Below, piece after piece: positions 1 to 64,000 of a DNA stretch of 64,000 nucleotides. The stretch is from a virus: the IMG/VR virus record IMGVR_UViG_3300007511_000003, positions 64,001-128,000 of that record; one strand, 5' to 3'. The number at the start of each line of letters is the position of its first letter. The first letter of the stretch is position 1. The position numbers and the translations under genes were made by a program. The notes under the pieces were generated by a model. It searched no databases. It was given only the letters and a program-made list of their open reading frames with translations, and had not been told where the DNA came from.

Positions 1-301
1 CCTTCTGCTCTTCCAGGAACCCTTGCTGTGCCATCAAGTGTAGGTGACCTGACTGTTCGTCTACCAGGAACACTCCTCCTTTTGGCACCAGTTTAAACCA
101 AGGTATGTCCAGGATGATCTTTAAAAACTCTTGTAACTGGGATTTCAAAGGCATCTGGTCAAGCGAGGTCAACAACAGACGGTTAAGTACCATCACCGAG
201 TTAAATTTTTGTTGGTTAGAAATATTAGGCTCCTGTTGCATAAACCAAGCGGCGGATGGTGTCACCCCACAATCTTGTACGGCTGGTTTTTCTGTTAACA
301 T
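1..301 (-). CDS. GAF-domain signalling protein (partial, runs off window)
   Basis: Not in ORF track; manual translation from ATG 301: MLTEKPAV...LQEFLKIILDIPWFKLVPKGGVFLVDEQSGHLHLMAQQGFLEEQK, resembling the start of a bacterial sensor GAF domain. Confidence 0.6.
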   Translation of the reverse strand, partial: MLTEKPAVQDCGVTPSAAWFMQQEPNISNQQKFNSVMVLNRLLLTSLDQMPLKSQLQEFLKIILDIPWFKLVPKGGVFLVDEQSGHLHLMAQQGFLEEQK

Positions 302-700
302 TCATCTATCACGACCCCCCAACACCTGTTCCTGGCGTAGGAGACGGTCGAGCCTCCTTTGGTTGTACTTGAGTAATCTGTGGTCATTGTCATTAGCCTC
401 ACCTCTCTGTACACGGTCTTCCAAATACTCAATATAACCAGTCACACTCTCAATTTTATACGCCAGGAGTTCTCGCTCGACCGCGAGAATACGGGATGCC
501 ACACCTGCCTCGATAACCTGACGCTCTTCTGCCAAGGCTTCTTTGGTCACGATGTTATTGGCAACCCACCAAACCCCACCTACCAAGGGTATAATCACAG
601 ATAAAACAGCACTTACCTTTTGCCAGCCAAACTTCCTGTCCAGTTTCTCACGCACCTCTTTATCCACCAGCTCTTCCACATCCACATCGTTGTCACCCAC
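302..700 (-). CDS. single-TM membrane protein with coiled coil
   Basis: Hydrophobic stretch VSAVLSVIIPLVGGVWWVA; GAGGAGG RBS upstream. Confidence 0.6.
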   Translation of the reverse strand: MGDNDVDVEELVDKEVREKLDRKFGWQKVSAVLSVIIPLVGGVWWVANNIVTKEALAEERQVIEAGVASRILAVERELLAYKIESVTGYIEYLEDRVQRGEANDNDHRLLKYNQRRLDRLLRQEQVLGGRDR

Positions 701-862
701 GGTACTATCCTCCTCTTTACCCCCTAGAAAGGGACATAAATAGCCGGTATTTAAAATATTCTGGCCGTTAAATCTATGACAGCGACAGACACTCCGAGCA
801 CTACGGCCAGAATCAAAAATTGAAAAAGCACTAGGGCCGCATCAACCAAGCGGTCCCTCCAA

Positions 863-1186
863 TTACGCGGTGGGTCCTCCAGGTTTTTCATTTTGTTTAT
901 CTGCCGAGCCGGATCTCTTTGTGAATCCCTTCAACATTGTGCTGGCGTTGACATAAAAGGCAAATAAAGGAGCGGCGAAACCAACAACAGCCGCCACTAC
1001 CCCAGCTTGTTGTGTGCTGATATCGGGCAACCCTTTTGCCCACGTAATGGTATCGTACACCAGCCACATGTATCCAAAGATTACAACACGCGGTACGATA
1101 CGCAATCGATCAAAGAAGTACCCAATGAGGTCAATGTTGACCTTCACAAGGTACTCGACGTTCTCTACGTTAAACGGGTTAGTCAT
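863..1186 (-). CDS. two-TM holin-like membrane protein
   Basis: Likely start MTNPF at 1186; two hydrophobic segments (RIVPRVVIFGYMWLVY; QQAGVVAAVVGFAAPLFAFY) and basic C-tail. Confidence 0.5.
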   Translation of the reverse strand: MTNPFNVENVEYLVKVNIDLIGYFFDRLRIVPRVVIFGYMWLVYDTITWAKGLPDISTQQAGVVAAVVGFAAPLFAFYVNASTMLKGFTKRSGSADKQNEKPGGPTA

Positions 1187-1523
1187 AGTTAAACTCCAAT
1201 TGGAACGTACATGCGCCGCACTCCTTATGGATGCCAAAGTATTCCACCTCGGTAGAGTACCGCCTAGTTTTCTTGGTAGGGGTAGGCCCACCTTTCGACG
1301 TCTCCAGGTACCTTATTTGACGATGGGGTTCATCAGTATCCCAGATACAAAGGTCGAATATGTATACTGCATTTGTTTTTTGGACGGCCCGCATTAGTGC
1401 CCGTGAGAGGAACCTCAATAGATGGGCGTTGGCCTCGATGGAACTACATTTAGAGAGGGCGTTGGCAATATCGTTAATATAGAGTTGCATTGGAGTCACT
1501 CCTCGGTTTTCAGTACATGACAC
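1179..1523 (-). CDS. hypothetical protein
   Basis: ORF with GAGGAGG RBS; C-terminal HxxC...C. Confidence 0.5.
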   Translation of the reverse strand: MSCTENRGVTPMQLYINDIANALSKCSSIEANAHLLRFLSRALMRAVQKTNAVYIFDLCIWDTDEPHRQIRYLETSKGGPTPTKKTRRYSTEVEYFGIHKECGACTFQLEFNYD

Positions 1524-1553
1524 TCACCTCCTCATGCTCGCGCCCAACCACAC

Positions 1554-1733
1554 TTAACCATCCCACTCCTTCTCAATTTCATTGAAAAACTTCTTCCGTT
1601 CCTCGACACTCAAATCCGCGGGACTGGAGGCATCCCACTCATCCAATTTTTTGTTGAAAAACGCCTGGTATTCCCTTTGCTTATCACTCTGGGCACAGAC
1701 ACTAGGCGTTCGTGTGGCAAGTTCTTTAATCAT
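1554..1733 (-). CDS. small phage protein, possibly prohead core-like
   Basis: EYQAFFNKKLDEWDASSPADLSVEERKKFFNEIEKEW resembles a small helical domain seen in large-phage head regions. Confidence 0.45.
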   Translation of the reverse strand: MIKELATRTPSVCAQSDKQREYQAFFNKKLDEWDASSPADLSVEERKKFFNEIEKEWDG

Positions 1734-1771
1734 GGTATCCTCTTTGGTATACTCCGCGATCTGTTCCCACA

Positions 1772-1797
1772 ATAAAACGTAGGCAGGCCTACCTACG
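1772..1797 (-). terminator. Rho-independent terminator
   Basis: CGTAGGTA-ggcc-TGCCTACG followed by TTTTAT on minus strand. Confidence 0.55.
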
Positions 1798-1918
1798 CGA
1801 TCATGAAAACTTGGTGGTGGGGCGAGCGGTCAGTCCGAATCCCCAACCCCAGAGTCCCGGAAACTCGATAGGGCGGATAACACCACACTTGCAGCCCTTA
1901 TACAACTACCTTCTGAAG

Positions 1919-2713
1919 TTACTCCACTGAAAGTAAGCTAGAGTCCTCCTGGATAGCACTGTAAAACGCGGGAGAACTTACAGCACTGGTTTCAAAACCT
2001 TGGACCCCATGTACCTGCCGATACACCAGCCTGTTACCTTTCTTGTAGAAATCAACAGGCCGGTTGGCAGATATATGACTACAATGCCCCAGTTCCTTCC
2101 CACAGTAGGAACAACTGTACTGGTCTACGTAGGCACCCATGGAATAACTGTTCATCTGCCCACTAAGGATATCCTTCACCAGGTCAGGATCCTTAGTGCG
2201 GTCAAACGCCAAGAGCTCCAGGAACTTCCAGACCTTTCCTTGACCGAACTCCGGCATCTTACGGAGGTAGGTATCGGCGATAACACCACGGGCTTTTGAC
2301 AGAACAGTGTTCTTATGTTCAACAAAACATGGTTTCCCTTTAAACGTCTTGAACGCCTGCATCCCTGCTTCAGGGTTGAACGCTACCATTGATGCCAGCG
2401 GGAACGCCACACCATTCCTGTTTGGTAAGTCTGTTGGAATCGTAATAACCGGCACCATCACAAAGTCCTCGAGGTTGTCAGAGATCTCGTAGGTTTTGCT
2501 GGCAAAAGGTAACCATTGGCTGATGTCTAGCGAGGTATCTCCGCTTTCCATTCCAAGGACCTCATTCCGCATTACGACCCTGCCCGAGGCTAAGGTCACA
2601 TCTTTTCGTTTGACCGCCTGGTGGACCTCCAGAGGGTTGCAAAGGGCTCTTCCACCGAGATCATAGTTGGCTGTCTTGTTCACAGGACGCCGACCTGGCA
2701 AAAATTGTGTCAT
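1919..2713 (-). CDS. prohead protease-like protein
   Basis: PNRNGVAF, KPCFVEH, YSMGA and CSYC motifs; directly downstream of portal. Confidence 0.6.
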   Translation of the reverse strand: MTQFLPGRRPVNKTANYDLGGRALCNPLEVHQAVKRKDVTLASGRVVMRNEVLGMESGDTSLDISQWLPFASKTYEISDNLEDFVMVPVITIPTDLPNRNGVAFPLASMVAFNPEAGMQAFKTFKGKPCFVEHKNTVLSKARGVIADTYLRKMPEFGQGKVWKFLELLAFDRTKDPDLVKDILSGQMNSYSMGAYVDQYSCSYCGKELGHCSHISANRPVDFYKKGNRLVYRQVHGVQGFETSAVSSPAFYSAIQEDSSLLSVE

Positions 2714-5700
2714 GACACGTCTCCATAGGGATTCCGACGACCAATAAAACGCTGTGCCATTCGTTGTCGGCGTTTGTTGTTGGGTTCCTTGGCAATCTCA
2801 CGGACCGCCTTGATTATCTTATCATTGATGGCTTTGTTGGCACGTGTTTGGTTGAACACGTGCCGTTTCTTGCCAGCTTTGTCGGTCGTAGACAACTCTG
2901 CGAGGTCTCCGAAATCCCTGTCCGTAAGGGTCTGGCGTTTGATAGACCGCAGACCAGAGAAGGAAAAATCATCGTCGTCCTCGTCATCACCTCCACCTTT
3001 AAGTTCCTTGATTCGGTCCTTAATCTCCGCGTCTTCCTCAAGGTCACTCATCAGGCTGTCAACAGATAGACCACCGGCAGCAGCCCACATCCGCAGAGGG
3101 ACCGGCACTCCCTTCTCGGTCAGGGTCTCCAATACTGTCAGGTACTCGGTGTCCGCCTCAGGCCGAAGGGCTTTATGCCAGTGCATGGTTGGAATAACCA
3201 GTTTACTGGTATCAGCCGTATACCACTGTACCATGTCGGTTGTCAACATAGGAGTTGTCCGACGGGCCGCCGACTCCTCAGGTGTCCTGTGTCGATAGTA
3301 AGGGTTAGGCTTTGGAGCATCCTCTTCCTTCTCAAAGCCATTGATAACCGAGATCAATGGAAACAGCTTGTTGTAAAACACCCTGTGGGTGGTCATGTCA
3401 CGGAACGCCCGCATGTGTTCAATAAACACTGACAACGCTACTTCCATCGTTCCATACGACATGTCTCCACTGTTATGTACCACGATACCGTTAGACACAA
3501 AGGCAGGTGCCACTTTGTGTTCCATGGTCAGGTCATACAAATGGGAAGTTCCAGCTGGTTTTACCTCCTGTACCGGGTCAAAGAAGTACTGGAGTTCAGA
3601 CAAGCGCACCAATCGTCTGACAACTACAGGATCAATTTGTTCCAGGATATCCAATAAATCGGAGTATAGACCTTTCTCAAAGTTAGAGTAGGGCAGGACT
3701 CCATCTCGATGTTTACCCTTCCCAACCGTTGATCCCAAGTATTTTGAGGTGCGGTGACCAAAGCCTTCAATTAAAACTGGTTGGCCTTCCGCATTTTCAA
3801 ACCACTCACCAACATTGGTTTCTCTGCGGATCCAACGGGATGCCAAGAAGTTTCGGATAGGTGGTATAGGTACCCCGAATGTACGTCCTTGTAAATCCGC
3901 TTCACGTACATCGTACTGGTTTTTTTCAGTATGGGCCAACCAAGGACGTAGACGCCTGTAAAATTTGTTCCCAAAATACCGAATAACACTTAACCATTTG
4001 GGGTGGTCAGTCATCCGAAAGCTGGGTACCCCGAGGTCCGCCAATAGTATCTGCATTTGGTCCAACAATTGGCCACTACTACTGCAAAAACGCAGAGCCA
4101 CAGTATCTTTCCTTTGGGCAACAGAGCCATCACCGTCAAGAAAAGCGGCAATGAAAGCCAATCGGCATTCCGTCGGGGCCTGAAGGATGGACCAAGGTAC
4201 TACTCTGTAGGCAGACGGATTGTTCACCTCGGATTTCCGTTTCTGTACGACCCCGAGTTCCTTCAACCAATGTACGACCTTTACCTCCTCGAAGGACATC
4301 TTGTAAACATCCGAATTGGAGGTACCCGTCACACCCTTAATGTTATACCTACGACCTTTCGGGCTACTTAAGGTCCGTTCAGGAACCACACCAAAAACAG
4401 AGGTAAAAGCCTCTTGGTATCGGTCAAGGACTCCCAGATTCGAATTCGTGATCGAAACCACGTTTTTCTTCTTAAGTGTGCCCTCAGACACGATAAGTCC
4501 TAACACATAGGCCAAATCGGGTGTCATTTCTGTCGGTTTGGTTGCAGCTTTTTGGGACCAACCTCCTTTAACCAGATAATCTGTGAGGTTCAGCCTCAGG
4601 GGTTCCGTCGCCTCCTGCCCCTGTGTGTCAATGCACAGGTAATCGGATTTTTGAAGGCGCTTCACAGGAACCCATTCCGGACGTAGGTCTTGTCCCAAAG
4701 TCAGTACCTCATGCTTCTTTGTTGTTGTGACATTATACCCGGATTGTGTAGTGGTTTTGACAACAGGTGATTTACCCCGGTACCACCAATGAATGGCTTT
4801 TGCAAACTCTCCAGAACGCCCCTTGACCAACAAATCTGTGGTGTACCCTTGGTCTTTACGTAGGCCCCTACGATCATACAATTGGTCAATAGGAATTAGG
4901 CCACGTTCCGTGTGAACATACGAGCCTTCCGCCAAACACAAAAAGCCCTCATTTATCCCAAGAGCCTGCATCTTGAGGTTGGAGGTCTCTGGAATAGTAT
5001 CCGTCCATTTCCAGGAGTCACCGCCGCTCCTGATTTCATTGGTATTCACATCATCACGTGTGGCAATCATGGCACCAACAGGATCTAAGTCCGCTTGTTG
5101 GAACAGGGCTACGATAGCCTTGAGCTCCTCATCCGTGGGTTCCCAATCCTCATCCCCTGCCACGATATGCAGGATCGACCGTTGCCTCTTTGCTGCCTCT
5201 GTCAGTGTACCCCTGTACAGGATCTTCTCCAGAAAGTAAATAGGCAGCAGCCGATGATACAACGAGGTACCACGATTGTTAAAGGTAAAGCTGCGCCTGG
5301 GTACATAAAGCGTGGTCAACGGATCGAGCGTCACCTCTGGGGCTCGCATGGCTCTCAGCATACCCGGGGACAGTCGTTCCTTCAGACGTTCGATGTGCGG
5401 TTCCCGGCTGTTGATGAACTCCTTCATGTCGGCCCCAATTTTCATCTTAATCAGAGGATCGGTGCCATACAAGGGAGTCGGAATCACAGTACAGTCGGCT
5501 ATGTTCTGTGGTATCAAATCAGTAAATAATTTCTCCGCCTTTTTAAACACGAGGGTGGATACGAAGGTGCCGAGCACGAGGTAATCTACACTCATTTCAG
5601 GCATTAGACTACGCATGTTCAGGCGGTCCAAATTGGACTCGAACACCTCCAGTTGCCTCTCATCGGCTCCGCTAAGAGTCCAATCACTGAAGGGTAGGGT

Positions 5701-5961
5701 ACTCATGAGGTCTACAGCCGCGCCGGCGATAGGGTCGTGGTAGTAGATATCCGTGTAAATGTCAAACAGTTGGCGAGGGTCGGAGGGTATTACACCATCC
5801 AGCATACCGTCCTTGATGGCTCCGAGTCCGGTATAACCCATCTGCATGTTGACATTACCACCACCCATACCAAAGGGTGACATCTGATAACTGGATCTTA
5901 CCTGAGGACGTTGGTCTGTCACAGATGCCCGTACGGCTATCTTCCGGCTACTTTGAAACAC
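2710..5961 (-). CDS. portal protein with LAGLIDADG intein
   Basis: Downstream of TerL; portal-like IYYHDPIAGAAVDLMSTLP and SYGTMEVALSVF segments; ~594 aa after intein removal. Confidence 0.7.
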   Translation of the reverse strand: MFQSSRKIAVRASVTDQRPQVRSSYQMSPFGMGGGNVNMQMGYTGLGAIKDGMLDGVIPSDPRQLFDIYTDIYYHDPIAGAAVDLMSTLPFSDWTLSGADERQLEVFESNLDRLNMRSLMPEMSVDYLVLGTFVSTLVFKKAEKLFTDLIPQNIADCTVIPTPLYGTDPLIKMKIGADMKEFINSREPHIERLKERLSPGMLRAMRAPEVTLDPLTTLYVPRRSFTFNNRGTSLYHRLLPIYFLEKILYRGTLTEAAKRQRSILHIVAGDEDWEPTDEELKAIVALFQQADLDPVGAMIATRDDVNTNEIRSGGDSWKWTDTIPETSNLKMQALGINEGFLCLAEGSYVHTERGLIPIDQLYDRRGLRKDQGYTTDLLVKGRSGEFAKAIHWWYRGKSPVVKTTTQSGYNVTTTKKHEVLTLGQDLRPEWVPVKRLQKSDYLCIDTQGQEATEPLRLNLTDYLVKGGWSQKAATKPTEMTPDLAYVLGLIVSEGTLKKKNVVSITNSNLGVLDRYQEAFTSVFGVVPERTLSSPKGRRYNIKGVTGTSNSDVYKMSFEEVKVVHWLKELGVVQKRKSEVNNPSAYRVVPWSILQAPTECRLAFIAAFLDGDGSVAQRKDTVALRFCSSSGQLLDQMQILLADLGVPSFRMTDHPKWLSVIRYFGNKFYRRLRPWLAHTEKNQYDVREADLQGRTFGVPIPPIRNFLASRWIRRETNVGEWFENAEGQPVLIEGFGHRTSKYLGSTVGKGKHRDGVLPYSNFEKGLYSDLLDILEQIDPVVVRRLVRLSELQYFFDPVQEVKPAGTSHLYDLTMEHKVAPAFVSNGIVVHNSGDMSYGTMEVALSVFIEHMRAFRDMTTHRVFYNKLFPLISVINGFEKEEDAPKPNPYYRHRTPEESAARRTTPMLTTDMVQWYTADTSKLVIPTMHWHKALRPEADTEYLTVLETLTEKGVPVPLRMWAAAGGLSVDSLMSDLEEDAEIKDRIKELKGGGDDEDDDDFSFSGLRSIKRQTLTDRDFGDLAELSTTDKAGKKRHVFNQTRANKAINDKIIKAVREIAKEPNNKRRQRMAQRFIGRRNPYGDVS
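3472..4938 (-). mobile_element. cis-splicing intein with LAGLIDADG homing endonuclease (489 aa)
   Basis: FL/CLAEGSYVHTERG start, SNGIVVHN/S end; LGLIVSEG and FIAAFLDGDG motifs. Confidence 0.92.
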
Positions 5962-6187
5962 GGCTGTTCTCCACAGGGAGGGCTACGCGGTGACCGAGAC
6001 AAACATAGGCAGGAATGTTATCAGCACATTCCAAAACCTCCATCTGTTTGCCACACCCAGGCACAGGGCAGACCCCTGCTTCAGTATTGGAGACACGGGC
6101 CATCTCTTTCTTGGCACCATCGGTTGACGCGGTGGCCACATTTGGCACGCGTGGTGGTGCCAGCGGGTTTTTCAGGTCACGTTTCAT
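5948..6187 (-). CDS. small Zn-ribbon protein
   Basis: CPVPGC...CLGH; lies between TerL and portal. Confidence 0.55.
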   Translation of the reverse strand: MKRDLKNPLAPPRVPNVATASTDGAKKEMARVSNTEAGVCPVPGCGKQMEVLECADNIPAYVCLGHRVALPVENSRVSK

Positions 6188-6253
6188 ATCGGTATCCTTT
6201 TCGGATTAACGTTCCAATAAAATTAGTGTGGGCTATAGGTGGGAGAGTACTAC

Positions 6254-8497
6254 CTATCTTCTTCTTTGAGCAATGGCCCCTTGGTTGTTCCTACTTGGAT
6301 CCTGTGCTAAGGTTCCAGAATTCGTTGACAGTGCACCTATACCTTCTGCCACCCCGATAGGTTGCCGAAGTGGAGTTCCGAGTACACCTACCCCGCGTCT
6401 ACGGCTTCGGTCCTTGTTCAACAGGTGGCGTTTTACCAAGTCTTCATCAAATAGTTGTGACAGGCACAGGGCAGCCGCTCGGAACAAGTCGTCCGTCAGG
6501 TTCATGCCTTTGGTGACGGTTTTTCCAGTATCGTTGACGGTTAAACACTGGAAATAAAAGTGACTGACAGGCTTGTACCGAAAGCATTTTGGGTACGTTC
6601 CTTGATCAATTTCCAGGATATCTTTGGTTGGCATCTCTGCCCTCGGTAAGACTACCTTTGGTTGCTCATCCTCTAGGTAGTCGCGGACATACACAAAGTC
6701 AGGGTACTTCATGCTATACTGGAACGCCAAGATACCAAGCTCTTCCTCCACATCGTGCAAGAGTTTCAAGCTATTCCATCGGTCGGCCACCACTATACCG
6801 ACATTGAGTTCCTTGATAAGTGGATAAATGAGATCTCGGGCCAGCTTCGAGTAGTTTAGTACCACCAAGTCTTTTGTCGGCGCCACCTCCACAAAAGTGT
6901 CAAGGTGGTATGTAACCTCCCCATCCAGTGACTCCCGCGGGTGTCCGATAACAAGGGCAAAGCTGTTGTTGGAGAATCCTGCGTCGATAGCAAGGAGACT
7001 ACGCCTTACCTTGGACTCGGTACGAACGTTTTCGACCGATGCTGCCCGCATACGGCGTCCTGCTTGGTCTTTTTTGTGCATATATTGGTATTGTACTCTA
7101 TTGGTTCCACTGGCTAGCCTATACAGCAACTGGCCGTTATGTATGAAGGGGTTTTCGTTTAGGGGAGGGTTGGCACCGTAATCCCGTTCTGCTTTCATGG
7201 GATTTTCTTGGTACACTTTCTGGATATCAGGAGAGTCCTGTGGAAGGTCAGGATTCATTTCCCAGGTAGGGAGGTGAACAGTAAACACCTGACTTGAGTT
7301 AGCGTGGTCTCGTACCAACGTCATAATCTTATCACGTGGATGGCTTGGGCTGCTAATGTTAAAAGCATAGGCAGTAGGGACGTTGTGGTACCCTTGTTCC
7401 AACAACCGACGGGCCTTGGCTCGGATAGTCAACAACGACCTGTCCAGAGCCGTATAGATTTCGTCGGCACCCGCACGTTCCTTACTATCACTATCCCCTT
7501 CATTCAGGAACCACCCAAGCTCGTCAATCGCGGTTAAAAATCGGGTATCCCCACGAAGAGTCCTTTTATTGGGTCCAGAAGGATACATAACAAGTGACCG
7601 GTGTGGGTACTCCACGATCTGGTCCTTTAGCTTGTACACCTCCTCGCCATACTTTTGACCGTAATAGTCTAGTACCTCATGGTAAGCCTGGAACCAAGGG
7701 CTGCCTGTAAGGTGATTGTGAAGAGGTGCCCAGAGAAGACGGAGAGCACGATTGAACGTCAGGGCAACAAAGGTGGCGGTCAAGATAGAACCGCGCATGA
7801 GGCCAAAGACCTCAAGAGGTTTCTGGAGCTTGAGGTACTTATGAATCAGGTAGGCAGAGAATAGTGCCACAGCACTCGACTTGCCCGCCCTTTGACCAAC
7901 GCACGCCGCCAACTCCGCATAAGAGTGAAGCCGGTTCCTTCTTACCCATCCACGCTTAGTATGCCCACACTTAGGACACGTACCATGCTTCAACATCGTG
8001 ATCTTGTCAGGAAAGTCGGCAGCGGGGAAATCCACAGGGACGTTGGTGATGTCCATGAACCGAGGACTACTACACCTTTTATTTGGACACCACTCTCCAA
8101 ACAGGTGTAGGCCAATAGCTAACTGACGGGCAAAGGGCGGGGTATCCAAACCATCTTTGGACATACAGAACTCAAAGAAGTTTGGAAACTCTGGTACATC
8201 TCGGTCATCGATGCGGATATCAGGTGGTACCTTGTTATGCGAAGCAAAGGCTTGATCCAGCATTTTGACCAGTTGGAGTTCCTGGCCATGAGCTTCACCG
8301 TCCGACATATTAAGCCCTTCCTGGACCTCTGTGGACCTCCTCCGCCCTTTTCTCTTTTTTCCCGGCATTTGCATATCCAGCAGTTCTGCGATGCTGGAGA
8401 CTGTCTCTCGACCCTCGTACCGATCACATAGGTGTTGGTGGCTTTTGTCGGGGTCCCGACAACTCACGTACAAGACACAGGATAGGCAACTACTCAC
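6254..8497 (-). CDS. terL: terminase large subunit
   Basis: Walker A GQRAGKS, Walker B TAIDE, nuclease LAIDAG and DDLF. Confidence 0.85.
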   Translation of the reverse strand: MSSCLSCVLYVSCRDPDKSHQHLCDRYEGRETVSSIAELLDMQMPGKKRKGRRRSTEVQEGLNMSDGEAHGQELQLVKMLDQAFASHNKVPPDIRIDDRDVPEFPNFFEFCMSKDGLDTPPFARQLAIGLHLFGEWCPNKRCSSPRFMDITNVPVDFPAADFPDKITMLKHGTCPKCGHTKRGWVRRNRLHSYAELAACVGQRAGKSSAVALFSAYLIHKYLKLQKPLEVFGLMRGSILTATFVALTFNRALRLLWAPLHNHLTGSPWFQAYHEVLDYYGQKYGEEVYKLKDQIVEYPHRSLVMYPSGPNKRTLRGDTRFLTAIDELGWFLNEGDSDSKERAGADEIYTALDRSLLTIRAKARRLLEQGYHNVPTAYAFNISSPSHPRDKIMTLVRDHANSSQVFTVHLPTWEMNPDLPQDSPDIQKVYQENPMKAERDYGANPPLNENPFIHNGQLLYRLASGTNRVQYQYMHKKDQAGRRMRAASVENVRTESKVRRSLLAIDAGFSNNSFALVIGHPRESLDGEVTYHLDTFVEVAPTKDLVVLNYSKLARDLIYPLIKELNVGIVVADRWNSLKLLHDVEEELGILAFQYSMKYPDFVYVRDYLEDEQPKVVLPRAEMPTKDILEIDQGTYPKCFRYKPVSHFYFQCLTVNDTGKTVTKGMNLTDDLFRAAALCLSQLFDEDLVKRHLLNKDRSRRRGVGVLGTPLRQPIGVAEGIGALSTNSGTLAQDPSRNNQGAIAQRRR

Positions 8498-9089
8498 TTT
8501 TTTGTTCCTGCATCATCTTAGTTAACCGAGTCAATGTATCTGGTTTGGCTTTCCCTGACGGAGGCGCGTGCTGACGTCCTAACCAAGATTCCAGAAATTT
8601 ATCGCGCACTCGGTTGTCAAGCGCCAATAAATCCGCCAGCTTATGGATGACCTTCAGGACCACCAACTGAGAGGTAACTTCCCGTATCTTCCCTACGGAT
8701 GCCTGTACACCACTGTCATCCGTCATCATGTTAAGGGTTTGCTGGGCGGCGGATATCGCAGGTTCAAGGGCCATGGAGATTGTACTAATGTCATGGATCA
8801 GGAACTCACGGAGCTCAGAGATGGTTGAGTCCAGGCCATCCACCCACTCCTTCCGGTCTTTTTCCGGTACTTTAATGGTATCAACAACCCGATCCTGGAT
8901 GTTATGTAGGGGCGAACCTGTTCCTGCCCGAAGCTTTATAGGTCGCCTTTTGTCGGTGATAAAAGGGTTGTAGGCTCTTCGTTTTATAAAACAGGAGCCT
9001 CCCTCGGCAGAGTCTGGAACCGACCCCATGTATTGTTGCTCAAGACGGTCGAGGATTCCCTCTTGGTCAGTCTTCTCCCTCGTCGCCAT
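8490..9089 (-). CDS. hypothetical helical protein (position compatible with TerS)
   Basis: Overlaps TerL start; no diagnostic motif. Confidence 0.5.
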   Translation of the reverse strand: MATREKTDQEGILDRLEQQYMGSVPDSAEGGSCFIKRRAYNPFITDKRRPIKLRAGTGSPLHNIQDRVVDTIKVPEKDRKEWVDGLDSTISELREFLIHDISTISMALEPAISAAQQTLNMMTDDSGVQASVGKIREVTSQLVVLKVIHKLADLLALDNRVRDKFLESWLGRQHAPPSGKAKPDTLTRLTKMMQEQKSE

Positions 9090-10416
9090 CTGATATATCC
9101 TCTAGGTAGGTATCTAGGTTTTGCCGTTTCTTCTCGCCCTCATCAGTAGCCAACTCCTGGGCTTCTCCGGCTTTTAAATCCCGGACCCGCATACGCTTAA
9201 AGTCTTGCGCCAACTGGAACGAGAAAGGATCCTGATTACGGGCTTTGGCTTGTCGGATATCAAGGATACCCGTCTCACGGTTCTCATCGGTCATCACCCA
9301 GAACCAAGCATTGTTGCTGTGTTCCACGATGGACCGAGCGTACCGGATCTCACCTTCCTTGTTAAGCTGTGCCAACAGGACGATGATGATCTTGTGGGTC
9401 TCTGCAAATATCTTACAAAATCGGGCTACCTTACCCAGCTGTTGCCAGCTATCATCCCCGTCCACCCCTTTGAGGAGGGAGATATAATCAATAATGATTA
9501 CCTGGTACCCGTAAGGTTTCAGGATAAACAGTATTTCTTCGACGGTCAGGTCTTCCTGTGGTTTGAAAATCGAGTACCTGGTTTCGCTGGCTCGGAGGGC
9601 ATCAACATACTTTCGGTACGCCCTGGTGGTTTTTCTGTTCTCCCTCTTTGTAACCTTGCGTAACATGTACTTGGTTACCTCGACCCCGGATAAGGAACTC
9701 ATCAGACGGGCGGTAGACTCCTCCTCTGACATTTCAAGGGGAACCAAAGCACAGTCATGACCAGCCAACGTCATGTTGATCAACAATTGGCCTGCCAACG
9801 TGGTTTTACCACCACCTGTTGTTGAGGCGATCGTCATCAAGGAACCCTGAAAAATACCACCATTCCTTTTATCAAAGGTGCGGAATCCTGTAGGTACCAA
9901 CGGGGCCCTATCATTAGACAACAAGGCTTTCACTACACGGGAGCTGTTGTTTTCCCGACCAAAATGGAGTAAGTGGTGTTCGGACCCTGTAGAGCGGGCC
10001 CTCATAAGTGCCCGACTGTTCTTCTCCAAGATAATGTCAAGGTCCAACTTTTTCTCTGTCAGAGCCTCGATGGTTTTTTCTGCGTTGTGGAACAACAGGC
10101 GTAGCTTACGGTACTTCTCCAAAGCACTTACCATGCTGTCCAGCTTTTCTTTGCTTTGGGCCTCTCGTTGTTTACTGGCCAAGAGGATTTGCCTGTTATC
10201 TTCAGGTATGACAGGATCCGCGCATATCTCACTGTAATCAGGTATGGTACCTTTTGTGCGTACAAGGGAGGACAGGCGCCTATAGGCAGCACGGGTGGGC
10301 TCATAGAAAAAGTGTTCGTCAGACACTCTTCCCAGTAGGATGGAGGCCAAACTGTCGGGAGACTGGCAAATGGACAGGATGGTCTTGAGCTCTAGTTCGA
10401 CGGATAGTAGCTTCAT
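9067..10416 (-). CDS. dnaB: replicative DnaB-family helicase
   Basis: PTGF, STTGGGKTT, LEMSEEE, IIDYI, LAQLN motifs. Confidence 0.9.
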   Translation of the reverse strand: MKLLSVELELKTILSICQSPDSLASILLGRVSDEHFFYEPTRAAYRRLSSLVRTKGTIPDYSEICADPVIPEDNRQILLASKQREAQSKEKLDSMVSALEKYRKLRLLFHNAEKTIEALTEKKLDLDIILEKNSRALMRARSTGSEHHLLHFGRENNSSRVVKALLSNDRAPLVPTGFRTFDKRNGGIFQGSLMTIASTTGGGKTTLAGQLLINMTLAGHDCALVPLEMSEEESTARLMSSLSGVEVTKYMLRKVTKRENRKTTRAYRKYVDALRASETRYSIFKPQEDLTVEEILFILKPYGYQVIIIDYISLLKGVDGDDSWQQLGKVARFCKIFAETHKIIIVLLAQLNKEGEIRYARSIVEHSNNAWFWVMTDENRETGILDIRQAKARNQDPFSFQLAQDFKRMRVRDLKAGEAQELATDEGEKKRQNLDTYLEDISDGDEGED

Positions 10417-11078
10417 AGGACTTCCCTATTAACCGTCAAATAGGCGGAAAAATGGAGTGGGTAAAATAATTGGCGCCTAAAGAAGGAAATGGGGTCGGTA
10501 CCTGTAGTTACAACGATCCTTGGAATCTCACCGTATAACTCCAGTATGTCACGTAACTTTTCCAGCTTGGTCTGAGTCGAGTTGACGGTCACGTTACTCA
10601 ACACCAATAGGGAAGGCTTGGCTTTGGTGTCCCGTAACTTATCACCGAACCCCCCAAGTAACGTGTGCCACAATGGAAGGTCCCTGCCTGACAAGGTTTC
10701 ATTAAGTGGGTGTGGTTCTTCATCGCCATTGGACTCCCTTACTTGGTTGTGTATGCTCAATGCTTGTATCATCAGACGGAGAGCCACCAATTTTGCCTGA
10801 CTATCGTTGGTGGCTCCACTAATACAATAAATGTATGGTTTTTTGAAAGGTTCTACAAAAATGCGCTTGTAGTACAGGAGTTGCTTATCCTTGTTGACCC
10901 TAACTGGTTTACGCCCTTCTACTCCAGAGGTGATGGGAGTGATATACCCAGGTAACTGGAAGGGCTTCGTTCGTAGCGTCTGCCAGCTAGCACCACGAGA
11001 CACCGCCTGGTTAACAAGCGTAGTCCTCCTGTGGTCCACCCCGACATACAGCTTGTTCCTGAGAGTTCTCTGTGTCAT
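10413..11078 (-). CDS. hypothetical, possibly degenerate DnaC/IstB-like loader
   Basis: Adjacent to dnaB; LLVLSNV...KLRDIL...PRIVVTT resembles an AAA+ core without an intact Walker A. Confidence 0.35.
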   Translation of the reverse strand: MTQRTLRNKLYVGVDHRRTTLVNQAVSRGASWQTLRTKPFQLPGYITPITSGVEGRKPVRVNKDKQLLYYKRIFVEPFKKPYIYCISGATNDSQAKLVALRLMIQALSIHNQVRESNGDEEPHPLNETLSGRDLPLWHTLLGGFGDKLRDTKAKPSLLVLSNVTVNSTQTKLEKLRDILELYGEIPRIVVTTGTDPISFFRRQLFYPLHFSAYLTVNREVL

Positions 11079-11384
11079 ATCACCACTATCAGTAAGGTTA
11101 CACCAAAGACCAGTAAGGTGGTCCAGCGGTATTGGAAGTCAGTGAGCTCTGGATCCTTGTTTAGATTCACGGTATACCCCTATTTACAGTATGTTCTTCA
11201 AGTCCTACCAGTAAACAGAGACCTAGATAGGGCAGAAACAACCACACACCACAGCATTTAAGCGGGAAGCCTAGGCCCCATTGTCGGCTGACGCCTCGGT
11301 GGATGAAATCCCCGTCATAGGAAAAGCGGAGACCTATCTGGAACACTGGAGTTGTAAGCCGTACCAACCATATACCACTTTCCA

Positions 11385-12917
11385 TCAAAATCTCCTGCCT
11401 ATCGCGGACCTGCGTGGTTTGAGATCATCATCCAATGGCTCTTCGGCTCCAAACTTAGGTCTGAGCTGAGCCAAATGATGGCGCATGATACCTCGGTCCC
11501 TGTCAGTCCACCGAAACTTGAGCTTCTTGAAGGTCGCACAACAGGTACGAAAACAGTGTCGTGTCAACGACATGTTGTCAATGAAGAACTTAACCTTCGG
11601 TGTCTTCTTGCCCTCCATTGGTGTGCAGATCCGTTGTACTTCCTGTTCATAATTCGGCGGGTTGGAGATCGGCATGATACCATAGATGGTGTCCCATCGA
11701 GGTACGTTTATCCCGGTCAACATAGTACGGCGTGCAACCACCACCCGGATCTCCCCTGTCCTGGCTTTCTCAATGATCTCCCTACGCTTTTTCTTGGATT
11801 GCTTACCAGTGAATGCCCACGCTGTCTGTTCTCCAGTAGCTTTGTTAATACGGTCCACCAGGCTGTTTATATGACTGATATGCCAACTTGGGATCAGGAT
11901 ATGCCGACCCTTCTGGAGGTCTCTCACCACGTGCTTAACAATCAAGCGGTCACGACCTCGCACCTTTTCAAGAAAACGGAGGGCATAGTGCCAAAGCTTG
12001 TACTCTTTACCTTCGATGCCTGTCTCAACCATACGGACCCAAGGAATCAAGGTTTTGGTGTTAACGTCATAAGACACAGGACCCAACACGGCTGCCATAA
12101 TGAAGTGCTTGAGATCCTTCCGTTCAGGTGTTGCCGTCAGCCCTACCTTGTACCGGCTGTTGAGGCTGGCAATCACTCGGGAATACTCTAAGGCATTCCC
12201 ACGATGTACCTCATCAATGATCACCAGCCCGAACATATCCCGGATCGCTTTTAATCGCTTAGGGTGCCTCAGGAAGCCCTGGTAGGTGGTGATGCATACG
12301 TCATGACGCTTGAAGTCCTCGAAGGTCTTACAGAGTCCTACAAGGGGGCGGCCCTCGAATTTTTCCACCGCCTGGATATCCGTGAACTCTGGATCATGAA
12401 AGGTCTCAAGAAATTGGAGGGCTAAGTCGTGCTGGTGGACCAAAATCAGGGTCTTAAACCCCAGACGGGCTGTTAGATCTGCCGCCATGACCGTCTTACC
12501 AGTTCTGGGCGGGGCTTTCAGGATACCGCGTTTTTTCTTTTCGAGAGCATTAACGGCAGGCACTTGGTCAGGCCTCAATGTACCGCAAAACTCGAACGAT
12601 GTTTGAGCCTTTGCCGTGGACCGGAGGTCCTTCATAGGACGTTGACGGAACTTGGGCACTACATGGGCAATCTTTTGTCGGTCCCCAGGAGGGAGACCAT
12701 AATACCAAACGCCTTTTACTTGTTTACGTCGGTAAAGGGTAAACAAGCCCTTATAAGCGGGGCATGTATCACAGACCTCGTTAGGACGATCATCCTTGTG
12801 CTCACACTTGACACACCCCTTTTCCTCGAACATGTGAGTGGTATAGGCTTTCTTCAGACGGTCGCGGTCCACCCATTGCTTAGGCACCCACACACGCTCA
12901 CGGAGGACGATGTTCAT
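11385..12917 (-). CDS. SF2 DEAD/H helicase (UvsW-like)
   Basis: LRPDQ, PPRTGKT, IIDEVH, LTATP, GINVP motifs. Confidence 0.88.
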   Translation of the reverse strand: MNIVLRERVWVPKQWVDRDRLKKAYTTHMFEEKGCVKCEHKDDRPNEVCDTCPAYKGLFTLYRRKQVKGVWYYGLPPGDRQKIAHVVPKFRQRPMKDLRSTAKAQTSFEFCGTLRPDQVPAVNALEKKKRGILKAPPRTGKTVMAADLTARLGFKTLILVHQHDLALQFLETFHDPEFTDIQAVEKFEGRPLVGLCKTFEDFKRHDVCITTYQGFLRHPKRLKAIRDMFGLVIIDEVHRGNALEYSRVIASLNSRYKVGLTATPERKDLKHFIMAAVLGPVSYDVNTKTLIPWVRMVETGIEGKEYKLWHYALRFLEKVRGRDRLIVKHVVRDLQKGRHILIPSWHISHINSLVDRINKATGEQTAWAFTGKQSKKKRREIIEKARTGEIRVVVARRTMLTGINVPRWDTIYGIMPISNPPNYEQEVQRICTPMEGKKTPKVKFFIDNMSLTRHCFRTCCATFKKLKFRWTDRDRGIMRHHLAQLRPKFGAEEPLDDDLKPRRSAIGRRF

Positions 12918-13060
12918 ACCAGTCGGATACCTTTTTCGTCAGGAACCATTTCCCACACCAACGTGTCCCTGCAATTTGGACAGGTCCGCGGTGGTTGGTC
13001 ATCAGATAGGTCAAACCGAATAGGCCACCCACAATAGGGACATTCCTCTTCTATTATCAT
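12914..13060 (-). CDS. small Zn-ribbon protein
   Basis: CPYC...CPNC. Confidence 0.55.
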   Translation of the reverse strand: MIIEEECPYCGWPIRFDLSDDQPPRTCPNCRDTLVWEMVPDEKGIRLV

Positions 13061-13287
13061 AACACCCTCATACCTTTGAAGCCACAAGCCGTGCAATGGA
13101 CGGGGGTGGTATACACAGGTTCCCGTCCCTGCTCAAGATCATCCACAAACCGCTTTTCCAATATACCGTTGGTGTCACAAAGTTGCCCCTGGCAATTCGG
13201 GCAGGTCAACGGGATTGCCCGAGGGTATCGGCGACCGCTCCATTGGCGGTAGGTGTTCTCGCGGTTGTTTTGTTCAAGTGATTGCAT
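13057..13287 (-). CDS. small Zn-ribbon protein
   Basis: CPNC...CTAC; likely start MQSLEQ. Confidence 0.5.
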   Translation of the reverse strand: MQSLEQNNRENTYRQWSGRRYPRAIPLTCPNCQGQLCDTNGILEKRFVDDLEQGREPVYTTPVHCTACGFKGMRVL

Positions 13288-13288
13288 G

Positions 13289-13768
13289 TCATGCCTCCCA
13301 CAAACTAAAGTTGGCAAAGTACTCGGGTACAAAATAGTTACCGACTCCTGTAGATGAGGATAAAAACCCCAAAGGAAGGACTTTGGTATAATAGTGTTCA
13401 TTCGCAATAATTGCGGCAATGAGGATGCCGACCGGAAAATCTACACCCGTTTCTCTTTGGGATACCTGGTGTAACTGGGTCAAAGGTACGTCCATGTTAA
13501 GGGTCTTACGTGGACGACAGGTTCTTACCCAGGCGGAAGCCCGTAAAAAACACTGGAACCACTTATCGTCCAACGTCATGGCTGTACGGTCTTTATCCTG
13601 ACGTTTTTGGGCCTTCTTTAACTTTTTCTCCTTATGGGTATTAGGACGTACCCAGAAACCCTCAAATGTCAGAAGGGGCTCGCTTTCCATGGCAAACATA
13701 AGGAGATTTTCCATCTTGGATTGCTGACCGGATAGTTTTTCATACTCTGCTTGGATCTTAGGTGTCAT
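13289..13768 (-). CDS. hypothetical protein
   Basis: Tightly packed ORF in operon. Confidence 0.6.
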   Translation of the reverse strand: MTPKIQAEYEKLSGQQSKMENLLMFAMESEPLLTFEGFWVRPNTHKEKKLKKAQKRQDKDRTAMTLDDKWFQCFLRASAWVRTCRPRKTLNMDVPLTQLHQVSQRETGVDFPVGILIAAIIANEHYYTKVLPLGFLSSSTGVGNYFVPEYFANFSLWEA

Positions 13769-13770
13769 GG

Positions 13771-14295
13771 CTATTCCTCTGTAATAGGTGTGCAGGTCAC
13801 CAACTCCAACTCTACGGCAATAACCTTGGTAACCAATAATTGGACCCAGCCAAACTCGTCTATGGCCTGAGCTCTTTTTACATGTTCGGGAATGTTAAGC
13901 ACCACCGACTTCTTGTGTGCGGGTTGCCCGAACAATACCTGTTGGCCCACCAATGTCCCGACAACATTCCAACCTTTGTCGTCAGGATACAGGAAGCCCT
14001 TACCGCGCCATCCCAGTTCGTTCAAACCTGCGTCTGACAAGTAGATGCGTGTGTAGTTACCAACAGGTTCGTCGTGAAGGGTAAACTGCCTGTTGATAGC
14101 GGTTGGTGTTTGGGCCCCGGCAGGAATGAACAAGAACTGGTGGTCGCTTACGATACCCTTCACCCACACCAGCGGTTCAGGCATCACGCAAAGGGGTTCT
14201 GTTTGGACCTCTGCTTTGACAGTGTTTTGCCCTTTAATAGGTCGCCAGGCTTCTTCAGAAAATTGGGTGGCGAGGGCCATCACGTTGGGTTTCAT
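13771..14295 (-). CDS. hypothetical protein
   Basis: Tightly packed ORF in operon. Confidence 0.6.
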   Translation of the reverse strand: MKPNVMALATQFSEEAWRPIKGQNTVKAEVQTEPLCVMPEPLVWVKGIVSDHQFLFIPAGAQTPTAINRQFTLHDEPVGNYTRIYLSDAGLNELGWRGKGFLYPDDKGWNVVGTLVGQQVLFGQPAHKKSVVLNIPEHVKRAQAIDEFGWVQLLVTKVIAVELELVTCTPITEE

Positions 14296-14912
14296 GGGCT
14301 CTCACACCTATCATATGGACAGTTAAGACAATGCTCGCAGTTCTGCTCTACCACGAGGGCTATGTGGTGGCACTTTGGACACTCGACACAATTGGTAGGA
14401 AAGTCCCCTACCTCATCCAACGCCAGTTTACCTGCCCGTTTAGCGTAGCCTATCTTGTGGAGGTGTTCCTCCACAATGTACCCGAGTTCTGCCACCACAG
14501 AAGGCATCCGCCGCGACCCCTGCATGTAACCACCACGAGGATCAAAAATGGCCGCCAGCTCTTCGACCACAAAGCTGACGTTACCTCCATTGCGGAACAC
14601 TGCACTCACCATACGGGTAAGGGCAACGATCCACACAAAGTACTCCATATTCTTGGAGTTGATGAAAATCTCGAATGGTCGGCGGTGTTCGTGTTGGGTG
14701 CCTTCATCCAACAGAATATCATTGATCGTGACGTAGAAGGCGTGCTCAGACCAAGGCGGTTTAAAATAATAGGTTTCCCCGGGTAGAACACGAGGTCGTT
14801 TAATCTTTTCGTGCATCTGGGTAGGCTCTAGCCCAAGGTCTTCCTCTTTCTTGGCCTCTGACTTACCATGGGTTCCTGTAATAAGGGCCTTGATTACAAC
14901 CGGTTCACTCAT
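14292..14912 (-). CDS. stand-alone TSCPD/NrdJb-like protein with Zn ribbon
   Basis: RPRVLPGETY, FYVTIND, RPFEIFINSKN, FDPRGGY, CPKC...CLNC; likely start MSEPV. Confidence 0.8.
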   Translation of the reverse strand: MSEPVVIKALITGTHGKSEAKKEEDLGLEPTQMHEKIKRPRVLPGETYYFKPPWSEHAFYVTINDILLDEGTQHEHRRPFEIFINSKNMEYFVWIVALTRMVSAVFRNGGNVSFVVEELAAIFDPRGGYMQGSRRMPSVVAELGYIVEEHLHKIGYAKRAGKLALDEVGDFPTNCVECPKCHHIALVVEQNCEHCLNCPYDRCESP

Positions 14913-14919
14913 CTTATCC

Positions 14920-15429
14920 TCACACAATATGTTCGCGTTTCGTTCGCATCTCCAGACCTTTGACAGCGGTGGAGAGTGCCCAAGCACACTTGTCTATATC
15001 AGTTAAAACGTGGTCACAGGCTTCGATGGTGGTCTTCAGCCTGTTTAAAGCACTGTACCCCGTCTCCAACAGGGTCTTCACGTAGGTCACCTTGTCTGTC
15101 TTGGTGGTATACGGAAGCTGGCGGCCATATTGGACAAGGATATAATTGTGGAGCCCGTCAGTGGCGGCCAGTAGATGGTTATAAGTGCGACTGGTCTTCA
15201 CCAAGAGGGAGACGATACGGCTCCGATAGGACTGATCCTTTGTCGAGGCGTCAATAATGGACGCCGCGTCACGAGCTTCGATAAGGTGGCCCGTGGTCGA
15301 TGCCCGTAGTTTATGAAGCTCCATCACCTCGTCTATGCCACGCTCAGCAAGCACCTTCTCTGCTTGCTGCCGAATACGGCGCCACTTGAGATATGTTTGG
15401 TCCTTACGGAGCAAAGGTTTGATTGACAT
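14920..15429 (-). CDS. helical protein, possibly UvsY-like recombination mediator
   Basis: C-terminal pattern LTDIDKCAWAL; weak resemblance only. Confidence 0.35.
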   Translation of the reverse strand: MSIKPLLRKDQTYLKWRRIRQQAEKVLAERGIDEVMELHKLRASTTGHLIEARDAASIIDASTKDQSYRSRIVSLLVKTSRTYNHLLAATDGLHNYILVQYGRQLPYTTKTDKVTYVKTLLETGYSALNRLKTTIEACDHVLTDIDKCAWALSTAVKGLEMRTKREHIV

Positions 15430-15686
15430 TAGGTAAGTCTCAACAAAGGATGTTGGCTAGCTTTCATACGATGGATAACACCAAACTCCACGATATAGAG
15501 GAATCGTTCACCAGTATCAGGATCCTCCTTATAATCAATCTGGGAGTCTGGTTGGATGGGCACAATATTAACCGACTCACACCCATGGCAATTCACCATC
15601 AACAAAACCTCCGGGTCAGGGTCCTGCTGGTCAGCAAGAGCTTTTTGGGCGGCCTGTAGTGCCCCAATCATCTCAGATAATTTCAT
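15429..15686 (-). CDS. hypothetical protein
   Basis: Start/stop overlap with neighbours. Confidence 0.55.
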   Translation of the reverse strand: MKLSEMIGALQAAQKALADQQDPDPEVLLMVNCHGCESVNIVPIQPDSQIDYKEDPDTGERFLYIVEFGVIHRMKASQHPLLRLT

Positions 15687-15889
15687 TAGTTGGCCTCTGG
15701 TAATGGATATCTTGATATTAAAGCGTGGTCAGGTGCGGAACCAGGGGCTGTACCAACGTCCCAGTTAGGACTGACGGACTCCACAGGTTCTGCAAAACCT
15801 TCGGCGTCATATCCCGCCCCATATACCTCTAGGTCTCCATGGTTGTCCAGAATAATCTGAAGCTGGGCTATTAATCGGGACGCCTTCAT
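15686..15889 (-). CDS. hypothetical protein
   Basis: MKASRLIAQLQ...HGDLEV, a typical small phage ORF start. Confidence 0.6.
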   Translation of the reverse strand: MKASRLIAQLQIILDNHGDLEVYGAGYDAEGFAEPVESVSPNWDVGTAPGSAPDHALISRYPLPEAN

Positions 15890-16122
15890 CGAGTGGGCCC
15901 GTCCAAGATGTAGTCACCAGGGCATCCAAGCCGAGTGTTCCAACGCCTGACAGCTAGTTGCTGGCGTGTATCCTGGTTCTCGTGTTGTACGGCAGGACCC
16001 ATAGCCTGACAATCTATATTCCGGCAAGCTACAAAAGCACATAGTGGGCCGTCCCTGAGACCATCATCTATCTCTGGGTCTGGGTCCCTGCAAAACACAC
16101 ATGGTTCAGGTTTTGTCATCAT
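15886..16122 (-). CDS. Lar-like (restriction alleviation) Zn-ribbon protein
   Basis: PCVFC...VAC...C.A.GP...AVRRWNTR pattern. Confidence 0.6.
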   Translation of the reverse strand: MMTKPEPCVFCRDPDPEIDDGLRDGPLCAFVACRNIDCQAMGPAVQHENQDTRQQLAVRRWNTRLGCPGDYILDGPTR

Positions 16123-16708
16123 GTTTCCCTCGTTTAATTGCCCGTCGTATATCAGTTACAGCTGTCTGGATTTCCTGCCTGCCGTTTGGACGCATCAGGT
16201 AAGATGGATGGAACGTCGGCATCACAGGAATCGCCCTTGTTGGACCTGTAGATACCCTAGGCTCGTATTTCTTCCATTGGCCTCGCACTTGCCCCATCTT
16301 GGCTCTCTGGCCTGTCAGGCGCTCGTAGGCGGACAATCCGAGGGTAACGATAACCCTAGGTCGGATGATCGACAATTGTTGGTCCAAAAAGTGGGCACAT
16401 GCCTCCGCTTCCTCCGTCTTGGGTACCCTGTTGTTTGGGGGCCTGCATTTCAGGACGTTAGCCACAAACACCGCGTTACGGTGGAGACTAGACTCATCCA
16501 ACATACGGCTTAGCATCTTACCCGCTCTGCCAACAAAAGGTAAACCAGTTTCGTCTTCGTCGGCCCCAGGTGCCTCGCCCAAAAAGAACAGACGGGCTCC
16601 TGGGTACCCAATACCCGGAACAACCAGGGTCCGTGTAAGACCTAGTTCACAGACCTTACACCCGGCAATCTGGCGGTTTAGCTGATGGAGTTGTTGGCTG
16701 CGGCTCAT
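16106..16708 (-). CDS. uracil-DNA glycosylase family 4
   Basis: CKVCEL, GEAPG, PFVGRAG, KCRPPNNR, TFHPS. Confidence 0.93.
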   Translation of the reverse strand: MSRSQQLHQLNRQIAGCKVCELGLTRTLVVPGIGYPGARLFFLGEAPGADEDETGLPFVGRAGKMLSRMLDESSLHRNAVFVANVLKCRPPNNRVPKTEEAEACAHFLDQQLSIIRPRVIVTLGLSAYERLTGQRAKMGQVRGQWKKYEPRVSTGPTRAIPVMPTFHPSYLMRPNGRQEIQTAVTDIRRAIKRGKHDDKT

Positions 16709-16962
16709 TGTTGTGGCCGGAAGTAAGGTCCCTTTGGATCATGCTTGACGAAGAAACGGTGGGCTCTGCAGATCATAACCTTGGCCCGCTTCTTGCCTTT
16801 TTTCTTCTGGCTGAGGCAGTACATAGGAGCCTCAGACTCAGTGAGGTTGTCAGAAGCAGTAGTCTGGATCTGCGGTTCAAGTTTGGTGCCGACGGCAAGC
16901 ATACAGCTTGCAAAGTGAGCACAGGTATCTCGTTCACAAATGTGGTTATAATGGTTGGTCAT
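16705..16962 (-). CDS. hypothetical Cys-rich protein
   Basis: ORF in operon. Confidence 0.5.
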   Translation of the reverse strand: MTNHYNHICERDTCAHFASCMLAVGTKLEPQIQTTASDNLTESEAPMYCLSQKKKGKKRAKVMICRAHRFFVKHDPKGPYFRPQQ

Positions 16963-16981
16963 CTGTTAATCCTTTTGATGG

Positions 16982-17545
16982 TTACCATAAAAGTGTGATG
17001 CCCCTGATTTCGCTGAGTACCAAACTCAGGCTTATGTTCTCTGATTCGATGTGGCTTTCCCACCAACAGTACTTACAGGGGCAATCCTTGACATGATGGC
17101 GCCCGGTTTGCATCAAGTGGGTGGTTTTTTCATGACGGATCCATTGCAGGATCCTCTTCTTGGTCTGCTTCTCCGTCAACTCTGGACCGTCGTCAGTATA
17201 TCGCGAGTACAGAACCGGATAGAATTGGTACTCTGGATGTTCGCAATATTGTTCCTGGTGTACGATGGTACAAACACCATCGCCACAAAACTTGGTAACA
17301 GCTCTAGCAAGGTTGGCGGTATAGAGGGATTTACCTTCCTCCTCCATGTTTGGAAACACGGTGTTAAACAGGATCTTGCCCAGGCTTTTGGATTTACCGG
17401 TTTCCCTTACATGTAGAAGGACAGGCAGGATAAACATACCATCTGGGTCACAAGGACCTTCCGCTGTAAGAGAAAACCAATTACCTTTACCTAGCATGAA
17501 AGCTTGCTTGGTGTCGGTATTCAAAAGTACAAATTCAACGCCCAT
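16982..17545 (-). CDS. hypothetical protein
   Basis: GAGGTG RBS; 187 aa. Confidence 0.6.
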   Translation of the reverse strand: MGVEFVLLNTDTKQAFMLGKGNWFSLTAEGPCDPDGMFILPVLLHVRETGKSKSLGKILFNTVFPNMEEEGKSLYTANLARAVTKFCGDGVCTIVHQEQYCEHPEYQFYPVLYSRYTDDGPELTEKQTKKRILQWIRHEKTTHLMQTGRHHVKDCPCKYCWWESHIESENISLSLVLSEIRGITLLW

Positions 17546-17597
17546 AACATCACCTCACATTGGATGGTCGTTATACCGATCCATCAGGACCCAGGCA

Positions 17598-18350
17598 TCA
17601 CCGACCATTATAAAAGCCGCTACGAGCATGAACGTCCCAAACACGAGCATGCAGAGTGGGATTGCCAACAAAAGTTCCTGAAAAGAAGTCGTATGTCGTA
17701 TCACTCTCATTTTCAACACCCCTACATTTCATACACAGATGGACACCGGAGGTTACGGCCATCACACCATCCACTTTAATAGCCTTGCGGTGGTCCACAG
17801 GAAGCCCTACCTGCCCTCCGATAACCTGGTCTTGCATAACCGTAACAAGATCCTTGCAATACTGTTCCTGTATCACAGGACGCCGTGCCAACAGCTCTGC
17901 GATGCGGGTAAGTTTGGACAAGCCAATAACCCGAGCACCATCCCCTGACAAGTAGGCATAGGTGACCTTGTATAGGACGGGAAGGAAGTGGTGGGGGCAT
18001 AGGCCGTGAGCTGGAATCGGTGACTGGATAGTCAACCCACCCATAGCGTAAGGCCCTTTAACAGGGCGTGTTTCTGTTAAACCACCCATTGGTGGGCCTG
18101 TAACCACTTCCTTGGGAATACCAGAAACCGGGAACGTCCTGATCAAAAGACCAGACACCTCCCCAAGGATACGTTCGACGGGTAACGCCATCTCAGACAT
18201 CAAAGCCTTGGACGCCCGCTCCCCACTTCCTTCGAGATTGGATCGGTCATCCTCAGTAAAGCAGCAATGCTGTCGGAAGTACTCAGCAATAACGTTGTAG
18301 GCTTCGACAACCTTTTTCTGGTCGGCGTTAGGGGTAAATTCAATAGGCAT
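17598..18350 (-). CDS. folE: GTP cyclohydrolase I
   Basis: LCPHHFLP, GLSKLTR, RRPVIQE, HLCMKCRGV. Confidence 0.9.
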   Translation of the reverse strand: MPIEFTPNADQKKVVEAYNVIAEYFRQHCCFTEDDRSNLEGSGERASKALMSEMALPVERILGEVSGLLIRTFPVSGIPKEVVTGPPMGGLTETRPVKGPYAMGGLTIQSPIPAHGLCPHHFLPVLYKVTYAYLSGDGARVIGLSKLTRIAELLARRPVIQEQYCKDLVTVMQDQVIGGQVGLPVDHRKAIKVDGVMAVTSGVHLCMKCRGVENESDTTYDFFSGTFVGNPTLHARVWDVHARSGFYNGR

Positions 18351-18358
18351 TTCGGCTC

Positions 18359-18790
18359 CTAATCAAGAAAACGTGTTACAGTGGATGGGACCTCGGCAGC
18401 GGTCACAAGTACGGCAGAGTCTCCAAAAGTGAAGATGCGCACCATAGGCAAGCGGCACCGCAACTCCGCTTGCTGGTGTTTCATTAATCTAGCTGGTGTT
18501 TGTTGGTAAAACTGTTCACGGTACGCCAAAAGATATGAGGCTTCCATGCGGTACTTAGGGCCCACCCTCAAAACGTATCCCACATGGTGACCGACATCCA
18601 CCATTAAACGCAGGTCATACACATGTAGTATTCCAATCCGTAGGTCTTTGTTCCTCACTGCTACCAACGTATTGGACATATGTACCTTCTTGGTCAGGAA
18701 CGTGAAGTGTTTGGGCATACCCGGTATCGGGTTAAATGTATGAAGCAAGAAGTGCGTCAGGTCGCTCGCATGAAGTTCCAGATGACCCAT
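18359..18790 (-). CDS. hypothetical protein
   Basis: ORF between clamp-like gene and folE. Confidence 0.55.
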   Translation of the reverse strand: MGHLELHASDLTHFLLHTFNPIPGMPKHFTFLTKKVHMSNTLVAVRNKDLRIGILHVYDLRLMVDVGHHVGYVLRVGPKYRMEASYLLAYREQFYQQTPARLMKHQQAELRCRLPMVRIFTFGDSAVLVTAAEVPSTVTRFLD

Positions 18791-18791
18791 A

Positions 18792-19970
18792 TCACTTGGA
18801 AACCGCGGGTAACAGGTAACAAGCGTATAACGTGTGCCCTTCCCCTGTCGGTACCTCAGTAGACAACACCCAAGGGATGGTGTTCCCTGTTGAGTCTTCC
18901 TTGAGATGGAAATTAATCTCTATCAGCTGGTTCGGGACCAACGACAGCATGTCACGTAGAGTATAAGGATCCAATGCAAACACCATCCCCTTGTCACCAG
19001 TCTGGGCCTTTACCTGGCGTTTGTCCTGTGCTTTACCATAATTCGTTTCGATGGCAAAGGTAACGTGGCCCTTGGCCTCAAACTTAACGGTCACAGGCAC
19101 ACCGCGCTCAAAGATGGCATCAAAATTACCGATGATTGTTTGGAAATCGGAGGAGTTGATCTCCAATGACGCAAAGGGCGTGCCCTCCAATTGTTTGGAT
19201 ATGTGCTGAATGTTGGCAAAGGCAAAGGCAGCCTCAGTGGACAAGGCCTCTGTGGAGAACTGAAAGGTTTTACCTGAGGCGTAGACATGGGCAACCCCCA
19301 GCCTCAGCATGTACTTGGTACCTTGTGCAAGGGCTTCAATAGTATTCATGGTTTGCTGGGCAAGGGTAAACTCCAGCTTGTCCTCCACCGTGGCATCATG
19401 GTTGCTGTGGAAGGCAATGTGATAAGCATCACCACAAGCAACGAACGTCCCGGCGGCTCCCATGTGAGCAGACACTGACAAAACAGTGTCGTCCTTTGCA
19501 TGTTGAGGTGTCAAGGACACCGCTTTTAAAACCCGTTCCATCGAGGACTCTTCCGACTGGTCGTCGTTCATGTAGAAAAACGGACCTTCAGTAGGCACCT
19601 CGAAAGATAACTTCTCGAAAGGCAGTACCACGACGTACCCAGTGTACCGAGAGGACTTGGATTGTGGGGCCCTGAAAAATAACTTTTCTGCTGAGTTGGC
19701 CGGGTCATGCTTGAGTAGCAGTTGCTTGCGCCCCTTCAACAACTTTTGGAGGATCTCAATGCGAACGATGAATCTTCCCCTACTATACTCCTCAATCTTG
19801 GCATCCGGAAGGTAACAAGCAAGGACCGTTCCCTCCCCGGAACCACCAAAACACAACTTCATTTTGTCCTTACGCTTTTCGATAAACACCCGCACGTCTT
19901 CGGTCTTGGCGTAGTCCACTATCTGTTTGAGGACCGCCAGCACCTCTTTACAATCGATTTGTACCCTCAT
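18792..19970 (-). CDS. DNA polymerase sliding clamp (beta-like)
   Basis: 392 aa; VACGDAYHIA resembles VATDGHRLA; C-terminal YLLPAV; near DNA pol. Confidence 0.6.
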   Translation of the reverse strand: MRVQIDCKEVLAVLKQIVDYAKTEDVRVFIEKRKDKMKLCFGGSGEGTVLACYLPDAKIEEYSRGRFIVRIEILQKLLKGRKQLLLKHDPANSAEKLFFRAPQSKSSRYTGYVVVLPFEKLSFEVPTEGPFFYMNDDQSEESSMERVLKAVSLTPQHAKDDTVLSVSAHMGAAGTFVACGDAYHIAFHSNHDATVEDKLEFTLAQQTMNTIEALAQGTKYMLRLGVAHVYASGKTFQFSTEALSTEAAFAFANIQHISKQLEGTPFASLEINSSDFQTIIGNFDAIFERGVPVTVKFEAKGHVTFAIETNYGKAQDKRQVKAQTGDKGMVFALDPYTLRDMLSLVPNQLIEINFHLKEDSTGNTIPWVLSTEVPTGEGHTLYACYLLPAVSK

Positions 19971-20692
19971 CCGTTTACTCCTCTGTTATGTCGTGCTGTC
20001 CTCTGTAGGTACCGTTGTAGGGCCCCAACAGCAGGAAAAGTTTGCCCACCATTAGCCGCCATCCATCCATTGAATTTGGTCTCCAAGAATAACGTTTGAA
20101 GAACCAAAGACTGGTTCCTCAGCGTTATCAAAGGGACTTCCATCACCCTGTTTTGCTCCCTGGCTCCCGCTTTATTTACAAAATTGGGATCATAAGGACT
20201 CCAATAAAGTATATGCACACCCTTATACCACACCAGGTATAAACAAAGTGGTTTGTCTCCTGAAGACAGGATAAAATTAGACCGAGGGCCTAGGTAAAAA
20301 GCCGACAACAAACGACTTTGGGCAGGGAACCTGCTTATCAACGCTGCCACCGCGTCAGTGTAAGGAACACTGGTAGTATCCAGTTGGGCGAAACCCTCCA
20401 AGAATTCTGACAGGTGCTCGGTATTCCTGGTAAAAACGGAGTGGGCGGCGAGTATGTAACCACCTCTCTGTGGTATGTGTAAGTCCTGTGACCCTGAAGA
20501 GATGCAAAAGTCCACGGGTGAAGGGCCCGGTAATTCCCTGAGACCTTCCTTGTTTTTAACCGACCCGCCTACCATCGGTCGGCTAGGAGGGCCCTGAAGG
20601 TCAGTAAAGAATAATCGGTGGATCTCCAGTTTCCGGTCTTCCGTTACAACGTAGTCTTTTACCGGAAGGATCCAGTAACCAAGAGTTCTCAT
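19967..20692 (-). CDS. hypothetical, possibly degenerate class II glutamine amidotransferase fold
   Basis: GYILAAHSVFTRN and DKPL loosely resemble HNG..N and RPL motifs; no N-terminal Cys. Confidence 0.3.
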   Translation of the reverse strand: MRTLGYWILPVKDYVVTEDRKLEIHRLFFTDLQGPPSRPMVGGSVKNKEGLRELPGPSPVDFCISSGSQDLHIPQRGGYILAAHSVFTRNTEHLSEFLEGFAQLDTTSVPYTDAVAALISRFPAQSRLLSAFYLGPRSNFILSSGDKPLCLYLVWYKGVHILYWSPYDPNFVNKAGAREQNRVMEVPLITLRNQSLVLQTLFLETKFNGWMAANGGQTFPAVGALQRYLQRTARHNRGVNG

Positions 20693-21465
20693 TAGTAGTA
20701 CCCTAACAGTTTATGTTGTTGAGCAACCACCCGGATGTTATATCCTTGGTTCCAGTTCAGGATCATCTGGGTGATGCGTTGGAGTTCCTTAGTAGGAACA
20801 GGGCCCTTGGTGTTGTCAGCACAGGGCGTAAGGATGATTGGGTGTGACATAAAAGCGTGGTCTTGTAACAACCCACTGAAATGTTGTAATAACCAATCCA
20901 GGTCTTCTTGGTCTCGTACCACTGCCTTGGCATATACCTGGGGCATCTTCTCGATAACTTGGTAAAGGGCTGCCAGCACGTCGGCCCCCAATTCGACACC
21001 TGTATTTGGCGTCTTGATATCCAACGACACCTGATCAAAACAGTTAAAGGCTTGGCTGTCAATGATAGTACCGCTAGTCTCCAGGTTTGTTCGCAACCCT
21101 CGCCGTCGAAGTAAAGTCGAAAGGCGGGTTACTTGGGGGCGGTAGTGGAGAGGTTCGCCCCCTGTAATGGAAACCTCCACCACTTTACCTTTGACTATCT
21201 TTACCAATCGGTCCGCAAGCGAGGAGACCTCAGCCAAGGGGTGTTCTCCTACTGCCCAACTATCCTTGGTATCACAAGTAGTGCAGCCTACAGCACATCC
21301 GGATACACGGATAAATAGCCTGGGTACCCCTATGTTTATACCCTCCCCCTCCAAAGTCTCCTGGATTTCCATCACAGGGAGAACATCGTCGGGCACCTCA
21401 TGGATTCCCAGTTTCAAGAGGTTACACTTAAACTTGGGTACCACCACATTGATCGGCTTAATCAT
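20692..21465 (-). CDS. queE: 7-carboxy-7-deazaguanine synthase (radical SAM)
   Basis: ETLEGEG, FIRVSGCAVGCTTCDT, ITGGEP, LETSG, QQHK. Confidence 0.88.
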   Translation of the reverse strand: MIKPINVVVPKFKCNLLKLGIHEVPDDVLPVMEIQETLEGEGINIGVPRLFIRVSGCAVGCTTCDTKDSWAVGEHPLAEVSSLADRLVKIVKGKVVEVSITGGEPLHYRPQVTRLSTLLRRRGLRTNLETSGTIIDSQAFNCFDQVSLDIKTPNTGVELGADVLAALYQVIEKMPQVYAKAVVRDQEDLDWLLQHFSGLLQDHAFMSHPIILTPCADNTKGPVPTKELQRITQMILNWNQGYNIRVVAQQHKLLGYY

Positions 21466-23534
21466 CCTTCGACTCCTTCATAAAATTCAGTGTTCAGCGG
21501 GAAGTGTTCGTCCAACCAAGGTTGTATCCGTTTGCCTTCCGCACGAATCATTGCCATTGTCTCTTCTACATTTACATTGTAGCCAATTTCATCGCGTTGA
21601 CGTTCTAACGCCGACCGGATGTTGTGCAGGAGGTTTTTCTTGGTGTAATCCCACTTTTGCATGGCGTCCCCGGAAGCCCCTATGTCAAAGTCTACCGCTA
21701 GCCCTACGTTAAACTGGAAATGAAACGTCTCTGCCACTTTCTGCTCAACGCCGACTGTAGTACACCACTCCAGCAATCGGAGGACCAAAGGAATATACCG
21801 ATAGTTCACCTCCACTTCAACGCTGTCATGGACCATCATGGACGGGTAAAGGTTCGTTGGAACCCCTATCGACTGGAGTTCTTCCCCGTCAGGATCCAGC
21901 CCATATAAGTCCTGTAAGCTTTCCCACAGTTTTTCACTGTACAGGCGTGCAGCAAGGAATCCCAACTGGCTGGCGAATCCCTGAATAGGGCTGTTGGCCG
22001 CCCGTCGTTTCATGGCGGACACCAGACCAGGAACCTCTGTCATGTAAGCAAACAGGTTTCGCTTGAACCCCAGAGGGTTGTAGGTGTACAAACGGTCGGC
22101 ACTAAAATCGCATGTCCACTGGATCCAGTTGCCTGCCTTGAAAAACTTGGCAAAGAAACCGCCCTTCACCTTTTTCATCTCAGCTTCTGACTTTCCAGTG
22201 TCCCGAGCCAAAGACCTATCCGACTTACCATACATGGTCCCAAAGGTAATCACCTTTGAATCCTGCCGTTGTTCCTTTGTCACCTTCTCTACAGGTGTGC
22301 CAGTAAAGAACTGGTAGTTAAGTTTGTGGGGGTCGCCCTTCTCTTTTAAGTCGTCTCTGTGCCGAGCGGTCGGTTGCTGGCGGAACCGCAGACGGAGGTT
22401 GTGCACAACCTTAAACATCATGGCCAGCACGGCATCCTTGCTGATGATACCCCAACAACGCACCTCATGAGCGGCATAATCAAGCTTAATAACCAAACAA
22501 CCCACACGGGCAGTGAATGAACGTTTGATAAACTTGGCATCAGGACCGTGTTGGGGTGTTTGTTGGAGGCTTGGTTCTGAGCTATTACTGCGCCCTGTCA
22601 CAACATCCTTAAATCCATACTGCGGACGTAACCTGTGGTCCACCTTCCCGTCACGGGATTTACCAATCTTCTTGTAGAAGGCGTTGACATAGGATGTGAG
22701 CAACTTCTTGAGCTTGGACAAGGTGGTGAAGTCAGCCACCTCTGGATGTTCTTTGTACTTTTTCTGGAATGCGGCGTCTATTGAAGCGGCATCATCCTTA
22801 CCTGTTGACAGAGGTTCCAGCCCCATCACCTGGATAAACAACATCTGTTTGTGGGCGGCTTTATTGGGATCAAATACCCAAGCCTGGGTGTTACCAAATA
22901 TACCACCGCCTGGGGGAACCCCTTGTACTTCACACAACAATCGGTTGGCGGTCTGGACATGTTCTGACTCTCTCATCTGAGCCGCGAGTTCCTTCCGTTT
23001 GGCCAGCACTGGGGACCGTCGGCGGTCGCGGAGCAACAACAGGTATTCGATATCCAGATGGGCTCCTGTTTGTTCCATGCCACTCATCACATGGACAGTA
23101 TCCGACATCTGAGTAAGCAATAAGCGCCTATAAAACCTTCTGTAGTTGTGTTTACCTACCCGTTGGAGGGCCGCCCTTTCTTGCTGGAGTTCATGGACAC
23201 GGAAGCAAGCTTGAGTATCCATTGCACAATAGTCTAATACCTCGTCAGACAGGTCTCTGTTGGCTATGTCTTGACGGTCATCTTTAGAAAACCTGGCGTC
23301 ATAGTAAAAGGCGTTCCCATAGTAGGCCAATATTTGTGCCAACCCATAAGCTGGTGTACCGTACAGCATCAACACCTTCATGTTCTCGTCAAGGCAATTG
23401 TGAACCAAAACTGGTTTATCACTAATTTCATTACAAATAAATAGGTTGTGATTATCCTGTACCGTAACATCACATACCATAGGTGGGGAGTCAACCACCT
23501 TTACCGACTTAACTCTTACAGTTCGGGTAACCAT
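21462..23534 (-). CDS. polA: family A DNA polymerase, C-terminal part, starting with split-intein IntC
   Basis: TGRSNSSEPSLQQ, DYAAHEVR (motif A), RQDSKVITFGTMYG (B), NSPIQG, VHDS (C). Confidence 0.92.
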   Translation of the reverse strand: MVTRTVRVKSVKVVDSPPMVCDVTVQDNHNLFICNEISDKPVLVHNCLDENMKVLMLYGTPAYGLAQILAYYGNAFYYDARFSKDDRQDIANRDLSDEVLDYCAMDTQACFRVHELQQERAALQRVGKHNYRRFYRRLLLTQMSDTVHVMSGMEQTGAHLDIEYLLLLRDRRRSPVLAKRKELAAQMRESEHVQTANRLLCEVQGVPPGGGIFGNTQAWVFDPNKAAHKQMLFIQVMGLEPLSTGKDDAASIDAAFQKKYKEHPEVADFTTLSKLKKLLTSYVNAFYKKIGKSRDGKVDHRLRPQYGFKDVVTGRSNSSEPSLQQTPQHGPDAKFIKRSFTARVGCLVIKLDYAAHEVRCWGIISKDAVLAMMFKVVHNLRLRFRQQPTARHRDDLKEKGDPHKLNYQFFTGTPVEKVTKEQRQDSKVITFGTMYGKSDRSLARDTGKSEAEMKKVKGGFFAKFFKAGNWIQWTCDFSADRLYTYNPLGFKRNLFAYMTEVPGLVSAMKRRAANSPIQGFASQLGFLAARLYSEKLWESLQDLYGLDPDGEELQSIGVPTNLYPSMMVHDSVEVEVNYRYIPLVLRLLEWCTTVGVEQKVAETFHFQFNVGLAVDFDIGASGDAMQKWDYTKKNLLHNIRSALERQRDEIGYNVNVEETMAMIRAEGKRIQPWLDEHFPLNTEFYEGVEG
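23397..23534 (-). mobile_element. split intein C-half (46 aa)
   Basis: VCDVTVQDNHNL...VLVHN/C. Confidence 0.9.
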
Positions 23535-24593
23535 ATGAAGACCTCAGAAATACGTATGTTAGTGGAGCGGCGAGTGTTTGACCAAAAAATAAAGTTAACT
23601 CAAAAATTTGTACGAGACATGTCACCAAAACTCTTAGGATATTGCCAAAAGGAAGCTCTGCGAATTTATGGAGGTAAATACCCACCCTGGTGGGCTATTC
23701 TCTATAAAGTTATTTACAAGGACCACTATCGGTGCCGGTGTGGGTCCGAAAAACTAGCTTGGCAGGGTTGGGAAGGCGGTCTGGCGGAATACTGTTCCTG
23801 TAAATGTGCAGGGGCCTCTCCGGATGTTTTGAAAAAGAGGGAACATACTTGCCAACAAAAGTACGGTACTAAACATGTACAATCGGTACCTAGTATACGT
23901 GCTAAATTTAAACAGTCTATGGTACGAAACCAAGGAGTAGAATACACAGCCCAAAGCCCACGCTTAAAAAAGAAGATGCGTAAAACACTCAAAAAGAACC
24001 ATGGAGTCGAAGAAACTTTCCATTCCATGGTTCTTTATGGTAAAGCAAAGGCCACCATGTTACAGAAATATGGTGCTGAGCATAACCAACAGGTCCCCCA
24101 CCTGTTTGAACAACAACAAAGGTCAGGTTTTAAAATACGTACCATAAAAGTTAATGGGAAACGGTTTAGGGTACGTGGAGGGGAAGGTCATGCTATAAAA
24201 TACCTTGTCCACGAACTTGGGTGTTCTATAGACGAAATTTACACGACGGCGGTACAAGGTAAGCCATCCATCCCTTGGTATGACAATAAAAACAAGTACC
24301 ACATATATCACCCTGACATCTATGCCAAAGTTAAAGGGCGATGGTTTATTATTGAAGTCAAAAGCACGTATACAGCGGGTATAACCACCAAGTCTGGGGC
24401 TGAGTTTTACCGGCTACGTATGAAGGCAAAGGGTGTGGAAGAGGCCGGTTACAATTTCAGGACACTCCTTGTCCATTATGGACGGTCCCTCCCTCTTGAC
24501 TACCGTCCACTTGTTATTAAAGACATACACCAAAAGACCAGAAAACAGGTTAGGTCTGAAGTAAAACTTCATCGTCAGAGGTTAGGTTCTTAG
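23535..24593 (+). CDS. free-standing PD-(D/E)xK homing endonuclease-like protein
   Basis: YCSCKC, repeated KYG..H..Q units, YHPDIY...IIEVKS; likely start ATG 23535. Confidence 0.8.
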   Translation: MKTSEIRMLVERRVFDQKIKLTQKFVRDMSPKLLGYCQKEALRIYGGKYPPWWAILYKVIYKDHYRCRCGSEKLAWQGWEGGLAEYCSCKCAGASPDVLKKREHTCQQKYGTKHVQSVPSIRAKFKQSMVRNQGVEYTAQSPRLKKKMRKTLKKNHGVEETFHSMVLYGKAKATMLQKYGAEHNQQVPHLFEQQQRSGFKIRTIKVNGKRFRVRGGEGHAIKYLVHELGCSIDEIYTTAVQGKPSIPWYDNKNKYHIYHPDIYAKVKGRWFIIEVKSTYTAGITTKSGAEFYRLRMKAKGVEEAGYNFRTLLVHYGRSLPLDYRPLVIKDIHQKTRKQVRSEVKLHRQRLGS

Positions 24594-24846
24594 CTTTTAC
24601 ATAGGAACCTCGGGTAACCGACCAAACCTCATGGTCTTCAGTAACGCGAATGGATCCCCCTTCATAGGATATTTCCACCATTCGTTGGTCTGTTGGGTGG
24701 GTAGAAGTAGCTAAAAGTGGTTTATATTCTTCCTGTTGTGTTTTATGGTTATATGATAAAACCTGAGGAGGATTCCCCATAACCACCAAGTCTTTCATTT
24801 GTACCATACCACGTTCCGTTACCACCCAAGACTCTGGGTGTATACA
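24550..24846 (-). mobile_element. split intein N-half (98 aa)
   Basis: CIHPESWV block A; IRVTEDHEV block B TxxH; ends at a stop. Confidence 0.9.
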
Positions 24847-25944
24847 GAACTCACCGGCAATGGTGTCCCAAACAGGCCAATAAATGAATGGGAGATCGAA
24901 CTCCTGACGTATAATACGAAGGTCAAATTTGGCGTTGTGCATAACCAAATAACGAGGGGATTTAGGCTGCCATTCCACTCGTTGCCCAAAGTAGGCACGT
25001 AGTTCCTTAAATATTGTGCGGAACTCTGATCCTGAGAATGGGGTATCACGATGGTGTACAGGGAGGATAAAAGCCCTGTCGGGATTGTCTGAGAATTGGA
25101 GGGTCTGGAGTTGGTTATGATGAACGGACAGGTTCTTGGTCTCTGAGTCAACGGAAACCACGGGAGCCCGTTTAATGACCCTCATCATACGCTTAAACTT
25201 GCTCAACGTATCGATGAGGATTGGATTTGGCCGCACCTCGGAGGCCGTAAATGGGAGTCGGTCCAAAAACGCCGACATGAGAGTGCGTCCGATATATCCA
25301 AGAATATTGGCCTGGGTGATGGCTTCATCCATCTTTGTCTGACTCTCGGCATCGGAGTCATTGTCCATGTCGGTACCACGCAAAAAATAGGTGTGGTCGT
25401 ACCGTATGGTGTTGGTGACCAGGACAGGCTTCCCTCGCACTTTGATAGCATGGGGCCAACCCCTTTTATGTGAAATGTCATCCACCCGGGGTAACAGGGA
25501 TTCTGCCGCTTCATCCCCAAATACTATCACGTTCGTCGGATCCATCTTGCGAACAAACGCCTTTACTCGCTTAGAAGCAGCATCATTGGCGTGCTTACGT
25601 CGGGCACCTTTGAGGTGGTAGGTCTTGAAGAAATTGAAGTTGATGGTGGCATAAGCCACCGATTCCTCAATGGATTCTGGGTTGACAAGAGCACATTGTC
25701 GGCGGGCAAATTGTAGGAGGTTCGTGACAACGGTGGCGCCGGTTCCTCGATCCAATAACGCCTTTTCCTTGAGGTCTTTACCATCCACATGTTCTACCAC
25801 CAGAATAACACGGCGCCTGGCGGTCTTCCAGTTTTTCGTTATAGGGATAGCTACGTCAAATGCGGGGCATTCCTTTGGGCTCCAACCCTCTGGAAGATCG
25901 TTTTGGAAAGTCACATAACGCATCTGCCGGCGGTCTGTTATCAC
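24550..25944 (-). CDS. polA: family A DNA polymerase, N-terminal part (UDG-like + 3'-5' exonuclease) ending in split-intein IntN
   Basis: VDSET (ExoI), HNAKFD (ExoII), then GEF/CIHPESWVVTERG. Confidence 0.88.
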   Translation of the reverse strand: MITDRRQMRYVTFQNDLPEGWSPKECPAFDVAIPITKNWKTARRRVILVVEHVDGKDLKEKALLDRGTGATVVTNLLQFARRQCALVNPESIEESVAYATINFNFFKTYHLKGARRKHANDAASKRVKAFVRKMDPTNVIVFGDEAAESLLPRVDDISHKRGWPHAIKVRGKPVLVTNTIRYDHTYFLRGTDMDNDSDAESQTKMDEAITQANILGYIGRTLMSAFLDRLPFTASEVRPNPILIDTLSKFKRMMRVIKRAPVVSVDSETKNLSVHHNQLQTLQFSDNPDRAFILPVHHRDTPFSGSEFRTIFKELRAYFGQRVEWQPKSPRYLVMHNAKFDLRIIRQEFDLPFIYWPVWDTIAGEFCIHPESWVVTERGMVQMKDLVVMGNPPQVLSYNHKTQQEEYKPLLATSTHPTDQRMVEISYEGGSIRVTEDHEVWSVTRGSYVKAKNLTSDDEVLLQT

Positions 25945-26585
25945 TGGCGTGCTCCCAGTTGAGGGTGTTTTTGGATGGCAGACTGGGCGGCTGCCAGTAT
26001 ATCTTCTGGTGGTTGGTCGGCATTGATTTGGTCTACTGACCTGCCCCTGAACAAGGGAGATCGGTGTAGGTTCTCAAAGTTGTAGGCTACGCGGTCGAAG
26101 AAAGCCCGATCCTCTTGTTCCATTCGATCCAACCCACGTTCAATCCTGGCCATTGCTTTAACCGGATCCATCAGCAACAAAAGAGTCAGGTGTGGGAACA
26201 CTCCCTGGACGGCCATGGCAGAAGCGGCCCGAAAATTGTCAACTGAAGTACGGCGACCACCTACTTGGTAAGCGAACGTACTGTCAATAAACCTATCACA
26301 GATAACCCAGTCTCCTCGGTCCAAAGCAGGCTGGATTACCTGGTGTACGTGTTGACAACGAGCGGCTGACACCAACAATAACTCGGCATCCCCACATAGG
26401 TCAGTCTCTGGGTCCAGAAGGATACTACGCATCCTTTCTCCAGCGGGAGTCCCGCCAGGTTCCCTTGTCACGACTACCTCCACCCCTTGGGTCTCTTTAA
26501 CCCAAGGGATCAGACCTTTCAAAAGGGTGGTCTTCCCTGTACCTTCACCACCCTCAATAGCAATAAACCTTCCGCTCATAGCCAT
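25941..26585 (-). CDS. tmk: thymidylate kinase
   Basis: IEGGEGTGKTT, TREPGG, CDRFIDS..AYQ. Confidence 0.95.
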   Translation of the reverse strand: MAMSGRFIAIEGGEGTGKTTLLKGLIPWVKETQGVEVVVTREPGGTPAGERMRSILLDPETDLCGDAELLLVSAARCQHVHQVIQPALDRGDWVICDRFIDSTFAYQVGGRRTSVDNFRAASAMAVQGVFPHLTLLLLMDPVKAMARIERGLDRMEQEDRAFFDRVAYNFENLHRSPLFRGRSVDQINADQPPEDILAAAQSAIQKHPQLGARQ

Positions 26586-26625
26586 GCTCCTTCTTTGTAC
26601 CTGTGATGGTCATTTCCTTGAATTC

Positions 26626-26633
26626 TATTTACA
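26626..26633 (-). promoter_or_regulatory. TGTAAATA phage promoter-like motif (other copies at 11181, 20173, 33121, 42831, 52600, 60317, 62200)
   Basis: Same 8-mer recurs on the coding strand, mostly intergenic and upstream of start codons. Confidence 0.65.
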
Positions 26634-26637
26634 GTTC

Positions 26638-26663
26638 AAAAAAAGAGGCCCGCGAAGGGCCCC
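26638..26663 (-). terminator. Rho-independent terminator
   Basis: GGCCC-ttcgc-GGGCC then TCTTTTTT. Confidence 0.7.
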
Positions 26664-26695
26664 AGTATAACATCCAAGGAAAGGAGAGTGGTTGG

Positions 26696-27229
26696 TCAGT
26701 CAGGACGCGTGTTTTCTTCGGTCGGCTCGTCGGCCCGTATGAGACCTACCTGGGAGGCAGTCACAGAAGCGGGATGTGGGTGGGCTTGCTGTTTCTCAGG
26801 TCGGGCATCCGGATCCACCGACTTGGGCTTTTGCTGGACCGCTTTGGGTTCTCCCTCGGGTTTTTCTTGGCGTCGGGGGCCTTTGCCTTTCCGAGAACCA
26901 GGAGGGGTTACAGGACCGCTGGAGGGAGGTCGAATGGTGGCCGCCGTTTTGGGTGGCATGATGGGTTTGGGTGTCGCTTTGGCAGGAGCCGGATCTGGTT
27001 TCGCAGCAGGTTCTTCCACCAGCAAGCCTCGCAAAACAGGTTCTAGGCTTTCCATGTTGACAGGTTGAGAATTACGAACCAACCGAGAGGCGCCCTGCGC
27101 AGCACACCAACCAAAGTAGGCTTTACTTGTTACGTGGTCCCAGATTCCCGTGGTTTTGCCTGATAGGAATCCCTTATCAATCAACACCTGTTGGATCTGG
27201 GTGATTTCTTTGTGTCCAATGTCGGTCAT
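26696..27229 (-). CDS. peptidoglycan-binding-domain protein with Pro/Lys-rich tail
   Basis: ITQIQQVLIDKGF..G...GIWDHVTSKA resembles PG_binding_1. Confidence 0.55.
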   Translation of the reverse strand: MTDIGHKEITQIQQVLIDKGFLSGKTTGIWDHVTSKAYFGWCAAQGASRLVRNSQPVNMESLEPVLRGLLVEEPAAKPDPAPAKATPKPIMPPKTAATIRPPSSGPVTPPGSRKGKGPRRQEKPEGEPKAVQQKPKSVDPDARPEKQQAHPHPASVTASQVGLIRADEPTEENTRPD

Positions 27230-27230
27230 G

Positions 27231-30200
27231 TTATTCGTTGCCTCCTGAGTCTTGTTTGGTAACCTTGAGTTGTTTATACTCTTCCTTCACTTGGTCGAGG
27301 TTACGAATATCATAACCTGCATCTACCATCTCCTTTACCTTGTCCTTGGCATCGTTCTTGGACTTGGCGAAGTAGAACCACTCTCCATTGGAACGCTCCC
27401 ACTTGACTCCCGGTACCTTGGCTTTCTGCCTCAGCGTCTTGGAAGCAGGTTGGGTGGGAATCGTAGCACAGATAAAGAGCTGGCCGTCTTGGATAACCGG
27501 GTACGGCCGCAGTATGGTTGGTTTTCCAACAGGGCGGAACCGCATACGGAAGAAGTTCTTGATATCCATCTGAGTGGCTTTAGGTACGTTCAACAGGCGT
27601 CCTTTGCCTTGGTCAAATGCCTGTTGAAGGCGACGAAGGGTACGGACGAAACTGCTCCGCATTTCGTAACCCTCGACTAAGGCATCCACCATAAGCGCCA
27701 TCTTTTGCTTGTTCGGGATATAGGCAAAAGCGTAAGCCGGGATCAGATGGAACCCAAGATCCTGCATCTCACTTGCAGGCGGAGCATCAGGGTCGTCGTC
27801 ATCAACGGTCACACAAATGATGTTGTTGGCGACCGTCAAGAACGCCTCAAAGCCATTACCTGCCTGCTTGTCACCTGTTGGAACAGGCTTCCGAACTTGG
27901 TCCCCACTTGGGCCCACCGGCTGTTCATCCTGGTCTTCGACTACCTCTGTGGGATCAACATCCATGCGGGGTTCTTCTTCGGCAGGAGGCTCTTCTTCCA
28001 TCTGTTGTTGGGCATCATCCATGAGATCTTCAACATGGTCTTCTGCCTGCTTCTTAAGCTGGTCTTTATGGTCCTCGGCTTGTTTCTGTTCTTCCTCCTC
28101 ATTGGTGGGCTCCTGTTCAACCTTAAGTTCCTTGATACCCTCACCTTCCGGCTGTTCGTCTGTAGGTGGAAGTCCTTCGTCCACCGGAGCCTCTGGAGTC
28201 TCCTCTGGTCCCATCTCTTGCGTTTGTTTCATAACCCGACGTAGGCGCCTACGTTCACGCCGCAATTCCTTTTCCAGTTCCTCGTTACCTTCTTGTACAG
28301 CCTGCTTGATCTTGACGGCAGTTTGTTTAATCTCCATCTGGAGTTCTTCAACCGTACGCCCGTCAGGCACCAAAGCACGCCGACGTTTTTGTTGACGTGA
28401 GGCTTTACCCGCTTTGGTCGCCGGGGCATTGGTTTTGTCACGCTGGACCTGAGCGTCAGAGCCAGTGTCTGGAACATTAACGGGCTCACCAACATCAATA
28501 ACCCCTACCGTGGGTAAGCCTAGCAAACCAACCAGACGTTCTTGGACCGGAGCGGTATCCTCAGACTGGATGATAAAACTCCGCATCTTGAAAGCCGACA
28601 CTGTTTGACCACTTGCCAGCTTGACCCTGATCTTGTTCTTAGTACCCCCAACAATAACACCATCCCCGAACTCTGTGTGGACACGGGCATTCACCGGGGT
28701 GAAATCATCCAACTCTTGCCCGTTGTCCTCCGCATAGTTGGCAAACGTCGATACCCCGAGTTCGTCCATGTATGGCAACACCTGCCCGTCAATGTAGGGC
28801 ACACCTACCATATACTGAGAACCCTCGAGGTCTGGGGCCGTAGCCACCAACCTTGGCTTTTTGTGGTGCTTGGGGTTGTTCTTATAGTTCTGGAAGTCCT
28901 TATGCTCTGCCTCCTTGTATGTGTGGAAGCCTTCCAGATACTGAGACAGGTTGGTCTCGAAATCGTTCTTCTCAGTGATCGAATCCAGTGTCATCGACAC
29001 CAGTGGAAGGTTCGGTACTCCATCGTACAGCGGGTTACCTTGCTCATCGAAACGAACCTTGGCCAACATTTTGGAGATCAAGCGGCTGATCTTGGTGACA
29101 TCAATGGATTGGTCACAAATCACCCAGTCAAAGTACACTTTGTCACGCTCGGCAAACTGCCCTTTCGGATCCGGCCGGAAGATACGCGACTCTGCCTGGT
29201 CCAACGCTCCGGGGCTCCACACCGACTCAACCCTAATCAACCGACTCGCCATTTGGAGGTTGAGGCCTTCCTCCAGAGACTTGCCCACACCGATCAGGAT
29301 CTGGATACGGTCATCCTTCATGAACTGGGCGACATGCTTGGCTTTCTCCGAAGCATGGTACCGAAGGGCCCGGCTCTGCAAGTCAGGAGGCAGGCCCTCG
29401 TACATGGCATCTGCTGATCGGTTGTAACCGCAGAACACCAGAATCTTGCCCGGGATACCCTGGCTGATGTGCTGGTTGCACAGCTTCGTAACCTGCATGG
29501 CTTTGGGGCTGACCTGGTCTGCGGGGTCCTTCAGGAGGGCTTCACCATCGTGGTCCATCGCAGGCGCCGACAGGAACTTTTCCATCCGTTGCATGTAGGG
29601 CCGTAGCAAAAACTCGATGTTCTCAGCTTCTACTTCATCACCAGACCTCAACTTGGACAAGAGGTCTTCGTTTTGGGCGATGAGCTCCAACGTCTGCTTG
29701 AGGATCGAATCGTAGACCGTCCGTTGGTTGGGCCTCATCTTGACAAAGTGGAAGTTCTCCACACGCTTTGGCAGGAGAGCCGCCCATTCCTTCCTCTTAA
29801 TGGTAACAAGGTTGGAAAACTGGCCTACTCGTTGGGCGATCTTCCGCTCAGCGTCAGGCTTCCAGCTCAAGACCTTTCCACCACGCCAATCCGAGGCATA
29901 GGCTTCGATGAACTTTTTCCTATTGCCAAAGGTAGCGGGGTCGATCATGTTAAACTGACCGACAATATCCGTCATCTGGTCAGTAACAAAGGTACCAGTT
30001 GCCAGCCTACGATAAGGGATATCTGCCGCTAGCCGTTGAGTAACCTGGCTACGAGTGGACGCTGGGTTCTTGACATTGTGGCTTTCATCCAGCGCGATGT
30101 AGTCGAACCCAAAGGACCGCAGCATCTCGCTGTTGTCACCAATCTTAATCGGTTCTGGACCGTAGGACTCTTCGCGGACACGACCCTTGATGAAGTCGTA

Positions 30201-32636
30201 GTCAGATACCACGATGGTATTCCGAGGTGCCTGTTCCAGGACTTTCTGGAGGCCTTCCTCTCCATATTGACGGAAAGTCTGGGTGGTGATTGGGATCATG
30301 TTCATCTTCCCTTTGAACAGGAAGACGCCATCCTCAATGTAGTTCCGCACCAAGTACCCAGGACACAAGATAATACCTCGCGTTACCTTGCCAGCCTGGA
30401 CCAACCGAATCAGGTCCGTCAAGATCAAAATCGTTTTTCCGCCCCCCGGCGACACATCCAGGATCGCAAACTGCGGATCCTGCACAAGATAGTTCTGGGT
30501 CTTCATCTGATGAGGCAGGAACGAAAACCCTTCGACATAAGGGAGAGCCGTAGGCTCTGCGTTGGGGTCGATCTGTGGATCGATGTAGGGTTGGCGCCTC
30601 TTGAGGTCAGCAGCAACCACCTGGTCATACTTGGAAGCGTACTTGGCAATACACAGGAGTTGGGCAACCTCTTTCATACCGTTTAGTACCGAACGCCCTG
30701 AGAGGGCCGCTGTCGGGTCCCCCTCAACCAACTTCCAAGCGGCTTCGACCATACGCCCGAGGGGACGGAGGGCCGGGACAGGGCTGTTGGAGGACACCAG
30801 GTGGAGTTTCCAGTCATCCATGGACGAATGTTGTTCCACCCATTCAGGCACATCAGCGGGGTTGGCAGACCGATCGTAGTCGTAGTAGGTCTTCAGATCG
30901 CGGACTGCGGAGTGTACTTTCCTGACGATCTCCCCTGGCGACATGTCAAAATAACCTCCTAGGATGTTGCGGAGACCCCAAGGTACACTGTACTTGTCGT
31001 CAGGGCTGTACTTTTCTGCCTGGGCAGGGTTCAGCAAAGACAAGAGTTCATCCGACTGACCAACGGGACCATCACCCATGAAAGAGTTAAGGTCGGTACC
31101 TCCGTCAGTCAAACGGTTGGCGGCGCGGCCGAGGTTCTCTAAGAGTTCTTCTTCCTCGTTATATCCAAACAACGGACGCTCCAACAAAGAAGCAATCGCG
31201 GTAGACTGGCCACTGGCAAAGCCTTCCAGGCTCCAGATTTTGAGAGCCGCACTCGTATCAGTGTAAGCAAGCCGGTTGTTTACCCAGTCTGTGTACACCA
31301 ACATATTGGCGGGGAGTTTCTTTGGCTTGACGGGTTCTTCACCTTCATCCACAGATACTCGACGGCGCCGACCAGATGGTTGTTTGACATCCTGGAAGGT
31401 GACTTCTTCCCCACCATGTTGGGAAGCAAAATCTTTCACTTCCTGGTCATAGGCGTCAACGTTATCAGATGTTGGAATCCAAACCAAATCCCCTTGGAAG
31501 GTGATGGACAGACCATCCTCGTTAACACGAGGCTTCACATCACCCTGCACATCGCTGTTAGAGTCACGGATGTTGCGGATGGGGTTCATCCGCGGTTGCC
31601 ACTTTTCACCCTTCTTGAACAACCCTTGGATCCATTGTTGACTCCACAAGAGCATGTCACTGGCTTCTGCCTGGGCAAAGGGCGTTTGGATTATGTACTC
31701 CGCGTACTCAGCAGGAACGTGCAACACCATTGATGTAAAGAAGTCCCGAGAGTTCAATGCCTGTGCGGCGAATCCAATTGGATTGGCGGCGTCTTTGATG
31801 CTGGTCAGTGGACTCTCTTTGTTGATGTCGGACTCATTGTATAGACCGCCACCATACCCCAAATCCTTGGCATCCAACGGAGGTGACATGAGGCGGATCA
31901 TCTTGACGTATTTTTTGAACAACGCCAGAGAGTCCTTGGAAACCGCCAAATCAGAATGGGTGGGGTCGAACCAAGGGCTTGTCTCAACAGCATCAGACGC
32001 CCTGTAGGTGTGATCGACTGCTTGGGATATGTCGAAGAGGGCAGGACCTGGGAATTTATTCAACGCCTCAATCATTTGTTGTTTAAGTGCGTTGGCCTCT
32101 GGGTTGTTGTCACCCCAAGGCATATAGGTATCAACACTGCGTGCGATGCTGGAGAAATCAAAAGCGGCCCCAATGGTACCACCAAGAGGGATCGTAAGGA
32201 GGAAACCATCATCGGCTTTTTTGACACGAATCTGGTTGGTTTTCTCTGCAATGGCTGCATGAGAGGCATCAGAAATTGCTAACCTTGGGTTCGGCTCCTT
32301 GGGCTCGTCCCGCTGTACCTGGAGGTTATCCATAAAATGAGTAATGAATTCGTTCTGGGCCCCACTTACTGCCAGCCGAACAAACTCCCCAAACTTATGC
32401 AGGACAGGCTTCAAAAAAGCCTTCTTGAAAGACTTGGGCTCAGGCACTGCCGCCTGGAGTTGGCTGCGAACGCCTGCTTCTTCCAAATAATGGAAGGGTT
32501 TGACCTTGGACACCAATGGAACCGGGCGTTGCCAGCTGGAACGTGTGTTAACACGCCCGGTCACGCCGTTACGGCGTTGTACCTTCAGGCCCTTTATGAC
32601 TTTACGGTTCGGGATCCTTAGTTTCAGTCGTCGCAT
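27231..32636 (-). CDS. giant SNF2-family helicase/translocase (1801 aa)
   Basis: LPHQ, PGGGKT, LDESH, LATGT, EGLNLQ, QAESRIFR. Confidence 0.85.
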   Translation of the reverse strand: MRRLKLRIPNRKVIKGLKVQRRNGVTGRVNTRSSWQRPVPLVSKVKPFHYLEEAGVRSQLQAAVPEPKSFKKAFLKPVLHKFGEFVRLAVSGAQNEFITHFMDNLQVQRDEPKEPNPRLAISDASHAAIAEKTNQIRVKKADDGFLLTIPLGGTIGAAFDFSSIARSVDTYMPWGDNNPEANALKQQMIEALNKFPGPALFDISQAVDHTYRASDAVETSPWFDPTHSDLAVSKDSLALFKKYVKMIRLMSPPLDAKDLGYGGGLYNESDINKESPLTSIKDAANPIGFAAQALNSRDFFTSMVLHVPAEYAEYIIQTPFAQAEASDMLLWSQQWIQGLFKKGEKWQPRMNPIRNIRDSNSDVQGDVKPRVNEDGLSITFQGDLVWIPTSDNVDAYDQEVKDFASQHGGEEVTFQDVKQPSGRRRRVSVDEGEEPVKPKKLPANMLVYTDWVNNRLAYTDTSAALKIWSLEGFASGQSTAIASLLERPLFGYNEEEELLENLGRAANRLTDGGTDLNSFMGDGPVGQSDELLSLLNPAQAEKYSPDDKYSVPWGLRNILGGYFDMSPGEIVRKVHSAVRDLKTYYDYDRSANPADVPEWVEQHSSMDDWKLHLVSSNSPVPALRPLGRMVEAAWKLVEGDPTAALSGRSVLNGMKEVAQLLCIAKYASKYDQVVAADLKRRQPYIDPQIDPNAEPTALPYVEGFSFLPHQMKTQNYLVQDPQFAILDVSPGGGKTILILTDLIRLVQAGKVTRGIILCPGYLVRNYIEDGVFLFKGKMNMIPITTQTFRQYGEEGLQKVLEQAPRNTIVVSDYDFIKGRVREESYGPEPIKIGDNSEMLRSFGFDYIALDESHNVKNPASTRSQVTQRLAADIPYRRLATGTFVTDQMTDIVGQFNMIDPATFGNRKKFIEAYASDWRGGKVLSWKPDAERKIAQRVGQFSNLVTIKRKEWAALLPKRVENFHFVKMRPNQRTVYDSILKQTLELIAQNEDLLSKLRSGDEVEAENIEFLLRPYMQRMEKFLSAPAMDHDGEALLKDPADQVSPKAMQVTKLCNQHISQGIPGKILVFCGYNRSADAMYEGLPPDLQSRALRYHASEKAKHVAQFMKDDRIQILIGVGKSLEEGLNLQMASRLIRVESVWSPGALDQAESRIFRPDPKGQFAERDKVYFDWVICDQSIDVTKISRLISKMLAKVRFDEQGNPLYDGVPNLPLVSMTLDSITEKNDFETNLSQYLEGFHTYKEAEHKDFQNYKNNPKHHKKPRLVATAPDLEGSQYMVGVPYIDGQVLPYMDELGVSTFANYAEDNGQELDDFTPVNARVHTEFGDGVIVGGTKNKIRVKLASGQTVSAFKMRSFIIQSEDTAPVQERLVGLLGLPTVGVIDVGEPVNVPDTGSDAQVQRDKTNAPATKAGKASRQQKRRRALVPDGRTVEELQMEIKQTAVKIKQAVQEGNEELEKELRRERRRLRRVMKQTQEMGPEETPEAPVDEGLPPTDEQPEGEGIKELKVEQEPTNEEEEQKQAEDHKDQLKKQAEDHVEDLMDDAQQQMEEEPPAEEEPRMDVDPTEVVEDQDEQPVGPSGDQVRKPVPTGDKQAGNGFEAFLTVANNIICVTVDDDDPDAPPASEMQDLGFHLIPAYAFAYIPNKQKMALMVDALVEGYEMRSSFVRTLRRLQQAFDQGKGRLLNVPKATQMDIKNFFRMRFRPVGKPTILRPYPVIQDGQLFICATIPTQPASKTLRQKAKVPGVKWERSNGEWFYFAKSKNDAKDKVKEMVDAGYDIRNLDQVKEEYKQLKVTKQDSGGNE

Positions 32637-32657
32637 GTCACTTGTCCTCTATTATGC

Positions 32658-33092
32658 TTATTCAGCCGCCCGTTCCCAGACACGGTAGGCGCCGGATGGA
32701 CCAAAATGGTTCAGGAGTGCTTCTGCCAATTGCCGTGCAAATGTTCGGTCTTCTTGTTGTTGGAAAAAATCTTGGTTATACATACGGGTGGCCCGTTCAA
32801 ACCCAGCAGGCTGGCCCATGTCTTTTAGGTCGGAAACAATACGACCAATGGTACGATCACGCTCTTCATCGGTAAACGACACCAATTGCATGTACTTGGC
32901 GTGTAACTTATCGTATGCCTCTGACAAAGAGTCCATTTGTTGGTTCAGGCGGGCATTGCGGGCATCCACCTGGTCCTCTGTCATGCCAGGGTCATACCCC
33001 TGTTTGAGGTCCTGCCGCAGTTCTGCCAACTCTTTGCCCATCTCATGGACTGGCTGTTGGAGGCCGATGATCCTAAGGGACTTTATGGTCAT
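32658..33092 (-). CDS. hypothetical coiled-coil protein
   Basis: ORF with TGTAAATA upstream. Confidence 0.6.
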   Translation of the reverse strand: MTIKSLRIIGLQQPVHEMGKELAELRQDLKQGYDPGMTEDQVDARNARLNQQMDSLSEAYDKLHAKYMQLVSFTDEERDRTIGRIVSDLKDMGQPAGFERATRMYNQDFFQQQEDRTFARQLAEALLNHFGPSGAYRVWERAAE

Positions 33093-33165
33093 TTCTCATG
33101 CTCCTGTTCTACCGTGAATTTATTTACAGTAGAACCATATGAAATTAGCGTATGGTTCTTGTGGT

Positions 33166-33906
33166 TCAGAATAAACTCTTGGGGTTTTTGAGGGTCTTGA
33201 AGCGGTTCGCCCTCACAACTGGCAACCAAAGGCGCCGTTCAACAAAGGATAGGAACTGCTTCTTTGACACTACCCCATTACCCCTTACCCGAATAACCGG
33301 GTCCTGGTGGACCTCCACGGTGTAGGACAGGGTTGGACGACGATTGAGCTGTACACGTACCCCAGGGCAGACCTGACGCTGGAGGGACCCTCCCCTGGGC
33401 ATTGTGAACCCATGACCAGATAACTGTTTCACCAGGTCCCCGTACGCCGATAGAGTAGGGACCTTCAATTCGGCAGAGCTGGTGATCAGGAACCCAGAGT
33501 TTCGTTGAGCAACCAACCGATGAGGTTTCATCAAGCGAGCCGTTGACAGGAGCCCTGTTTTATCCAGAGCCGCCACCAGTTTACGCCGACCGTTGCCAAG
33601 GTAGTTCTCAATACGTTTGTTGGCCGATGCCCCTGAGGTATCCTGAACAGCCACCACATTGGCGTTCCGTGCCCGTTTCATGAACTCGGAGAGCGCCATC
33701 CGCCATTGGCTTTCGGGTGTTCCCAGGGCCCCCATCATCCCCAAGAACTCCTTGGACGCCATCATCTTGTCCCAGATTTTCCGGGCATCAGGGTTAAACC
33801 GTGGAGGATAAGCAGATTTGGTAGGACGTTTACCATGGTGGCGTGCTGCTACCCCAAGAGACTGGAGGTTAACCGAACCCTCCTCAATGTGTGTAAGTTC
33901 TTTCAT
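33166..33906 (-). CDS. hypothetical protein
   Basis: 246-aa ORF. Confidence 0.6.
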   Translation of the reverse strand: MKELTHIEEGSVNLQSLGVAARHHGKRPTKSAYPPRFNPDARKIWDKMMASKEFLGMMGALGTPESQWRMALSEFMKRARNANVVAVQDTSGASANKRIENYLGNGRRKLVAALDKTGLLSTARLMKPHRLVAQRNSGFLITSSAELKVPTLSAYGDLVKQLSGHGFTMPRGGSLQRQVCPGVRVQLNRRPTLSYTVEVHQDPVIRVRGNGVVSKKQFLSFVERRLWLPVVRANRFKTLKNPKSLF

Positions 33907-33913
33907 AGGGCCC

Positions 33914-34438
33914 TCACTTAATACCTGTCATGTCTACGAGGTCCCAGATGGTTTGGACCTGTTGAGTGGTAAAAGAATAATTTGGTATATCTTTGGCAGC
34001 CCATTCCCTTAAGGAGGTTCCTAATTCCAGGGACATGCCACCTCAGTCTGCAACCATGTCCACCAAATCCACATCTTGCATCCTGTCGTCCGCTCCATGG
34101 GCCTCGGGGTGGTGTAAGTTCATCCGCACATGGTGCTCAGAAGCACGATGAGTCCAGGCTTCAATCCCAGGAGGGTACTCATAAGGTGTAGGGGTGTCCT
34201 TGTGCTTATACCACCAGGAAATGAAGATGTAGGGCACCCGCTCTTGAGGGCCATACTTGGTACGATCATGGCCCTTCAGACGCTGCTTGAACAACGTAAG
34301 GTCCTCTGGATCAGCAAAGAACCTGAACAAAGAGGTGCCAGCCCGTTGTACTAACTTAATGTGTCGGGCCGTCCGATGCTCAAACCACCGCTCCATCTCT
34401 GCGGTGTATGTAGGAACCTTTACCGCCAACTCCTTCAC
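33914..34438 (-). pseudogene. HD-like (DUF5662-type) protein with in-frame TGA at 34043-34045
   Basis: HDRTK, HH...NLHHPE, DMVAD*GGMSLELG; frame continues 42 codons to TGA 33914. Confidence 0.6.
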
Positions 34439-34740
34439 CGTGAGCCTCTCATGTGTTTGTGTTTACGGACGTGGCACCGATCACACACGGCCATCAAGTT
34501 ACTCATGGAATCGGAACCTCCCCTAGACTTTGGGCGAATATGGTGGGCTTCTAACTTCCCACCTCGCGCCTTACGGGCTGACGCGGTCTCACCACATGAC
34601 CGACAAGTGTGGTTATCTCGTTCACGAACACGGGCTGATAACTGGGCCCACTGGGACCCATACCCAGGACGTTGGATACGGGTCACCCCACCGGATTTAC
34701 GATAAAAGCGTGTCATCCTTGTAACCACCAAGGTAGGCAC
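34435..34740 (-). CDS. HNH endonuclease
   Basis: RDNHTCRSC...AHHI...NLMAVCDRCH. Confidence 0.88.
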   Translation of the reverse strand: MPTLVVTRMTRFYRKSGGVTRIQRPGYGSQWAQLSARVRERDNHTCRSCGETASARKARGGKLEAHHIRPKSRGGSDSMSNLMAVCDRCHVRKHKHMRGSR

Positions 34741-34762
34741 CCGAGGTATCCATCCATACCGT

Positions 34763-35410
34763 TTACTCCATTGATTCGACCATCTTTTCCTTTATGTGCC
34801 CTCGCTGTGACTCAATGTATCGAGCAATCGTACCGGCACTCTCACGCGCCAAATTGTTCAATTGAGGATGCCTGTGCTCTGGCACATAGGTTTCCAATGA
34901 TCTCTTGAGATTGTGTAAGCTATCAATCACCACCTGCGCGATACCGATAAAGGCGGGATCGATTATTTCCGATGACAGTTGCAGAGCCAGTTGCCTACCA
35001 TCCCTCTCTGCCTGCATGTCTGCAATTAGCTCCCTTGCTTGGGAAACCAGACTGTTTAAGGCATAGGCAGCCCTCTCTGAACCCTCCTGCCTGTACTTGT
35101 CTTCTGCTATGGGTATCAGGTCCATCAGGGACTTCAACATAGTACGCTGAAACCGATTGACCGCGCTCTCTGTCTGCTGGTCTTCCAGTAGGGATGCGAT
35201 TTCTGTTACGTCATCCTTAAACAAAGAACGCAGGTTCTTCAAACGACGTGCTTGTTGACGCTGTTTCTTGGTCAAGCCGCTAGACGGGGGCCTCCCCTCT
35301 TTATGAGAGGAAGAGACCTTGCCCGCCCGCGATTTTTTTAACCGCTGCGACTTAACATGTGATACAGCCACATCCCGACGTTGGGCATATTGCTTACCCC
35401 TGACTGTCAT
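34763..35410 (-). CDS. hypothetical protein with basic N-terminus
   Basis: GGAGGGAG RBS; 215 aa. Confidence 0.6.
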   Translation of the reverse strand: MTVRGKQYAQRRDVAVSHVKSQRLKKSRAGKVSSSHKEGRPPSSGLTKKQRQQARRLKNLRSLFKDDVTEIASLLEDQQTESAVNRFQRTMLKSLMDLIPIAEDKYRQEGSERAAYALNSLVSQARELIADMQAERDGRQLALQLSSEIIDPAFIGIAQVVIDSLHNLKRSLETYVPEHRHPQLNNLARESAGTIARYIESQRGHIKEKMVESME

Positions 35411-35572
35411 TAGGCTCCCTCCAGTTAATATTCAGGATGTGTTGGACCCTTACCAATCAGAGAGATAGTTTATGCCCGTGTCCTGACGGCCACAACTACA
35501 CTGGTACCCGGAAACAGGTAACCCACACGAAATCCCATTGTTACAAACCCAGTCTCAAATCTCATAAATAAT

Positions 35573-35935
35573 TTACATTGGTCCCACATAGATGGTCTTT
35601 GAGTGCGGAGACAGCACGATACCGTTGTATTCCCCGGACTTCCCAAAGGTTGGCGGAACAATATAATATTCTGGACCATTCCCCATATTAACATCCGGGA
35701 AGTCCGTGTCCTCGTCAGGAGTGGGTTTCCACTTGGCGGCCCTCATCGCCTTTTTGAGAGCACCCTCACCAGCAAAACGTAGGAGCTTGTAGGTATCCAT
35801 AGTACCGGTAACCTTGGGCCCGATCTTGAAACCATTGGCCACCAGTTGTTCCACCATCACCTCGTAAGGTTCGCCCCAAGGTTCATCCTCGGCTGTTTCT
35901 TTAAGACGAGCCAGTGCCTGTTGGTGGGTGTTCAT
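35573..35935 (-). CDS. HQQALARL-leader protein
   Basis: MNTHQQALARLKETA start. Confidence 0.65.
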   Translation of the reverse strand: MNTHQQALARLKETAEDEPWGEPYEVMVEQLVANGFKIGPKVTGTMDTYKLLRFAGEGALKKAMRAAKWKPTPDEDTDFPDVNMGNGPEYYIVPPTFGKSGEYNGIVLSPHSKTIYVGPM

Positions 35936-35937
35936 GG

Positions 35938-36234
35938 TCACTCCATCTTGAAAAGTTTTTGAAAGTTGGCTACTTCCAGTATTCTACGGACGCCAGGACG
36001 TGCGTGACGTAATACTACACGCTTGGGTCCTAGCTTTTCGTTGGCTATTAACAGAATACCAAGGGCAGCACTATCAATGTACCTGGCATGTCTTAGGTCA
36101 ACCACAAGATTCTGGTCGGGTTTAACCTGGTCCATAGCCTTCCGAAACATACCATGACATTCAAATTGGAAGGTACTGGGTGGTACAAACACCACTTCCT
36201 TACTATCCGAGTGTATTTTGCACTCCTGTTCCAC
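35938..36234 (-). CDS. STAS-domain anti-sigma-factor antagonist
   Basis: VVDLRHARYIDSAALGILL...VRRILEVANFQKLF. Confidence 0.88.
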   Translation of the reverse strand: MEQECKIHSDSKEVVFVPPSTFQFECHGMFRKAMDQVKPDQNLVVDLRHARYIDSAALGILLIANEKLGPKRVVLRHARPGVRRILEVANFQKLFKME

Positions 36235-36938
36235 TATGATACTCCACTTGCGAAGTCTATTGCCATCTGCTTCGCGTCATCCATCGTTTCCGCCTGCCAC
36301 TCCCCACGCCCTCTGTTAAACTGCTCAACATGGTCTGTATAGATGACCTGACTTTCATCACCTTTTGGCCAAATTTCATAGGATACATGGATGTTTACAC
36401 TGTCACCGTCCTCGTGGAGAGTGATCTCTTTGTTCTGGTACATGTCATCTGAGTACCATGCCTCAACGTCCTCGAGGAATTCCTGTGGGTCGGAAGGGTG
36501 AAAAGCACAATCACCTTTCTTGACTTTGGAGCCGACTCCAAACCCATACATGGCGCGGTGACTCCACCCATACCACTTTTGTTTGGCCTCACAGTATCCA
36601 ACAGAGCAGACATTGTGGTCGGGTGCTGACAGTTCGGGTACGATTCCTCGTTTTGCCAAAGAGGCAGCGAACTCGGGATCCCCTATATAATCCCCATCTA
36701 GGTTGTATGCACTCTTCATCTCCAGCGGCTTATTGGAACCCGACTCTCCAGGCGGAATCTCTTCGGTCCTCACTTGGTAAGTAGGGAACGTCTGTATGCT
36801 TAGGACCTTTCGCAAACTCGACAAGGAGAGCCGGGCTAGGGCCTGAAACCTCAGGCCCTTGCTAGGCACCATGGCACAAACTTGGCCGCGGTGTATTACT
36901 GGAATACGTGGAAGCAGGACAACCCGTAGGGATTTCAT
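36234..36938 (-). CDS. conserved phage protein
   Basis: WYGWSHRAMYGFGVG...AKQMAIDFASGVS. Confidence 0.65.
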   Translation of the reverse strand: MKSLRVVLLPRIPVIHRGQVCAMVPSKGLRFQALARLSLSSLRKVLSIQTFPTYQVRTEEIPPGESGSNKPLEMKSAYNLDGDYIGDPEFAASLAKRGIVPELSAPDHNVCSVGYCEAKQKWYGWSHRAMYGFGVGSKVKKGDCAFHPSDPQEFLEDVEAWYSDDMYQNKEITLHEDGDSVNIHVSYEIWPKGDESQVIYTDHVEQFNRGRGEWQAETMDDAKQMAIDFASGVS

Positions 36939-36941
36939 AAA

Positions 36942-37188
36942 TCAGGCTTGGAACAAGGCATTACCCTTACCCTTCATATCACGCATGGAATCGGAATATT
37001 GGCCTTTACGGCGGAGCAAGGACCAGAAAGCTTTGGCTTTCTTCCGGTCACCGTCAGGGAGCGGCGTAAACAACAGTTGTTCGAAGAACACCAGGTCTTC
37101 AGGGATTTGGAGTTCATTGCGTGTATGTTCGTAGGAAGTCGCCTGCTGTTTCCTGAAGGCGAGCCAACGCCTGTTGGTGGATGTTCAT
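36942..37188 (-). pseudogene. HQQALARL-leader gene with +1 frameshift
   Basis: MNIHQQALARLQETA stops after 24 aa; +1 frame continues NELQIPEDLV...ALFQA to 36942. Confidence 0.5.
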
Positions 37189-37190
37189 GG

Positions 37191-37364
37191 TTATTTCCTC
37201 TTGGCACGCCGCACAGCAATCTTTTTCTTGTTCTTCTTGCGGTACTGTTGCTGCTGCTTCTGGATCTTGGCCTTGTTCTTTTGGTAGTACTTCTGGCGGG
37301 CCTTCTTCTTGGCCGGATTTTTCTCAGGCTTCCGCTTGGGCTTCAGGGCAGTGACGGTGGGCAT
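37191..37364 (-). CDS. 57-aa highly basic protein
   Basis: AAGGAG RBS; MPTVTALKPKRKPEKNPAKKKARQKYYQKNKAKIQ... Confidence 0.7.
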   Translation of the reverse strand: MPTVTALKPKRKPEKNPAKKKARQKYYQKNKAKIQKQQQQYRKKNKKKIAVRRAKRK

Positions 37365-37369
37365 CTGCT

Positions 37370-37477
37370 TTACTCCTTAACTTGAGTGGTTTTACGTTCG
37401 TGATTACGTACCGCCATATCATTGGCAGCACTCCAGGCCTGACGCAGCCGGGCCAATGCTTCTTTGTGTGGGTCCAT
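37370..37477 (-). CDS. 35-aa leader-family peptide
   Basis: GGAGG RBS; MDPHKEALARLRQAWSAA. Confidence 0.55.
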   Translation of the reverse strand: MDPHKEALARLRQAWSAANDMAVRNHERKTTQVKE

Positions 37478-37761
37478 TGAGACCTCCCTTTTTGAAAAGT
37501 TGACGCCAAGATACGTTACAGCTCAAGACGCCGCTGATAAAACCAATGGTTAAAGCCGGCATTCCAATAATGATGAGTGCCGAAACAAGGTCGAGGGGCG
37601 GAATAAAATCAAACATGGCGGGCCTCCAATTGATGGGTCCACCATTCACATTCCCAGCAACAGCCTCATTTTTACCCATGCAAAAAACATCGCACCACCT
37701 ACTATATACAGTAATCCCATAAAGAACAGCTCTTCCTTCCAGTGAGGGCCCCTTGGATCTT

Positions 37762-38730
37762 TCATTTTTCTAGGTTGAACGTCTCAACCAGCTCTTCCCT
37801 AGTCATGATCTTGATGCCAAGGTTAACCGCTTTCCGCTCCTTGGAACTGCCAGTACCTTTAAGTTTCATCACCAGGACTGTCACTTTCCTGGAGATGCCG
37901 CTGGCGATAGTACCGCCCTCACGTTCGATTTGTTCTTGTAAGTCTTTATCCCTGAAGCCGGTAAACACCACAATCTCACCCGACATCTTGTCACCCTCTG
38001 GAGGAGCCACAGGACCTAGTGTTTCAATGGTAATCAGGCGTTTGATGGGTTTTACGAAGGCCTGGAATTTGGGAAATCCTTGGGCAAACTGCTTGGCACG
38101 CTTACTGCTGAACCCAGATACAGACAGGGCCATATGCTCCAAGTCCCGAGGGTTAGGTCTGTTAAGATCCATGATCTGCGGGTATTTCTCAACCAGTGGT
38201 GTTAACTGCCGTACACCAAAGCCAGGACCGAATACCCCAGAAGCCGCCATCAATACGGGCAGAGACACTGGATTCAAAGCTTTCTTAATCCCGGTGACGA
38301 TGGTGGTGGCCGTTTTATCCTGGATGCCAGGAACCGCCATCAAGTCTTTTTTCGTGGCTCGGATAACGGCTTCGATGGAGTCGATTCCATGAGTAGCCAA
38401 CCGTTGGATTGTACCTTGAGCAAAGTTTTCGACTTCAATGGCCTTAAAAAACCAAGCAATTTGTTTTACCAACTGTTCGTCGGTGTCCCCCGTGGCGCGT
38501 ATATCGACACCAGAGGAAGTCCATTCAAAGTTACCGTCTTCCGGTAATCCTGCCTTGCGGCTAGGAGCAACAACCTCCAAAATATGCGGGATAACATCTC
38601 CACTCCTTGTAATCTTGAGGACCGCACCAGGCCCTACCTTGTTGTCGTTGATGAACTTGGCATTGAAACCAGTTACCCGACGGATAGTTACCCCTCCCAA
38701 TCTAACACCAGGACGTACACTTTTAGCCAT
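37762..38730 (-). CDS. ligA: NAD+-dependent DNA ligase, C-terminal part (rest of OB, HhH, BRCT)
   Basis: LGGVTIRRVTGFNA, RSGDVIP, VPGIQDKTA, VVFTGFR; own AAGGGG RBS. Confidence 0.88.
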   Translation of the reverse strand: MAKSVRPGVRLGGVTIRRVTGFNAKFINDNKVGPGAVLKITRSGDVIPHILEVVAPSRKAGLPEDGNFEWTSSGVDIRATGDTDEQLVKQIAWFFKAIEVENFAQGTIQRLATHGIDSIEAVIRATKKDLMAVPGIQDKTATTIVTGIKKALNPVSLPVLMAASGVFGPGFGVRQLTPLVEKYPQIMDLNRPNPRDLEHMALSVSGFSSKRAKQFAQGFPKFQAFVKPIKRLITIETLGPVAPPEGDKMSGEIVVFTGFRDKDLQEQIEREGGTIASGISRKVTVLVMKLKGTGSSKERKAVNLGIKIMTREELVETFNLEK

Positions 38731-39760
38731 GGTGTATCCCCTTTAAAATCTGAGTGCGTGTCTTCCGATACCAACCTCGTGGCAAAACTATGCGTTTGGG
38801 GGAGCCGTTATCATTTTGCATAACCAAAAGTCGAAAGATAAAACCATCCTTCATTGTCTGTCGGGCTTTAGCACACAAAATGTGCCATAAACGGTCAGGG
38901 GAGCTTTTATGTAATCTATGGTTTGTTAATCCTGCCGTGTGTAAAGACTTTACTTCTATAAGTATGTTACGGTCCGGGAGGAACAAATCGGGGTAGTACC
39001 TACGGTTCTTTCCGTCAAGTTGGTAATATACAACCGGCACTTCGCGGTCACTAAATACTCGGATCCTTGAAGGATCCACCCCTTTTTTGTGGAGTAACCA
39101 ATCCAATGCTAGGTCTTCATATCCTTGTACCTGAACGACCCGGGAACCTAACGTATAAGAATGATAAAATCTTGTGCTGGAACAAGCATTACATGCCAAG
39201 CCTCGTTTAGCCAACACGGAAGAAGGGCGGGCCGTAAATAAGGCACCGCAAGAAAGGCATTTATGTTCTATTGGAACACTAATACCCTTATACACTCCTA
39301 TAGGCTGTAGGGCTTTACCTAATTTCTCCAACCTCTCACCGTATCTCTCTGTGGTATGTAGGCCATGTTTTGACGGGTTGCATGATCGACAACCAACACC
39401 ACGTTTAACAGCCTCTGTGGTATACCAATCCTGGGTATTACAAAACTTACATTGATACAGGTTTTTGGCATTCTTCAACCGACGATAACCTTCCATAACA
39501 TAAAAGGAAGAGTTACGGATTTCTGTCATATGGTTGCACATCGAATGGAAATTCTGCAACCTATCAGAGCAGGCAGGGCAGTTAAGGAACCCGTTTTTCG
39601 TGGTCCTGGGTTTAGTTATAAACCCATTACCGCAGATCTTACAATAATGGCTACAAGGTACGTGAACACCGGAATACCCGGAAAGGTACCCTACCAAAGT
39701 AGAATCCAAGGATTTAATATACTCTTGTTCTCTTACCTCGAGAGATTTAGACATACCCAT
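38723..39760 (-). CDS. free-standing PD-(D/E)xK homing endonuclease-like protein with Zn ribbons
   Basis: Several CxxC pairs; VQGYE, YYPDLF...LIEVKS. Confidence 0.8.
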   Translation of the reverse strand: MGMSKSLEVREQEYIKSLDSTLVGYLSGYSGVHVPCSHYCKICGNGFITKPRTTKNGFLNCPACSDRLQNFHSMCNHMTEIRNSSFYVMEGYRRLKNAKNLYQCKFCNTQDWYTTEAVKRGVGCRSCNPSKHGLHTTERYGERLEKLGKALQPIGVYKGISVPIEHKCLSCGALFTARPSSVLAKRGLACNACSSTRFYHSYTLGSRVVQVQGYEDLALDWLLHKKGVDPSRIRVFSDREVPVVYYQLDGKNRRYYPDLFLPDRNILIEVKSLHTAGLTNHRLHKSSPDRLWHILCAKARQTMKDGFIFRLLVMQNDNGSPKRIVLPRGWYRKTRTQILKGIHHG

Positions 39761-40743
39761 TACATCGGTTCCACTATGACAGTAGGTTTCAAAATACCAT
39801 GCTTAGACACGTTCCATTCTACACTCACCACCCTACATTTCACTATCTGATCCTCCATCAACATCTTGAAGGCTACGCTGTACCGAGGGTTGCCAGATGT
39901 GGCGCGTTTGTATATTGAGTCCTGTGTGACCACCAGACCGTCTATGGCAAACTTAGAGCTCTTCCGCCTCGCAATGAGTCTGTCAGAGAGTGTCTGGGCG
40001 TCCAGGACCTTATAGGCCTTGGCAGGAGCGACCGTGAATCCAAGCTGGTGTTTCAGGTAGTTGAGCTGTTCGGAGGGTTTCTTGCGTGGAACGATGAGTT
40101 CGTAGCACACCAAGGTGGCGTCTTTGAGGGCAGGGCTGACATCCGGGCGGTTGACCAACCCACCCATGAAATTCCGTGGGTTTGCGAAGTCCTTGGCGTA
40201 CTTCTTGAACGCCGTCTCGGACATGATGATCTCGGCCCGTACCGCGAAGGTGTCCTGTGTCTTGGGAAGCCCAAGAATTGGCACCATGGACGTTACATCC
40301 TGTCCGACCTTACCGTTACCTCGGGTAAACAGTTGGTACCGGCCCTTGGTACAGATGATAAGCATTGAGATGCCGTCCATCTTGTCCGACACCACGTAGG
40401 GCCCTGGGTTGGCGTCAAACCAACGGTCAAGGTCTGGAGTGTTGGGTTTGATCTTGTCGAGGGAACCCATCCAATAGGGCAGTTTTTGTTTCTTACCCTG
40501 ATCGACAGGAGCGCCTACTTTTTGGAGCAAAGGGCTGTCAGGGAACCTCTGGCGGAACGTATCCTCAATCGCGTCAAACTCGGCGTCTGACAAGAAAGGG
40601 CTTCCCTTGTAGTACGTGTTCTTGGCCCGGCGGTATAACTGACGTAGCAGCCGAGCGGACAACTTTGAGGCATAACCTCCAGGGTCTGCCTTTAGGGCTG
40701 TCAAATCGAACTCATACGCTGCCACTTCCCTCAACCTTTTCAT
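39760..40743 (-). CDS. ligA: NAD+-dependent DNA ligase, N-terminal part (adenylation domain)
   Basis: YY...SDAEFD, MGSLDK, KMDG, TRGNG, NPRN, IDGLVV, VAFK. Confidence 0.92.
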   Translation of the reverse strand: MKRLREVAAYEFDLTALKADPGGYASKLSARLLRQLYRRAKNTYYKGSPFLSDAEFDAIEDTFRQRFPDSPLLQKVGAPVDQGKKQKLPYWMGSLDKIKPNTPDLDRWFDANPGPYVVSDKMDGISMLIICTKGRYQLFTRGNGKVGQDVTSMVPILGLPKTQDTFAVRAEIIMSETAFKKYAKDFANPRNFMGGLVNRPDVSPALKDATLVCYELIVPRKKPSEQLNYLKHQLGFTVAPAKAYKVLDAQTLSDRLIARRKSSKFAIDGLVVTQDSIYKRATSGNPRYSVAFKMLMEDQIVKCRVVSVEWNVSKHGILKPTVIVEPM

Positions 40744-41057
40744 CCGTCCAGTACCTGCTCTGTGGATGACTCATCATAATCTTCGTCCGCGTCACCAGCC
40801 TGACTTACCTCCATCTCCATGTCTTCCAACAAGGAACTTGCTTGGCTGAGCAGAGCATGGAGTTTCTTACTGTCACCAAGGAAACCAGGATCCAGACGCT
40901 TGAGTTCCTTGGACAGAGGAGACCCTGGAGTTTTGGTCATCGTCAAGGCATCTTCGACCATCGTGTATAATTTGTCGATGATTTTCAGGGCAGGGTCTGC
41001 GGTACCTGCCTGTTGGCATTGTCTGAGGCGTGCCACCGCTTGTCGTGTCGTGGTCAT
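40740..41057 (-). CDS. leader-family protein
   Basis: MTTTRQAVARLRQ. Confidence 0.6.
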   Translation of the reverse strand: MTTTRQAVARLRQCQQAGTADPALKIIDKLYTMVEDALTMTKTPGSPLSKELKRLDPGFLGDSKKLHALLSQASSLLEDMEMEVSQAGDADEDYDESSTEQVLDG

Positions 41058-41073
41058 TTCGTCTTCCTTTGGG

Positions 41074-41508
41074 TTACAGGGATTTGTAAACCAAGTCATC
41101 CAATTCACGGATAACCTGGTGGGTAGAAGAGCGTAAACACCGCAGGGTATCTTGTGGTGTACCCTGCTTATAAAGCAAGTTGGCTAGGCCCCGGGCTTTG
41201 CTTCTCTTTTCTAACCAACGTTGGCACAATTCTTGGGCAGTAGTAAGGGCCTTTAAAGCATGAAGAATATATAACCGCCCTGCGAGTTCCTGGACATCGT
41301 AGTAATCCAGGCTAGATACCCCATCAAACAAGGTAAGAACCTGAAGAACATCTTGTGGGTATTGTTGGTCAGACTGGGCTACAAAATCATCAAGATCAAA
41401 GTCTGAGCCAGACCCAGACCGAGTGGGCTCCAAGGCGTCAAAACTTGCGTTAACCGAGGAGCGGCCCATTCTTTTCAGGCGAGTTAAGGCTTGTTTGTGG
41501 GTGCTCAT
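41074..41508 (-). CDS. leader-family protein
   Basis: MSTHKQALTRLK. Confidence 0.6.
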   Translation of the reverse strand: MSTHKQALTRLKRMGRSSVNASFDALEPTRSGSGSDFDLDDFVAQSDQQYPQDVLQVLTLFDGVSSLDYYDVQELAGRLYILHALKALTTAQELCQRWLEKRSKARGLANLLYKQGTPQDTLRCLRSSTHQVIRELDDLVYKSL

Positions 41509-41879
41509 TCCATTTCCCCTTCAGCCTCAGGCTCTTCTCCGTGGGTTTGTTGGAGACGCAGGAACAGGTCGATCCCGAAAGTATCGAGGTCCGACGTCAA
41601 CTTAGTGACCTGCCGAGCTGCAACAGATGCCCGTTTCTTGAATGCGATGAGTGCCTGTATCACCTCATCACTATACTCAAGTTCGCGGGCCACATCCAGG
41701 ATCGTCCACAATACCTGGTCGGAGATCACCCCTTGTAGAGGTTCCAGTTGGTCTACGATTTTCTTTTCTTGGGGTCCCAGACCACCCAGCTTCTTCCGGT
41801 CGAAGCCTGCCAAAACAGGCTCCCTACCGGTAAAGCGAAGGCGTCCGAGAGCCTGTTGGTGTGCAAGCTCACGTTTCAT
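41505..41879 (-). CDS. leader-family protein
   Basis: MKRELAHQQALGRL. Confidence 0.6.
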   Translation of the reverse strand: MKRELAHQQALGRLRFTGREPVLAGFDRKKLGGLGPQEKKIVDQLEPLQGVISDQVLWTILDVARELEYSDEVIQALIAFKKRASVAARQVTKLTSDLDTFGIDLFLRLQQTHGEEPEAEGEME

Positions 41880-42799
41880 CAGACGACTCCATGGGTACGC
41901 ATCAGTTGTTCGAGGTTGCTGTAGTAGCTGGGATCCTGTTGGTATAGGTCGGCGTAGTACTGCTTGAGGTCGGTCTCCGTCAAGTCCTCTGGGTCTTCGA
42001 CCGTGATGGGCTTGATTTCGTCCGCAACCTCTTGTTTCTTGGCCCAGGCTTTCAACTTCTCCTCGGGGATGTAGGTAGGTCGTGCCTTGGCCGTCACCTG
42101 CATTTTGGGTTCGCTGTCACCCAAGGAAGCCACCTCCACGATCAGGTCAGGGTGCGTGGCCACAGCCTCTTCGTCCCGCACCGCAATCAGCACGTCGCCG
42201 GAGTCCGTGCAGGAGGTTAGGACGTAACCGAACTTGACAATGCCCTCGGCTGGATCGACAAACCCAACGTAGGACCTCTCAGGGCTGGCAATACGTGCGA
42301 TCTCCTGAATCTGTGGAACACCTACCCGACGGGTGCGGGCATGGGCCAGCAACTCAGACAGGTCTTCGTCTTGGTCACGGCACAGGAACTTCTGACCACC
42401 GCTTGTCTTGACGTTCCACAAGCTTTGGTCTTTGGCATCCATCAGGATATTGGATGCCATCACCCGCATGTCCTTGACACGCTCATCGGTGTAGGGTTCA
42501 ACCACACGGTTGGGAACAACGAAACCCGAAAGGATTGGCCGGTTACCTCGGATGTTTACCAACTGGCGGAAAGAGTCAGGTACGATCACGGCCTTACCGT
42601 CAAAGGCGTTGTTGATAGCCGCCTGGATGGCTTTCCGGTCAGAGGTAGGGGACGACAGGCCAACGATAACTTGGCCCACTTGACCCTCCGCCAACACATT
42701 GAATTCATGGACGGTTGCAAGCAGACGGCGGCTGTTACGCTTCTGCAATTTCTTGGCAACCCGCGCGGGGTCAAAGTAACGACTACGATTGGCGTTCAT
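41879..42799 (-). CDS. probable virion/head-associated protein
   Basis: Strong codon bias, AGGAGAG RBS, TGTAAATA upstream. Confidence 0.5.
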   Translation of the reverse strand: MNANRSRYFDPARVAKKLQKRNSRRLLATVHEFNVLAEGQVGQVIVGLSSPTSDRKAIQAAINNAFDGKAVIVPDSFRQLVNIRGNRPILSGFVVPNRVVEPYTDERVKDMRVMASNILMDAKDQSLWNVKTSGGQKFLCRDQDEDLSELLAHARTRRVGVPQIQEIARIASPERSYVGFVDPAEGIVKFGYVLTSCTDSGDVLIAVRDEEAVATHPDLIVEVASLGDSEPKMQVTAKARPTYIPEEKLKAWAKKQEVADEIKPITVEDPEDLTETDLKQYYADLYQQDPSYYSNLEQLMRTHGVV

Positions 42800-42846
42800 T
42801 TACGCTCTCCTACTGGGGTGTTATGCCTTGTATTTACAAGACGGGT

Positions 42847-43326
42847 TCATTGGTCAGGCAGAGCCTGGACTTCCTTGATGACACCGGCCACCATCTTTTC
42901 CTGAGCCATCATGACACTCGCCCACATTTTTTCCAGTTTGCGGAACTTGGCGTTCATCACGTGACCCTTTTTGATTAACGGATTGATCACGGCTTTAAAG
43001 GGCTTGAGACGCCACTGCTCTGCCAACCACTGCTGTACTTTCTTGGCATCAAGGGATCTAGACACAGATACCACGATAAACGCCTTCCCGGGCTTGGCTC
43101 CGGAGTACGGAGCGGCACCACTACCATCCAGCTTTAACTCGAGGGCTTCTTCCATTTCATCGGTATCAATCACCAGGTAATGCCCGTCAACGTCATACGT
43201 TTCACCGTCAACGATCTCCATCAACAGGTCGATACGTCGTAACATACCACGAAACTTGCGGACCAGCTCTTTGAAATGCTGGTTTTCTTCTGGGCCGAGG
43301 TCGGCCAACACACGTAGTTTCCTCAT
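42847..43326 (-). CDS. hypothetical protein (MRKLRVLA leader)
   Basis: Likely start ATG 43326. Confidence 0.55.
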   Translation of the reverse strand: MRKLRVLADLGPEENQHFKELVRKFRGMLRRIDLLMEIVDGETYDVDGHYLVIDTDEMEEALELKLDGSGAAPYSGAKPGKAFIVVSVSRSLDAKKVQQWLAEQWRLKPFKAVINPLIKKGHVMNAKFRKLEKMWASVMMAQEKMVAGVIKEVQALPDQ

Positions 43327-44471
43327 CGCCCTACTGCCCTCCCGGCTTGACTGACCAGACTCATCTGGACACCGCATACTCCAACCCGGCTGGCGTTGGC
43401 GCCTGCGTTCTCAGACCCATCCCCTCCGATAATGCCCTTCTTACGAGCCTGCCGTTTAAAACGCTCTGCATTCTCTTGGAGGTAGGACTCAGCGTTTGAT
43501 AGTTGACTTTCAAGGTACCCTGTAACATCGGTGGACAGACTGATGGCTTGCCCTCCAAAGTCAAAGCTTTTCTCGCCTTCAGCCAGGTACTGACTACGGA
43601 GGGCCACTGCCTTGGCGGCTGTGATCCAGAAATGAGCAATAGGTCCTTTGGCCCGTGTCATGGAAAAGGTAGTGACCTGATCCAGAGTGTTAAAATAATC
43701 AGCCCCGCTCTTAAGGAACGACATCATGTCAACCATCGTATACTGGGCTTCTTCCAGGCCAGTATCCGTGTGGAGCCTGTTAATCCAATCACCGAGTTCC
43801 TTCTGAGCCTGCAAAATAGATGGAGTGGTCACAAATAGACGGCCAAGTTCCTGTTGGGGAACTCGATCGACTCTGTAGTTCCATATAACTGAGTATGGAA
43901 CGAGGGAAGGGACCAACTTATTGGTCACTAGGTCAACGGCATCAACAAAGCGGTACTTGCCATTATCCCCGGCAGAGGAACGGATTACCTGCTTGGAGTA
44001 AAGGGAGACGTTATCTTCGTTGAACACCGTGACAGAAGCGGTTGGAATACGACCACCAATAGGAAGGATACAAATCAGCTCAGCAGATCCCATGCCATAT
44101 ATCTCCACGGCATCCATAGGACCAAAGGGATCAGTAACAGGTGGATAAACCAGGAAAGACTCAAAATAATGTAGGTCTTCTTCACCGTCAAAGTCAAAAA
44201 TCCACTTAACTTGGTATTCGGTACCATAGTCGTCGGCTTCGAGGTTATCAGGTAAAGAGAAGTAAGCGGTCGCAGTGGTACGTCGGGTCATGACCTCCAC
44301 GTGTGGGGCAAACCCGCGGGCATACTCAACACCGTCTGGGTCTTGGAGGATCCAAGTCACTACGACGTGTTCTACCTCTTCCAACGGTTCTGGAATCTGG
44401 ACGACAGCCCGCGCGGTTACTTGATGTCCTACCACCGCTTTGAGAATAGCCTCGATGGTATCGTGACTCAC
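43323..44471 (-). CDS. probable neck/head-tail adaptor structural protein
   Basis: Beta-rich N-half, helical C-half, FDFGGQAISLS. Confidence 0.45.
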   Translation of the reverse strand: MSHDTIEAILKAVVGHQVTARAVVQIPEPLEEVEHVVVTWILQDPDGVEYARGFAPHVEVMTRRTTATAYFSLPDNLEADDYGTEYQVKWIFDFDGEEDLHYFESFLVYPPVTDPFGPMDAVEIYGMGSAELICILPIGGRIPTASVTVFNEDNVSLYSKQVIRSSAGDNGKYRFVDAVDLVTNKLVPSLVPYSVIWNYRVDRVPQQELGRLFVTTPSILQAQKELGDWINRLHTDTGLEEAQYTMVDMMSFLKSGADYFNTLDQVTTFSMTRAKGPIAHFWITAAKAVALRSQYLAEGEKSFDFGGQAISLSTDVTGYLESQLSNAESYLQENAERFKRQARKKGIIGGDGSENAGANASRVGVCGVQMSLVSQAGRAVGR

Positions 44472-46036
44472 AATTCGGCTCCTTCAAAAGCACGTTGCAT
44501 ACTGCTAACCGAACTCATCATACGCAACAAGGGTTGTGGTGTGCGAACACCAATCGACCGGAAATGCTGAATCATGATCGATGGGTCAATGTAGTTTTGT
44601 ATGGCCGTGTCTGGAGTGAGCTTATCCCCACTGTAATGGCCCAACGCCTTTGCTACCTTCATCAGCAACAAACGAAATTCTTGTAGGGCCTCCTTTTGGG
44701 AAGGCGGGACCCCTTGTCTATGGTACCTGCTACCCTTCAATACCTGTTCCGCCAAAAGAGTACCGCGGAGGGTGCGTAACTTGTGGATGGTAACAGGACT
44801 TCCGATCCCTTTGAAATAAGCGTTCACCACGGTAGCAGAGACATGGGCTCCTGATGGTCCGCGAAACACCAAGTCATCTGGTTCCAGACCTTCTGTCAGG
44901 ATCTTGAGCAAAGCCATTACCTTGCGGCTCCATTTGGTGTCCGGAATAATAGCATGCTTATGAGAAATACCGTCCTTGCCCTTATAATGCAGTACCGCAG
45001 TGTTTCCCTTAAGCTGGATATGTTTGGCCCTCAGCGTGGACAAACCATAGGTACTCTGTCCTTTGGTCGAAGAACCAGGGGTCCCTATACGACCCTGTGT
45101 AAGGTAAGCAATTTCCACCAGCAAAGCCGGAATCTGCTTCTTGGAGCCATCCGACATCAGGTCACGGCGCCATTTCTTGAGAAGGGCTTCGATACCTTTG
45201 ACCAGCTTAGCCACCTTGGCAAACTTTTCCTTGGTACGGGCCTTGTGGTACTTTTCGGTATAGTAATACTTGAACTTGGTCCCTTTTGGAGGCTGACCTT
45301 TAAACACCCAAGTGTCATCAGATTTGGGGTCATACTTAGGGTTCATTTCGATCGTACCAGCAGGAACCCCATTAATCTTTTGTCGTGCCTTGGTATACAG
45401 GCCACCGTCTTCCCCAACAAATCCGGTAAACCCCTCTGGTATCTTGACCGCCACCCCTTCTTGGGACGCAGCGGTCCTTACATCAGAGGCATCCAAGATT
45501 GGTTTACCGCTACTCCGAATGTGGTTAAGTAACCACTCTTTTGGTGTGCTCGGTGGGTCCTCATGGACAAAAAGCTTATTGATATGGGGGTCTTTCAATA
45601 CACCTATGTTCTTATGAAACCGCTTGTAGGCGGCAGGGCTAGGCTTGGCAGACAGGACGGAAAAGTCTTTCAGGAGAGCAAAATATTCCTCTGGAATTGA
45701 GTCCTCAGTGGCTCCGTATATATTAGGAAATTTGACCTTCAGGATGGAACCCAAAGCGAGTAGGGCCTTGCTTTCATCCGAGGCGGTGCCACCCTGCTCT
45801 AGCTTATCTACAACCTTGCGTAGAGGCGGGACTTTGATACCGAATTGGGTGAGGAAGTCCTCAGCTTGGGCAAAGAGCTGGTTCAAACGTACCCTTTGCT
45901 GGACCTGTAAGGGCCTTCCAGACTTGACAGAATAGATGATATATGCAAGGGTGCGAAAGAAGGAAAGGACGGCTTCAGGGGTTAAATCCACCTGTAACGC
46001 GATCTCTACATTGGCAAGAACCCGCAACTCTTTCAT
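44468..46036 (-). CDS. DNA topoisomerase IB
   Basis: Catalytic pattern GRIG, YGLSTL, YKGKD, HKLRT, LGH...TAIQNY. Confidence 0.85.
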   Translation of the reverse strand: MKELRVLANVEIALQVDLTPEAVLSFFRTLAYIIYSVKSGRPLQVQQRVRLNQLFAQAEDFLTQFGIKVPPLRKVVDKLEQGGTASDESKALLALGSILKVKFPNIYGATEDSIPEEYFALLKDFSVLSAKPSPAAYKRFHKNIGVLKDPHINKLFVHEDPPSTPKEWLLNHIRSSGKPILDASDVRTAASQEGVAVKIPEGFTGFVGEDGGLYTKARQKINGVPAGTIEMNPKYDPKSDDTWVFKGQPPKGTKFKYYYTEKYHKARTKEKFAKVAKLVKGIEALLKKWRRDLMSDGSKKQIPALLVEIAYLTQGRIGTPGSSTKGQSTYGLSTLRAKHIQLKGNTAVLHYKGKDGISHKHAIIPDTKWSRKVMALLKILTEGLEPDDLVFRGPSGAHVSATVVNAYFKGIGSPVTIHKLRTLRGTLLAEQVLKGSRYHRQGVPPSQKEALQEFRLLLMKVAKALGHYSGDKLTPDTAIQNYIDPSIMIQHFRSIGVRTPQPLLRMMSSVSSMQRAFEGAEL

Positions 46037-46803
46037 GGCATGTGCTCCAACATTTGTACCTTGGATGAAACGAGGAGGTTCTCTTCAGCCAACAAGGAAG
46101 GGAGGAGGGAGAGACCTTCACGGAGGGAAGTAAATTGCTTGGCACCGGAATGGGTGCTCAGTGGTGTAAATGATGGGGACAGTGAAAGGGAAAATTGAAA
46201 ACCAGATTTTGTTTGTGTGCCAGATACGATGACATGGAAGGAGTCGTAGGTAAAACCTTCTGGGTCCGTTACTCCTGCCAACTCAAGTACCGAAGTGAAA
46301 AGAGGGGAATCATTTTCAGCAGACACGTGACTATGTATACGGTGATGGTCAAACCTGCCTGAAAGAAGGCGCCGACTCCGTTTATGGATGCCTTTTGCCA
46401 CTGCTCTTACTTTCGTAGGCATTACCTTCAACGTAGCTTTTTCTGTGCAGGCCCTTATAGTAAGGAGTTCAGCACGGACCAAAGCTTGGAGTTCCTCGAT
46501 CTCCCCGAAGACCTTGCCTAGCTTGTTTTCGTTATGGAACTGGTATGTTAACTGTGCCTTTAGGGCACCCAAGGTATCCAATTTGGTTCCATAGACTTGC
46601 AAGGCTTCAAGATGCCGGTCCAACGTCAACAGGGAGGGCCCTACCTCATCCTCTTGTAGTTGGTCGAAAGCAGCAGAGAGTTTGTTTACCCGGGAACGCA
46701 CACCACGTAAGTAACGAGAAACGTCGGGCAGACTGCGAAACTTGGGTTCCCCATTTCGACTTAGGATGCGTATTTCCTTCAGCAATTTCTGTTGGACACT
46801 CAA
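46033..46803 (-). CDS. hypothetical protein
   Basis: 256-aa ORF. Confidence 0.55.
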   Translation of the reverse strand: MSVQQKLLKEIRILSRNGEPKFRSLPDVSRYLRGVRSRVNKLSAAFDQLQEDEVGPSLLTLDRHLEALQVYGTKLDTLGALKAQLTYQFHNENKLGKVFGEIEELQALVRAELLTIRACTEKATLKVMPTKVRAVAKGIHKRSRRLLSGRFDHHRIHSHVSAENDSPLFTSVLELAGVTDPEGFTYDSFHVIVSGTQTKSGFQFSLSLSPSFTPLSTHSGAKQFTSLREGLSLLPSLLAEENLLVSSKVQMLEHMP

Positions 46804-46806
46804 CGG

Positions 46807-47976
46807 TCAAATCCTCTCAATAGGGTTACCAGCTTTCATCGCTTTGTTACCTCCGTGTGGTAACATGGTGCCCAACTCAAATTCTTTTAATGGAAAGGCG
46901 TTACACTCGTGCCCGTAAACATGACCGCGGGCATCCATCAATGGGTCAGAATCTGTGGTACGCCAATATCGGCTATATACGTGGTCAAACAACATGGACA
47001 GCTTGGGTACCTCAGCCACCAGGGAGGGTAAAACAATAGTGCCCGTTGCAAGTCCTTCCAACAGGATGATGTCCTGCAGGTCCTGAATCTTGGAGAAGTC
47101 CGCCAGTAACATTTCACTGGACAGACGGAATTGCAGTTCAATGTGAGTAATCTTGGCACCACGGACAGGAAACTCCAGCTTCAGGAGGCTTTTCACACCT
47201 GTGGCAAAGGCCAGGATAGACTCTGGGGAACATCCACCCTCACCGCCCAACAATACGTTGTTGACAGACAGGGGTAAAAACACCTGTTGCTGGTTATCAA
47301 AGATGCGGATAGATTCGACCGCTACCGCGTTCTTGGGTACCATTATATTAAACAGTACAAACGCGCCTTCTCGTTCCGCCATCAGCTTATTGGGTGCCGA
47401 GGTATGGTCAATGGAAACGCCCTCTGCATCTTTAAAATTAGAGGGCGTGAGCACTGTGCGAGAACCTCGAAAAACGTTGTACCCGCCAATATAAGAGGTA
47501 CCAAAGCAAACGGGACACGAGGTCCCAGAAAAGCCAAATGGGTTGGTGGATGGTGTGGACATGGACTCATCTATTTCCCCGAGATCCACGATTTCTTCGT
47601 CGGCTGTCAATGAATCAGGTGTACGCTTGTTCTCTCCGGTACGCATACGAATGTTGGTTGTGTTGGTCAATGTCGACCGGTCAGCATGAGCACTGTCGGC
47701 AGGCGTCATCGTAACAGGGGATCCGCTCAACAAGGTGTCCATCACTTCTGGTTTCATGGATCCATCAGAAGCCAAGGTATCGTTATAAGTGCAGGTACAA
47801 CGATAACCATTGGTGAGAGGTAGGTACAAGGTTACAGGGTGCGGGTTCACCAAAAACGCATTGTTGAACTCATGCTGGGCTACTTCAGAGGTACGCTCCA
47901 ACACACGATCTGCCACCTCTTTCACCCTGTGATTCTTGGGCTTTCTCTGGCGCCCTCTTTGACGAACAACTGGCAT
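46807..47976 (-). CDS. probable head-completion structural protein with Zn motif
   Basis: RCTC...CPVCFGTSYIGGY. Confidence 0.5.
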   Translation of the reverse strand: MPVVRQRGRQRKPKNHRVKEVADRVLERTSEVAQHEFNNAFLVNPHPVTLYLPLTNGYRCTCTYNDTLASDGSMKPEVMDTLLSGSPVTMTPADSAHADRSTLTNTTNIRMRTGENKRTPDSLTADEEIVDLGEIDESMSTPSTNPFGFSGTSCPVCFGTSYIGGYNVFRGSRTVLTPSNFKDAEGVSIDHTSAPNKLMAEREGAFVLFNIMVPKNAVAVESIRIFDNQQQVFLPLSVNNVLLGGEGGCSPESILAFATGVKSLLKLEFPVRGAKITHIELQFRLSSEMLLADFSKIQDLQDIILLEGLATGTIVLPSLVAEVPKLSMLFDHVYSRYWRTTDSDPLMDARGHVYGHECNAFPLKEFELGTMLPHGGNKAMKAGNPIERI

Positions 47977-48067
47977 GAAAATCCCTCGTATAATCCAGAA
48001 AAAGTGCTGGTATCGGCCCAAACGCCCTTAGTTCCCTGTAAATTAAGAGAGTACAAGGCGTACCTAA

Positions 48068-48718
48068 ATGAAATTATTGACAGACGGGACAGATATAGTG
48101 GAAAAAGGAAGGATAAGGGTCATAGGGCATGACCCAGGATCACGTAATTATGCCTACTCAGTGGTGGATGCTCGTGTGTGGGGGCACCTATTCCAGTACA
48201 AGGTACGCAAGTGTGGCATCATAGAAAAGGCAATACCTGCCCTTAAAGATGACCTCAAGGAGGGTACCGTTCAATTTATTAAAGAGGTAGATGGTATAAT
48301 AGGAGACTTTAAACCTGTCAACTATTTCATCGCAGAGCGGTTCGTGAGTAGGGGGCTGCGTGGAGATATTGGGGAACGTGCCAATATCATGCTAGGCATC
48401 GCGCTAGCACTCACCACCAGAAAAAAGGTAGGTGTGGTGGAGACCCCCATGATTACCGCCTCCACCTGGAAGAACAGGACGAAAAAGATTTTGGACCTAA
48501 AAGAGTTATACAAGCAATGTCGGGTGCCACCACATGAGGTAGACGCTACGTTAATTGCCTTGTTTATAGCGTGCCAGCATTTTAAAATTAAACCCTATTC
48601 CTTCTTCAAGTCGGTAAAACATGTCCGAAAGTTTGTAGACAGGGTGGAGTCGGCTACAACCAGCAAACACCGCAACATACGACCAAAAAAATCTTTTGAC
48701 CAATGTTTTGTCCATTAA
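48068..48718 (+). CDS. ruvC: RuvC-like Holliday junction resolvase
   Basis: IGHDPGSRN, IAERF, HEVDA. Confidence 0.75.
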   Translation: MKLLTDGTDIVEKGRIRVIGHDPGSRNYAYSVVDARVWGHLFQYKVRKCGIIEKAIPALKDDLKEGTVQFIKEVDGIIGDFKPVNYFIAERFVSRGLRGDIGERANIMLGIALALTTRKKVGVVETPMITASTWKNRTKKILDLKELYKQCRVPPHEVDATLIALFIACQHFKIKPYSFFKSVKHVRKFVDRVESATTSKHRNIRPKKSFDQCFVH

Positions 48719-49167
48719 TAGGGAACCGGTTGGCAGAGTGCCAACCATCATGTATGTGGCAATCCAACTCTGGGTGCCTGCACTCGGAGGACGAGATACC
48801 AGATAAAATTCTGGCCAAGGCTAAGGGAATACCAGTACAAGAGGTAAAAAGGAGGAGGGAGGAGGGTGTGCGCAAAATCCACATCCTGATCATGTTACAC
48901 CATTACCTAGAATACACGGCTAACAGGGCGGGACCCGCCCTGAACCCCTTGCAAGAGAGTTTACATATAAGGTATCCGTACAACCTACCAGACATTAAGG
49001 GGAAGCTAGGGTACGTCCTACCCGCAACCAACAAAAATTTATTTAGGTCCTTTTTAAATGATACGAAGGCCCGACGAAGGTTTCCATTAAAAACCGTATT
49101 ACACCTATCTGCCAAGGAGTTACACCGACTCCGACGCCACCACAAGGAGAACGAAACTGATGGATAA
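48703..49167 (+). CDS. hypothetical Cys-containing protein
   Basis: ORF in + strand operon. Confidence 0.55.
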   Translation: MFCPLIGNRLAECQPSCMWQSNSGCLHSEDEIPDKILAKAKGIPVQEVKRRREEGVRKIHILIMLHHYLEYTANRAGPALNPLQESLHIRYPYNLPDIKGKLGYVLPATNKNLFRSFLNDTKARRRFPLKTVLHLSAKELHRLRRHHKENETDG

Positions 49168-49807
49168 CGACCAAGCAATGCGCCCGAGTGAAGTTACCAG
49201 ACTGGATTTCCACGAGTTGGAAAAGGCCAGCATTGGTCCTGTATGGGTATTCAACAACACCAAGGGTACCAAACGTAGTGACATCATGTTCAGTAGTGCC
49301 CGACCCAATGGCACGGGTACCGACACAGTGAAAATACCTGTTACGTTCCTACCAATCGATCTCACCACCCAGGTCCCTCGTGAACAACTTATGACAGGCG
49401 CCGAGTTTCGGCGAGCGGTATCCGGGGGGCTTCTCAAAGTGGTGTCAGATACGGACGCCCGCGGTTACATGCGGTCGCTAGATCGGGAAAGCATCTCAGA
49501 AGAAAAACGGCGGCTGCGTGATCTGGATGCCACCAGTGCTATCCAGAGCCAGTCTACCAGCATGGGACATTCTGCGGCGGAAGCCGTGGTGAGAAACAGT
49601 TTGGACGTGGATGGAGTATCACCGGCTGTAGTAAGCTTGATGGCAAGCGTGGGGGAAGACTCCCACCAATCCCAACTTAACAACACCTTGAGGTCCATGG
49701 CAGAGAGTCTGACCGATACGGATTGGGATCACATCATGAGTGAAGCCCGTCGAAACAAGTTGAAGAAGACCCTCCAGTATGCGAAGAAGGAAAAAGAGCA
49801 GAGGTAA
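49160..49807 (+). CDS. hypothetical protein
   Basis: AAGGAG RBS; followed by terminator. Confidence 0.65.
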   Translation: MDNDQAMRPSEVTRLDFHELEKASIGPVWVFNNTKGTKRSDIMFSSARPNGTGTDTVKIPVTFLPIDLTTQVPREQLMTGAEFRRAVSGGLLKVVSDTDARGYMRSLDRESISEEKRRLRDLDATSAIQSQSTSMGHSAAEAVVRNSLDVDGVSPAVVSLMASVGEDSHQSQLNNTLRSMAESLTDTDWDHIMSEARRNKLKKTLQYAKKEKEQR

Positions 49808-49835
49808 CACGCCCGTCACCTTTGCTGGTCCTGTG

Positions 49836-49876
49836 AGGGTCCAGGTCGGGTTTTAAGCCTGCCTGGACCCTTTTTA
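49836..49876 (+). terminator. Rho-independent terminator
   Basis: GGGTCCAGG...CCTGGACCC TTTTT. Confidence 0.8.
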
Positions 49877-49916
49877 TCATGTGTGAGCTAAAAGTAGTGG
49901 AGAGGACCAGAGGAGG

Positions 49917-51026
49917 TCAGGAAAGGCGAACGCGGAGTTCTTGGAGGAAGGCAAGGCCCGTACGTTGTGGAACGTCCAGGGAACGAAGACAGTACCGGAT
50001 GTAGCGGTGTAGGCGCCCGCAACCCAACAAACGTTCAAAGTATTGTTCGTTGGTTACACCTTTACGTACCATCTTCTTTTCTTGTAGCCAGTCTGTGAAC
50101 CGGGCATCATGAGTACCCGTAAGGAGTTCCAGGAACCTACGCTTTTTCCCACCGTACCCAGCCAGCAAGGATCTGGCGGTTAAAGCATCTTCGATTGTGA
50201 AAGCTCGATCACGGAAACTCTGTTGGGAACCTGTCAACGTCGATACCAAAAAGTCATCCGATTCCACCACGCGGAGGCTATCCCGTAACATATCCAATGA
50301 CACCTTGAGGCTGGAGAAAGTACCATCATCATTCCGGATGAGGTTATTCCTGCTCTTGGATGTATGCTTGAGGATCAGGTTCACACCATGGTTGTGGATA
50401 CTGCGTTTGGCAATGTTCGTGCTGTGAAGCCGACTGTCCACACAGGGGTACATCAACAACAGACTTTGGATACCCCTAAGCAACAAGTCCATCACAAGGT
50501 CTTCAAGGTCAATGCCATAGGACCGGGCCAGAAACCGCATTTTCTTGGTAACAAATTTTCGGGTATATATGTCCACCTCTTTTACCACCCGCTCTGTAGC
50601 GGCGTTAATGCCTCGTAGGGGCAAGGCCTTGTAGCGGTCTGTATAGGGGGGTAATGCCCGTCGAAGGTCCTTCGACCGTTTGAGATATCGGGCAAGCTCA
50701 GTGTCACGGCTTTTGACTTCAAATTCCTGGGAGGTCCTGGTGGCTTGCTGACGTGTCCAGTAGGCATTATGGACGTAGCTGTAGTATAACCAGGTTTTAA
50801 TATTTTTTAAGATGTACCCTTGTACCCCCAACTCTGCCCTAAATTCCCTGACGCTGATACCTTCACCAAGGAGGTCCTCCAACCGTCGGGTAAGCTCTCG
50901 GCTCTTAATACCCCTGAACAGGTAGAGCAGAACGGCGGTAACTGCCCTACGTTGCCAGCTTAGGGGTATCCTTAAATAACTTGGGAAGTGGTGTATTAAC
51001 ATCAACTCGATGGTGTTTCGGCCCAT
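49917..51026 (-). CDS. hypothetical, possibly divergent sigma-factor-like protein
   Basis: GIDLEDLVMDLLLRGIQS resembles sigma region 2.2. Confidence 0.35.
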   Translation of the reverse strand: MGRNTIELMLIHHFPSYLRIPLSWQRRAVTAVLLYLFRGIKSRELTRRLEDLLGEGISVREFRAELGVQGYILKNIKTWLYYSYVHNAYWTRQQATRTSQEFEVKSRDTELARYLKRSKDLRRALPPYTDRYKALPLRGINAATERVVKEVDIYTRKFVTKKMRFLARSYGIDLEDLVMDLLLRGIQSLLLMYPCVDSRLHSTNIAKRSIHNHGVNLILKHTSKSRNNLIRNDDGTFSSLKVSLDMLRDSLRVVESDDFLVSTLTGSQQSFRDRAFTIEDALTARSLLAGYGGKKRRFLELLTGTHDARFTDWLQEKKMVRKGVTNEQYFERLLGCGRLHRYIRYCLRSLDVPQRTGLAFLQELRVRLS

Positions 51027-51037
51027 TTGTCATCCCC

Positions 51038-51817
51038 TCACTTTTCGTCAAATTCGATGCTAACGGTAGCCCCTGTTTCATGGTCCCGGACCTTCATCGT
51101 GTCCCGTCTGCTGCGGGAACCGCGTTTCTTTTTTGGCTTTTTCCCTTGAGCCAAAGATTCCAAGTCTGAGGTACAAGCATCAATGGTGGGTGCTTCGTAA
51201 CTATCCAGGTCTGACTTCTTTCGGATGACGGGCATACGCTTTTTGGTCAAAAGGTGGGAACGTAGATCTTTGGGCGTTTGGATTTTCCCTTCTTCCGTCA
51301 AACGTTCCGATAGGGCTGTAAACCGACTCTTGGACAGGACTGAGGCAATCGGAAGGGTTAAGAAAACCAACTTTTTGCGGTAACGTTTGGAACGGAGTGA
51401 GCTGGCAACATGGAGGTACTTGAGGTCCTTGGTGGCCCCAATGACACGCCCCTGAAACCAACAGTCGAGGTAGGATATACGGGGAGCCGACAAGTTCATA
51501 AAAATGGGCTGGCCAAATTTGTAACCCGTCTTTTGGACGGTGGCAGCGTACTTGAACAAGTAGGCCAATATGCGGAGTTGGCTGGGTTTGAGGTCCTTGG
51601 CGATTATCGCGATTTGCTCGATCGCGTCTTCCTGGACCGTCACCAGCTTGTAGGTATCTGGGGTAAAATCGTCACAGGCAGAAGCAAAGGACTGAACCCC
51701 GAGGTCCTTACACTTTTTATCATAAACAGCGGGCCCTCTCTTATGATGGAGGCATTCCCCGCACTTCATACCCAAACTTAGCTTCCCTGACTTGGAAGGC
51801 GTCCCTTTCTTCAACAT
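51038..51817 (-). CDS. hypothetical basic protein with Cys motif
   Basis: CGECLH...C...C. Confidence 0.6.
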   Translation of the reverse strand: MLKKGTPSKSGKLSLGMKCGECLHHKRGPAVYDKKCKDLGVQSFASACDDFTPDTYKLVTVQEDAIEQIAIIAKDLKPSQLRILAYLFKYAATVQKTGYKFGQPIFMNLSAPRISYLDCWFQGRVIGATKDLKYLHVASSLRSKRYRKKLVFLTLPIASVLSKSRFTALSERLTEEGKIQTPKDLRSHLLTKKRMPVIRKKSDLDSYEAPTIDACTSDLESLAQGKKPKKKRGSRSRRDTMKVRDHETGATVSIEFDEK

Positions 51818-51872
51818 AAGGATTCCCCGGTTGGTAGGTGAGCGTTATACGCTCACGGTTGGTAGTTGGTAT

Positions 51873-52367
51873 CTAGTGCCCTATGTGCCTCATATATACC
51901 ACTTTAATTCCCTCTTTCACCACTTGGTCCTGCGTTAACCCTAGACCCTTCGCTGATAGTTTTAACATACGATGGGTTGCAGCGTCAAGCGTTGTCATGT
52001 ATTTCACGGGTCGGTGGTCGGAACCCTTTGATATTTCGTTCGCTTTGGAGATGACAGAAGCCAGATAAACCGCTTGGTCTACCTGGCCGGAACCCTTCCA
52101 TTTGGAACAGAGTTGGGTGATATACTGGGTACCATACTTGACATACTGGGGAATGCGTATCTGGTGGGTGTTATAATGACAAATCCCGCACAGGGTTACA
52201 GTAGGACCGGTTTCCCCTCCGCAATGCCGAGGTACCACATGGTGTTCTTCCAAGCCATCTTTGTCTTGGCAAATCCAACAGTGGTCCAACTTCAATGTAC
52301 GCTTAATTTCCAAACGTTGTGCCCTTGTTAATACTTTAACTTGATGGAGCCGTGCGGGTTTGCCCAT
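51873..52367 (-). CDS. HNH nuclease with C-terminal ribbon-helix-helix-like segment
   Basis: CWIC...HH...LCGICH; start placed at 52367, downstream of sigma70 promoter. Confidence 0.7.
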   Translation of the reverse strand: MGKPARLHQVKVLTRAQRLEIKRTLKLDHCWICQDKDGLEEHHVVPRHCGGETGPTVTLCGICHYNTHQIRIPQYVKYGTQYITQLCSKWKGSGQVDQAVYLASVISKANEISKGSDHRPVKYMTTLDAATHRMLKLSAKGLGLTQDQVVKEGIKVVYMRHIGH

Positions 52368-52385
52368 ACCCAACACTACGACACC

Positions 52386-52414
52386 ATTGTAACATATACC
52401 AACAGAAGAGTCAA
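52386..52414 (-). promoter_or_regulatory. sigma70-type promoter
   Basis: TTGACT-17 nt-TACAAT with extended -10 TG. Confidence 0.75.
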
Positions 52415-52454
52415 GTAAAATTTCATGACTCGAAAAACCCAAGGATTTCAATGT

Positions 52455-52595
52455 CTTGCCATAGAAGAGCCCAGATGGAGGCAGGCAACGTTGGGCATGG
52501 ACGTTAGGCGGCACTCGGAGACCGGGGAGATCACACTATACACCTGGGCCCTTCTATGGCAAGGCAGGCCCACCTACTTGGGACCCTGCCCTCAT
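52455..52595 (-). ncRNA. candidate structured RNA with 20-bp closing stem
   Basis: Inverted repeat 52455-52474 / 52544-52563 plus upstream hairpin, just downstream of TGTAAATA at 52600. Confidence 0.5.
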
Positions 52596-52634
52596 GGTTT
52601 ATTTACAAGAAATTATTATAAACTGAGCCAAAAA

Positions 52635-52722
52635 TGGAGCCAGGAACAGGATTCGAACCTGCGTTGGGTTTTCGCCGTCGGCTTACAAAGCCGCTCCTCT
52701 CGGCCGCTGGAGGGACCCTGGC
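52635..52722 (-). tRNA. tRNA-Thr(TGT) with long variable region
   Basis: GCCAGGG/TCCTGGC-T-CCA; loop TT-TGT-AA; GGTTCGAATCC; 15-nt variable region. Confidence 0.75.
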
Positions 52723-52745
52723 AAATCAAGATTAGACTAGAGATA

Positions 52746-52819
52746 TGGACCTGCGTTTGGGTAGAACCAACAACCTAAGGCTTAACAGGCCCTCACTTTA
52801 CCAACCAAACTACTGTGGA
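52746..52819 (-). pseudogene. degenerate tRNA-Asn(GTT)
   Basis: AGGGC-CTGTTAA-GCCTT arm and 3' CCA, but acceptor and T arms poorly paired. Confidence 0.5.
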
Positions 52820-52825
52820 TTAAGA

Positions 52826-52933
52826 TGGCACGTAGTAGGAATCGAACCTACGATTCTCGCTTAAACGGTTGATCAGTCCGCTATCGGCGAGCACAGACTC
52901 TGCCTGCGCGTTTACCACTCCGCCATACGTGCC
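52826..52933 (-). ncRNA. tRNA-like RNA with aberrant anticodon/variable region
   Basis: Perfect acceptor and T arm, class-II-like D arm, no canonical anticodon loop. Confidence 0.7.
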
Positions 52934-52939
52934 ACAAAG

Positions 52940-53200
52940 AAAATATGGTGTGCTATTACGCCAAAGAGGAGTTCACCCTTACCATCTCTGGGGTGGCTTA
53001 CTACTTCACCAAGTGGCGCCCGTCGCCTATCCCTCATAGCAGGTGGTCCTGCAGAGCTCTTTATTTGGATGCCGCCACCCAAACGTTAGCCTAGAGGTTT
53101 CCCTGGTTCATGCCCTTGCAATCCAGGTACGTACTACAACTAACGGCCTTTGCCTCACTCTTTAAAGGATGGCTGCTTCTAAGCCAACCTCCCATACCTT
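52940..53200 (-). ncRNA. 23S rRNA H43/H44 (uL11-binding) mimic with ~195-nt insert
   Basis: GGAGGUUGGCUUAGAAGCAGCCAUCCUUUAAAGAGU...GCGUAAUAGCACAC closed by AAGGUAUGG/CCAUAUUUU. Confidence 0.8.
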
Positions 53201-53209
53201 ATAGTATAT

Positions 53210-53581
53210 TCAATACCACGTTCGATGTTGTTCAAATACCCATTCACGACCATCGTCAGCTTCACCGATACTCCACTTAATGTCCTCCGGAATCTCTATG
53301 ACCTTCAGGTCAGGGGCCAAATCCTGGTGTTGGTTGAATGCTTCCAAGAGAGCAGGGTCATCACGCGGTATATCAAACACTGGGCAAAATCGTTCACCAT
53401 CCTTGGTGTAGTTAAAGGATGCATGTGGTTCGTCTTCATGGGCCTGGTCTTTATAAGATTGGACATACACTCCGTCCAGTTCCCACTGGAGATCAACACC
53501 AGTAGCCTGTGCCCAGGCCATCACAATTTTGTGTGGAAGGGAAAACCCACCGATTTCTTTGTTAATGAGTATATGCCTCAC
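53210..53581 (-). CDS. conserved small phage protein
   Basis: INKEIGGFSL...RDDPAL...LKVIEIP...DDGREWV.E.HRTW. Confidence 0.75.
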   Translation of the reverse strand: MRHILINKEIGGFSLPHKIVMAWAQATGVDLQWELDGVYVQSYKDQAHEDEPHASFNYTKDGERFCPVFDIPRDDPALLEAFNQHQDLAPDLKVIEIPEDIKWSIGEADDGREWVFEQHRTWY

Positions 53582-53608
53582 GAGTAACTACCTTAAGTAC
53601 TGGTTGAT

Positions 53609-53685
53609 TGGCTGGCCCTCCTGGATTCGAACCAGGGATACACAGAATCAAAATCTGTTGCCTTACCAAACTTGGCTAAGGGCCA
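53609..53685 (-). tRNA. tRNA-Gln(TTG)
   Basis: Canonical cloverleaf, encoded CCA. Confidence 0.93.
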
Positions 53686-53690
53686 ATCGA

Positions 53691-53857
53691 ATACCACAGG
53701 CTGGGCGTTACTCCAGCTACACGGTTTCTCACCAGGAATATAACCGGGATCACCTGGTAATTCGCACGAGCTACACTGGCATCAGGCCCTTATCCCTTGC
53801 CATTTGGGCAATATCCCTCCTGTCACCAGGAGGCCCCCGTTTACCGCGGGGCGGTAC
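53691..53857 (-). ncRNA. candidate multibranch structured RNA
   Basis: GUACCGC/GUGGUAU closing stem enclosing five hairpins. Confidence 0.55.
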
Positions 53858-53864
53858 AACGCAA

Positions 53865-54113
53865 TTATGCCACTCCTCTATATATTATTATTATATAGAG
53901 ATGTGTCCTGTTTCCCCGCCCGATCAGGTGACGGGCCTGACGCTCGGTGCCGACACGCCAGTCTTGTTCTTGAGCGAGTTTGGCAAAGGCAAGGGCCAAT
54001 AGGTTGCGATCATAATAGGCGGCCTCCAATGCTTGCCCCTCCGCTCGCAACTTAACCACTTCTGCCTTTCGCAGTTCCTCAGCATGAGCGCCTGATAATT
54101 GGACATTACACAT
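53865..54113 (-). CDS. hypothetical protein
   Basis: AYYDRNLLA motif. Confidence 0.45.
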   Translation of the reverse strand: MCNVQLSGAHAEELRKAEVVKLRAEGQALEAAYYDRNLLALAFAKLAQEQDWRVGTERQARHLIGRGNRTHLYIIIIYRGVA

Positions 54114-54122
54114 GGTCAGTTC

Positions 54123-54311
54123 CTAATCAACAATAGTAAAATCAAAGGCCCCATAATCCAAGATCACGCTTTTACCTGGAGGAACATGTGTCAGAACAAA
54201 CTGTTCAAAGGTAGGGTCGTTTCCTTTTAAACGGAGAAACCGTTCATCCTTTGGCATTCCTTCCCACTGCTCCTTAACCATCTTTTCCAGTTCGTCATAG
54301 GTTAACTTCAT
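54123..54311 (-). CDS. hypothetical protein
   Basis: 62-aa ORF. Confidence 0.55.
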   Translation of the reverse strand: MKLTYDELEKMVKEQWEGMPKDERFLRLKGNDPTFEQFVLTHVPPGKSVILDYGAFDFTIVD

Positions 54312-54487
54312 GATAGTGACCCTAAGTTACCACCCCAAGTATTTTTGATCACATGGCCACGCCACATGTGAAGACCCTCCTCCGTGGCGTGGCACCTTTT
54401 GCAAATACAGGCCCCTGCATAAAACCTATATATCTCGTTGTCTTCCTTGGGCTGGTGGCAACAAACACAATTCAGAGTTTCTTCCAT
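54308..54487 (-). CDS. 59-aa Zn-finger protein
   Basis: Not in track; MEETLNCVCC...CICKRCH; ATGA overlap with next ORF. Confidence 0.55.
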   Translation of the reverse strand: MEETLNCVCCHQPKEDNEIYRFYAGACICKRCHATEEGLHMWRGHVIKNTWGGNLGSLS

Positions 54488-54506
54488 GGAACCATGCCTT
54501 TAAGTT

Positions 54507-54582
54507 TGGTGGAGACGGACGGAATCGAACCGCCGACATCCTGCTTGCAAAGCAGGCGCTCTCCCAACTGAGCTACGCCCCC
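54507..54582 (-). tRNA. tRNA-Ala(TGC)
   Basis: Canonical, G3:U70, CCA. Confidence 0.96.
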
Positions 54583-54593
54583 ACGAGATAAAA

Positions 54594-55133
54594 TTACTTC
54601 TTTTGGAAAACCAACATCAAAGCCCCAAGGATCGATGCAAGACCAGCAAAAAGTTGACCGGGCAAAGGGTTAGTGTTGTTCGGAGTCTGCGCCAGCTGGA
54701 CCGCCGCCACCCGAAGCTGGTTCAGAAACATTGGGTTGGTCAAATCCATGGCCCCGCTTTGCTGAGGAATCTGGGCAGGAGCAGAGGGACCACCCCCAAC
54801 CACAGGAAACACCTGCTTCTCCTCAGGGTTCACAGCAACCTTCTGATCAACCAGGAACCCCTGTCCCGCTGTCAGGTGCTGCTTGAGCTGGTCAATGGTC
54901 CACAACATTCCTGCGTGGTCGGGTGGGGCCGGAGGGGGGCGGCGGAGGTTACGTGGTTTGAACCCTTGTTCCAAGGCAGACATGTACAGGACCTCAACAC
55001 CATTCTGGCGGGTGTACAGGCTGACGTTGAACACTGTGTTATCCGCTACTCCATAGATACGTACCTGTTGGCCTGGGGTAAATTTACGAAGCTGCTCCAA
55101 ATCAGCTGGTTTGTGGACTTCGATTACACTCAT
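54594..55133 (-). CDS. hypothetical protein with C-terminal hydrophobic anchor
   Basis: AAGGAG RBS. Confidence 0.6.
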   Translation of the reverse strand: MSVIEVHKPADLEQLRKFTPGQQVRIYGVADNTVFNVSLYTRQNGVEVLYMSALEQGFKPRNLRRPPPAPPDHAGMLWTIDQLKQHLTAGQGFLVDQKVAVNPEEKQVFPVVGGGPSAPAQIPQQSGAMDLTNPMFLNQLRVAAVQLAQTPNNTNPLPGQLFAGLASILGALMLVFQKK

Positions 55134-55212
55134 CTCGGCTCCTTTGTTCTACTGTTCCCACTGAACATGATCTAACCTCTGATAACCCAAAACCACCTCG
55201 GCTCTCAATAAT

Positions 55213-55300
55213 TGGTAGGGCTGGAGGGAGTTGAACCCACGGTAGGTCGCCCTACGTCGGTTTTCAAGACCGGTACCTTTAACCACTCGGCCACCCTTCC
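55213..55300 (-). pseudogene. chimeric tRNA-Ser(TGA) with non-pairing acceptor
   Basis: Ser-type D, anticodon and V arms; 5' GGAAGGG vs 3' CAGCCCT-A-CCA. Confidence 0.7.
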
Positions 55301-55306
55301 ACAAAC

Positions 55307-55561
55307 CTACAAGGATTCCTCTAGGCAGGAGAACTCTGTGTGCCCGCAGTTTGGACATACGTCATCCTCCAGCTCTTCTGTTGTAAACTCTTGATTACAC
55401 TGCAGGCACTCACAAAGCTTACCGTAAGTGGTAGTTTCCCCTTCTGGTTCCGCGGTCCAATGGAGTTCATCGTTCCCACAGTTAGGGCAAGCATCACTGT
55501 ATAATTTATCAGGTGGACCTTCCCAACAACAATCCGGACACTCACAAACTCGATCACTCAT
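55307..55561 (-). CDS. duplicated Zn-ribbon protein
   Basis: Two CxxC...CPNCG units. Confidence 0.65.
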   Translation of the reverse strand: MSDRVCECPDCCWEGPPDKLYSDACPNCGNDELHWTAEPEGETTTYGKLCECLQCNQEFTTEELEDDVCPNCGHTEFSCLEESL

Positions 55562-55856
55562 CCCACACTCCAATTATTCCTTGGTAGGCATCTGGTGGTG
55601 GTCCATGGCCAGGTCGTGGTCTCCAACGTAACGATGCCTTAATTTGGCCCGACTTTTCAGAACACCAGTAAGCTTCAACGGTACCACTTACGTTCAAAGG
55701 TGAGCCTATGCCCACCCTGTATACTGGTGTTGTGGTTGTTAACGAGAACTTTGCGAGGACTTCGTTGTTATGGAGGACCTCCACCTGACAGGTTTTGGAC
55801 TCCAGATAACGTTCCCAACGAACCTTGATAGGACCTAAGATTATCATTTCGCTCAT
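55554..55856 (-). CDS. hypothetical protein
   Basis: GAGGAG RBS. Confidence 0.55.
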   Translation of the reverse strand: MSEMIILGPIKVRWERYLESKTCQVEVLHNNEVLAKFSLTTTTPVYRVGIGSPLNVSGTVEAYWCSEKSGQIKASLRWRPRPGHGPPPDAYQGIIGVWDE

Positions 55857-55952
55857 TGCGGCTCCTCAGAGGGCCACCCAAGCACTTTAGGTCCTTGAGA
55901 GTCCAAAGATATGTCCAAAGATAAAAACCCGACAGAAGTCCTCTGAGGGCGT

Positions 55953-56336
55953 TTATGAGGTAAAGGGTATTGACGGGGCTTTAGGTCCCAGTTTGAAGAA
56001 CTGCTGGTTCCCGTCTTTGTAATCCTCTGTCAACCATCCCTTATCCAACCACTTGCGGATGGTCTTCCACTGAGCACCTTTTGACCTATACACCACCCGT
56101 TCACCCTCCCGTACTTCATTTGTGACCTTACCTTTATCATCGGTTGAGGTGTAAGGTACCTTCTTGACCACACGTTCGATGACCACAGAGACACGGCCGC
56201 GAGCGGCAGCCCGCAACACTCGCAACTGACGACGATCAGCGATACCAGGAGGGAGTGGTTGTTTCTTATTTAACCTTCCGTCAATGCCGGAGGGTTGACG
56301 GGAAGTCTTCTCTTGTTTCGGTTTCTTGGCACTCAT
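55953..56336 (-). CDS. basic hypothetical protein
   Basis: Likely start MSAKK. Confidence 0.55.
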   Translation of the reverse strand: MSAKKPKQEKTSRQPSGIDGRLNKKQPLPPGIADRRQLRVLRAAARGRVSVVIERVVKKVPYTSTDDKGKVTNEVREGERVVYRSKGAQWKTIRKWLDKGWLTEDYKDGNQQFFKLGPKAPSIPFTS

Positions 56337-56383
56337 TTCAACGTCCCTTTGGGTACCCAGCCAACTAAGCCGGTTCGTTAAAG

Positions 56384-57355
56384 TTAAAAACCTAAGCCCC
56401 AACCGCGTATCTTCATGGAGCGATCAGTGCCCACCATATGGTTATATTGTGATTCTGGAATCAACCAAATATAGGAGAACCCTGTGCCCTCATGAGTGGC
56501 AGTGGTTTCTGAGGGCACGAATGAAAATCCAAGCCGTTCCGTCAATAAGTGCTGGATACGCTTCAGATAGTTTAATGGAGTAAGCCCACGCTTCTTTAGG
56601 TAACGTTGGTTAATCCCAACGACTGGTTGGCCCTTCAGGATCACGTAGGTTTCCATCACTCGAATATCAAAGCCTGCCTGTGCCAAGTCTTCTCGGTTAA
56701 TGAAGCCTTCAAACACAGGGGCTACCGGCAATTTCAGTACCTGAAATTTTTTCCTGCTCGTTTTTACGTTAGGCAAAAGGTCCTTAAAATGTTGTACCTC
56801 CGCCAACACACCTTTAGCTTGTTCCATGGTACGAGTGGCTTTTCGGTCGGACTCTGCTTGGTTGGGATCGTTCGTATCTACCACCACCGTCTCACGGGCC
56901 TTGGCTTGTTCCATGGCGGCATTAAGTCCATCATTCCATTCCATGGATCTAGAAAGCCCCTCCTTTAATTTAACAGGAGCAGAGCCTACTCGTTCATCCT
57001 CAAGAGCTACCGCGACCCTCAGTAAATCGTGCAACCGGGATCCGACCTGGGCTTTGACACTACGGAGGTCATCTACTTCCAAGTCACCCTCTTCCAAAGC
57101 CTCCAGCGCACTCTCCACAGCGTTGTGACAGTAATCAATGCCTTCCCGGATCTCCTTCAAAAACTGCGGCAGGCGTTTACTAGCACGGGAAGCTAAGGCT
57201 TCCCTGGCGGTTTTTAAAAATGTGACCAGCACTCCTAAGATATCTACACCTTCGGTCTCTGCCGTTTTACGGTTAAGACGACGGAGTTCCTTCTGGGCTT
57301 CCTGTAGGTGCAGGACCAGTGCCTCTTTCCGACTCTTGCTGATCCTCGTTGCCAT
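56384..57355 (-). CDS. hypothetical protein
   Basis: AGGAGG RBS; 323 aa. Confidence 0.65.
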   Translation of the reverse strand: MATRISKSRKEALVLHLQEAQKELRRLNRKTAETEGVDILGVLVTFLKTAREALASRASKRLPQFLKEIREGIDYCHNAVESALEALEEGDLEVDDLRSVKAQVGSRLHDLLRVAVALEDERVGSAPVKLKEGLSRSMEWNDGLNAAMEQAKARETVVVDTNDPNQAESDRKATRTMEQAKGVLAEVQHFKDLLPNVKTSRKKFQVLKLPVAPVFEGFINREDLAQAGFDIRVMETYVILKGQPVVGINQRYLKKRGLTPLNYLKRIQHLLTERLGFSFVPSETTATHEGTGFSYIWLIPESQYNHMVGTDRSMKIRGWGLGF

Positions 57356-57599
57356 GATTTTCCTCCTGATTGATTGTCGGGGTAGTACCCCTTGTTGGTT
57401 GGTGTTCTTGTGTTAATATCTCTTTACAGTCTGCCAAACAGTGGGAACAAATGCATACACGTTCTTCCTGTTTGGCGCCTTCTATGACCTGCATAGGGCC
57501 TAAAGCCACTTCCTTTGGAGGTCGTAACTCCATGCAAAAATGGCAACGAAAGGCACTCCATTTTAGTAACGACTTTTCTCCAGGAAGGATCTCTGTCAT
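57273..57599 (-). CDS. ClpX-type C4 Zn-finger protein
   Basis: CHFC...VCICSHCLADCKEIL. Confidence 0.55.
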   Translation of the reverse strand: MTEILPGEKSLLKWSAFRCHFCMELRPPKEVALGPMQVIEGAKQEERVCICSHCLADCKEILTQEHQPTRGTTPTINQEENHGNEDQQESERGTGPAPTGSPEGTPSS

Positions 57600-59065
57600 T
57601 ACACCGTCACCTTGGCAAACTCGCGAAGGTCCTCCACCATTTTTGGGCGTGGGTCTTTAAGGTGGTATCGCAGATCATCCCTCTGTTTATTCAAATTATT
57701 AATGCGGGCCTCAAGGTCCTCGATATTCCAGCGGTGTAACTGCAGGATCTTAAACCCCAATATCTGGTCAGCCTCTTCCAAGGTAATACCCTCGAGGTGC
57801 TTAACCAAGTAATTGGCAGGCTCCTCATCATCCAAGGACTTCAATACCGTGTCTTTATTCAGGGACGCCAGCAGACGTAGTTCCAAGTCCCGTATCTTTT
57901 TATCCAGCACTCGTATTAGGTACCGCAAGCTACGACGTTCCTGTTTGAGCCTCCAAGCCACCCAGTTTTTCAGTAACTTGGGGATCGAGGTCCTACGGAA
58001 CCGGGCCCTCATCTTCCCAGTACTGGCATCGAATGACCTACTGACAATGTTGACGCGGAAGTCTAGTTTGGAATCAAAGTAGGACACCACCTCTTGGGAT
58101 AACGTAACAAAGCGTGAAGCCGCGGTCTTCTTCAAGAATACCGTATACCTTGGACCCGTCTCTAGGGAAGTCTCATCGTCTACAGAGGCAACGTAGGACA
58201 GCTCTCGTACTTTGGCAACCACTTTTCCGATATTCAGATTGGGTGCGAATCCGGTAAACGTGAGGGAAAGCTGGTGTTGGTTTACGTGATGGGGCGAGCT
58301 GAACCACACCCCACCTGTGCCCTGTTCGTAGAAAGCCCTTAGGTCTGCCAGACCTTCTTTGTCCAGGATGGCTTCCCCACCATATTTATACCGGAATTTC
58401 AGATGTTTAACACACTCGGCAACACCCACTGGTTCATCGTCCAATAAACGTTGGACCAATGTGATGAGACCCTTGAGCTCATAACTTGGTATGTGGGCGG
58501 TACCGCCCATTGCGATCCCGAAAGTACCATTCACCAAGATATTGGGGACTAGGGAGGGCAGCACTACAGGCTCCACCGCCTTTCCATCATACGTGGGCAT
58601 CTCCTCAAGGGTAGGTACGTAGTCAGGGTGGAAGAGACCCTTGTCTGCATATTTGGTGAGGCGACCCTCTGTGTACCGCATAGCAGCGGGCCCGTCTGTT
58701 AGCGAACCCCAGTTACCTTTACCATCGATGAGGGGCGTACTGAGGTTTGCCATGGTGACAGCGGCCCCATAGATAGCACTGTCACCATGTGGGTGGAACT
58801 TACCCATTGTATCACCAACAATCCTGGCGGCTTTCAAAACCCCGGCGTTATGGGTAAGCCCTAACTTGTGCATCGCCCAAAGGATGCGACGTTGGACTGG
58901 CTTGAGTCCATCTCGGAAGTCGGCAATTGCCCGGTCCTCCAAGGTGTACTTTCCATAGTCCATCATCGCCCCTCGGGCGTACTCCAATAAACCTACCTCT
59001 GGAACATGGGCAACACTCGCAGGGGCTTGGAGCGCGGGGTTAACTTTTCGTGTTCGTCGGCTCAT
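57599..59065 (-). CDS. type IIA topoisomerase subunit A (GyrA/ParC-like, no CTD)
   Basis: DGLKPVQRR, HPHGD, AAMRYTE; 488 aa. Confidence 0.93.
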   Translation of the reverse strand: MSRRTRKVNPALQAPASVAHVPEVGLLEYARGAMMDYGKYTLEDRAIADFRDGLKPVQRRILWAMHKLGLTHNAGVLKAARIVGDTMGKFHPHGDSAIYGAAVTMANLSTPLIDGKGNWGSLTDGPAAMRYTEGRLTKYADKGLFHPDYVPTLEEMPTYDGKAVEPVVLPSLVPNILVNGTFGIAMGGTAHIPSYELKGLITLVQRLLDDEPVGVAECVKHLKFRYKYGGEAILDKEGLADLRAFYEQGTGGVWFSSPHHVNQHQLSLTFTGFAPNLNIGKVVAKVRELSYVASVDDETSLETGPRYTVFLKKTAASRFVTLSQEVVSYFDSKLDFRVNIVSRSFDASTGKMRARFRRTSIPKLLKNWVAWRLKQERRSLRYLIRVLDKKIRDLELRLLASLNKDTVLKSLDDEEPANYLVKHLEGITLEEADQILGFKILQLHRWNIEDLEARINNLNKQRDDLRYHLKDPRPKMVEDLREFAKVTV

Positions 59066-59114
59066 ATGTTATTTCCTTGGACCTTTCTACGTTGGACCAT
59101 TGTTTACCCCTATA

Positions 59115-59143
59115 AGTATAGCATCGGGCGAGCCCAATGTCAA
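59115..59143 (-). promoter_or_regulatory. sigma70-type promoter
   Basis: TTGACA-17 nt-TATACT upstream of topo subunit A. Confidence 0.8.
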
Positions 59144-59160
59144 GCGAGTGTTTTTGACCA

Positions 59161-59568
59161 CTATTGACAGATTGGCACCACGTTTGTCATGTTGTTTCCA
59201 CTACCTTCTGGGAGCGCAGAGGTTCCAGCAGGGATGATGCCGGTCATTGCCTGGATGTACTTGTCCTGGATATCCTTCTTGGGGAAGTAGGGCATGGTTT
59301 CCACCTGACTGAAGTGGAACCGCATGTCAGAGGTCGGCAACTTCATCTGGTTGGTGGGTTCCTGCATGTAGTATGAGATGGGTACGAATCCAATCTGGGC
59401 GACCTTGACGGGCTTTCCCGTGGCGGGATCCGTTTGATTCTGGATCGCCAGTTGCAACAGGACGGCATTGTCCAAGTAGATCATTTGCTGCTCTTGGTCA
59501 ATACGACACTGGCCCAGATACTCGCGGTTTGGTGACCGCATGACAACCATGATGGTACTTCTGTCCAT
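59161..59568 (-). CDS. hypothetical protein
   Basis: AAGGAG RBS. Confidence 0.6.
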   Translation of the reverse strand: MDRSTIMVVMRSPNREYLGQCRIDQEQQMIYLDNAVLLQLAIQNQTDPATGKPVKVAQIGFVPISYYMQEPTNQMKLPTSDMRFHFSQVETMPYFPKKDIQDKYIQAMTGIIPAGTSALPEGSGNNMTNVVPICQ

Positions 59569-59579
59569 TGTTCTGCTCC

Positions 59580-60281
59580 TTAACAAACATCAAAGTGGTT
59601 GAGGCGTTCCAGTAGGGGATCGGATAACCCAGCATCCGCAAAACCCTTGGCACGCAATAAGCAACTACGGCACTTGGTACATGGGGATTTACCCCCTTCA
59701 TAGCAAGTGGTGGTGAAGGCCAATAATTCCATACCACGCGGCAACGACTGAGCAAACTCTACCACCCCTTGCTTACCCCACTGCATTAGAGGAGTAAGTA
59801 CCTGGAAGTGGTAGTCCATTCCTTTCGTCAGAGCCTCGGCCATGGCATCCGCAAAGTCACGGCGAGCGTCTGGGTACCCGCCCAACCCCTGTTCAGATAT
59901 GCCAAACACCAGGTTAGGGCAATCCAAAGCATAGGCCCTGTTCGCGAGCAAAATGGAAAACAGGATGTTACGCCCTGGAACGAACGTAAGGTCCTTGCCA
60001 CCATCTGGGATCTCCGACGCGTCTTCGTATCGTTTGACTTCGTTCGCGCTGTTTACCAGTGGACTGGTGGACCGCAAGAGCTCATTCGGGACACTGATAA
60101 TATCCTGACGTATGCCAAGTTGGCGGCATATGGTCTGGGAAGCAAGCCGTTCCGCTTCCCATGTTTTGTGTCCATAGTTGAAGGTGATAGCGCGAACCTC
60201 GTCAAACTCTTGCTGGGCCCAAATCAGGGCAAGAGTCGAGTCGAGGCCTCCGGATAAACTGACAAGGGCTTTCGTTGTCAT
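59580..60281 (-). CDS. queC: 7-cyano-7-deazaguanine synthase
   Basis: SGGLDS, FVPGRN, YPD, TCY...CTKCRSC..R. Confidence 0.95.
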   Translation of the reverse strand: MTTKALVSLSGGLDSTLALIWAQQEFDEVRAITFNYGHKTWEAERLASQTICRQLGIRQDIISVPNELLRSTSPLVNSANEVKRYEDASEIPDGGKDLTFVPGRNILFSILLANRAYALDCPNLVFGISEQGLGGYPDARRDFADAMAEALTKGMDYHFQVLTPLMQWGKQGVVEFAQSLPRGMELLAFTTTCYEGGKSPCTKCRSCLLRAKGFADAGLSDPLLERLNHFDVC

Positions 60282-60335
60282 GGTAGGTTCCTTTCAATAA
60301 AATTATGGCTACCCTTTATTTACATTATACAAATC

Positions 60336-60370
60336 AAAAGGGCCAACGTCGTGTTTAACGTTGGCCCTTT
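60336..60370 (-). terminator. Rho-independent terminator (possibly bidirectional)
   Basis: AAAGGGCCAACGT...ACGTTGGCCCTTT. Confidence 0.8.
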
Positions 60371-60406
60371 GTTGGAAATCCTATTGGGTTGTCAGGTTCC
60401 GAGGTG

Positions 60407-60664
60407 TTAACTGTCGTCACTTTCTGATCGGTCCATCATCTCTGTCAACAGGTCTTCAAAGTCATCACCCCCTGTAACCTGTTCTCCTCCGTCATTATCC
60501 CAGACCAGAAACGACACGCCAGCGTCATGGTCCTCGGGAAGTGGGTATAGGTTGACCCTGAAACTCCCGCCTGTTCCCTCAACTACCAATACATCCCTGT
60601 GGCCTGTGGGAGTTTCCTGGTTTCTGATTGCGTAAATAGCCATCTTGTCCTCCTTGGCTTCCAC
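60407..60664 (-). CDS. acidic hypothetical protein
   Basis: AAGGAGG RBS before MAIY. Confidence 0.55.
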   Translation of the reverse strand: MEAKEDKMAIYAIRNQETPTGHRDVLVVEGTGGSFRVNLYPLPEDHDAGVSFLVWDNDGGEQVTGGDDFEDLLTEMMDRSESDDS

Positions 60665-60697
60665 CCTTGCTGGTCCTCATAGGGCCTCCTGCAGGTC

Positions 60698-60919
60698 CTA
60701 CATGTTTTCGGGTATATTTGGGTTACCCGGATCCCCTGTCCGATTGCGGGCGGGCTTCTCTTCGGTAGCACCTTGTAAACGTTGGTCCAACCACTCGATC
60801 TTTGCATCCAAGGAATTCGGGGACATTGCGTCATGAAAAAGTTTGGATAATGTTCCTCCGAAAACCCGAAGGGGTGTGGGTTGGAGTCCTTCATATACGA
60901 TCCTCATTTTGACCTCCAC
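60698..60919 (-). CDS. hypothetical protein containing GATEEKPAR copy
   Basis: GGAGG RBS before MRIV. Confidence 0.45.
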   Translation of the reverse strand: MEVKMRIVYEGLQPTPLRVFGGTLSKLFHDAMSPNSLDAKIEWLDQRLQGATEEKPARNRTGDPGNPNIPENM

Positions 60920-60979
60920 ATTTTACCTTGGAGGGGTTGGGATCAAACTTATTTCCCAACCCCTCGAGGGGCCACCATG

Positions 60980-61570
60980 TTACTTGGAGGCTTTGAAAGC
61001 GAGGCCGTGAGAGGCCAAAGCATCCTTGACAGCCCTAACCGACCGGCGACCCAAGCCTGAGATATCGCTCATCTCGGCATGGGTTTTGGCCTTGAGCTGG
61101 GAAACGGTCTTGATTCCAGACTTGGCCAGTGTCTCAACCACACGATCAGTCACACCCAGGTCTGCCACGTTCCGCGGGGCCTTGTCACCGGAAGCCTTGG
61201 TTTGGGTTCCCCGACGGGACTTGCGGGCGGGCTTCTCTTCGGTAGCACCTTCGGTGGCCTTGGCTTTCCGGCTCCGACGGCTGGACTTTTTGGTCGCCTC
61301 TTCCTTGGGTTGGCTGTCATCAGCGGTCTCCGCCTTGGCTTTCCGACGGGACTTGCGGGCGGGCTTCTCTTCGGTAGCACCTTCGGTGGCCTTGGCAGTG
61401 GGCTTGCGGACGCGAGTCTTTTTGCCTTCGGTCTGACGCTTTTTGAGCTCCTGCTCCCACTGCTCCGCGAAATCGAAAGCCTTGGCAGCAACGTTCTCAG
61501 TTTCACCAGACTCGATCAAAGCGGCCATGGCGAGGATGGAAACCTGGGTTTTGTTAGACTGACTGTTCAT
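60980..61570 (-). CDS. protein with Lys/Arg-rich linker and RNA polymerase alpha-CTD-like domain
   Basis: DLGVTDRVVETLAKSGIKTVSQL...ISGLGRRSV..VKDAL. Confidence 0.75.
   Translation of the reverse strand: MNSQSNKTQVSILAMAALIESGETENVAAKAFDFAEQWEQELKKRQTEGKKTRVRKPTAKATEGATEEKPARKSRRKAKAETADDSQPKEEATKKSSRRSRKAKATEGATEEKPARKSRRGTQTKASGDKAPRNVADLGVTDRVVETLAKSGIKTVSQLKAKTHAEMSDISGLGRRSVRAVKDALASHGLAFKASK
61211..61396. repeat. 54-bp direct repeat (61211-61264, 61343-61396); 31-bp copy at 60744-60774
   Basis: Identical sequence encoding AKATEGATEEKPARKSR. Confidence 0.9.
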
Positions 61571-61752
61571 CGTTTTGTTCTCCTATGAAATGGTTGCGGG
61601 CAAAAACACGCCCTCTTTTTGGTCCTGCTCCTTGCTACCTGCTTCTCGTCATTCCTAACCTTCGCCTACATTGCAGCCTACCGGCCTCCTGGAGGCAAAT
61701 AAAAAAATGCGCGTGGTGGTGGATTTTTCGTATCTGGCTGGAAGGAGTACCT

Positions 61753-62154
61753 TTATCTTACCTTTAGCTTATGACGAATCCCCTTGTCATTTAACTTATC
61801 GATGATCCTCTGACGAGCGTGCTTACCCAGTCCTGTGATGGCTACGAAGTCCTCTTGGGAAAGCTTTGCCACCAGTGACCTGTCCAAACCAGCTTTCCGC
61901 AAGGCGTTGTCGATGCGAGTCCCAAGAGCATCACGCTTTTTCTTCGACTCTACTTTCTTGGGTTCAGCTTTGGGTTCTGTGGTCGATCGCCGGGAGGCGT
62001 TGGTCGGTTGGGTAGTGGTACTTCTCTCCACCCCTAGAAAAGCGTCTGCATATTTAAAAGCCTCTTGAGCCGCCTCTGTGTGGTGTTGGTGGCGACCCAC
62101 CTGTATGATGGCATTCAATGCTGCCAACGCTATATCTGATCTACGTTTATCCAT
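61753..62154 (-). CDS. paralog of 60980-61570 with alpha-CTD-like domain
   Basis: Shared AA..AF..A N-domain; LGTRIDNALRKAG...ITGLGK. Confidence 0.7.
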   Translation of the reverse strand: MDKRRSDIALAALNAIIQVGRHQHHTEAAQEAFKYADAFLGVERSTTTQPTNASRRSTTEPKAEPKKVESKKKRDALGTRIDNALRKAGLDRSLVAKLSQEDFVAITGLGKHARQRIIDKLNDKGIRHKLKVR

Positions 62155-62231
62155 TAGGTTCTCCTTGACAAAACAAGCAGGGGTATGAATCTTGCTTTTT
62201 ATTTACAGCCCTAGCCCGATTCCAGAACAAG

Positions 62232-62260
62232 AAAAAGCCCTGTGAGGGCACACAGGGCTT
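62232..62260 (-). terminator. Rho-independent terminator
   Basis: AAGCCCTGTG...CACAGGGCTTTTT. Confidence 0.8.
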
Positions 62261-62279
62261 CGATTATTGGGAAGCGAGT

Positions 62280-64000
62280 TCAGATACCCAACAGTTCTCG
62301 GCGGTACGCTGGGTTGTCGGCCATCAAGAGGCGGAACTCAGCCATCTGTTTTTTGGAAGGAGCCCCAATCCTAACCATGCGTCGGGTTGATGGATCGAAA
62401 GCTAGAGGACGCAGGTCCTCTGGATCTATCTCTCCCCACCCTTTCAGGTAGGTTACTTGCTTCGGATCCATCTTTGGGCATTGCTTCCGAATCTCGTCTA
62501 CGGTATCCCCGAAATATTTTTTGCTCCTGTGGGTTCCTGCATACCTTGGACCCTGTATGGCGTAAATGAGCCCCCTGTCAAACATCCCTGGTAGGTACTG
62601 TGCAATGAGAGCAAGGATGAGGGTGTTAATATGTCCACCATCGTAGTCGGAGTCTGACAAGAGTATTAAGCGTCCAATACGAAGGTTACCAAGAGGGTCG
62701 GTGTGTCGAGGGTTGAAGCCTAGGACTTTGAGGATGTTCATCACCTCGTCGGATGTGAAGGCCCGGCCCTCCTTGGCCTTCATCACGTTCAAGATCTTAC
62801 CCTTTAGCGGGAGCACGCCTTGGAATTTACGGTGTCTGGCTTGTCGAGCGGATCCCCCGGCTGAGTCCCCTTCCACCAGATAACATTCCCGTTTATGTGC
62901 AGGGCACCCACGGGCAGCGTCAGTATACTTGGACGGGAGAACCGACCCACCTACCTTGGCATTCAGTTTCCTTAACGCCTGTTTATTAAGGGTGAACTCC
63001 TCACGAGCGGCCCGAATGTCTGCCGCTCGCTTACACCAAGCCCGCGCCAGTTTCTTGTTCTTGGTAAAGAACGCTGATAAAACCCCGGCCAGCACATCTT
63101 CAACAGGTTTCTTGGCTCTTGGATCCACCAGCTTCTCTTTTGTCTGCGAAGAGAATTGAGGTTCATCAAGTTTGGCATTCACCAACCCAATGATGCCATC
63201 CCGAAGATCCGGCCCCATGAAAGAATTGCGGCCCTTATATGGCATGAGGGCCTTTGTCAACGCCGCCCAGAGGGCTGTGACCTGGACACCCCCATCAGCG
63301 TTGAGGCTACTGTTGGTGTATGCTTCTACCTTCTCTCCATCATTATTGGTAAAAGAAAGCGCTACGTCAACGTTGGTGTCACGAACGACAAAATGTGGTC
63401 CCTGACTTTGGACCTTCAGTTTTTCGGCCCGAGCGAACAGATAATCTTCAAGGCCCCTCTTAAACCACCAGCTCTTCTTTGTGCCATTGAACGCCAGTTG
63501 GATGCGGAGTCCTTCATTGAGGTAGGCAGTAATCTCGGCCCACTCTTCAATCGGGGTTTTTGACAGCTTAGCCCGCTTATCAAAAATGGTAGGATCGTGC
63601 TCAAAACAGATAACCGTACCAGACTTTGGGCGTGGTACTCTGAAGGGTAGCCTGGGTGGTCCTCCACACGTTCCTACGGCATCCTGTTCCTCTCCTTGGG
63701 CAAAGGTAGTGGTCCACCATTTATGGTTCCTGAAGGTCCATACCTGCATGTACTGAGTAAGGGCGTTCACGACTGTCAAACCAACACCGTGAGTGCCCCT
63801 AGCATTTTTGTAGGCCTTGGCGTCAAACTTCCCTCCGGCATGAAGCTTGGTCAGGATCGTGGTCAGGGTGGAGGTTCCTGTCGAGCGATTTTTCTGGACT
63901 GGGATGCCTGCCCCGTTGTCAATCACCCAGACTCTCTTTTTGTCCACCAATATCATAATGCGATCGTTACGGCCGGCGGCTGCTTCATCCACCGAATTAT
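62280..64000 (-). CDS. type IIA topoisomerase subunit B (GyrB/ParE-like; 5' end beyond window)
   Basis: DNGAGIP, HAGGKF, GTHGVG, EGDSAGG, PLKGKILN, DSDYDG, KGWGE. Confidence 0.93.
   Translation of the reverse strand, partial: NSVDEAAAGRNDRIMILVDKKRVWVIDNGAGIPVQKNRSTGTSTLTTILTKLHAGGKFDAKAYKNARGTHGVGLTVVNALTQYMQVWTFRNHKWWTTTFAQGEEQDAVGTCGGPPRLPFRVPRPKSGTVICFEHDPTIFDKRAKLSKTPIEEWAEITAYLNEGLRIQLAFNGTKKSWWFKRGLEDYLFARAEKLKVQSQGPHFVVRDTNVDVALSFTNNDGEKVEAYTNSSLNADGGVQVTALWAALTKALMPYKGRNSFMGPDLRDGIIGLVNAKLDEPQFSSQTKEKLVDPRAKKPVEDVLAGVLSAFFTKNKKLARAWCKRAADIRAAREEFTLNKQALRKLNAKVGGSVLPSKYTDAARGCPAHKRECYLVEGDSAGGSARQARHRKFQGVLPLKGKILNVMKAKEGRAFTSDEVMNILKVLGFNPRHTDPLGNLRIGRLILLSDSDYDGGHINTLILALIAQYLPGMFDRGLIYAIQGPRYAGTHRSKKYFGDTVDEIRKQCPKMDPKQVTYLKGWGEIDPEDLRPLAFDPSTRRMVRIGAPSKKQMAEFRLLMADNPAYRRELLGI

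Follow-up and report, generated by a model that had tools for sequence, protein, structure and literature searches.

A layout in which a split intein interrupts a host gene and a free-standing endonuclease gene separates its two halves has been known since 2009, when Dassa, London, Stoddard, Schueler-Furman and Pietrokovski described fractured genes in GOS metagenomes (gp41-1, NrdJ-1, IMPDH-1, NrdA-2, DnaE, ligase and terminase; PMC2677866). In these loci the three ORFs all lie on one strand with a spacer of 27–51 nt, and the endonucleases are of the GIY-YIG or Vsr-like (later EDxHD) types. Antisense homing-endonuclease ORFs are known from non-canonical contiguous inteins. For these, the preprint of Gosselin, Arsenault and Gogarten (10.1101/2025.01.02.630785) cites Gorbalenya (1998) and Gogarten (2002), and it adds antisense LAGLIDADG and Vsr-like cases in actinobacteriophages, regarding the antisense cases as mini-inteins invaded by a free-standing endonuclease. 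Within the literature searched, antisense endonucleases in published inteins were found for contiguous ones only. Splitting of a gene by a homing endonuclease without any intein is also known, the examples cited in the 2009 paper being Aeh1 nrdA/mobE and Aeromonas phage gp43 (PMC2677866).

Here we describe a family A DNA polymerase of an uncultured marine jumbo phage that is encoded by two genes, each carrying one half of a predicted self-splicing intein, and an endonuclease gene that is antisense to the polymerase halves and interlocked with both intein halves (Table 1). The locus lies in the window, by which we mean the whole 64,000-nucleotide stretch analysed. It resembles the 2009 fractured genes in that a DNA-metabolism gene, probably of a marine phage, is broken at the usual endonuclease-insertion loop, with a canonical split intein and a free-standing endonuclease gene between its halves; as in NrdJ-1 and IMPDH-1, IntN is acidic (net charge −5) and the first strand of IntC is basic. 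Unlike in those loci, the endonuclease gene runs antisense, adjoining the IntC start with no spacer and sharing 44 nt with the IntN tail; the host, a family A polymerase, is outside the eight host types listed there; and the endonuclease has a canonical PD-ExK motif (DUF7487), with neither GIY-YIG nor a Vsr-type Asp/His/Asp site. The first-pass annotation, which had likened the locus to the fractured-gene architecture of phage metagenomes, was right about the split intein and the free-standing endonuclease between its halves but did not say that the endonuclease is antisense; the architecture differs somewhat from the published one (PMC2677866) in an endonuclease that is antisense, overlapping and of the PD-ExK type, and the locus is a real but modest variant of that layout. 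In common with the contiguous antisense-endonuclease inteins, the nuclease gene occupies the insertion loop and runs counter to the host gene. Translation through the antisense gene in the sense frame keeps those inteins in one piece, whereas in the window that frame is closed and each half is a gene of its own, in a different frame from the other; the hosts of the contiguous forms are Pol III alpha, minor capsid protein, terminase and thymidylate synthase rather than a family A polymerase. As in Aeh1 nrdA/mobE and gp43, a selfish nuclease gene divides an essential replication gene, but those cases have no intein repair, whereas a complete split intein flanks the nuclease gene of the window. 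The NAD-ligase of the same phage, which is cut by an endonuclease paralogue without any intein, is similar to those two cases.

Table 1. Features of the split polymerase locus (positions in the window; residues numbered in the respective protein)
Feature	Position	Strand	Description
N gene	24550..25944	-	464 aa: 366 aa of polymerase and 98-aa IntN
N-extein	24847..25944	-	366 aa; UDG-like N-terminal domain, Exo I, Exo II, end ...WDTIAGEF
N-extein motifs			Exo I VDSET, residues 265-269; Exo II NAKFD, residues 337-341
IntN	24550..24846	-	98 aa, residues 367-464, and stop codon
IntN sequence marks			C-I-H-P-E-S-W at start; T435-E-D-H438; LLQT-stop
C gene	21462..23534	-	690 aa: 46-aa IntC, then Cys47-LDEN, Exo III, polymerase domain
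IntC	23397..23534	-	46 aa: M1 ... block F V-C-D22-V-T-V ... N-H-N-L-F ... V-L-V-H45-N46
C-extein	21462..23396	-	644 aa and stop; starts Cys+1-LDEN
C-extein exonuclease motif			Exo III YCAMD, C-protein residues 102-106
C-extein polymerase motifs			A, DYAAHEVR; B, RQDSKVITFGTMYG; C, VHDS
Free-standing homing-endonuclease gene	23535..24593	+	352 aa, ORF intact
Endonuclease layout			Cys-rich N-terminus; tandem helical YGV repeats; C-terminal PD-(D/E)XK nuclease
Endonuclease catalytic motif			E217, P260-D261, E274-V-K276
Head-to-head starts	23532..23537	.	C gene ATG (-) abuts endonuclease ATG (+); palindrome CATATG
Shine-Dalgarno-like CTGAGGT	23541..23547	-	6 nt upstream of IntC start codon, within the endonuclease's first codons
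Convergent overlap	24550..24593	.	44 nt; IntN tail (N gene 3' end) against endonuclease 3' end

Profiles above cut-off and the location of all motifs identify a family A polymerase with a 3'-5' exonuclease. The N-extein matches PF01612 (DNA_pol_A_exo1) across residues 243-352 (9.9e-9; 35.7 bits, cut-off 23.6) and also PHROG 17 'DNA polymerase', with a weak UdgX/UDG match (TIGR03914, 3e-4), and the C-extein likewise exceeds the cut-off for DNA_pol_A (PF00476; 2.4e-36, 125.9 bits, cut-off 34.3) and matches PHROG 17 at 9.6e-66. Exo I-III and polymerase motifs A-C are all intact, so that the split polymerase is under selection. The PF01612 profile is divided between the genes, the N gene covering its positions 3-98 and the C gene (residues 44-115) its positions 108-166. 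When the unsplit polymerases of three phages (Vibrio phage GR7B, Burkholderia phage BCSR5 and Dickeya phage JA13) are aligned with the two halves, the break falls precisely at VWDTIAGE[FY] | CLDEN. Since these unsplit relatives continue through WDTIAGEY-CLDEN, splicing would yield a 1010-aa enzyme. Both polymerase ORFs agree exactly in their coordinates with the first-pass annotation, and its junction WDTIAGEF-CLDEN within the exonuclease domain is confirmed by this alignment and by the divided profile; its wider claim, a polymerase in two genes joined by a split intein, is borne out by the anatomy, the profiles, the alignment with unsplit homologues and the modelled IntN/IntC complex.

The intein halves, which had been delimited to the residue in that annotation (a 98-aa IntN and a 46-aa IntC ending VHN/C), carry all the marks of a class 1 intein: the block A nucleophile Cys367 directly after ...AGEF, the block B TxxH (T435-E-D-H438), the block F Asp (D22), the block G His-Asn (H45-N46) and the +1 Cys (C47). 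An alignment of N-fragments shows no change at C367, T435 or H438 across 23 relatives with the intein at the same site, whose identity to the N protein of the window is only 23-43%, and D22, N46 and C47 are invariant in 7 IntC homologues. IntN scores 28.9 bits against NCBIfam TIGR01445 (cut-off 24.5) and IntC 13.4 bits against TIGR01443, slightly under the cut-off of 15.6; from Pfam, PT-HINT alone was matched (0.0043). The closest solved relative of IntN is the trans-splicing NrdJ-1 split intein (8ubs, E 2e-6). A stop codon follows IntN, and because the two polymerase halves are in different reading frames and no long ORF was found on the minus strand between them, the intein is truly split. 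The modelled IntN/IntC complex scored 0.85 (runs 0.87, 0.84 and 0.85, with contacts agreeing by at least 88% and partner pLDDT of at least 73) against 0.01 for the best control; 58 of 80 solved complexes attained that mark, as did 2 of 110 mismatched pairs. As split-intein complexes have already been solved, this pass may reflect likeness to, or memory of, them. We infer from these sequence and model data that the polymerase halves are joined by trans-splicing. The insert has a foreign composition, with GC of 0.432 for IntN, 0.431 for the endonuclease and 0.377 for IntC against 0.50 for both exteins.

The endonuclease matches Pfam DUF7487 (6.6e-28; 98.6 bits, cut-off 27) and PHROG 3339 'homing endonuclease' (2e-11), and it keeps all 18 invariant positions of the family, among which are E217, D261, E274 and K276; P260-D261 and E274-V-K276 are invariant throughout the family. 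In its AF2 model (pLDDT 84), the C-terminal domain has a restriction-endonuclease-like fold whose matches are every one of the PD-(D/E)XK type, at modest Z of 5-7.6 (TnsA 7.6, Hjc 6.4, Vsr 6.0, I-Bth0305I 5.0), Vsr and I-Bth0305I being no nearer than TnsA or Hjc. No Vsr or GIY-YIG profile matched at E <= 0.1 and a conserved catalytic His is absent, the motif being E...PD...E-V-K. The predicted protein does not look like a GIY-YIG or clear Vsr-like enzyme; by profile, motif and model, it is a member of the PD-(D/E)XK nuclease superfamily (DUF7487). Its cleavage activity, target and expression timing are putative. Two further paralogues are present in the same genome.

The head-to-head CATATG arrangement recurs identically in a related contig (L010) whose module occupies a different polymerase site. 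In the window, L010 and L012 alike, CTGAGGT precedes the IntC ATG by 6-9 nt, and it falls in differing endonuclease frames, which indicates that the nucleotides rather than the endonuclease residues are conserved. Before the endonuclease ATG no ribosome-binding site was recognisable, and its expression is therefore uncertain.

Among the best 150 clusters of an exhaustive search, at least 29 clusters (50% identity) have this intein at the same polymerase site, 27 in split and 2 in contiguous form, and in other clusters it occupies two additional sites of the polymerase or lies in other genes. Judging from these sequences, the antisense split-intein layout is common in environmental phages, with dozens of diverged relatives, and the same arrangement is found in contigs from several other samples. 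At the one polymerase site there are contiguous mini-inteins (P0019 and P0032, of 148 and 154 aa), split inteins with an antisense endonuclease (the window, L012, L018 and L017, the downstream IntC of L017 being unconfirmed) and intein-free polymerases (GR7B and others). In L010 and L014 the same module occupies the polymerase's Exo III site, and it is also present in other host genes (L016); L011 and the dnaX split intein of the phage described here have lost the endonuclease. This phage thus has two related split inteins, in the polymerase and the clamp loader, which are 32% identical in IntN and 44% in IntC. The earlier suggestion that the site may be new holds for the literature searched, where no account of an intein in a family A polymerase came to light, but not for the sequence databases, in which at least 29 clusters occupy it.

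A homologous module is also present in cultured phages, where it splits the helicase of Dickeya phages vB_DsoM_JA11 and JA33. The 'putative DNA repair helicase' genes JA11_156 and JA11_155 (MH389777) resemble the window in having a homologous IntN and an antisense PD-ExK endonuclease (a 375-aa ORF, unannotated), and the IntC is homologous, with the same extra loop before VLVHN|C; they differ in the host gene and in the site, ...TPKRKD|C. In the 95%-identical JA13 the helicase is unsplit. In the paper on these phages the two helicase ORFs were seen, but their function was left open and the intein was unrecognised (PMC6143709).

Taken together, it is very probable that this is a fractured gene in which the polymerase is made as two polypeptides, joined by trans-splicing of a class-1 split intein, and in which the insert is a mobile homing module. 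The N-half would be translated within an operon starting at the thymidylate kinase gene, and the C-half would initiate at its own ATG after the conserved GAGG ribosome-binding site. IntN and IntC would then co-fold into a single HINT domain, in which Cys367, T435/H438, Asp22, His45-Asn46 and Cys+1 would perform the four standard splicing steps, giving a 1010-aa product in which Exo II and Exo III flank the native junction ...AGEF-CLDEN... IntN, endonuclease and IntC would form one mobile module, a former mini-intein having probably been split by the backwards endonuclease gene in the loop usual for intein nucleases. The nuclease presumably cuts intein-free polymerase alleles of co-infecting phages, and repair would then copy the whole module in.

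We give almost no credence to the view that the two ORFs arose through an assembly error or represent a pseudogene in decay, in a phage relying on another polymerase. The genome is a metagenome-assembled fragment, about 65% complete, so that a second polymerase is possible, but contigs from different sources (169 kb, 168.9 kb and 96.6 kb) encode the same proteins, and a contig from another sample, with 3 SNPs, runs through the C gene and the endonuclease and across most of the N gene; neither half is truncated or lacks a motif, and diverged relatives share the layout by the dozen. No alternative joint was seen at the locus in the contigs of the other samples compared. It is also improbable, if less so, that the intein halves no longer splice and serve as a non-covalent clamp for the polymerase pieces, as remnant interaction domains do for the two-part NrdA of Aeromonas phage Aeh1. 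That case is a precedent for a phage enzyme whose pieces come together without splicing (PMC3045599), the two-piece NAD-ligase shows that this phage tolerates two-chain enzymes, and IntC falls slightly under its HMM cut-off; a clamp, however, would not conserve Cys1, TxxH, the block F Asp, His-Asn and Cys+1, all of which are kept and invariant at such low N-protein identity, and the fold would probably suffer if about 144 aa of intein stayed within an exonuclease-core helix that lies between Exo II and Exo III.

Unlikely as well, though deserving more weight than these two, is that the module is a fixed, vertically inherited relic, with an inactive or unexpressed endonuclease and an intein kept because its loss kills the polymerase. 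This would fit the lack of an obvious ribosome-binding site before the endonuclease ATG, the loss of the endonuclease in L011 and in dnaX, the failure to see an intein-free allele of this phage in the sequencing runs compared, and an IntN tree that is too poorly resolved to prove transfer. Against it, the 352-aa ORF is intact with every invariant family position kept, the genome has the two further paralogues, the GC of the insert is still far from that of the host gene, and the homologous module is variably present or absent among 95-99% identical cultured Dickeya phages.

Beyond the fractured-gene reading itself, we offer only tentatively, and consider somewhat doubtful, the idea that IntN, the antisense PD-ExK endonuclease and IntC form a distinct co-adapted composite mobile element and not a chance insertion. 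Each partner's coding sequence may hold expression signals of the other: the ribosome-binding site of the C-half lies within the first codons of the nuclease, and the extra ...EIS... loop of IntC may contain a promoter for the nuclease. Such a unit may move between at least three family A polymerase sites and helicase, ligase-like and other jumbo-phage genes, and its reversed orientation may tie nuclease expression inversely to host-gene transcription. As a corollary, the polymerase and clamp-loader split inteins of one phage are predicted to be naturally orthogonal, as they would have to be.

With the present locus, the enzymes predicted to be rebuilt by natural trans-splicing come to include the family A polymerase, the site lying between Exo II and Exo III. 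The locus indicates that the fractured gene also has a reversed, interlocked form, seen again in many jumbo phages from the environment and in cultured Dickeya phages, and the split-intein module would explain a published puzzle, the two-piece helicase of JA11 and JA33. [quoted passage not shown] These phages appear to hold a large and diverse pool of Cys1/Cys+1 split inteins akin to the fast NrdJ-1 intein, and the two related pairs coexisting in one phage are a candidate natural orthogonality test for protein-ligation tools.

The DNA studied here belongs to a 168.9-kb IMG/VR virus record, estimated to be about 65% complete and found in marine metagenomes of two studies, and from about 18.8 to 32.6 kb of the window every gene but one lies on the minus strand. 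A family A DNA polymerase is encoded there by two genes, an N gene ending in a 98-aa N-terminal intein fragment (IntN) and a C gene beginning with a 46-aa C-terminal fragment (IntC). Its nearest deposited relatives are polymerases of jumbo phages with 25-32% identity (Vibrio phage GR7B, Ralstonia phiRSL1, Pseudomonas Lu11, Dickeya JA11-JA33 and Burkholderia BCSR5), and a blastn search of deposited phages with the whole locus gave no match. When aligned with the unsplit polymerases of GR7B, BCSR5 and JA13, the host sequence breaks off at ...VWDTIAGEF and picks up at CLDEN..., a junction across which GR7B has an uninterrupted VWDTIAGEYCLDEN; the polymerase halves and the intein fragments had been delimited correctly in the first-pass annotation. 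According to Pfam, positions 3-98 of the 3'-5' exonuclease profile fall in the N protein and positions 108-166 in the C protein, where the whole DNA_pol_A domain follows, and PHROG 17 ('DNA polymerase') spans the two proteins in order. The predicted spliced product has 1010 aa (1018 aa in GR7B), with Exo I, II and III and polymerase motifs A, B and C all intact.

Residues 1-230 of the N protein (window 24847-25944) resemble a uracil-DNA glycosylase, with weak matches to UdgX/family 4; this N-terminal domain is common to the unsplit jumbo-phage homologues, and a relative has been named 'uracil-DNA glycosylase' by JGI. The split polymerase lies in a tight operon, overlapping its neighbours by 4 nt (window 20692-21465 and 25941-26585). 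Upstream comes a thymidylate kinase gene, downstream a radical-SAM gene that is apparently a QueE-like candidate. The operon order is syntenic with that of Vibrio phage GR7B, whose locus also carries GTP cyclohydrolase I, and this suggests genes for 7-deazaguanine DNA modification.

Table. Coordinates of the split polymerase, its antisense endonuclease and the compared inteins and endonucleases (window positions unless another sequence is named; a slash marks a splice boundary).
Feature	Position	Strand	Remark
N gene	24550-25944	-	464 aa
C gene	21462-23534	-	690 aa
Antisense endonuclease ORF	23535-24593	+	352 aa
Contiguous intein with in-frame LAGLIDADG domain (CLAEGSY ... VVHN/S)	2710-5961	-	1083-aa ORF
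Second split intein, clamp-loader/DnaX-like AAA+ gene	L009:1129-2953 (G000:C1 about 26729-28553)		before the window
NAD-dependent DNA ligase, two genes	39760-40743 and 37762-38730	-	together 37762-40743
Ligase-splitting endonuclease paralogue	38723-39760	same as ligase	345 aa
Helicase module of Dickeya phage JA11 (JA11_156/JA11_155)	L020:2574-5680 = MH389777 128551-131657

IntN occupies residues 367-464 of the N protein, starts with Cys, contains T435-E-D-H438 and ends where inteins are usually split, about 26 residues past block B. It matches the NCBIfam profile intein_Nterm (TIGR01445) with 28.9 bits, above the cut-off of 24.5, and its closest solved chain is the naturally split NrdJ-1 intein (E 2e-6). 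IntC carries the block F Asp (D22), N-H-N-L-F and V-L-V-H-N followed by Cys+1; its score against the short C-terminal profile was 13.4 bits, slightly below the cut-off of 15.6, and it had no sequence match among solved structures. The first Cys and the block B Thr and His are invariant in 23 N-fragments at the same site (23-43% identity to the N protein), as are D22, N46 and C47 in seven IntC homologues. IntN is acidic (net charge -5) and the first strand of IntC basic (+3). For a complex modelled from the two fragments, IntN extended by 10 extein residues and IntC by 14, the score was 0.85 (runs 0.87, 0.84 and 0.85; best control 0.01), a mark that 58 of 80 solved complexes reach, as do 2 of 110 mismatched pairs, and this score measures likeness to solved split inteins and not binding, because such complexes are in the PDB. 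The runs had at least 88% of contacts in common, with partner pLDDT of at least 73. Two single-nucleotide differences within IntN (window 24630 and 24820) were seen in contigs of two other samples; one changes E439 to K, the family consensus there, and the other is silent in a Val codon.

The N and C genes occupy different reading frames, the sense strand is closed in the interval, and an Rfam scan of window 21000-26500 at E <= 1 gave no match and thus no sign of a group I intron; these observations together place the joining at the protein level. Contigs from other samples revealed no alternative joint at the locus, and a scan for sigma-70 promoters and terminators stayed at chance level. The insert is of foreign composition, the GC content being 0.432 in IntN, 0.431 in the endonuclease and 0.377 in IntC, against 0.50 in both exteins. 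On the sequence evidence, the reading of the polymerase as a predicted trans-splicing fractured gene is well supported.

The ORF between the halves is a predicted PD-(D/E)XK homing endonuclease. Its profile matches are Pfam DUF7487 (6.6e-28) and PHROG 3339 ('homing endonuclease'), and it shares with its family (10 database homologues and two more from the loci) a Cys-rich N-terminus, tandem helical 'YGV' repeats and the C-terminal invariants E217, P260-D261 and E274-V-K276, which are a canonical signature of that class. Its AF2 model has a mean pLDDT of 84, and the folds matched by the C-terminal domain, with modest Z, are all restriction-endonuclease-like (TnsA 7.6, Hjc 6.4, Vsr 6.0, I-Ssp6803I 5.4 and I-Bth0305I 5.0). 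The class was assigned on the basis of the invariant motif and these fold matches; Foldseek returned weak PD-(D/E)XK rows alone, and no sequence match was found among solved structures. It is not placed here in the Vsr-like/EDxHD family of the 2009 paper, for which an Asp/His/Asp site is the defining feature.

The endonuclease gene is interlocked with both intein fragments: the two start codons, its own and that of the C gene, adjoin as CATATG, and at its 3' end it shares 44 nt with the tail of IntN. The C gene has a good Shine-Dalgarno sequence, CTGAGGT, which sits within the first endonuclease codons and recurs 6-9 nt upstream of the IntC start in two related loci (L010 and L012) in a different endonuclease frame, so that the nucleotides and not the endonuclease residues are kept; this recurrence gives direct sequence support for a C-half that would be translated independently. 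Another element, CTAATTT, lies at -113 of the endonuclease ATG (window 23422-23428), likewise at -113 in L010, and about 40 nt ahead of the third endonuclease paralogue. The ligase paralogue has no copy within 200 nt, and the window, with 6 copies against an expected 7.8, shows no enrichment. CTAATTT is antisense to E-I-S codons in an extra loop of IntC, whose I-S codons read ATT AG(T/C) in each of the five loci examined that carry the endonuclease and ATT ACA in the endonuclease-free locus L011, and may be a candidate endonuclease promoter element inside IntC. The reconstituted 60-nt junction had a best local match of 9 to the insert (shuffle mean 9.9), revealing no mimic of a homing site.

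The first-pass annotation had regarded the site in the polymerase as possibly new. We searched 1.84 billion cluster representatives exhaustively by HMMER, using IntN and the 37 extein residues before it as the query, and obtained 538 matches at E <= 1e-3, including 22 at E <= 1e-30. The best 150 of the 538 were sorted by the ten residues preceding Cys1, and the same site ([WYF][DE]xx(A/G)xE[FY]) was found in 29 clusters, 27 of which end with IntN and are split, the other two being contiguous mini-inteins (P0032, 154 aa; P0019, 148 aa). Among the same 150, four clusters with ...WD before Cys1 and about 15 at the Exo III site (...Y before CAMD) are all split, nine at polymerase motif A (DYSAHEVR) comprise seven split and two contiguous, and the remainder, in other contexts (Walker-B DE, ...RKD, ligase KxDG), are mixed.

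Loci were next compared. Alignment-based scans yielded two viral and eight metagenome loci; the N protein as a single query against viral contigs found nothing, and a query of 130 residues from the start of the C protein retrieved itself alone, which reflects a word-index limit and does not speak for absence. This site with the antisense PD-ExK endonuclease and an IntC ending VLVHN/CLDEN is present in L012 and L018, and L017 has IntN after ...GEW with the same antisense endonuclease (IntC unconfirmed). At the Exo III site, L010 and L014 carry the same antisense endonuclease, L010 also with the CATATG start pair, and L011 lacks it; L016, in a different host gene, has an antisense ORF with a similar C-terminus. 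Because the same layout occurs at several sites, the module exists as a unit. In a quick IntN tree (98 columns) labelled by insertion site, the polymerase-site inteins form one weakly supported group with sites intermixed, and the labels cluster and are not monophyletic; because of this poor resolution, no direction of transfer is drawn. In the related viral contig L011 (2-5524), the large SNF2-type helicase encoded ahead of the polymerase apparently contains two contiguous inteins, one with LAGLIDADG-like motifs and the other (CFPAQT ... VLVHN/C) with a long in-frame insert.

When deposited phages were searched by tblastn with IntN and the endonuclease, adjacent matches on opposite strands were found in Dickeya phages JA11 and JA33. 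The annotation of these phages gives the 'putative DNA repair helicase' two CDS and leaves 1.1 kb between them unannotated. A homologous IntN, following ...TPKRKD, closes the first CDS; the interval contains an unannotated 375-aa antisense PD-ExK ORF; and the second CDS begins with a homologous IntC ending VLVHN/C. The helicase is unsplit in JA13, which has 95% nucleotide identity. The description of JA11 and JA33 noted two helicase ORFs, left their function open and did not mention an intein (PMC6143709). This case is the best available evidence for a mobile module, compatible with a viable phage.

The record carries further elements. The contiguous intein in the 1083-aa ORF, whose host is apparently a candidate portal-like protein, is the strongest TIGR01445 match of the genome (35.5 bits). 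In the second split intein, the clamp-loader gene is cut after Walker-B ...FILDE/C with a 226-nt gap containing no endonuclease ORF, and this spacer had no significant tblastn match to the polymerase-locus endonuclease and no remnant of it. The two split inteins are related (IntN 32% identity, E 3e-10; IntC 44%, E 2e-9; the same extra loop), and this relatedness poses the question how cross-splicing between them is prevented in one phage. Of the two endonuclease paralogues in the record, one cuts the NAD-ligase gene inside its OB-fold region without any intein.

Fractured genes were described by Dassa et al. in 2009 in eight host types, including gp41 helicase, IMPDH, DnaE, NrdA, NrdJ, DNA ligase, terminase and one protein of unknown function, with three ORFs all on one strand and GIY-YIG or Vsr-like endonucleases (PMC2677866). 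[quoted passage not shown] Antisense endonuclease ORFs are known from inteins that are contiguous (Gorbalenya 1998 and Gogarten 2002, both cited by Gosselin et al. in the preprint 10.1101/2025.01.02.630785), and that preprint adds antisense LAGLIDADG and Vsr-like cases from actinobacteriophages; in the cyanobacterial dnaX intein the endonuclease is out of frame. In a literature search of incomplete coverage, outside InBase, no publication turned up that describes an intein in a family A polymerase, so this site may have been catalogued earlier, and none that pairs a split intein with an antisense endonuclease. Because every ingredient has published precedent, the locus is not categorically new. 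What is new is the host enzyme and the site, the reversed and interlocked PD-ExK endonuclease gene, and a widespread module that has gone unrecognised until now, even in cultured phages.

What the first reader, a model, noticed from the sequence alone, without database searches (positions are those of the whole stretch)
37762..40743. NAD+ DNA ligase fractured by an endonuclease gene with no visible intein or intron
Seen: the ligase stops at ...KPTVIVEPM within the OB fold and resumes as MAKSVRPG-VRLGGVTIRR from its own AAGGGG RBS. The gap is filled entirely by a 345-aa nuclease ORF overlapping both halves (TAATG overlap and 8-nt overlap). There are no Hint motifs and no non-coding room for an intron core. 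Known precedent: phage Aeh1 nrdA split by mobE works as separate polypeptides. Inference: a two-chain ligase that reassembles its OB barrel non-covalently.
Basis: partly seen in the sequence, partly recalled or inferred. Interest (0 to 1): 0.8.

Follow-up and report, generated by a model that had tools for sequence, protein, structure and literature searches.

The report
Phage DNA ligase split by endonuclease
An uncultured large phage encodes its NAD-dependent DNA ligase as two separate genes, cut in the middle of one folded domain by a selfish nuclease gene with no intron or intein to rejoin them, and the same cut recurs in many environmental phage ligases, so the enzyme probably works as two chains.

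Summary
Three minus-strand ORFs lie head to tail:
- ligase N piece, 39760-40743
- a 345-aa nuclease, 38723-39760
- ligase C piece, 37762-38730

They overlap by TAATG and by ATGGCTAA. The same layout recurs at 99.9% identity in three other assemblies.

**No splicing element.** The break lies between Pro326 and the Val that follows, near the end of strand β2 of the OB fold. Nothing is missing. The only extras are a Met on the N piece and MAKSVRPG on the C piece. There is no room for an intein or an intron core, and Rfam finds nothing.

**The insert.** It is a DUF7487 nuclease with a PD-(D/E)XK motif and a Vsr/TnsA-like fold. Its GC content is low. A paralogue sits inside a split-intein DNA polymerase in the same genome.

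**Relatives.** The nearest relative (65% identical) has an intact 639-aa ligase. Fourteen of the 150 best cluster representatives end exactly at this site, and at least three contigs carry an unrelated insert there. One origin is rejected (AU p 1.6e-94). Both pieces keep all 51 conserved family positions.

**Verdict.** A homing-type endonuclease fractured the ligase, which most likely works as a non-covalent two-chain enzyme. This is a new variant of known kinds (Aeh1 NrdA/mobE; T5 LigA/LigB). Earlier scan notes describe split phage ligases, with T5 LigA/LigB as closest known; several give the OB/zinc-finger boundary and none mentions a break inside the OB fold.

The parts
39760..40743 (-). 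ligN: N-terminal ligase piece (327 aa). Holds the domain Ia-like motif, the adenylation domain with K121-M-D-G, and OB-fold strand beta1 plus most of beta2. Ends ...KPTVIVEP + Met + TAA.
   Evidence: Pfam PF01653 E 7e-17. Aligns to T. filiformis LigA up to residue 344/347. 65% identical over 1-327 to the intact 639-aa relative P0111. All 15 invariant and 23 near-invariant family columns that fall in it are kept.
38723..39760 (-). Free-standing nuclease gene (345 aa, DUF7487 family). Has three CxxC...CxxC zinc-ribbon modules, then a PD-(D/E)XK domain with invariant E215, D258, E269-V-K271. Candidate homing endonuclease.
   Evidence: Pfam DUF7487 E 6e-14 with weak treble-clef hits. PHROG endonuclease families. 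Invariant columns in A3/A5. AF2 model pLDDT 77.6. VIA-align gives Vsr 1cw0 Z 8.6 and TnsA 1t0f Z 7.8 over residues about 195-337. GC is 43.5% against 49-53% in the ligase pieces.
37762..38730 (-). ligC: C-terminal ligase piece (322 aa). Has an 8-aa tail MAKSVRPG, then the last residues of OB strand beta2, the GG turn, beta3-beta5, the HhH domain and BRCT. There is no zinc finger.
   Evidence: Pfam OB 26-76/79, HHH_5 and BRCT. Val9 aligns to residue 344 of 1dgs. 66% identical to residues 327-639 of intact P0111. All 4 invariant and 9 near-invariant columns are kept.
39758..39765 (-). Upstream junction ATGTAATG: an added Met codon, the ligN stop, and the overlapping nuclease start.
   Evidence: Sequence. 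Intact relatives read ...EP|V... with no Met here.
38707..38743 (-). Downstream junction inside the 3' end of the nuclease ORF: AAGGGG Shine-Dalgarno (38738-38743), the ligC ATG (38728-38730), the nuclease stop TAA (38723-38725), and the tail codons MAKSVRPG (38707-38730) that have no counterpart in intact ligases.
   Evidence: Sequence. In 80 intact IMG/VR relatives the codon matching ligN residue 327 and the one matching ligC residue 9 are the same codon.

Best explanation
A mobile, free-standing PD-(D/E)XK endonuclease gene (DUF7487 family, Vsr/TnsA-like fold, zinc-ribbon DNA-binding modules) inserted into the phage's NAD+-dependent DNA ligase gene. The insertion point is exactly between the codons for Pro326 and the next Val, near the end of strand beta2 of the OB fold. 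The insert supplies a Met codon and a stop for the upstream piece. Inside its own 3' end it supplies a Shine-Dalgarno sequence, an ATG and an 8-codon tail for the downstream piece. The three ORFs overlap, which suggests translational coupling (inferred). No RNA or protein splicing takes place. ligN (domain Ia, adenylation domain, beta1-beta2) and ligC (beta3-beta5, HhH, BRCT) are made as separate chains. They rebuild the OB barrel by strand complementation and form an active two-chain ligase. Shown: the anatomy, the absence of an intein or intron, the intact allele in the nearest relative, recurrence of the split at this site, and full conservation of both pieces. Inferred: homing activity of the nuclease, assembly of the two chains, and activity of the complex.
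For: Anatomy. Seamless joint: ligN Met327 and ligC Val9 both map to residue 344 of 1dgs, and in 80 intact relatives the two matches abut in frame. No intron: Rfam empty at E<=10, and the nuclease aligns with its paralogues across almost the whole gap. No intein: tails are 1 and 8 aa with no Hint hit. Polymorphism of presence and absence: the nearest relative P0111 is an uninterrupted 639-aa ligase, 65% and 66% identical to the two pieces. Recurrence: 14 of the 150 best 50%-cluster representatives stop within -1 to +13 residues of this site. The nearest C pieces start there with short tails. L008, L011 and the P0128 and P0002 contigs carry both halves side by side. One origin is rejected: at least 11 changes on the tree, AU p 1.6e-94. 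Selection: all 51 invariant or near-invariant columns of 62 intact relatives are kept. Structure: in the AF2 model of P0111 (pLDDT 90.9) beta2 is 317-329 and beta3 is 332-338, so the break at 326|327 lies 3-4 residues before the GG hairpin turn. Nuclease mobility: low GC; paralogues between the split-intein halves of polA and in an intergenic spot of the same genome; a family member in the gap of a T5-type split ligase in another phage. Precedent for a two-chain NAD+ ligase: T5 LigA/LigB and PDB 9HU3/9I5I. Same layout in other assemblies.
Against: There is no direct evidence that the chains associate or that the complex seals nicks. No multimer model could be run. The break is inside a domain, which is harder to tolerate than the T5 break at a domain boundary. 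Unlike Aeh1 NrdA, whose added tails are essential, the tails here are tiny (1 and 8 aa), so nothing obvious promotes assembly. dN/dS could not be computed: the close copies differ by only 1-6 nt, and no DNA was available for the 65% relative. Cleavage by the nuclease is untested. Only about 65% of the phage genome is on record, so a second ligase cannot be excluded, although none is in the 169 kb held.
Confidence: 0.75

Rival explanations
1. The ligase gene was simply killed by the endonuclease insertion. The two ORFs are young remnants, and the phage relies on the host LigA or on another ligase in the unsequenced third of its genome.
For: The break is inside a folded domain. Only about 65% of the genome is on record. 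No functional data exist. The nearest relative is intact, so the insertion could be recent in this lineage.
Against: Both ORFs are full length and keep 51 of 51 conserved family positions. The two halves are equally similar to the intact relative, at 65% and 66%. The downstream piece has its own strong SD and ATG. The same split, with both halves intact and adjacent, is seen in ligases only 37-46% identical to this one. Within this phage's own subclade, split forms outnumber intact ones 6 to 2. Decayed remnants would not look like this.
Confidence: 0.12
2. The two pieces are rejoined covalently, by an unrecognised intron, an unusual mini-intein, or translational bypassing of the nuclease ORF.
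For: The same genome uses split inteins for polA and dnaX. The total insertion is 1059 nt, a multiple of three (and coordinates).
Against: No Rfam hit at E<=10. No significant RNA structure at either junction, z +1.3 and +0.5. Protein-coding homology fills the gap to within about 30 nt. Tails of 1 and 8 aa cannot form a Hint fold, and the residue after the joint would be Val, not Cys, Ser or Thr. The nuclease is in a different frame from ligN. A 1-kb ribosomal hop has no precedent.
Confidence: 0.03
3. The pieces are both expressed but no longer form one ligase. For example, ligN acts alone as an adenylyltransferase, or ligC acts alone as a BRCT/HhH DNA-binding factor.
For: In T5-type enzymes the catalytic and clamp modules are separate chains, so modular use is conceivable.
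Against: Each piece carries an incomplete OB barrel, two strands against three, which is unlikely to be stable alone. OB residues stay conserved on both sides of the break. The halves are always adjacent and co-oriented wherever the contig is long enough.
Confidence: 0.07

Closest known systems
Aeromonas phage Aeh1 NrdA-a/NrdA-b split by the free-standing endonuclease gene mobE (Friedrich 2007; Crona et al. 2011, PMC3045599)
   Same: A free-standing homing-type endonuclease gene sits inside an essential DNA-metabolism gene. There is no intron or intein. The two halves are translated separately, and short extra tails were created by the insertion.
   Different: The host gene, nuclease family and break site all differ: a ligase and a PD-(D/E)XK DUF7487 nuclease here, against RNR and a GIY-YIG nuclease there. 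The tails are minimal here (1 and 8 aa), while the Aeh1 tails are essential interaction elements. The break is inside a small beta-barrel. Activity is shown for Aeh1 and not here.
Two-subunit NAD+-dependent DNA ligase of T5-like phages (ligA/ligB, AY692264 57309-59262) and its solved relative, PDB 9HU3/9I5I
   Same: A phage NAD+ ligase made of two separately encoded chains. A DUF7487-family nuclease can sit in that gap in other phages (L086).
   Different: T5 LigA holds the whole OB fold (Pfam positions 2-71 of 79), and LigB starts at the zinc finger, about residue 400 of 1dgs. Here the cut is about 56 residues earlier, inside the OB fold (residue 344 of 1dgs), and this clade has no zinc finger.
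Fractured genes of Dassa et al. 2009 (PMC2677866), including the intein-less SbcD-like locus and one ligase with a split intein
   Same: A phage replication or repair gene is broken by a free-standing endonuclease gene that brings its own expression signals. An intein-less case is described there (SbcD-like). The same phage here has classic fractured polA and dnaX genes.
   Different: Their ligase locus has a split intein, and this one has none. Their new nuclease family is the Vsr-type EDxHD lineage, while this nuclease has a canonical E...D...ExK site.
PD-(D/E)XK-fold homing endonucleases: I-Bth0305I (EDxHD family, 3R3P) and I-Ssp6803I (2OST)
   Same: A restriction-endonuclease-like catalytic fold (VIA-align Z 5.9 and 4.2; the best hits are Vsr at 8.6 and TnsA at 7.8), combined with separate DNA-binding modules.
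   Different: There is no conserved catalytic His and no EDxHD motif. The DNA-binding part is made of zinc ribbons rather than NUMOD/HTH modules. The gene is free-standing rather than intron-encoded.

Membership tests
NAD+-dependent DNA ligase (LigA family) | Adenylation domain with the KxDG lysine and motifs III-V | tested here: met
   PF01653 E 7e-17. K121-M-D-G, R169/E171, D268-G, and K293 are all kept.
NAD+-dependent DNA ligase (LigA family) | N-terminal domain Ia that confers NAD+ specificity | tested here: inconclusive
   The stretch YY..SPFLSDAEFD aligns with domain Ia of 1v9p, and Y44, D53 and D57 are conserved. No Pfam Nlig-Ia hit was found for this protein, though a weak one is on record for the relative on L011.
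NAD+-dependent DNA ligase (LigA family) | OB fold, HhH and BRCT domains following the adenylation domain | tested here: met
   The first strands of the OB fold are in ligN. OB positions 26-76 of 79, HHH_5 and BRCT are in ligC.
NAD+-dependent DNA ligase (LigA family) | Cys4 zinc finger between the OB fold and HhH | tested here: not met
   No PF03119 hit, and there are no cysteines between the OB fold and HhH in ligC or in intact P0111. This is a property of the whole clade, not of the split.
Split-intein fractured gene (Dassa 2009) | An N-intein (about 100 aa) at the end of the upstream piece and a C-intein (about 35-45 aa) at the start of the downstream piece | tested here: not met
   The extra residues are 1 and 8 aa. 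No Hint family is found. By contrast polA and dnaX in this genome show both parts.
Group I or group II intron with an endonuclease ORF | A structured RNA core flanking or enclosing the ORF | tested here: not met
   No Rfam match at E<=10. Coding homology covers nuclease residues about 10-345, leaving under 30 nt. Junction folds are no better than shuffles.
Intein-less gene fractured by a free-standing endonuclease (Aeh1 nrdA/mobE type) | A nuclease ORF lies between two collinear halves that together equal an intact homologue, each half with its own start or stop | tested here: met
Intein-less gene fractured by a free-standing endonuclease (Aeh1 nrdA/mobE type) | The separate polypeptides assemble into an active enzyme | not testable with these tools
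   Only indirect support is available: conservation and recurrence.
T5-type LigA/LigB two-subunit ligase | The break lies at the boundary between the OB fold and the zinc finger | tested here: not met
   T5 LigA carries OB positions 2-71 of 79, and LigB starts at about residue 400 of 1dgs. Here the break is at residue 344 of 1dgs, inside beta2.
PD-(D/E)XK nuclease superfamily / Pfam DUF7487 | A restriction-endonuclease-like fold with acidic residues and a Lys in an E...(P)D...(D/E)xK arrangement | tested here: met
   DUF7487 E 6e-14, above the cut-off. E215, D258, E269 and K271 are invariant in 7 sequences. Vsr Z 8.6 and TnsA Z 7.8 with 105-122 aligned residues. The Foldseek pdb search alone was not significant.
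EDxHD (Vsr-like) homing endonuclease family, I-Bth0305I | The composite motif E-D-x-H-D, with a conserved catalytic His | tested here: not met
   No invariant His occurs in the catalytic domain. The motif is as defined in PMC3239194. The fold is only moderately similar (3r3p Z 5.9).
Homing endonuclease (functional class) | Presence or absence at one precise site among related genomes, plus other copies in typical homing contexts | tested here: met
   The intact allele is seen in P0111. A paralogue lies between the split-intein halves of polA. A family member sits in a T5-type ligase gap. GC is low.
Homing endonuclease (functional class) | Site-specific cleavage of the insert-free allele | not testable with these tools
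   This needs an in vitro cleavage assay.

The most novel reading that the evidence does not exclude
The Pro|Val position near the end of OB-fold strand beta2 is a recurrent landing or safe-harbour site in environmental phage NAD+ ligases. At least two unrelated mobile gene families use it. The ligase tolerates the cut because the five-stranded OB barrel re-forms from a two-strand and a three-strand fragment without any intein or interaction tails. That would be a natural case of intradomain fold complementation and an intein-independent route by which homing endonucleases create multi-subunit enzymes. In the same genome, split inteins solve the same problem for polA and dnaX.
Probability: 0.55. 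Interest if true: 0.7.

Novelty: new variant of a known kind. Interest (0 to 1): 0.6.

Why it matters
Genes fractured by endonucleases without an intein are known from only a few cases, chiefly Aeh1 NrdA, phage 25 gp43 and one SbcD-like locus. The known two-chain NAD+ ligase, the T5 type, is cut at a domain boundary.

Here the cut runs through a small beta-barrel, with almost no added sequence. It recurs across many diverged ligases, and at least two unrelated inserts occupy the site.

If the two chains do assemble, three things follow:
- It is a natural example of fragment complementation of an OB fold.
- It is a ready-made pair for engineering a split ligase.
- It gives a direct comparison, within one genome, of intein-dependent and intein-independent ways of surviving an endonuclease invasion.

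It also points to DUF7487 as an uncharacterised family of candidate homing endonucleases in large phages.

Tried and rejected
- **Intron search.** The Rfam scan at E<=10 gave only a chance lncRNA hit. RNA folds of both junctions are no better than shuffles.
- **Flanking repeats.** No direct or inverted repeats flank the insert.
- **Promoters and terminators.** The scan found fewer promoter-like sites than expected by chance and is not informative.
- **Close relatives in IMG/VR.** Searching with ligN found none. Searching with the C-piece alignment returned 80 loci, all intact, so split alleles are a minority there.
- **Cultured phages.** Every listed phage hit that appears in both the ligN and the ligC table has the two matches abutting or within about 30 nt, consistent with an unsplit gene. 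The second insert family has no match in that collection.
- **L009 (TARA scaffold).** It has Ns exactly at the junction and was set aside.
- **Missing DNA.** P0118 is not on record. No DNA was available for the P0002, P0111 and P0128 contigs, so no dN/dS and no comparison of flanking DNA with the closest intact allele was possible.
- **Nuclease fold.** Foldseek against the PDB gave nothing significant. VIA-align was needed. Sequence search against the PDB found nothing.
- **Second insert family.** An HNH assignment for the L008/L011 insert is not confirmed. Pfam finds nothing in its C-terminal part, and PHROGs gives only endonuclease VII at E about 0.02.
- **Literature.** Searches found no description of a ligase split at this site. 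The library does not cover everything.
- **Single origin.** The idea that all split forms descend from one event was rejected by the AU test.
Full report
**Observation.** The window is bases 64001-128000 of a 168.9-kb IMG/VR virus record estimated to be 65% complete. Its ligase is most like those of jumbo phages: Vibrio GR11A at 39%, the Pseudomonas putida jumbo phages, and PaBG. Three ORFs abut on the minus strand.
- ligN is 39760..40743 (327 aa) and ends ...KPTVIVEPM-TAA.
- A 345-aa ORF is 38723..39760, and its ATG shares the last A of that TAA.
- ligC is 37762..38730 (322 aa), begins MAKSVRPGVRLGGVTIRR, and overlaps the stop of the middle ORF by 8 nt. An AAGGGG lies 7 nt upstream of its ATG.

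Pfam puts the adenylation domain in ligN. It puts OB-fold positions 26-76 of 79, HhH and BRCT in ligC, and DUF7487 with weak zinc-ribbon hits in the middle ORF. Contigs from three other assemblies (ENA, Logan, JGI) match this stretch at 99.93-99.97% nucleotide identity; one carries the complete three-ORF layout and the other two carry parts of it, so the layout is not an assembly artefact. No other ligase domain occurs in the 169 kb on record.

**Nothing is missing and nothing can splice.**
- Against T. filiformis LigA, the last residue of ligN and Val9 of ligC fall on the same position, residue 344 of 1dgs.
- The nearest relative in a library of 1.8 billion protein representatives is P0111, an uninterrupted 639-aa ligase. 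It is 65% identical to ligN and 66% identical to ligC, and it reads ...VVVNP-I-RLGGVTIRR across the site.
- In 80 intact relatives from IMG/VR, the matches to the two pieces abut in frame and share one codon. The joined flanks of the window...GAA CCG | GTT AGA TTG GGA GGG..., reproduce the family consensus E-P-V-K/R-L-G-G.
- The insertion therefore lies exactly between Pro326 and the next Val. It added a Met and a stop on one side and MAKSVRPG on the other.
- Tails of 1 and 8 residues cannot hold a split intein, and no Hint family is found.
- Rfam at E<=10 finds no intron, and the junctions fold no better than shuffled sequence.
- The middle ORF is homologous to its paralogues from about residue 10 to its end, leaving under 30 nt for any RNA core.
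- No repeats flank the insert.

**The insert.**
- The three paralogues in this genome and four database relatives share invariant E215, D258 and E269-V-K271, a canonical PD-(D/E)XK signature. Three CxxC...CxxC modules precede the catalytic domain.
- The AF2 model (pLDDT 77.6) gave no significant Foldseek match. VIA-align places residues about 195-337 nearest to Vsr (1cw0, Z 8.6, 122 aligned) and TnsA (1t0f, Z 7.8). I-Bth0305I scores 5.9, with Hjc and I-Ssp6803I lower.
- It lacks the conserved His of the EDxHD family defined around I-Bth0305I, so I do not file it there.
- Several features fit a homing endonuclease. Its GC is 43.5% against 49-53% in the ligase pieces. One paralogue lies, on the opposite strand, between the two pieces of the phage's DNA polymerase A, whose ends carry split-intein parts. 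Another paralogue is intergenic. A family member occupies the gap of a T5-type split ligase in a 405-kb phage. Cleavage activity itself is untested.

**Recurrence of the cut.**
- Of the 150 best representatives matching ligN, 14 stop within -1 to +13 residues of this site, while other truncations are scattered.
- The nearest relatives of ligC (37-44% identical) start at the same place with short tails.
- Wherever contigs are long enough, both halves are adjacent and co-oriented. L008 has a 336-aa piece, a 385-aa insert and a 313-aa piece. L011 has 327 aa, a 373-aa insert and the C piece. The P0128 contig has 347, 313 and 314 aa. The P0002 contig has 437 aa, a 384-nt gap and 319 aa.
- The inserts in L008 and L011 are 31% identical to each other, and the start of a similar-looking ORF follows ligN on L010 (similarity judged by eye). 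I found no resemblance between this family and DUF7487 (compared by eye and by family hits, no direct alignment). They carry HTH repeats and a C-terminal motif that is only weakly like endonuclease VII or HNH.
- On a tree of the N-terminal region, the split state needs at least 11 changes, and well-supported branches force at least five. All split forms lie in one half of the tree. This phage is sister to intact P0111 (support 100), inside a subclade with six split and two intact members.
- A tree that forces the split forms together is rejected (delta lnL 524, AU p 1.6e-94).
- So the cut has been gained or lost many times, as expected for a homing site. Whether that reflects repeated invasions, or one old split with turnover of inserts and occasional repair, is open. 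The C-piece tails next to both insert families end in Gly, which hints at some shared ancestry and remains unexplained.

**Is the two-piece ligase functional?**
- All 19 invariant and 32 near-invariant columns of 62 intact relatives are kept in the two pieces. These include the KxDG lysine, the motif III, IV and V residues, and the RSGDVIP segment of the OB fold.
- In the confident AF2 model of P0111 (pLDDT 90.9), the OB strands are beta1 300-312, beta2 317-329, beta3 332-338, beta4 355-359 and beta5 367-373. The cut at 326|327 is therefore three to four residues before the GG turn of the beta2-beta3 hairpin.
- ligN contributes a long two-strand hairpin and ligC contributes the other three strands. 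Assembly would need beta-sheet complementation. This step is inference, because no multimer prediction or assay was available.
- Two-chain NAD+ ligases do exist. T5 ligA/ligB are annotated as subunits, and a homologous pair is solved as PDB 9HU3/9I5I. That cut lies after the whole OB fold, about 56 residues downstream of this one.

**Comparison with what is known.**
- The mechanism matches the intein-less fractured genes: Aeh1 nrdA/mobE, where the pieces assemble and the tails are essential (PMC3045599), and the SbcD-like locus of Dassa et al.
- Dassa et al. also describe a ligase, but with a split intein (PMC2677866).
- Four things are new here: the site inside the OB fold, the near absence of tails, the recurrence with at least two insert families, and the DUF7487 nuclease as the agent.
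- Literature searches found no description of a ligase split at this site.
- Earlier notes of this scan record split phage ligases in other genomes, with T5 LigA/LigB as closest known. Several give the OB/zinc-finger boundary and none mentions a break inside the OB fold. They also record the fractured polA and dnaX of this genome, which I re-read myself.

**Verdict.** It is a new variant of a known kind. I put the probability that the ligase works as a non-covalent two-chain enzyme at about 0.75, and the main rival, a recently inactivated gene, at about 0.12.

Noticed in passing
window 21462-25944 (- strand), with 23448-24593 (+ strand): DNA polymerase A is encoded in two ORFs with split-intein ends (...AGEF|CIHPESWVV... 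and ...VLVHN|CLDENMK). A 381-aa DUF7487 paralogue lies on the opposite strand between them. This is a classic fractured gene in the sense of Dassa 2009.
   Followed up: partly
G000:C1:26729-28553 (L013 230-910 and 1137-2054), outside the window: A DnaX-like clamp-loader gene is in two ORFs with split-intein ends (FILDE|CFPPD... and ...VLVSN|CHQLTPQ), separated by 226 nt. It is the third fractured replication gene in this phage.
   Followed up: partly
window 36234-36938 (- strand): A 234-aa ORF matches Pfam Tad6 (Type I Thoeris inhibitor) at E 1.7e-48, making it a candidate anti-defence gene about 0.8 kb downstream of ligC.
   Followed up: partly
L086 1164-4207 (IMG/VR 3300027899_000001) and L084: A T5-type split ligase: a 383-aa LigA-like piece with the whole OB fold, then a 324-aa DUF7487 nuclease, then a 267-aa LigB-like piece with the zinc finger. 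A second DUF7487 paralogue lies downstream on the other strand. So the same nuclease family sits at a different ligase break in another phage.
   Followed up: partly
L002 1477-2775 (G000:C1:37044-38342): A third DUF7487 paralogue (432 aa, four treble-clef repeats plus CapR-like repeats) stands free between two oppositely oriented genes.
   Followed up: partly
contig of P0128 (Logan SRR27007078; gene table only): Five ORFs of 313 aa each surround and interrupt a ligase that is split at the same site inside the OB fold. This looks like a locally amplified mobile gene family.
   Followed up: no
A1 alignment; L008 5001; L011 about 2050-2080: The N-terminal tails of C pieces next to unrelated inserts all end in Gly just before [VI][RK]L, where intact ligases have Pro. 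The reason is unknown.
   Followed up: no
hits P0132, P0140, P0145, P0151, P0240 and others: Many relatives of 900-1600 aa carry the ligase module in their C-terminal part, fused to large unidentified N-terminal regions.
   Followed up: no

Follow-up and report, generated by a model that had tools for sequence, protein, structure and literature searches.

A stand-alone phage RNA family copying the L11-binding domain of 23S rRNA, and its place in a putatively mosaic RNA island

We describe a family of free-standing viral RNA genes that copy the L11-binding domain of 23S rRNA (GAC mimics), one member of which lies in an island of non-canonical RNAs in a virus genome. With a probability of about 0.5, we read this island as a T5-style mosaic of RNA genes that were gained separately, not as one co-evolved cassette, and its mimic as an off-ribosome decoy for uL11 or the factor site. 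The window, that is, the whole stretch of 64,000 nucleotides that was analysed, is the middle portion of a 168.9-kb virus record (about 65% complete), which is present in marine metagenomes of one study and encodes near the island a protein 25-33% identical to its counterparts in Vibrio phages GR7B/GR11A and Ralstonia phage phiRSL1. All eight elements of the original prediction were found on the minus strand in the order claimed. The very short spacers that it had noted are present in four cases (about 5-12 nt, around the RNAs), but three other spacers are longer (23, 27 and 39 nt). The features of the island are as follows.

53690-53857, minus: multibranch RNA candidate; fold z -1.67; 3' hairpin (53718-53699) common to four other viral non-coding elements
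53609-53685, minus: tRNA-Gln(UUG), canonical, CCA encoded; 63 bits
53210-53581, minus: small ORF of 123 aa (possibly 103 aa), viral hypothetical protein, PHROG 16527
53157-53200, minus: 5' part of the GAC mimic; closing helix strand, H43 with the A1067 loop and 1082-1086 U-turn, to U1090 (53157)
52962-53156, minus: mimic insert of 195 nt between U1090 and G1091; G-C closing helix, terminal UUUR linker
52940-52961, minus: 3' part of the GAC mimic; H44 with the A1095 loop and closing helix strand
52826-52933, minus: anticodon-less tRNA-Leu-frame RNA; 43.7 bits, z -2.86
52746-52820, minus: decayed tRNA-Asn(GUU); 24.7 bits, under the cut-off
52635-52722, minus: tRNA-Thr(UGU) of 88 nt, long variable arm, CCA encoded
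52600-52607, minus: TGTAAATA promoter-like motif, enriched genome-wide in the window phage
52455-52593, minus: long-stem RNA candidate; 26-nt arms, z -4.12
52386-52414, minus: sigma70-type promoter preceding an HNH-like gene downstream

The whole record gives six tRNA-like matches, all within 52635-55297. The cluster reaches past the island, with tRNA-Ala(UGC) at 54507-54582 and tRNA-Ser(UGA) at 55216-55297 (both minus; the acceptor stem of the latter is poorly aligned). An AT-rich palindrome at 53871-53905, immediately upstream of the multibranch RNA, may be a promoter or a binding site.

The 23S rRNA mimic and its family

The mimic (53200-52940) corresponds to 23S positions ~1047-1112 (H43-H44) and is split by the insert, whose boundaries are U1090 (53157) and G1091 (52961). 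Its 5' half is identical to real 23S sequences at 33-36 of 37 nt, and the claim that this RNA mimics rRNA is backed by the sequence match, the fold and the deep conservation of the family. An assembly chimera was excluded, because the contigs are interrupted solely within the rRNA-identical stretch, the flanking depth is similar (41 vs 38; 48 vs 47), and the closing helix of the mimic pairs over the contig break. Neither the window mimic nor the family runs on into 23S sequence on both sides, whereas the control does. This control, the Paenibacillus phage Pd_22F record (MZ092003.1, ~83-85 kb), contains ordinary 23S rRNA, probably as host contamination. A hairpin module in the window insert (52997-52976) is present in 21 of the 101 members listed. 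The sarcin-ricin loop is absent from the window mimic, and the likeness of its insert to that loop is at shuffle level.

The family was collected by scanning viral contigs for patterns of each half of the mimic and by BLAST of cultured phages. At least 101 distinct members were obtained, nearly all from phages or from tRNA arrays of phage type, and the cultured carriers include Pseudomonas, Aeromonas, Xanthomonas, Cronobacter and Serratia phages, in which the mimic is unannotated. At least 14 additional matches differ by small indels or by carrying two inserts, the second at 1077/1078. The main insert is located at 1090/1091 in all members listed, with a length of 29-369 nt; it starts with G, closes on C and has UUUR at its 3' end, where the final base is A in 13 of the 101 members listed. 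When 185,579 species genomes were searched with the pattern, 20 matches were obtained, of which six have the split form and the remainder are mostly ordinary rRNA; the six sit in metagenome bins, five of them with tRNA genes close by. No family in Rfam 15 matches the mimic, and no description of the family was found in the searchable literature. Two loci (L148 and L169) each have two differing copies, and in phage XacN1 (L046:831-1481) the mimic sits between an annotated 2'-5' RNA ligase gene, which directly precedes it, and a terminator-like hairpin.

When all column pairs of the family were ranked by mutual information, uncorrected for phylogeny, the ten top pairs were expected helix and junction pairs. 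On this uncorrected scale, the 1058-1080 pair reaches 1.55 bits and the tertiary 1082-1086 pair, found in three forms (U-A, C-G and A-U), reaches 1.20 bits; in rRNA the latter is the trans pair that closes the junction U-turn (PMC2952862). The 1072/1092/1099 triple shows a concerted change to U/U/A in two members, and U1060 and A1088, a tertiary contact, are invariant across the family and hence uninformative for covariation. Base conservation was counted solely in members recovered via the opposite half of the mimic. By this count, G1063, G1071, C1079, A1084, A1085 and G1087-U1090 do not vary and A1095 is retained in 25 of 26 members, while A1067 and G1068 are retained in 44 and 39, respectively, of the 64 members recovered by the 3' half. 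Below 1054, the helix of the mimic is plain and covaries freely, and the H42 kink-turn (uL10 site) was looked for there and is not present in the family; uL10 binding requires this kink-turn (PMC10931766). About five members with long inserts (L097, L104, L122, L127 and L139; 301-322 nt) have copies of the sarcin-ricin loop, closed by differing stems, and thus contain both halves of the factor-binding site. Pairing of the 3' CUUU of the insert with 1084-1087 as a switch was rejected, because 1086 varies (A, G or U) and its supposed partner is constant.

Compared with the GAC of 23S rRNA (H42-H44, E. coli 1051-1108; the uL11/thiostrepton site), the mimic shares the H43/H44 sequence, the three-way junction, the 1082-1086 trans pair, the 1072/1092/1099 triple and the A1095 loop. 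It differs in being a free-standing gene with a helical insert and UUUR at 1090/1091, in the U1090-A1101 pair, in a relaxed A1067 loop and in a plain closing helix that replaces the H42 kink-turn. The leaders of r-protein mRNAs (rplJ for uL10/L12 and rplK for uL1) are likewise non-ribosomal RNAs that copy an r-protein site, but they are small motifs placed in cis on host mRNA, whereas the mimic is a viral stand-alone RNA with the whole domain. No such mRNA leader for uL11 is given in a review of the subject (PMC10931766).

Neighbouring elements and the make-up of the island

The RNA that follows the mimic (52933-52826) has an intact D arm, T arm and acceptor stem together with a stub hairpin and a 40-nt extra arm, and its CCA is not in register. 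A 3-nt loop replaces the 7-nt anticodon loop, so that it is not a decoding tRNA-Leu. The corresponding Leu-frame class comprises 93 distinct RNAs that keep a Leu-type D arm, T arm and acceptor stem but have no conserved middle. In the tRNA-Asn, the anticodon arm is intact (52793-52777), the acceptor stem is unpaired, and the model is matched at positions 8-63 only; since a likeness exists between its 3' end and the V/T junction in the tRNA-Thr gene 92 nt away, the sequence suggests local recombination. The tRNA-Thr(UGU) has in sequence the cloverleaf, CCA, and G35-U36 and G1-C72/C2-G71, which are identity elements of tRNA-Thr. Its long-armed design was seen in three other lineages among the examined loci (L002/L119/L136, L139 and L007), and a Tyr-derived body was unsupported by a crude comparison of D arms. 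An altered body with a normal anticodon is also a feature of the T5 tRNA-Lys that acts against PARIS, for which resistance is reported for Lys only (PMC11464382).

The remaining elements are less well placed. The multibranch RNA shows only modest folding, and its 3' hairpin fits a 20-nt pattern in four other viral contigs, a match count that could alone be chance. The four elements with this pattern are all non-coding and closed by stems abutting the motif, and three of them have a second common hairpin; the window RNA is without the latter and would be at most a diverged member. These elements (L323:7665-7830, L335:925-1105, L336:3715-3870 and L340:11160-11325) have no Rfam match, and two of the loci (L335 and L336) have expanded tRNA-like RNAs too. 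For the multibranch RNA itself, Rfam also gave no match, a likeness to 23S H89 was no better than shuffles, and a likeness to T5 RNA2H, the top of 42 comparisons, is probably chance, as the common letters fold differently and the upstream part is unalignable. The long-stem RNA is a single-copy element with a 5' hairpin and a 23-bp stem containing two G-U pairs, and no homologue was found. It is too short for a decayed mimic and misses the invariant 3' motif. Bacterial Y RNA (YrlA) and retron msr-msd RNA resemble it in having a long terminal stem, or show a tRNA-like elbow, but the long-stem RNA has no T loop, and neither a Ro60 nor a reverse transcriptase gene was found in the 65%-complete record. 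The small ORF has homologues widespread in viruses (113 proteins at E<=0.001, the window's own included), one of them syntenic in the closest relative; other mimic loci are without it. Pfam, PDB and Atlas gave no function or known fold for its product, and peptide-pattern searches with single neighbour genes gave no matches. One homologue (L366:4001-4333) has a giant-virus-like setting, amid ankyrin, BTB and small-GTPase genes.

It had been proposed that the island is a single precursor cut by tRNA punctuation into co-evolved tRNA and rRNA decoys that act jointly. A conserved cassette of this kind was not supported by a check of co-occurrence and synteny, in which the elements mostly neither co-occurred nor held their order in relatives, and we regard the proposal as a whole as improbable. 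In L174, the closest relative (proteins 33-60% identical, gene order the same), the mimic has a longer perfect closing stem and stands behind its own sigma70-type promoter, in a place that matches the window promoter at 52386-52414, and the locus gave neither tRNAs nor tRNA-like, multibranch or long-stem RNAs. Eighteen further syntenic loci are without the island, save one copy of L174, and more remote relatives have neither the small-ORF homologue nor the mimic. Of 82 mimics in the family, 39 are without a same-strand tRNA inside 500 nt; the other 43 have one, of varying kind. The mimics of XacN1, GAP32 and BF stand alone. A Leu-frame RNA was matched in only 4 of 99 mimic-bearing records, once adjacent (whole records were searched, many of them fragments), and the mimic in none of 49 other records, namely 45 Leu-frame carriers including T5 and four carriers of the hairpin. 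Moreover, the 5' end of the window mimic adjoins an ORF rather than a tRNA. The motif TGTAAATA has 25 copies where about 5 are expected, 19 of them outside long ORFs against a background of 28%, and on these counts it behaves as a promoter motif of the window phage; since one copy lies just ahead of the long-stem RNA, a single precursor is not needed and at least two starts are favoured.

Some observations do favour the proposal. The elements share one strand, four of the spacers are short, and an unrelated 221-kb phage (G012:C1:139787-140055, loci L020/L368), which gives no match to the marker protein of the window phage, carries the mimic, a tRNA-Leu and, 175 nt after the mimic, a Leu-frame RNA of the same subtype with the stub hairpin of the window, with a tmRNA beyond. 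This pair hints at a coupling of the two RNAs, and two more phages have both inside ~4 kb. As to processing, the spacers of 5-8 nt would allow the multibranch RNA and the mimic to have their 3' ends released by RNase P, through cuts at the tRNA-shaped RNAs downstream of each. Conservation of single elements also stands in part: the mimic, the Leu-frame RNA, the long-armed tRNA-Thr and the multibranch 3' hairpin recur in other phages, but the long-stem RNA is an orphan. The slot that holds the mimic in L174 is occupied in L178 (5040-5295) by a hairpin and another, different long-stem RNA, together with a perfect sigma70 promoter. Among the gene products of L174 (3548-5781) are QueC, an RNA polymerase alpha-CTD protein and a topoisomerase subunit that an intein splits.

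The mosaic reading has a known parallel in the phage T5 cluster (AY543070; RNAI, III, IV, RNA1, RNA2, RNA2H and RNA3), where non-canonical stable RNAs likewise lie amid tRNAs and small ORFs; rnaC and rnaD of T4 are further RNAs of this kind. T5 RNA1, a tRNA-like stable RNA by annotation, has a Leu-type D arm, a T arm and a replaced middle, as does the window RNA at 52933-52826. In contrast to the island, T5 has no GAC mimic, and none of its RNAs is clearly homologous to the long-stem or the multibranch RNA. In one T5-like phage (L347), an internal deletion removed most of RNA2H.

Proposed role of the mimic and alternative readings

For the decoy, we propose that the mimic RNA is produced in infection and that its 3' end in the window would be freed by RNase P at the tRNA-like RNA 6 nt downstream. 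The RNA would fold away from the ribosome and then bind host uL11, a step that we consider probable. It would thereby titrate uL11, or the factors that read the site, and blunt the sensing of stalled ribosomes. Because ribosomes without uL11 fail to activate RelA (PMC4974054), blunting of the stringent response may be the most direct consequence, which we put forward tentatively, as somewhat short of an even chance. The relaxed A1067 loop and the invariant core fit uL11 binding better than full factor docking. The tRNA-shaped neighbours probably have related roles in translation conflict and would have been acquired one by one. Against the decoy, eight members (L077, L115, L129, L146, L149, L161, L167 and L170) have a second insert at 1077/1078, near the uL11 face, and uL11 bound to ribosomes may exchange too slowly for titration to count. 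In addition, the UUUR linker and the insert are unaccounted for by uL11 binding, and another partner may therefore exist. A more specific version, in which uL11 or a sensor of stalled ribosomes is drawn away from the ribosome by the mimic, which in some phages would be paired with an anticodon-less tRNA-shaped RNA, the two recreating the L11 stalk and tRNA elbow read by RelA, seems to us a long shot.

Other roles can be given to the mimic within the same mosaic. It could act as bait for toxins or defence enzymes that attack ribosomes and read the factor-binding site (nucleases, glycosylases, modifying enzymes or thiopeptides), although no defence enzyme directed at H43-H44 is known to us. The sarcin-ricin-loop copies within one subfamily and the nearly constant A1095 are in line with a bait, as is the way in which phage tRNA variants beat tRNA-cutting defences (T5 tRNA-Lys vs PARIS, PMC11464382), but the A1067 loop is variable where the uL11-facing core is constant, and the window copy has no sarcin-ricin loop; we rate a bait as rather unlikely. 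Alternatively, the mimic could be a scaffold with a positive role, to which uL11 and translation GTPases are recruited and whose insert is cargo, so as to favour phage translation or the rescue of damaged ribosomes. The conserved insert modules (as the one in 21 members listed), the invariant linker and the members in which GAC and sarcin-ricin loop together recreate a factor-docking surface would suit such a scaffold. However, the insert can be reduced to a 29-nt hairpin, positions below 1054 are freely variable and no conserved H42 kink-turn is present for uL10/L12, which makes a scaffold a poor bet. An intron, excised to leave an intact 58-nt L11 domain, would explain the fixed position, the U that precedes the insert and the terminal G, as in group I introns. 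We find this very hard to accept, as the inserts range from 29 to 369 nt without a common catalytic core, end in A in some members and pair their own ends as a closing helix, and as neither an Rfam intron match nor, among the DNA contigs examined, a joined form was found.

In conclusion, no described counterpart of the mimic was found, while the island as a whole is an arrangement already seen in T5 and is less important than the mimic within it. Although rRNA mimicry is known from cis leaders of host mRNAs, we found no description of a stand-alone RNA of viral origin in which an entire domain of the ribosome is copied. The mimic can be tested in the cultured phages Astolliot, UNO-G1W1, 4_4572, XacN1, GAP32 and BF, and it offers a first handle on the role of the stable non-tRNA RNAs in phage tRNA clusters. 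If it binds uL11, it would represent a new phage route onto translation and stress sensing.

Follow-up and report, generated by a model that had tools for sequence, protein, structure and literature searches.

The locus studied here lies on the minus strand of a 64,000-nucleotide stretch of viral DNA (the window), which belongs to an IMG/VR virus contig of 168.9 kb. With a CheckV completeness estimate of 65% at this length, the phage must be a large one. At 52943..53197 (minus) the window holds a 255-nt gene for a non-coding RNA that imitates the GTPase-associated centre (GAC) of 23S rRNA. It is a long-form member of a family described below, delimited by the family alignment A4, pair counts and a match of 52.8 bits to model R1. 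The two ends of the RNA together rebuild the 58-nt GAC domain, with H43, H44 and a closing helix.

Ten nucleotides downstream of the element sits a tRNA-like gene of 106 nt (52827..52932, minus; Rfam tRNA, 43.7 bits). It has normal acceptor, D and T arms, about 55 nt replace its anticodon and variable arms, and it receives no ARAGORN call. The same strand carries tRNA-Thr (UGU) at 52635-52722 (unusually long variable region, 85-88 nt), tRNA-Gln at 53685-53609 and tRNA-Ala at 54582-54507, together with a weak tRNA match of 33.7 bits at 55216-55297 that lacks an ARAGORN call. A partial tRNA-like sequence at 52755-52812 (minus, 24.7 bits), with GUU (Asn) in its anticodon loop, lacks a matching acceptor stem and shows degeneration of the T loop; it is probably a decayed tRNA. 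Upstream, a 123-aa ORF (phrog_16527; 53210..53581, minus) ends 13 nt from the RNA, which is surrounded by uncharacterised phage ORFs on its own strand. An earlier, sequence-only reading of this DNA had placed the RNA in a tRNA cluster, a setting borne out by the closely spaced tRNA-like gene, the three nearby tRNAs and their common strand.

How would such an RNA be expressed? Neither a promoter-like nor a terminator-like site flanks the window element on its strand. Given the adjoining tRNAs on that strand, the RNA is likely co-transcribed with them and excised by tRNA-processing enzymes, and processing of the gene at 52827..52932 would then fix its 3' end. Across the loci of the family, every tRNA detected (459/459) lies on the strand of the element. 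A tRNA occurs within 300 nt of 44 of 85 elements, and the adjacent spacers usually measure 2-12 nt. An encoded 3' CCA, as would befit a tRNA-like terminus, was considered and rejected, as it is present in 2 of 87 elements and absent from the window. No partner protein recurs within 4 kb of the element, where the best protein cluster reaches 5 of 85 loci. A phage uL11 gene is absent from this record and from five complete genomes of cultured carriers.

Rebuilding of a 23S rRNA domain around a structured insert

The two strings on which the sequence-only reading was founded are present on the minus strand exactly at 53192-53156 and 52961-52948, and their likeness to the 23S GAC is confirmed: the 5' block agrees with the Rfam bacterial LSU consensus throughout (37/37), and the 3' block does so in 13/14 positions, the sole mismatch being U1101 to A. 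Between them lies an insert of 194 nt (53155-52962), close to the ~195 nt claimed. Infernal aligned 53194-53141 to positions 1094-1147 of the bacterial LSU model (E = 1.6e-4 in a scan of the local region; 27 bits in a scan of the whole window). LSU similarity is confined to these model positions, in agreement with the claim that flanking rRNA is absent. A permissive scan of the whole window yielded no second LSU match, and a sensitive BLAST search with real rRNA operons detected no other rRNA-like DNA in the whole 168.9-kb record. The E. coli 23S reference was set aside, and the Rfam consensus and Paenibacillus 23S were used instead. In the E. coli NZ_AP024560 23S copy (L123, ~3600-3660; annotated 2859 nt), the GAC lacks AAAG of 1087-1090, probably because the AAAGAAAG repeat collapsed during assembly.

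The closing helix is formed by GUAUGG (53192..53197, minus) and CCAUAU (52943..52948, minus), the latter pairing with 53197-53192, and replaces the top of H42 (1051-1055). It had been described as UAUGG/CCAUA, changed yet still paired; this is correct, and a G.U pair lengthens it to 6 bp. Within it follows an H43-like hairpin (53166..53190, minus; rRNA 1057-1081) that is identical to the Rfam LSU consensus and bears the 1067 loop UUAGAAGCA (53182-53174, minus). The U1082-A1086 turn (UUAAA) and then G1087-A1088-G-U1090 occupy 53157..53165 (minus). On the 3' side, the H44-like hairpin (G1091-C1102; 52950..52961, minus) carries the 1095 loop GUAAUA, and its pairs are invariant in A4.

Is the insert an arbitrary interruption of this domain? 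It is not: the insert has a conserved architecture, composed of a basal helix (Pi), a tetraloop-capped arm, a UUUG linker and a variable side domain. Pi is formed by GAGG (53153..53156, minus) and CCUC (52966..52969, minus), as seen in the A4 pairs and by RNAalifold, and pairs in 100% of alignment cells. Stacked on it is the conserved, irregular insert arm (52970..53002, minus), AG / GCC-ACC-CCA-[GAGA]-UGG-UAAG-GGU-GAA / CU. From Pi outward this stack runs through two pairs, a GAA-containing internal loop, three pairs, an ACC/UAAG loop and three pairs to the tetraloop, which across the family is of the GNRA or UAAY type. The UUUG linker from Pi to H44 (52962..52965, minus) is nearly invariant, with U in 85/85, 84/85 and 85/85 elements and G in 83/85. 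The variable domain leaves from the 5' strand of the Pi-arm stack and is closed by Pv1, whose strands CCGUU (53142..53146, minus) and GACGG (53020..53024, minus) were recovered by RNAalifold from nine long-form members with compensatory changes.

Five helices had been claimed for the insert, and three of them stand. CCUGG/CCAGG (53127-53123 / 53106-53102, with the AAGGGCAU loop motif), UUUGGGUG/CAUCCAAA (53083-53076 / 53071-53064) and GCAGG/CCUGC (53052-53048 / 53043-53039) are hairpins in the interior of the variable domain (53025..53141, minus) and are present both in the free fold and in the family-constrained fold. GUUAGU and GCUAAC are complementary but compete with the family-supported Pv1 (53146-53142 / 53024-53020), which three of their bases overlap. 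The CUCUG/CAGAG helix is probably spurious, because CAGAG sits inside the family-conserved hairpin CCA-GAGA-UGG. The layout of the window interior is common to long-form members, which have a hairpin with a AAGGGCAU-type loop, a second hairpin and a third small hairpin; at the position of the second, the other members carry unrelated stem sequences. BLAST against all loci returned no close homologue of this interior, a search for relatives via the upstream protein found none, and two metagenome pattern scans for relatives of the window insert gave 0 matches and 2 unrelated long-form members.

Helices were proposed from four compact members and tested on A4, for which MAFFT aligned 49 non-redundant members, the window element among them, with no structural input. 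Model R1, built on 4 seed sequences, misplaced long inserts, and alignments A2 and A3 were excluded from counting. Covariation, the check proposed with the sequence-only reading, is present among these 49 members: 19 of 29 pairs show compensatory change (17 of 26 without the extra pairs). Pairing occurs in 95.3-95.8% of cells; shuffles give 77.7%, and a shift of the partners by 1-3 columns gives 30-54%. None of 500 shuffles reached the observed score. All 6 closing-helix pairs and all 4 Pi pairs covary, as do 1057/1081, 1058/1080 (GC 23, AU 12, UA 11) and 1082/1086 (UA 30, AU 6, CG 5). G1087-C1102 pairs in 46/49 members. U1090 and A1101 are able to pair in 49/49, which explains the family-specific change of U1101 to A. 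RNAalifold, run on the nine long-form members, independently recovers the closing helix, H43, Pi and the conserved hairpin. Besides the covarying Pv1, it added two pairs that lengthen the conserved arm and that were upheld on the 49-sequence alignment. In the insert arm, pairs 353/387 and 354/386 and the hairpin pairs covary, and ACC and UAAG are nearly invariant. The window member matches 54 of the 54 columns that are at least 90% conserved in the family and forms 26/26 modelled pairs plus the three extra ones.

Beyond the helices, the family preserves the residues by which the GAC folds in three dimensions. The tertiary contacts of the real GAC include C1072/C1092, C1072-G1099, G1071/G1091 and G1071-C1100 (PMC2952862). 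At 1072.(1092-1099), 82 of 85 elements have C.(C-G) and 3 have U.(U-A), with no mixed state. The U.(U-A) state belongs to the divergent upstream paralog of Otagovirus phages and to one copy in contig L052; Yersinia phage fHe-Yen9-04 provides a fourth case. Conn, Gutell and Draper reportedly described the same CG.C to UA.U covariation in rRNA. The neighbouring triple G1071.(G1091-C1100) is G.(G-C) in 83/85. Nearly invariant, too, are U1060 (82/85), A1088 (invariant in A4), G1071 and the H44 pairs; the residues U1060 and A1088 are present and their contact is predicted. Position 1061, naturally variable in rRNA (PMC6239185), also varies here (U57, G15, A12). A1070 is G in 17/85 elements and invariant in rRNA (PMC6239185). 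At the tip, A1067 is kept in 79/85 and A1095 in 81/85, and A1098 is conserved as well, while 1096 and 1097 vary freely. A1067 and A1095 make no contribution to the stability of the GAC fold (PMC6239185), and their conservation without a fold role points to selection on the ligand-facing tip. The element is a free-standing RNA selected to retain the secondary and tertiary fold of the GAC together with its tip residues.

A recurrent, phage-borne family

The sequence-only reading had suggested looking in phage contigs for both blocks around a variable insert, and this search uncovered a recurrent family. Anchor-based extraction from viral contigs and cultured phages gave at least 85 distinct elements of ~130 to 400 nt. 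Two IMG/VR scans with patterns that exclude real rRNA yielded 19 and 84 contigs, the majority of them 40-395 kb long. By BLAST, the two-block layout was detected in unannotated DNA of Pseudomonas phages pf16, Astolliot, Milchi and UNO-G1W1, Aeromonas phage 4_4572 and the Xanthomonas jumbo phage XacN1. A third insert type was found by BLAST in the large enterobacterial phages Cronobacter GAP32, Pectobacterium CBB and Yersinia fHe-Yen9-04, and by BLAST only in Serratia BF, several Erwinia phages and Xanthomonas XbC2. In the jumbo phages GAP32, CBB, fHe-Yen9-04 and XacN1 (L120, L121, L122 and L005), the element of this third class lies outside tRNA clusters; its insert ends in GACCCUUAGAG.NUUUGG, its closing helix has 10 bp, and a U-run or a terminator hairpin comes next. 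In XacN1, a 2'-5' RNA ligase gene precedes the element.

Some phages encode the element twice. Tandem paralogs occur in Astolliot (L001:1160-1484), Milchi (L007:1159-1483) and L052 (3847-4345), where a divergent second mimic, with a different insert type and the U.(U-A) triple, lies directly upstream of the first. Two further elements, L050:11154-11381 and L086:10637-10935, contain an extra hairpin in the 3' strand of H43, between 1078 and 1079.

Among ~186,000 prokaryotic genomes scanned with the 3' pattern, 13 contigs matched, of which ~7 are true members. Every one of these comes from a MAG or a draft assembly, in some cases on a contig with a tRNA array of the phage type, and the family is thus essentially phage-borne. 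One assembly (G001, 'Clostridiaceae bacterium', which holds L102) is the only one with both a mimic and 23S copies. It contains three differing 23S GAC variants on small contigs (L135, L137 and L138), which indicates that it is mixed. The hosts include Proteobacteria and, judging by the MAG bins that hold the element, Firmicutes, Actinobacteria and Bacteroidota.

The sequence-only reading did not recognise the RNA as a described family, and we concur: none was found in Rfam 15 or in the searchable literature, the coverage of which is thin for subscription journals. An Rfam scan of the region, also proposed at the time, retrieved no family at gathering score except tRNAs.

Possible roles of a GAC copy off the ribosome

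What would a phage gain from a GAC of its own? The sequence-only reading had offered titration of uL11, damping of RelA, a decoy for translational GTPases and bait for defence as candidate roles, between which the computed results do not discriminate. The likeliest mechanism, to which we assign a probability of roughly 55%, is that the free-standing GAC fold captures host uL11. The locus would be the gene for a stable non-coding RNA, transcribed with the adjacent tRNAs and freed by tRNA-processing enzymes. Covariation supports a fold in which its 5' 45 nt and 3' 20 nt meet via the 6-bp closing helix and take the shape of the 58-nt GAC, with H43 and H44, the turn at 1082-1086, the base triples of 1071 and 1072 and the predicted contact between U1060 and A1088; the 194-nt insert exits H44 between U1090 and G1091. 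The RNA would act off the ribosome and offer this fold to host components. Its likeliest partner would be free or exchangeable host uL11, the C-terminal domain of which recognises this tertiary structure, and the 1067 and 1095 tip loops would stay free for their usual ligands. Capture could lower the occupancy of uL11 on host ribosomes, and lowered occupancy may in turn alter RelA activation and the function of translation and release factors. The conserved insert arm probably stabilises the fold or supplies a second binding surface.

Why uL11? This is the most economical partner because the mimic covers the minimal uL11/thiostrepton domain only, without a copy of H42 and its uL10 site, of the sarcin-ricin loop or of any other rRNA region; the H42/uL10 site counts as absent because the closing helix varies in sequence. 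There is no neighbouring partner gene, and L11 recognises the folded GAC: the passage of PMC6239185 that cites Blyn 2000 states that L11 binding needs the GAC tertiary fold. As this record and the five complete carrier genomes have no uL11 gene, and no neighbour protein recurs beyond 5 of 85 loci, the partner must be host-derived. Several observations count against uL11 capture. A1070 is relaxed, the free-energy z-score of the window RNA is unremarkable (-1.27), and the insert breaks the 5' strand of H44 beside A1088-A1090 of the native core, which could alter uL11 affinity. Furthermore, most cellular uL11 is ribosome-bound, so that a sponge would need a high copy number or exchange of the protein.

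The main rival, a possible but rather doubtful one, is that the RNA serves as a decoy: a free GAC copy would absorb a GAC-directed weapon of the host or of a competitor and thereby shield the ribosomes. ADP-ribosyltransferases, nucleases, methyltransferases and thiopeptides may all be envisaged as such weapons, if with the same reserve. A decoy GAC would follow a logic similar to that proposed for phage tRNAs, which may compensate for attacks on the tRNAs of the host; the element does sit in tRNA clusters. Conservation at the tip extends to A1067, A1095 and A1098, which play no part in folding, and the divergent tandem paralogs and several insert classes suggest diversification. For the divergent paralogs and the three insert architectures, an arms race against several targets is at least as good an explanation as titration of one conserved protein. 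We know of no anti-phage system that targets the GAC, and no immunity-like or repair gene recurs beside the element. A bacterial toxin for the same site does exist, since Tre23 ADP-ribosylates H44 around 1095-1098 and blocks the GTPase activity of EF-G (PMC8661411). However, a section heading of that paper suggests actively translating ribosomes as the substrate of Tre23, a context that free RNA may fail to reproduce, and 1096 and 1097, within its target stretch, vary freely in the family.

Alternatively, the RNA, with or without uL11, might act as a sponge or platform that binds a translational GTPase or a RelA-type factor docking at the GAC and so titrates or relocates it. We regard this as unlikely. 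The GAC contacts translation cofactors through A1095 and its neighbours (PMC6239185), residues that the family conserves, and the extra conserved arm could provide a second contact. Yet the RNA lacks the second half of the factor site, as the sarcin-ricin loop has no copy in any of 107 elements (0/107), either with up to 2 mismatches or with a relaxed pattern (AGUA-C-GAGA-G-GA, the bulged-G motif with GAGA loop). The uL10/L12 stalk site (H42) is absent too, and the insert module is no copy of another rRNA region, its best nhmmer score against 16S, 23S and 5S rRNA being 10 bits.

It is very improbable that the element is a structural or processing part of a tRNA precursor, or a cis-regulatory leader, without a role in trans. 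Such a part could well abut tRNA genes at short spacers and lack a promoter and terminator of its own, as the element does, but the tertiary contacts and tip residues of the GAC are conserved far beyond the needs of a spacer, and GAP32, CBB, fHe-Yen9-04 and XacN1 carry the element away from tRNA clusters. No ribosomal-protein gene lies downstream, and no leader family matches at a meaningful score; the sole leader match at E up to 10, L19-Flavobacteria (15.3 bits, E = 8.7), falls at 53242-53259 within the upstream ORF.

The idea that the element is a piece of host rRNA, captured or in decay, a chimera made by assembly or an intron-split pair of rRNA exons can practically be dismissed, even though the blocks are nearly identical to the bacterial consensus and genuine rRNA contamination does occur in phage records (the match in Paenibacillus phage Pd_22F, L006, is contiguous genuine 23S rRNA and no member), given that similarity ends precisely where the domain does, a different but still paired helix closes it, the genome holds no other rRNA sequence, the architecture recurs in complete cultured phage genomes with compensatory changes, and the insert resembles no intron in architecture and matches no group I/II or other intron family at E up to 10. 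The view of the sequence-only reading that this is a selected stand-alone RNA, and no rRNA scrap, is upheld by the covariation, including that of a base triple, the occurrence in many unrelated phages and the absence of other rRNA.

Taken more broadly than uL11 capture, the proposal is of a widespread phage RNA family, in which large phages infecting hosts of many phyla would express a dedicated GAC-copy gene in the manner of a tRNA, to capture uL11 or whatever attacks or docks at the GAC and so to reprogram or shield translation; we hold the odds of this to be about even. If true, a virus would for the first time be seen to encode a decoy of an rRNA domain, and phage tRNAs would be joined by a new type of counter-measure directed at translation. 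Few sites of the ribosome are as conserved, or as heavily targeted, as the GAC, the point of action of uL11, EF-G, EF-Tu, RelA signalling, thiopeptides and Tre23, and a selected, self-folding viral copy implies an unrecognised interference with, or protection of, host translation by phages. The family would account for part of the non-tRNA content of phage tRNA clusters, and the element offers a natural stabilised GAC scaffold for structural work. These ideas are testable at once because cultured carriers exist, among them pf16, XacN1, GAP32, CBB, fHe-Yen9-04 and Aeromonas 4_4572.

Comparison with known RNAs

With the bacterial 23S GAC (E. coli 1051-1108), the phage element shares the H43 and H44 sequences, the 1082-1086 turn, U1060/A1088, the 1071/1072 triples including their covariation, A1067, A1095 and a free position 1061. 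Unlike the rRNA domain, it is a stand-alone gene in which H42 gives way to an arbitrary closing helix of 6-11 bp, U1101 is changed to an A that pairs with U1090, A1070 is relaxed, and a structured insert of 40 to >300 nt separates 1090 from 1091. Ribosomal-protein leaders, such as L10_leader (RF00557) and the L1-binding leader of the L11 operon, likewise imitate the rRNA site of a protein off the ribosome. They act in cis upstream of ribosomal-protein genes, however, and copy a local motif, whereas the phage RNA is encoded in trans, among tRNAs, and copies a whole tertiary domain.

T4 rnaC and rnaD are small, stable orphan RNAs beside phage tRNA genes with which they are co-processed, as the element would be. 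They are no members of the family, as there is no relation in sequence or structure; with filters off, the best R1 score in the T4 tRNA region is 8.4 bits. ROOL and GOLLD are structured non-coding RNAs often located near phage tRNA genes. Both are in Rfam, neither matches the element, and they bear no resemblance to rRNA. The likeness to 6S RNA and to viral decoy RNAs, to which the element is not homologous, lies in the proposed logic by which an abundant RNA mimics a target and sequesters its partner; in the case of the phage RNA, the structure mimicked is a functional centre of the ribosome, and sequestration is the proposed outcome.
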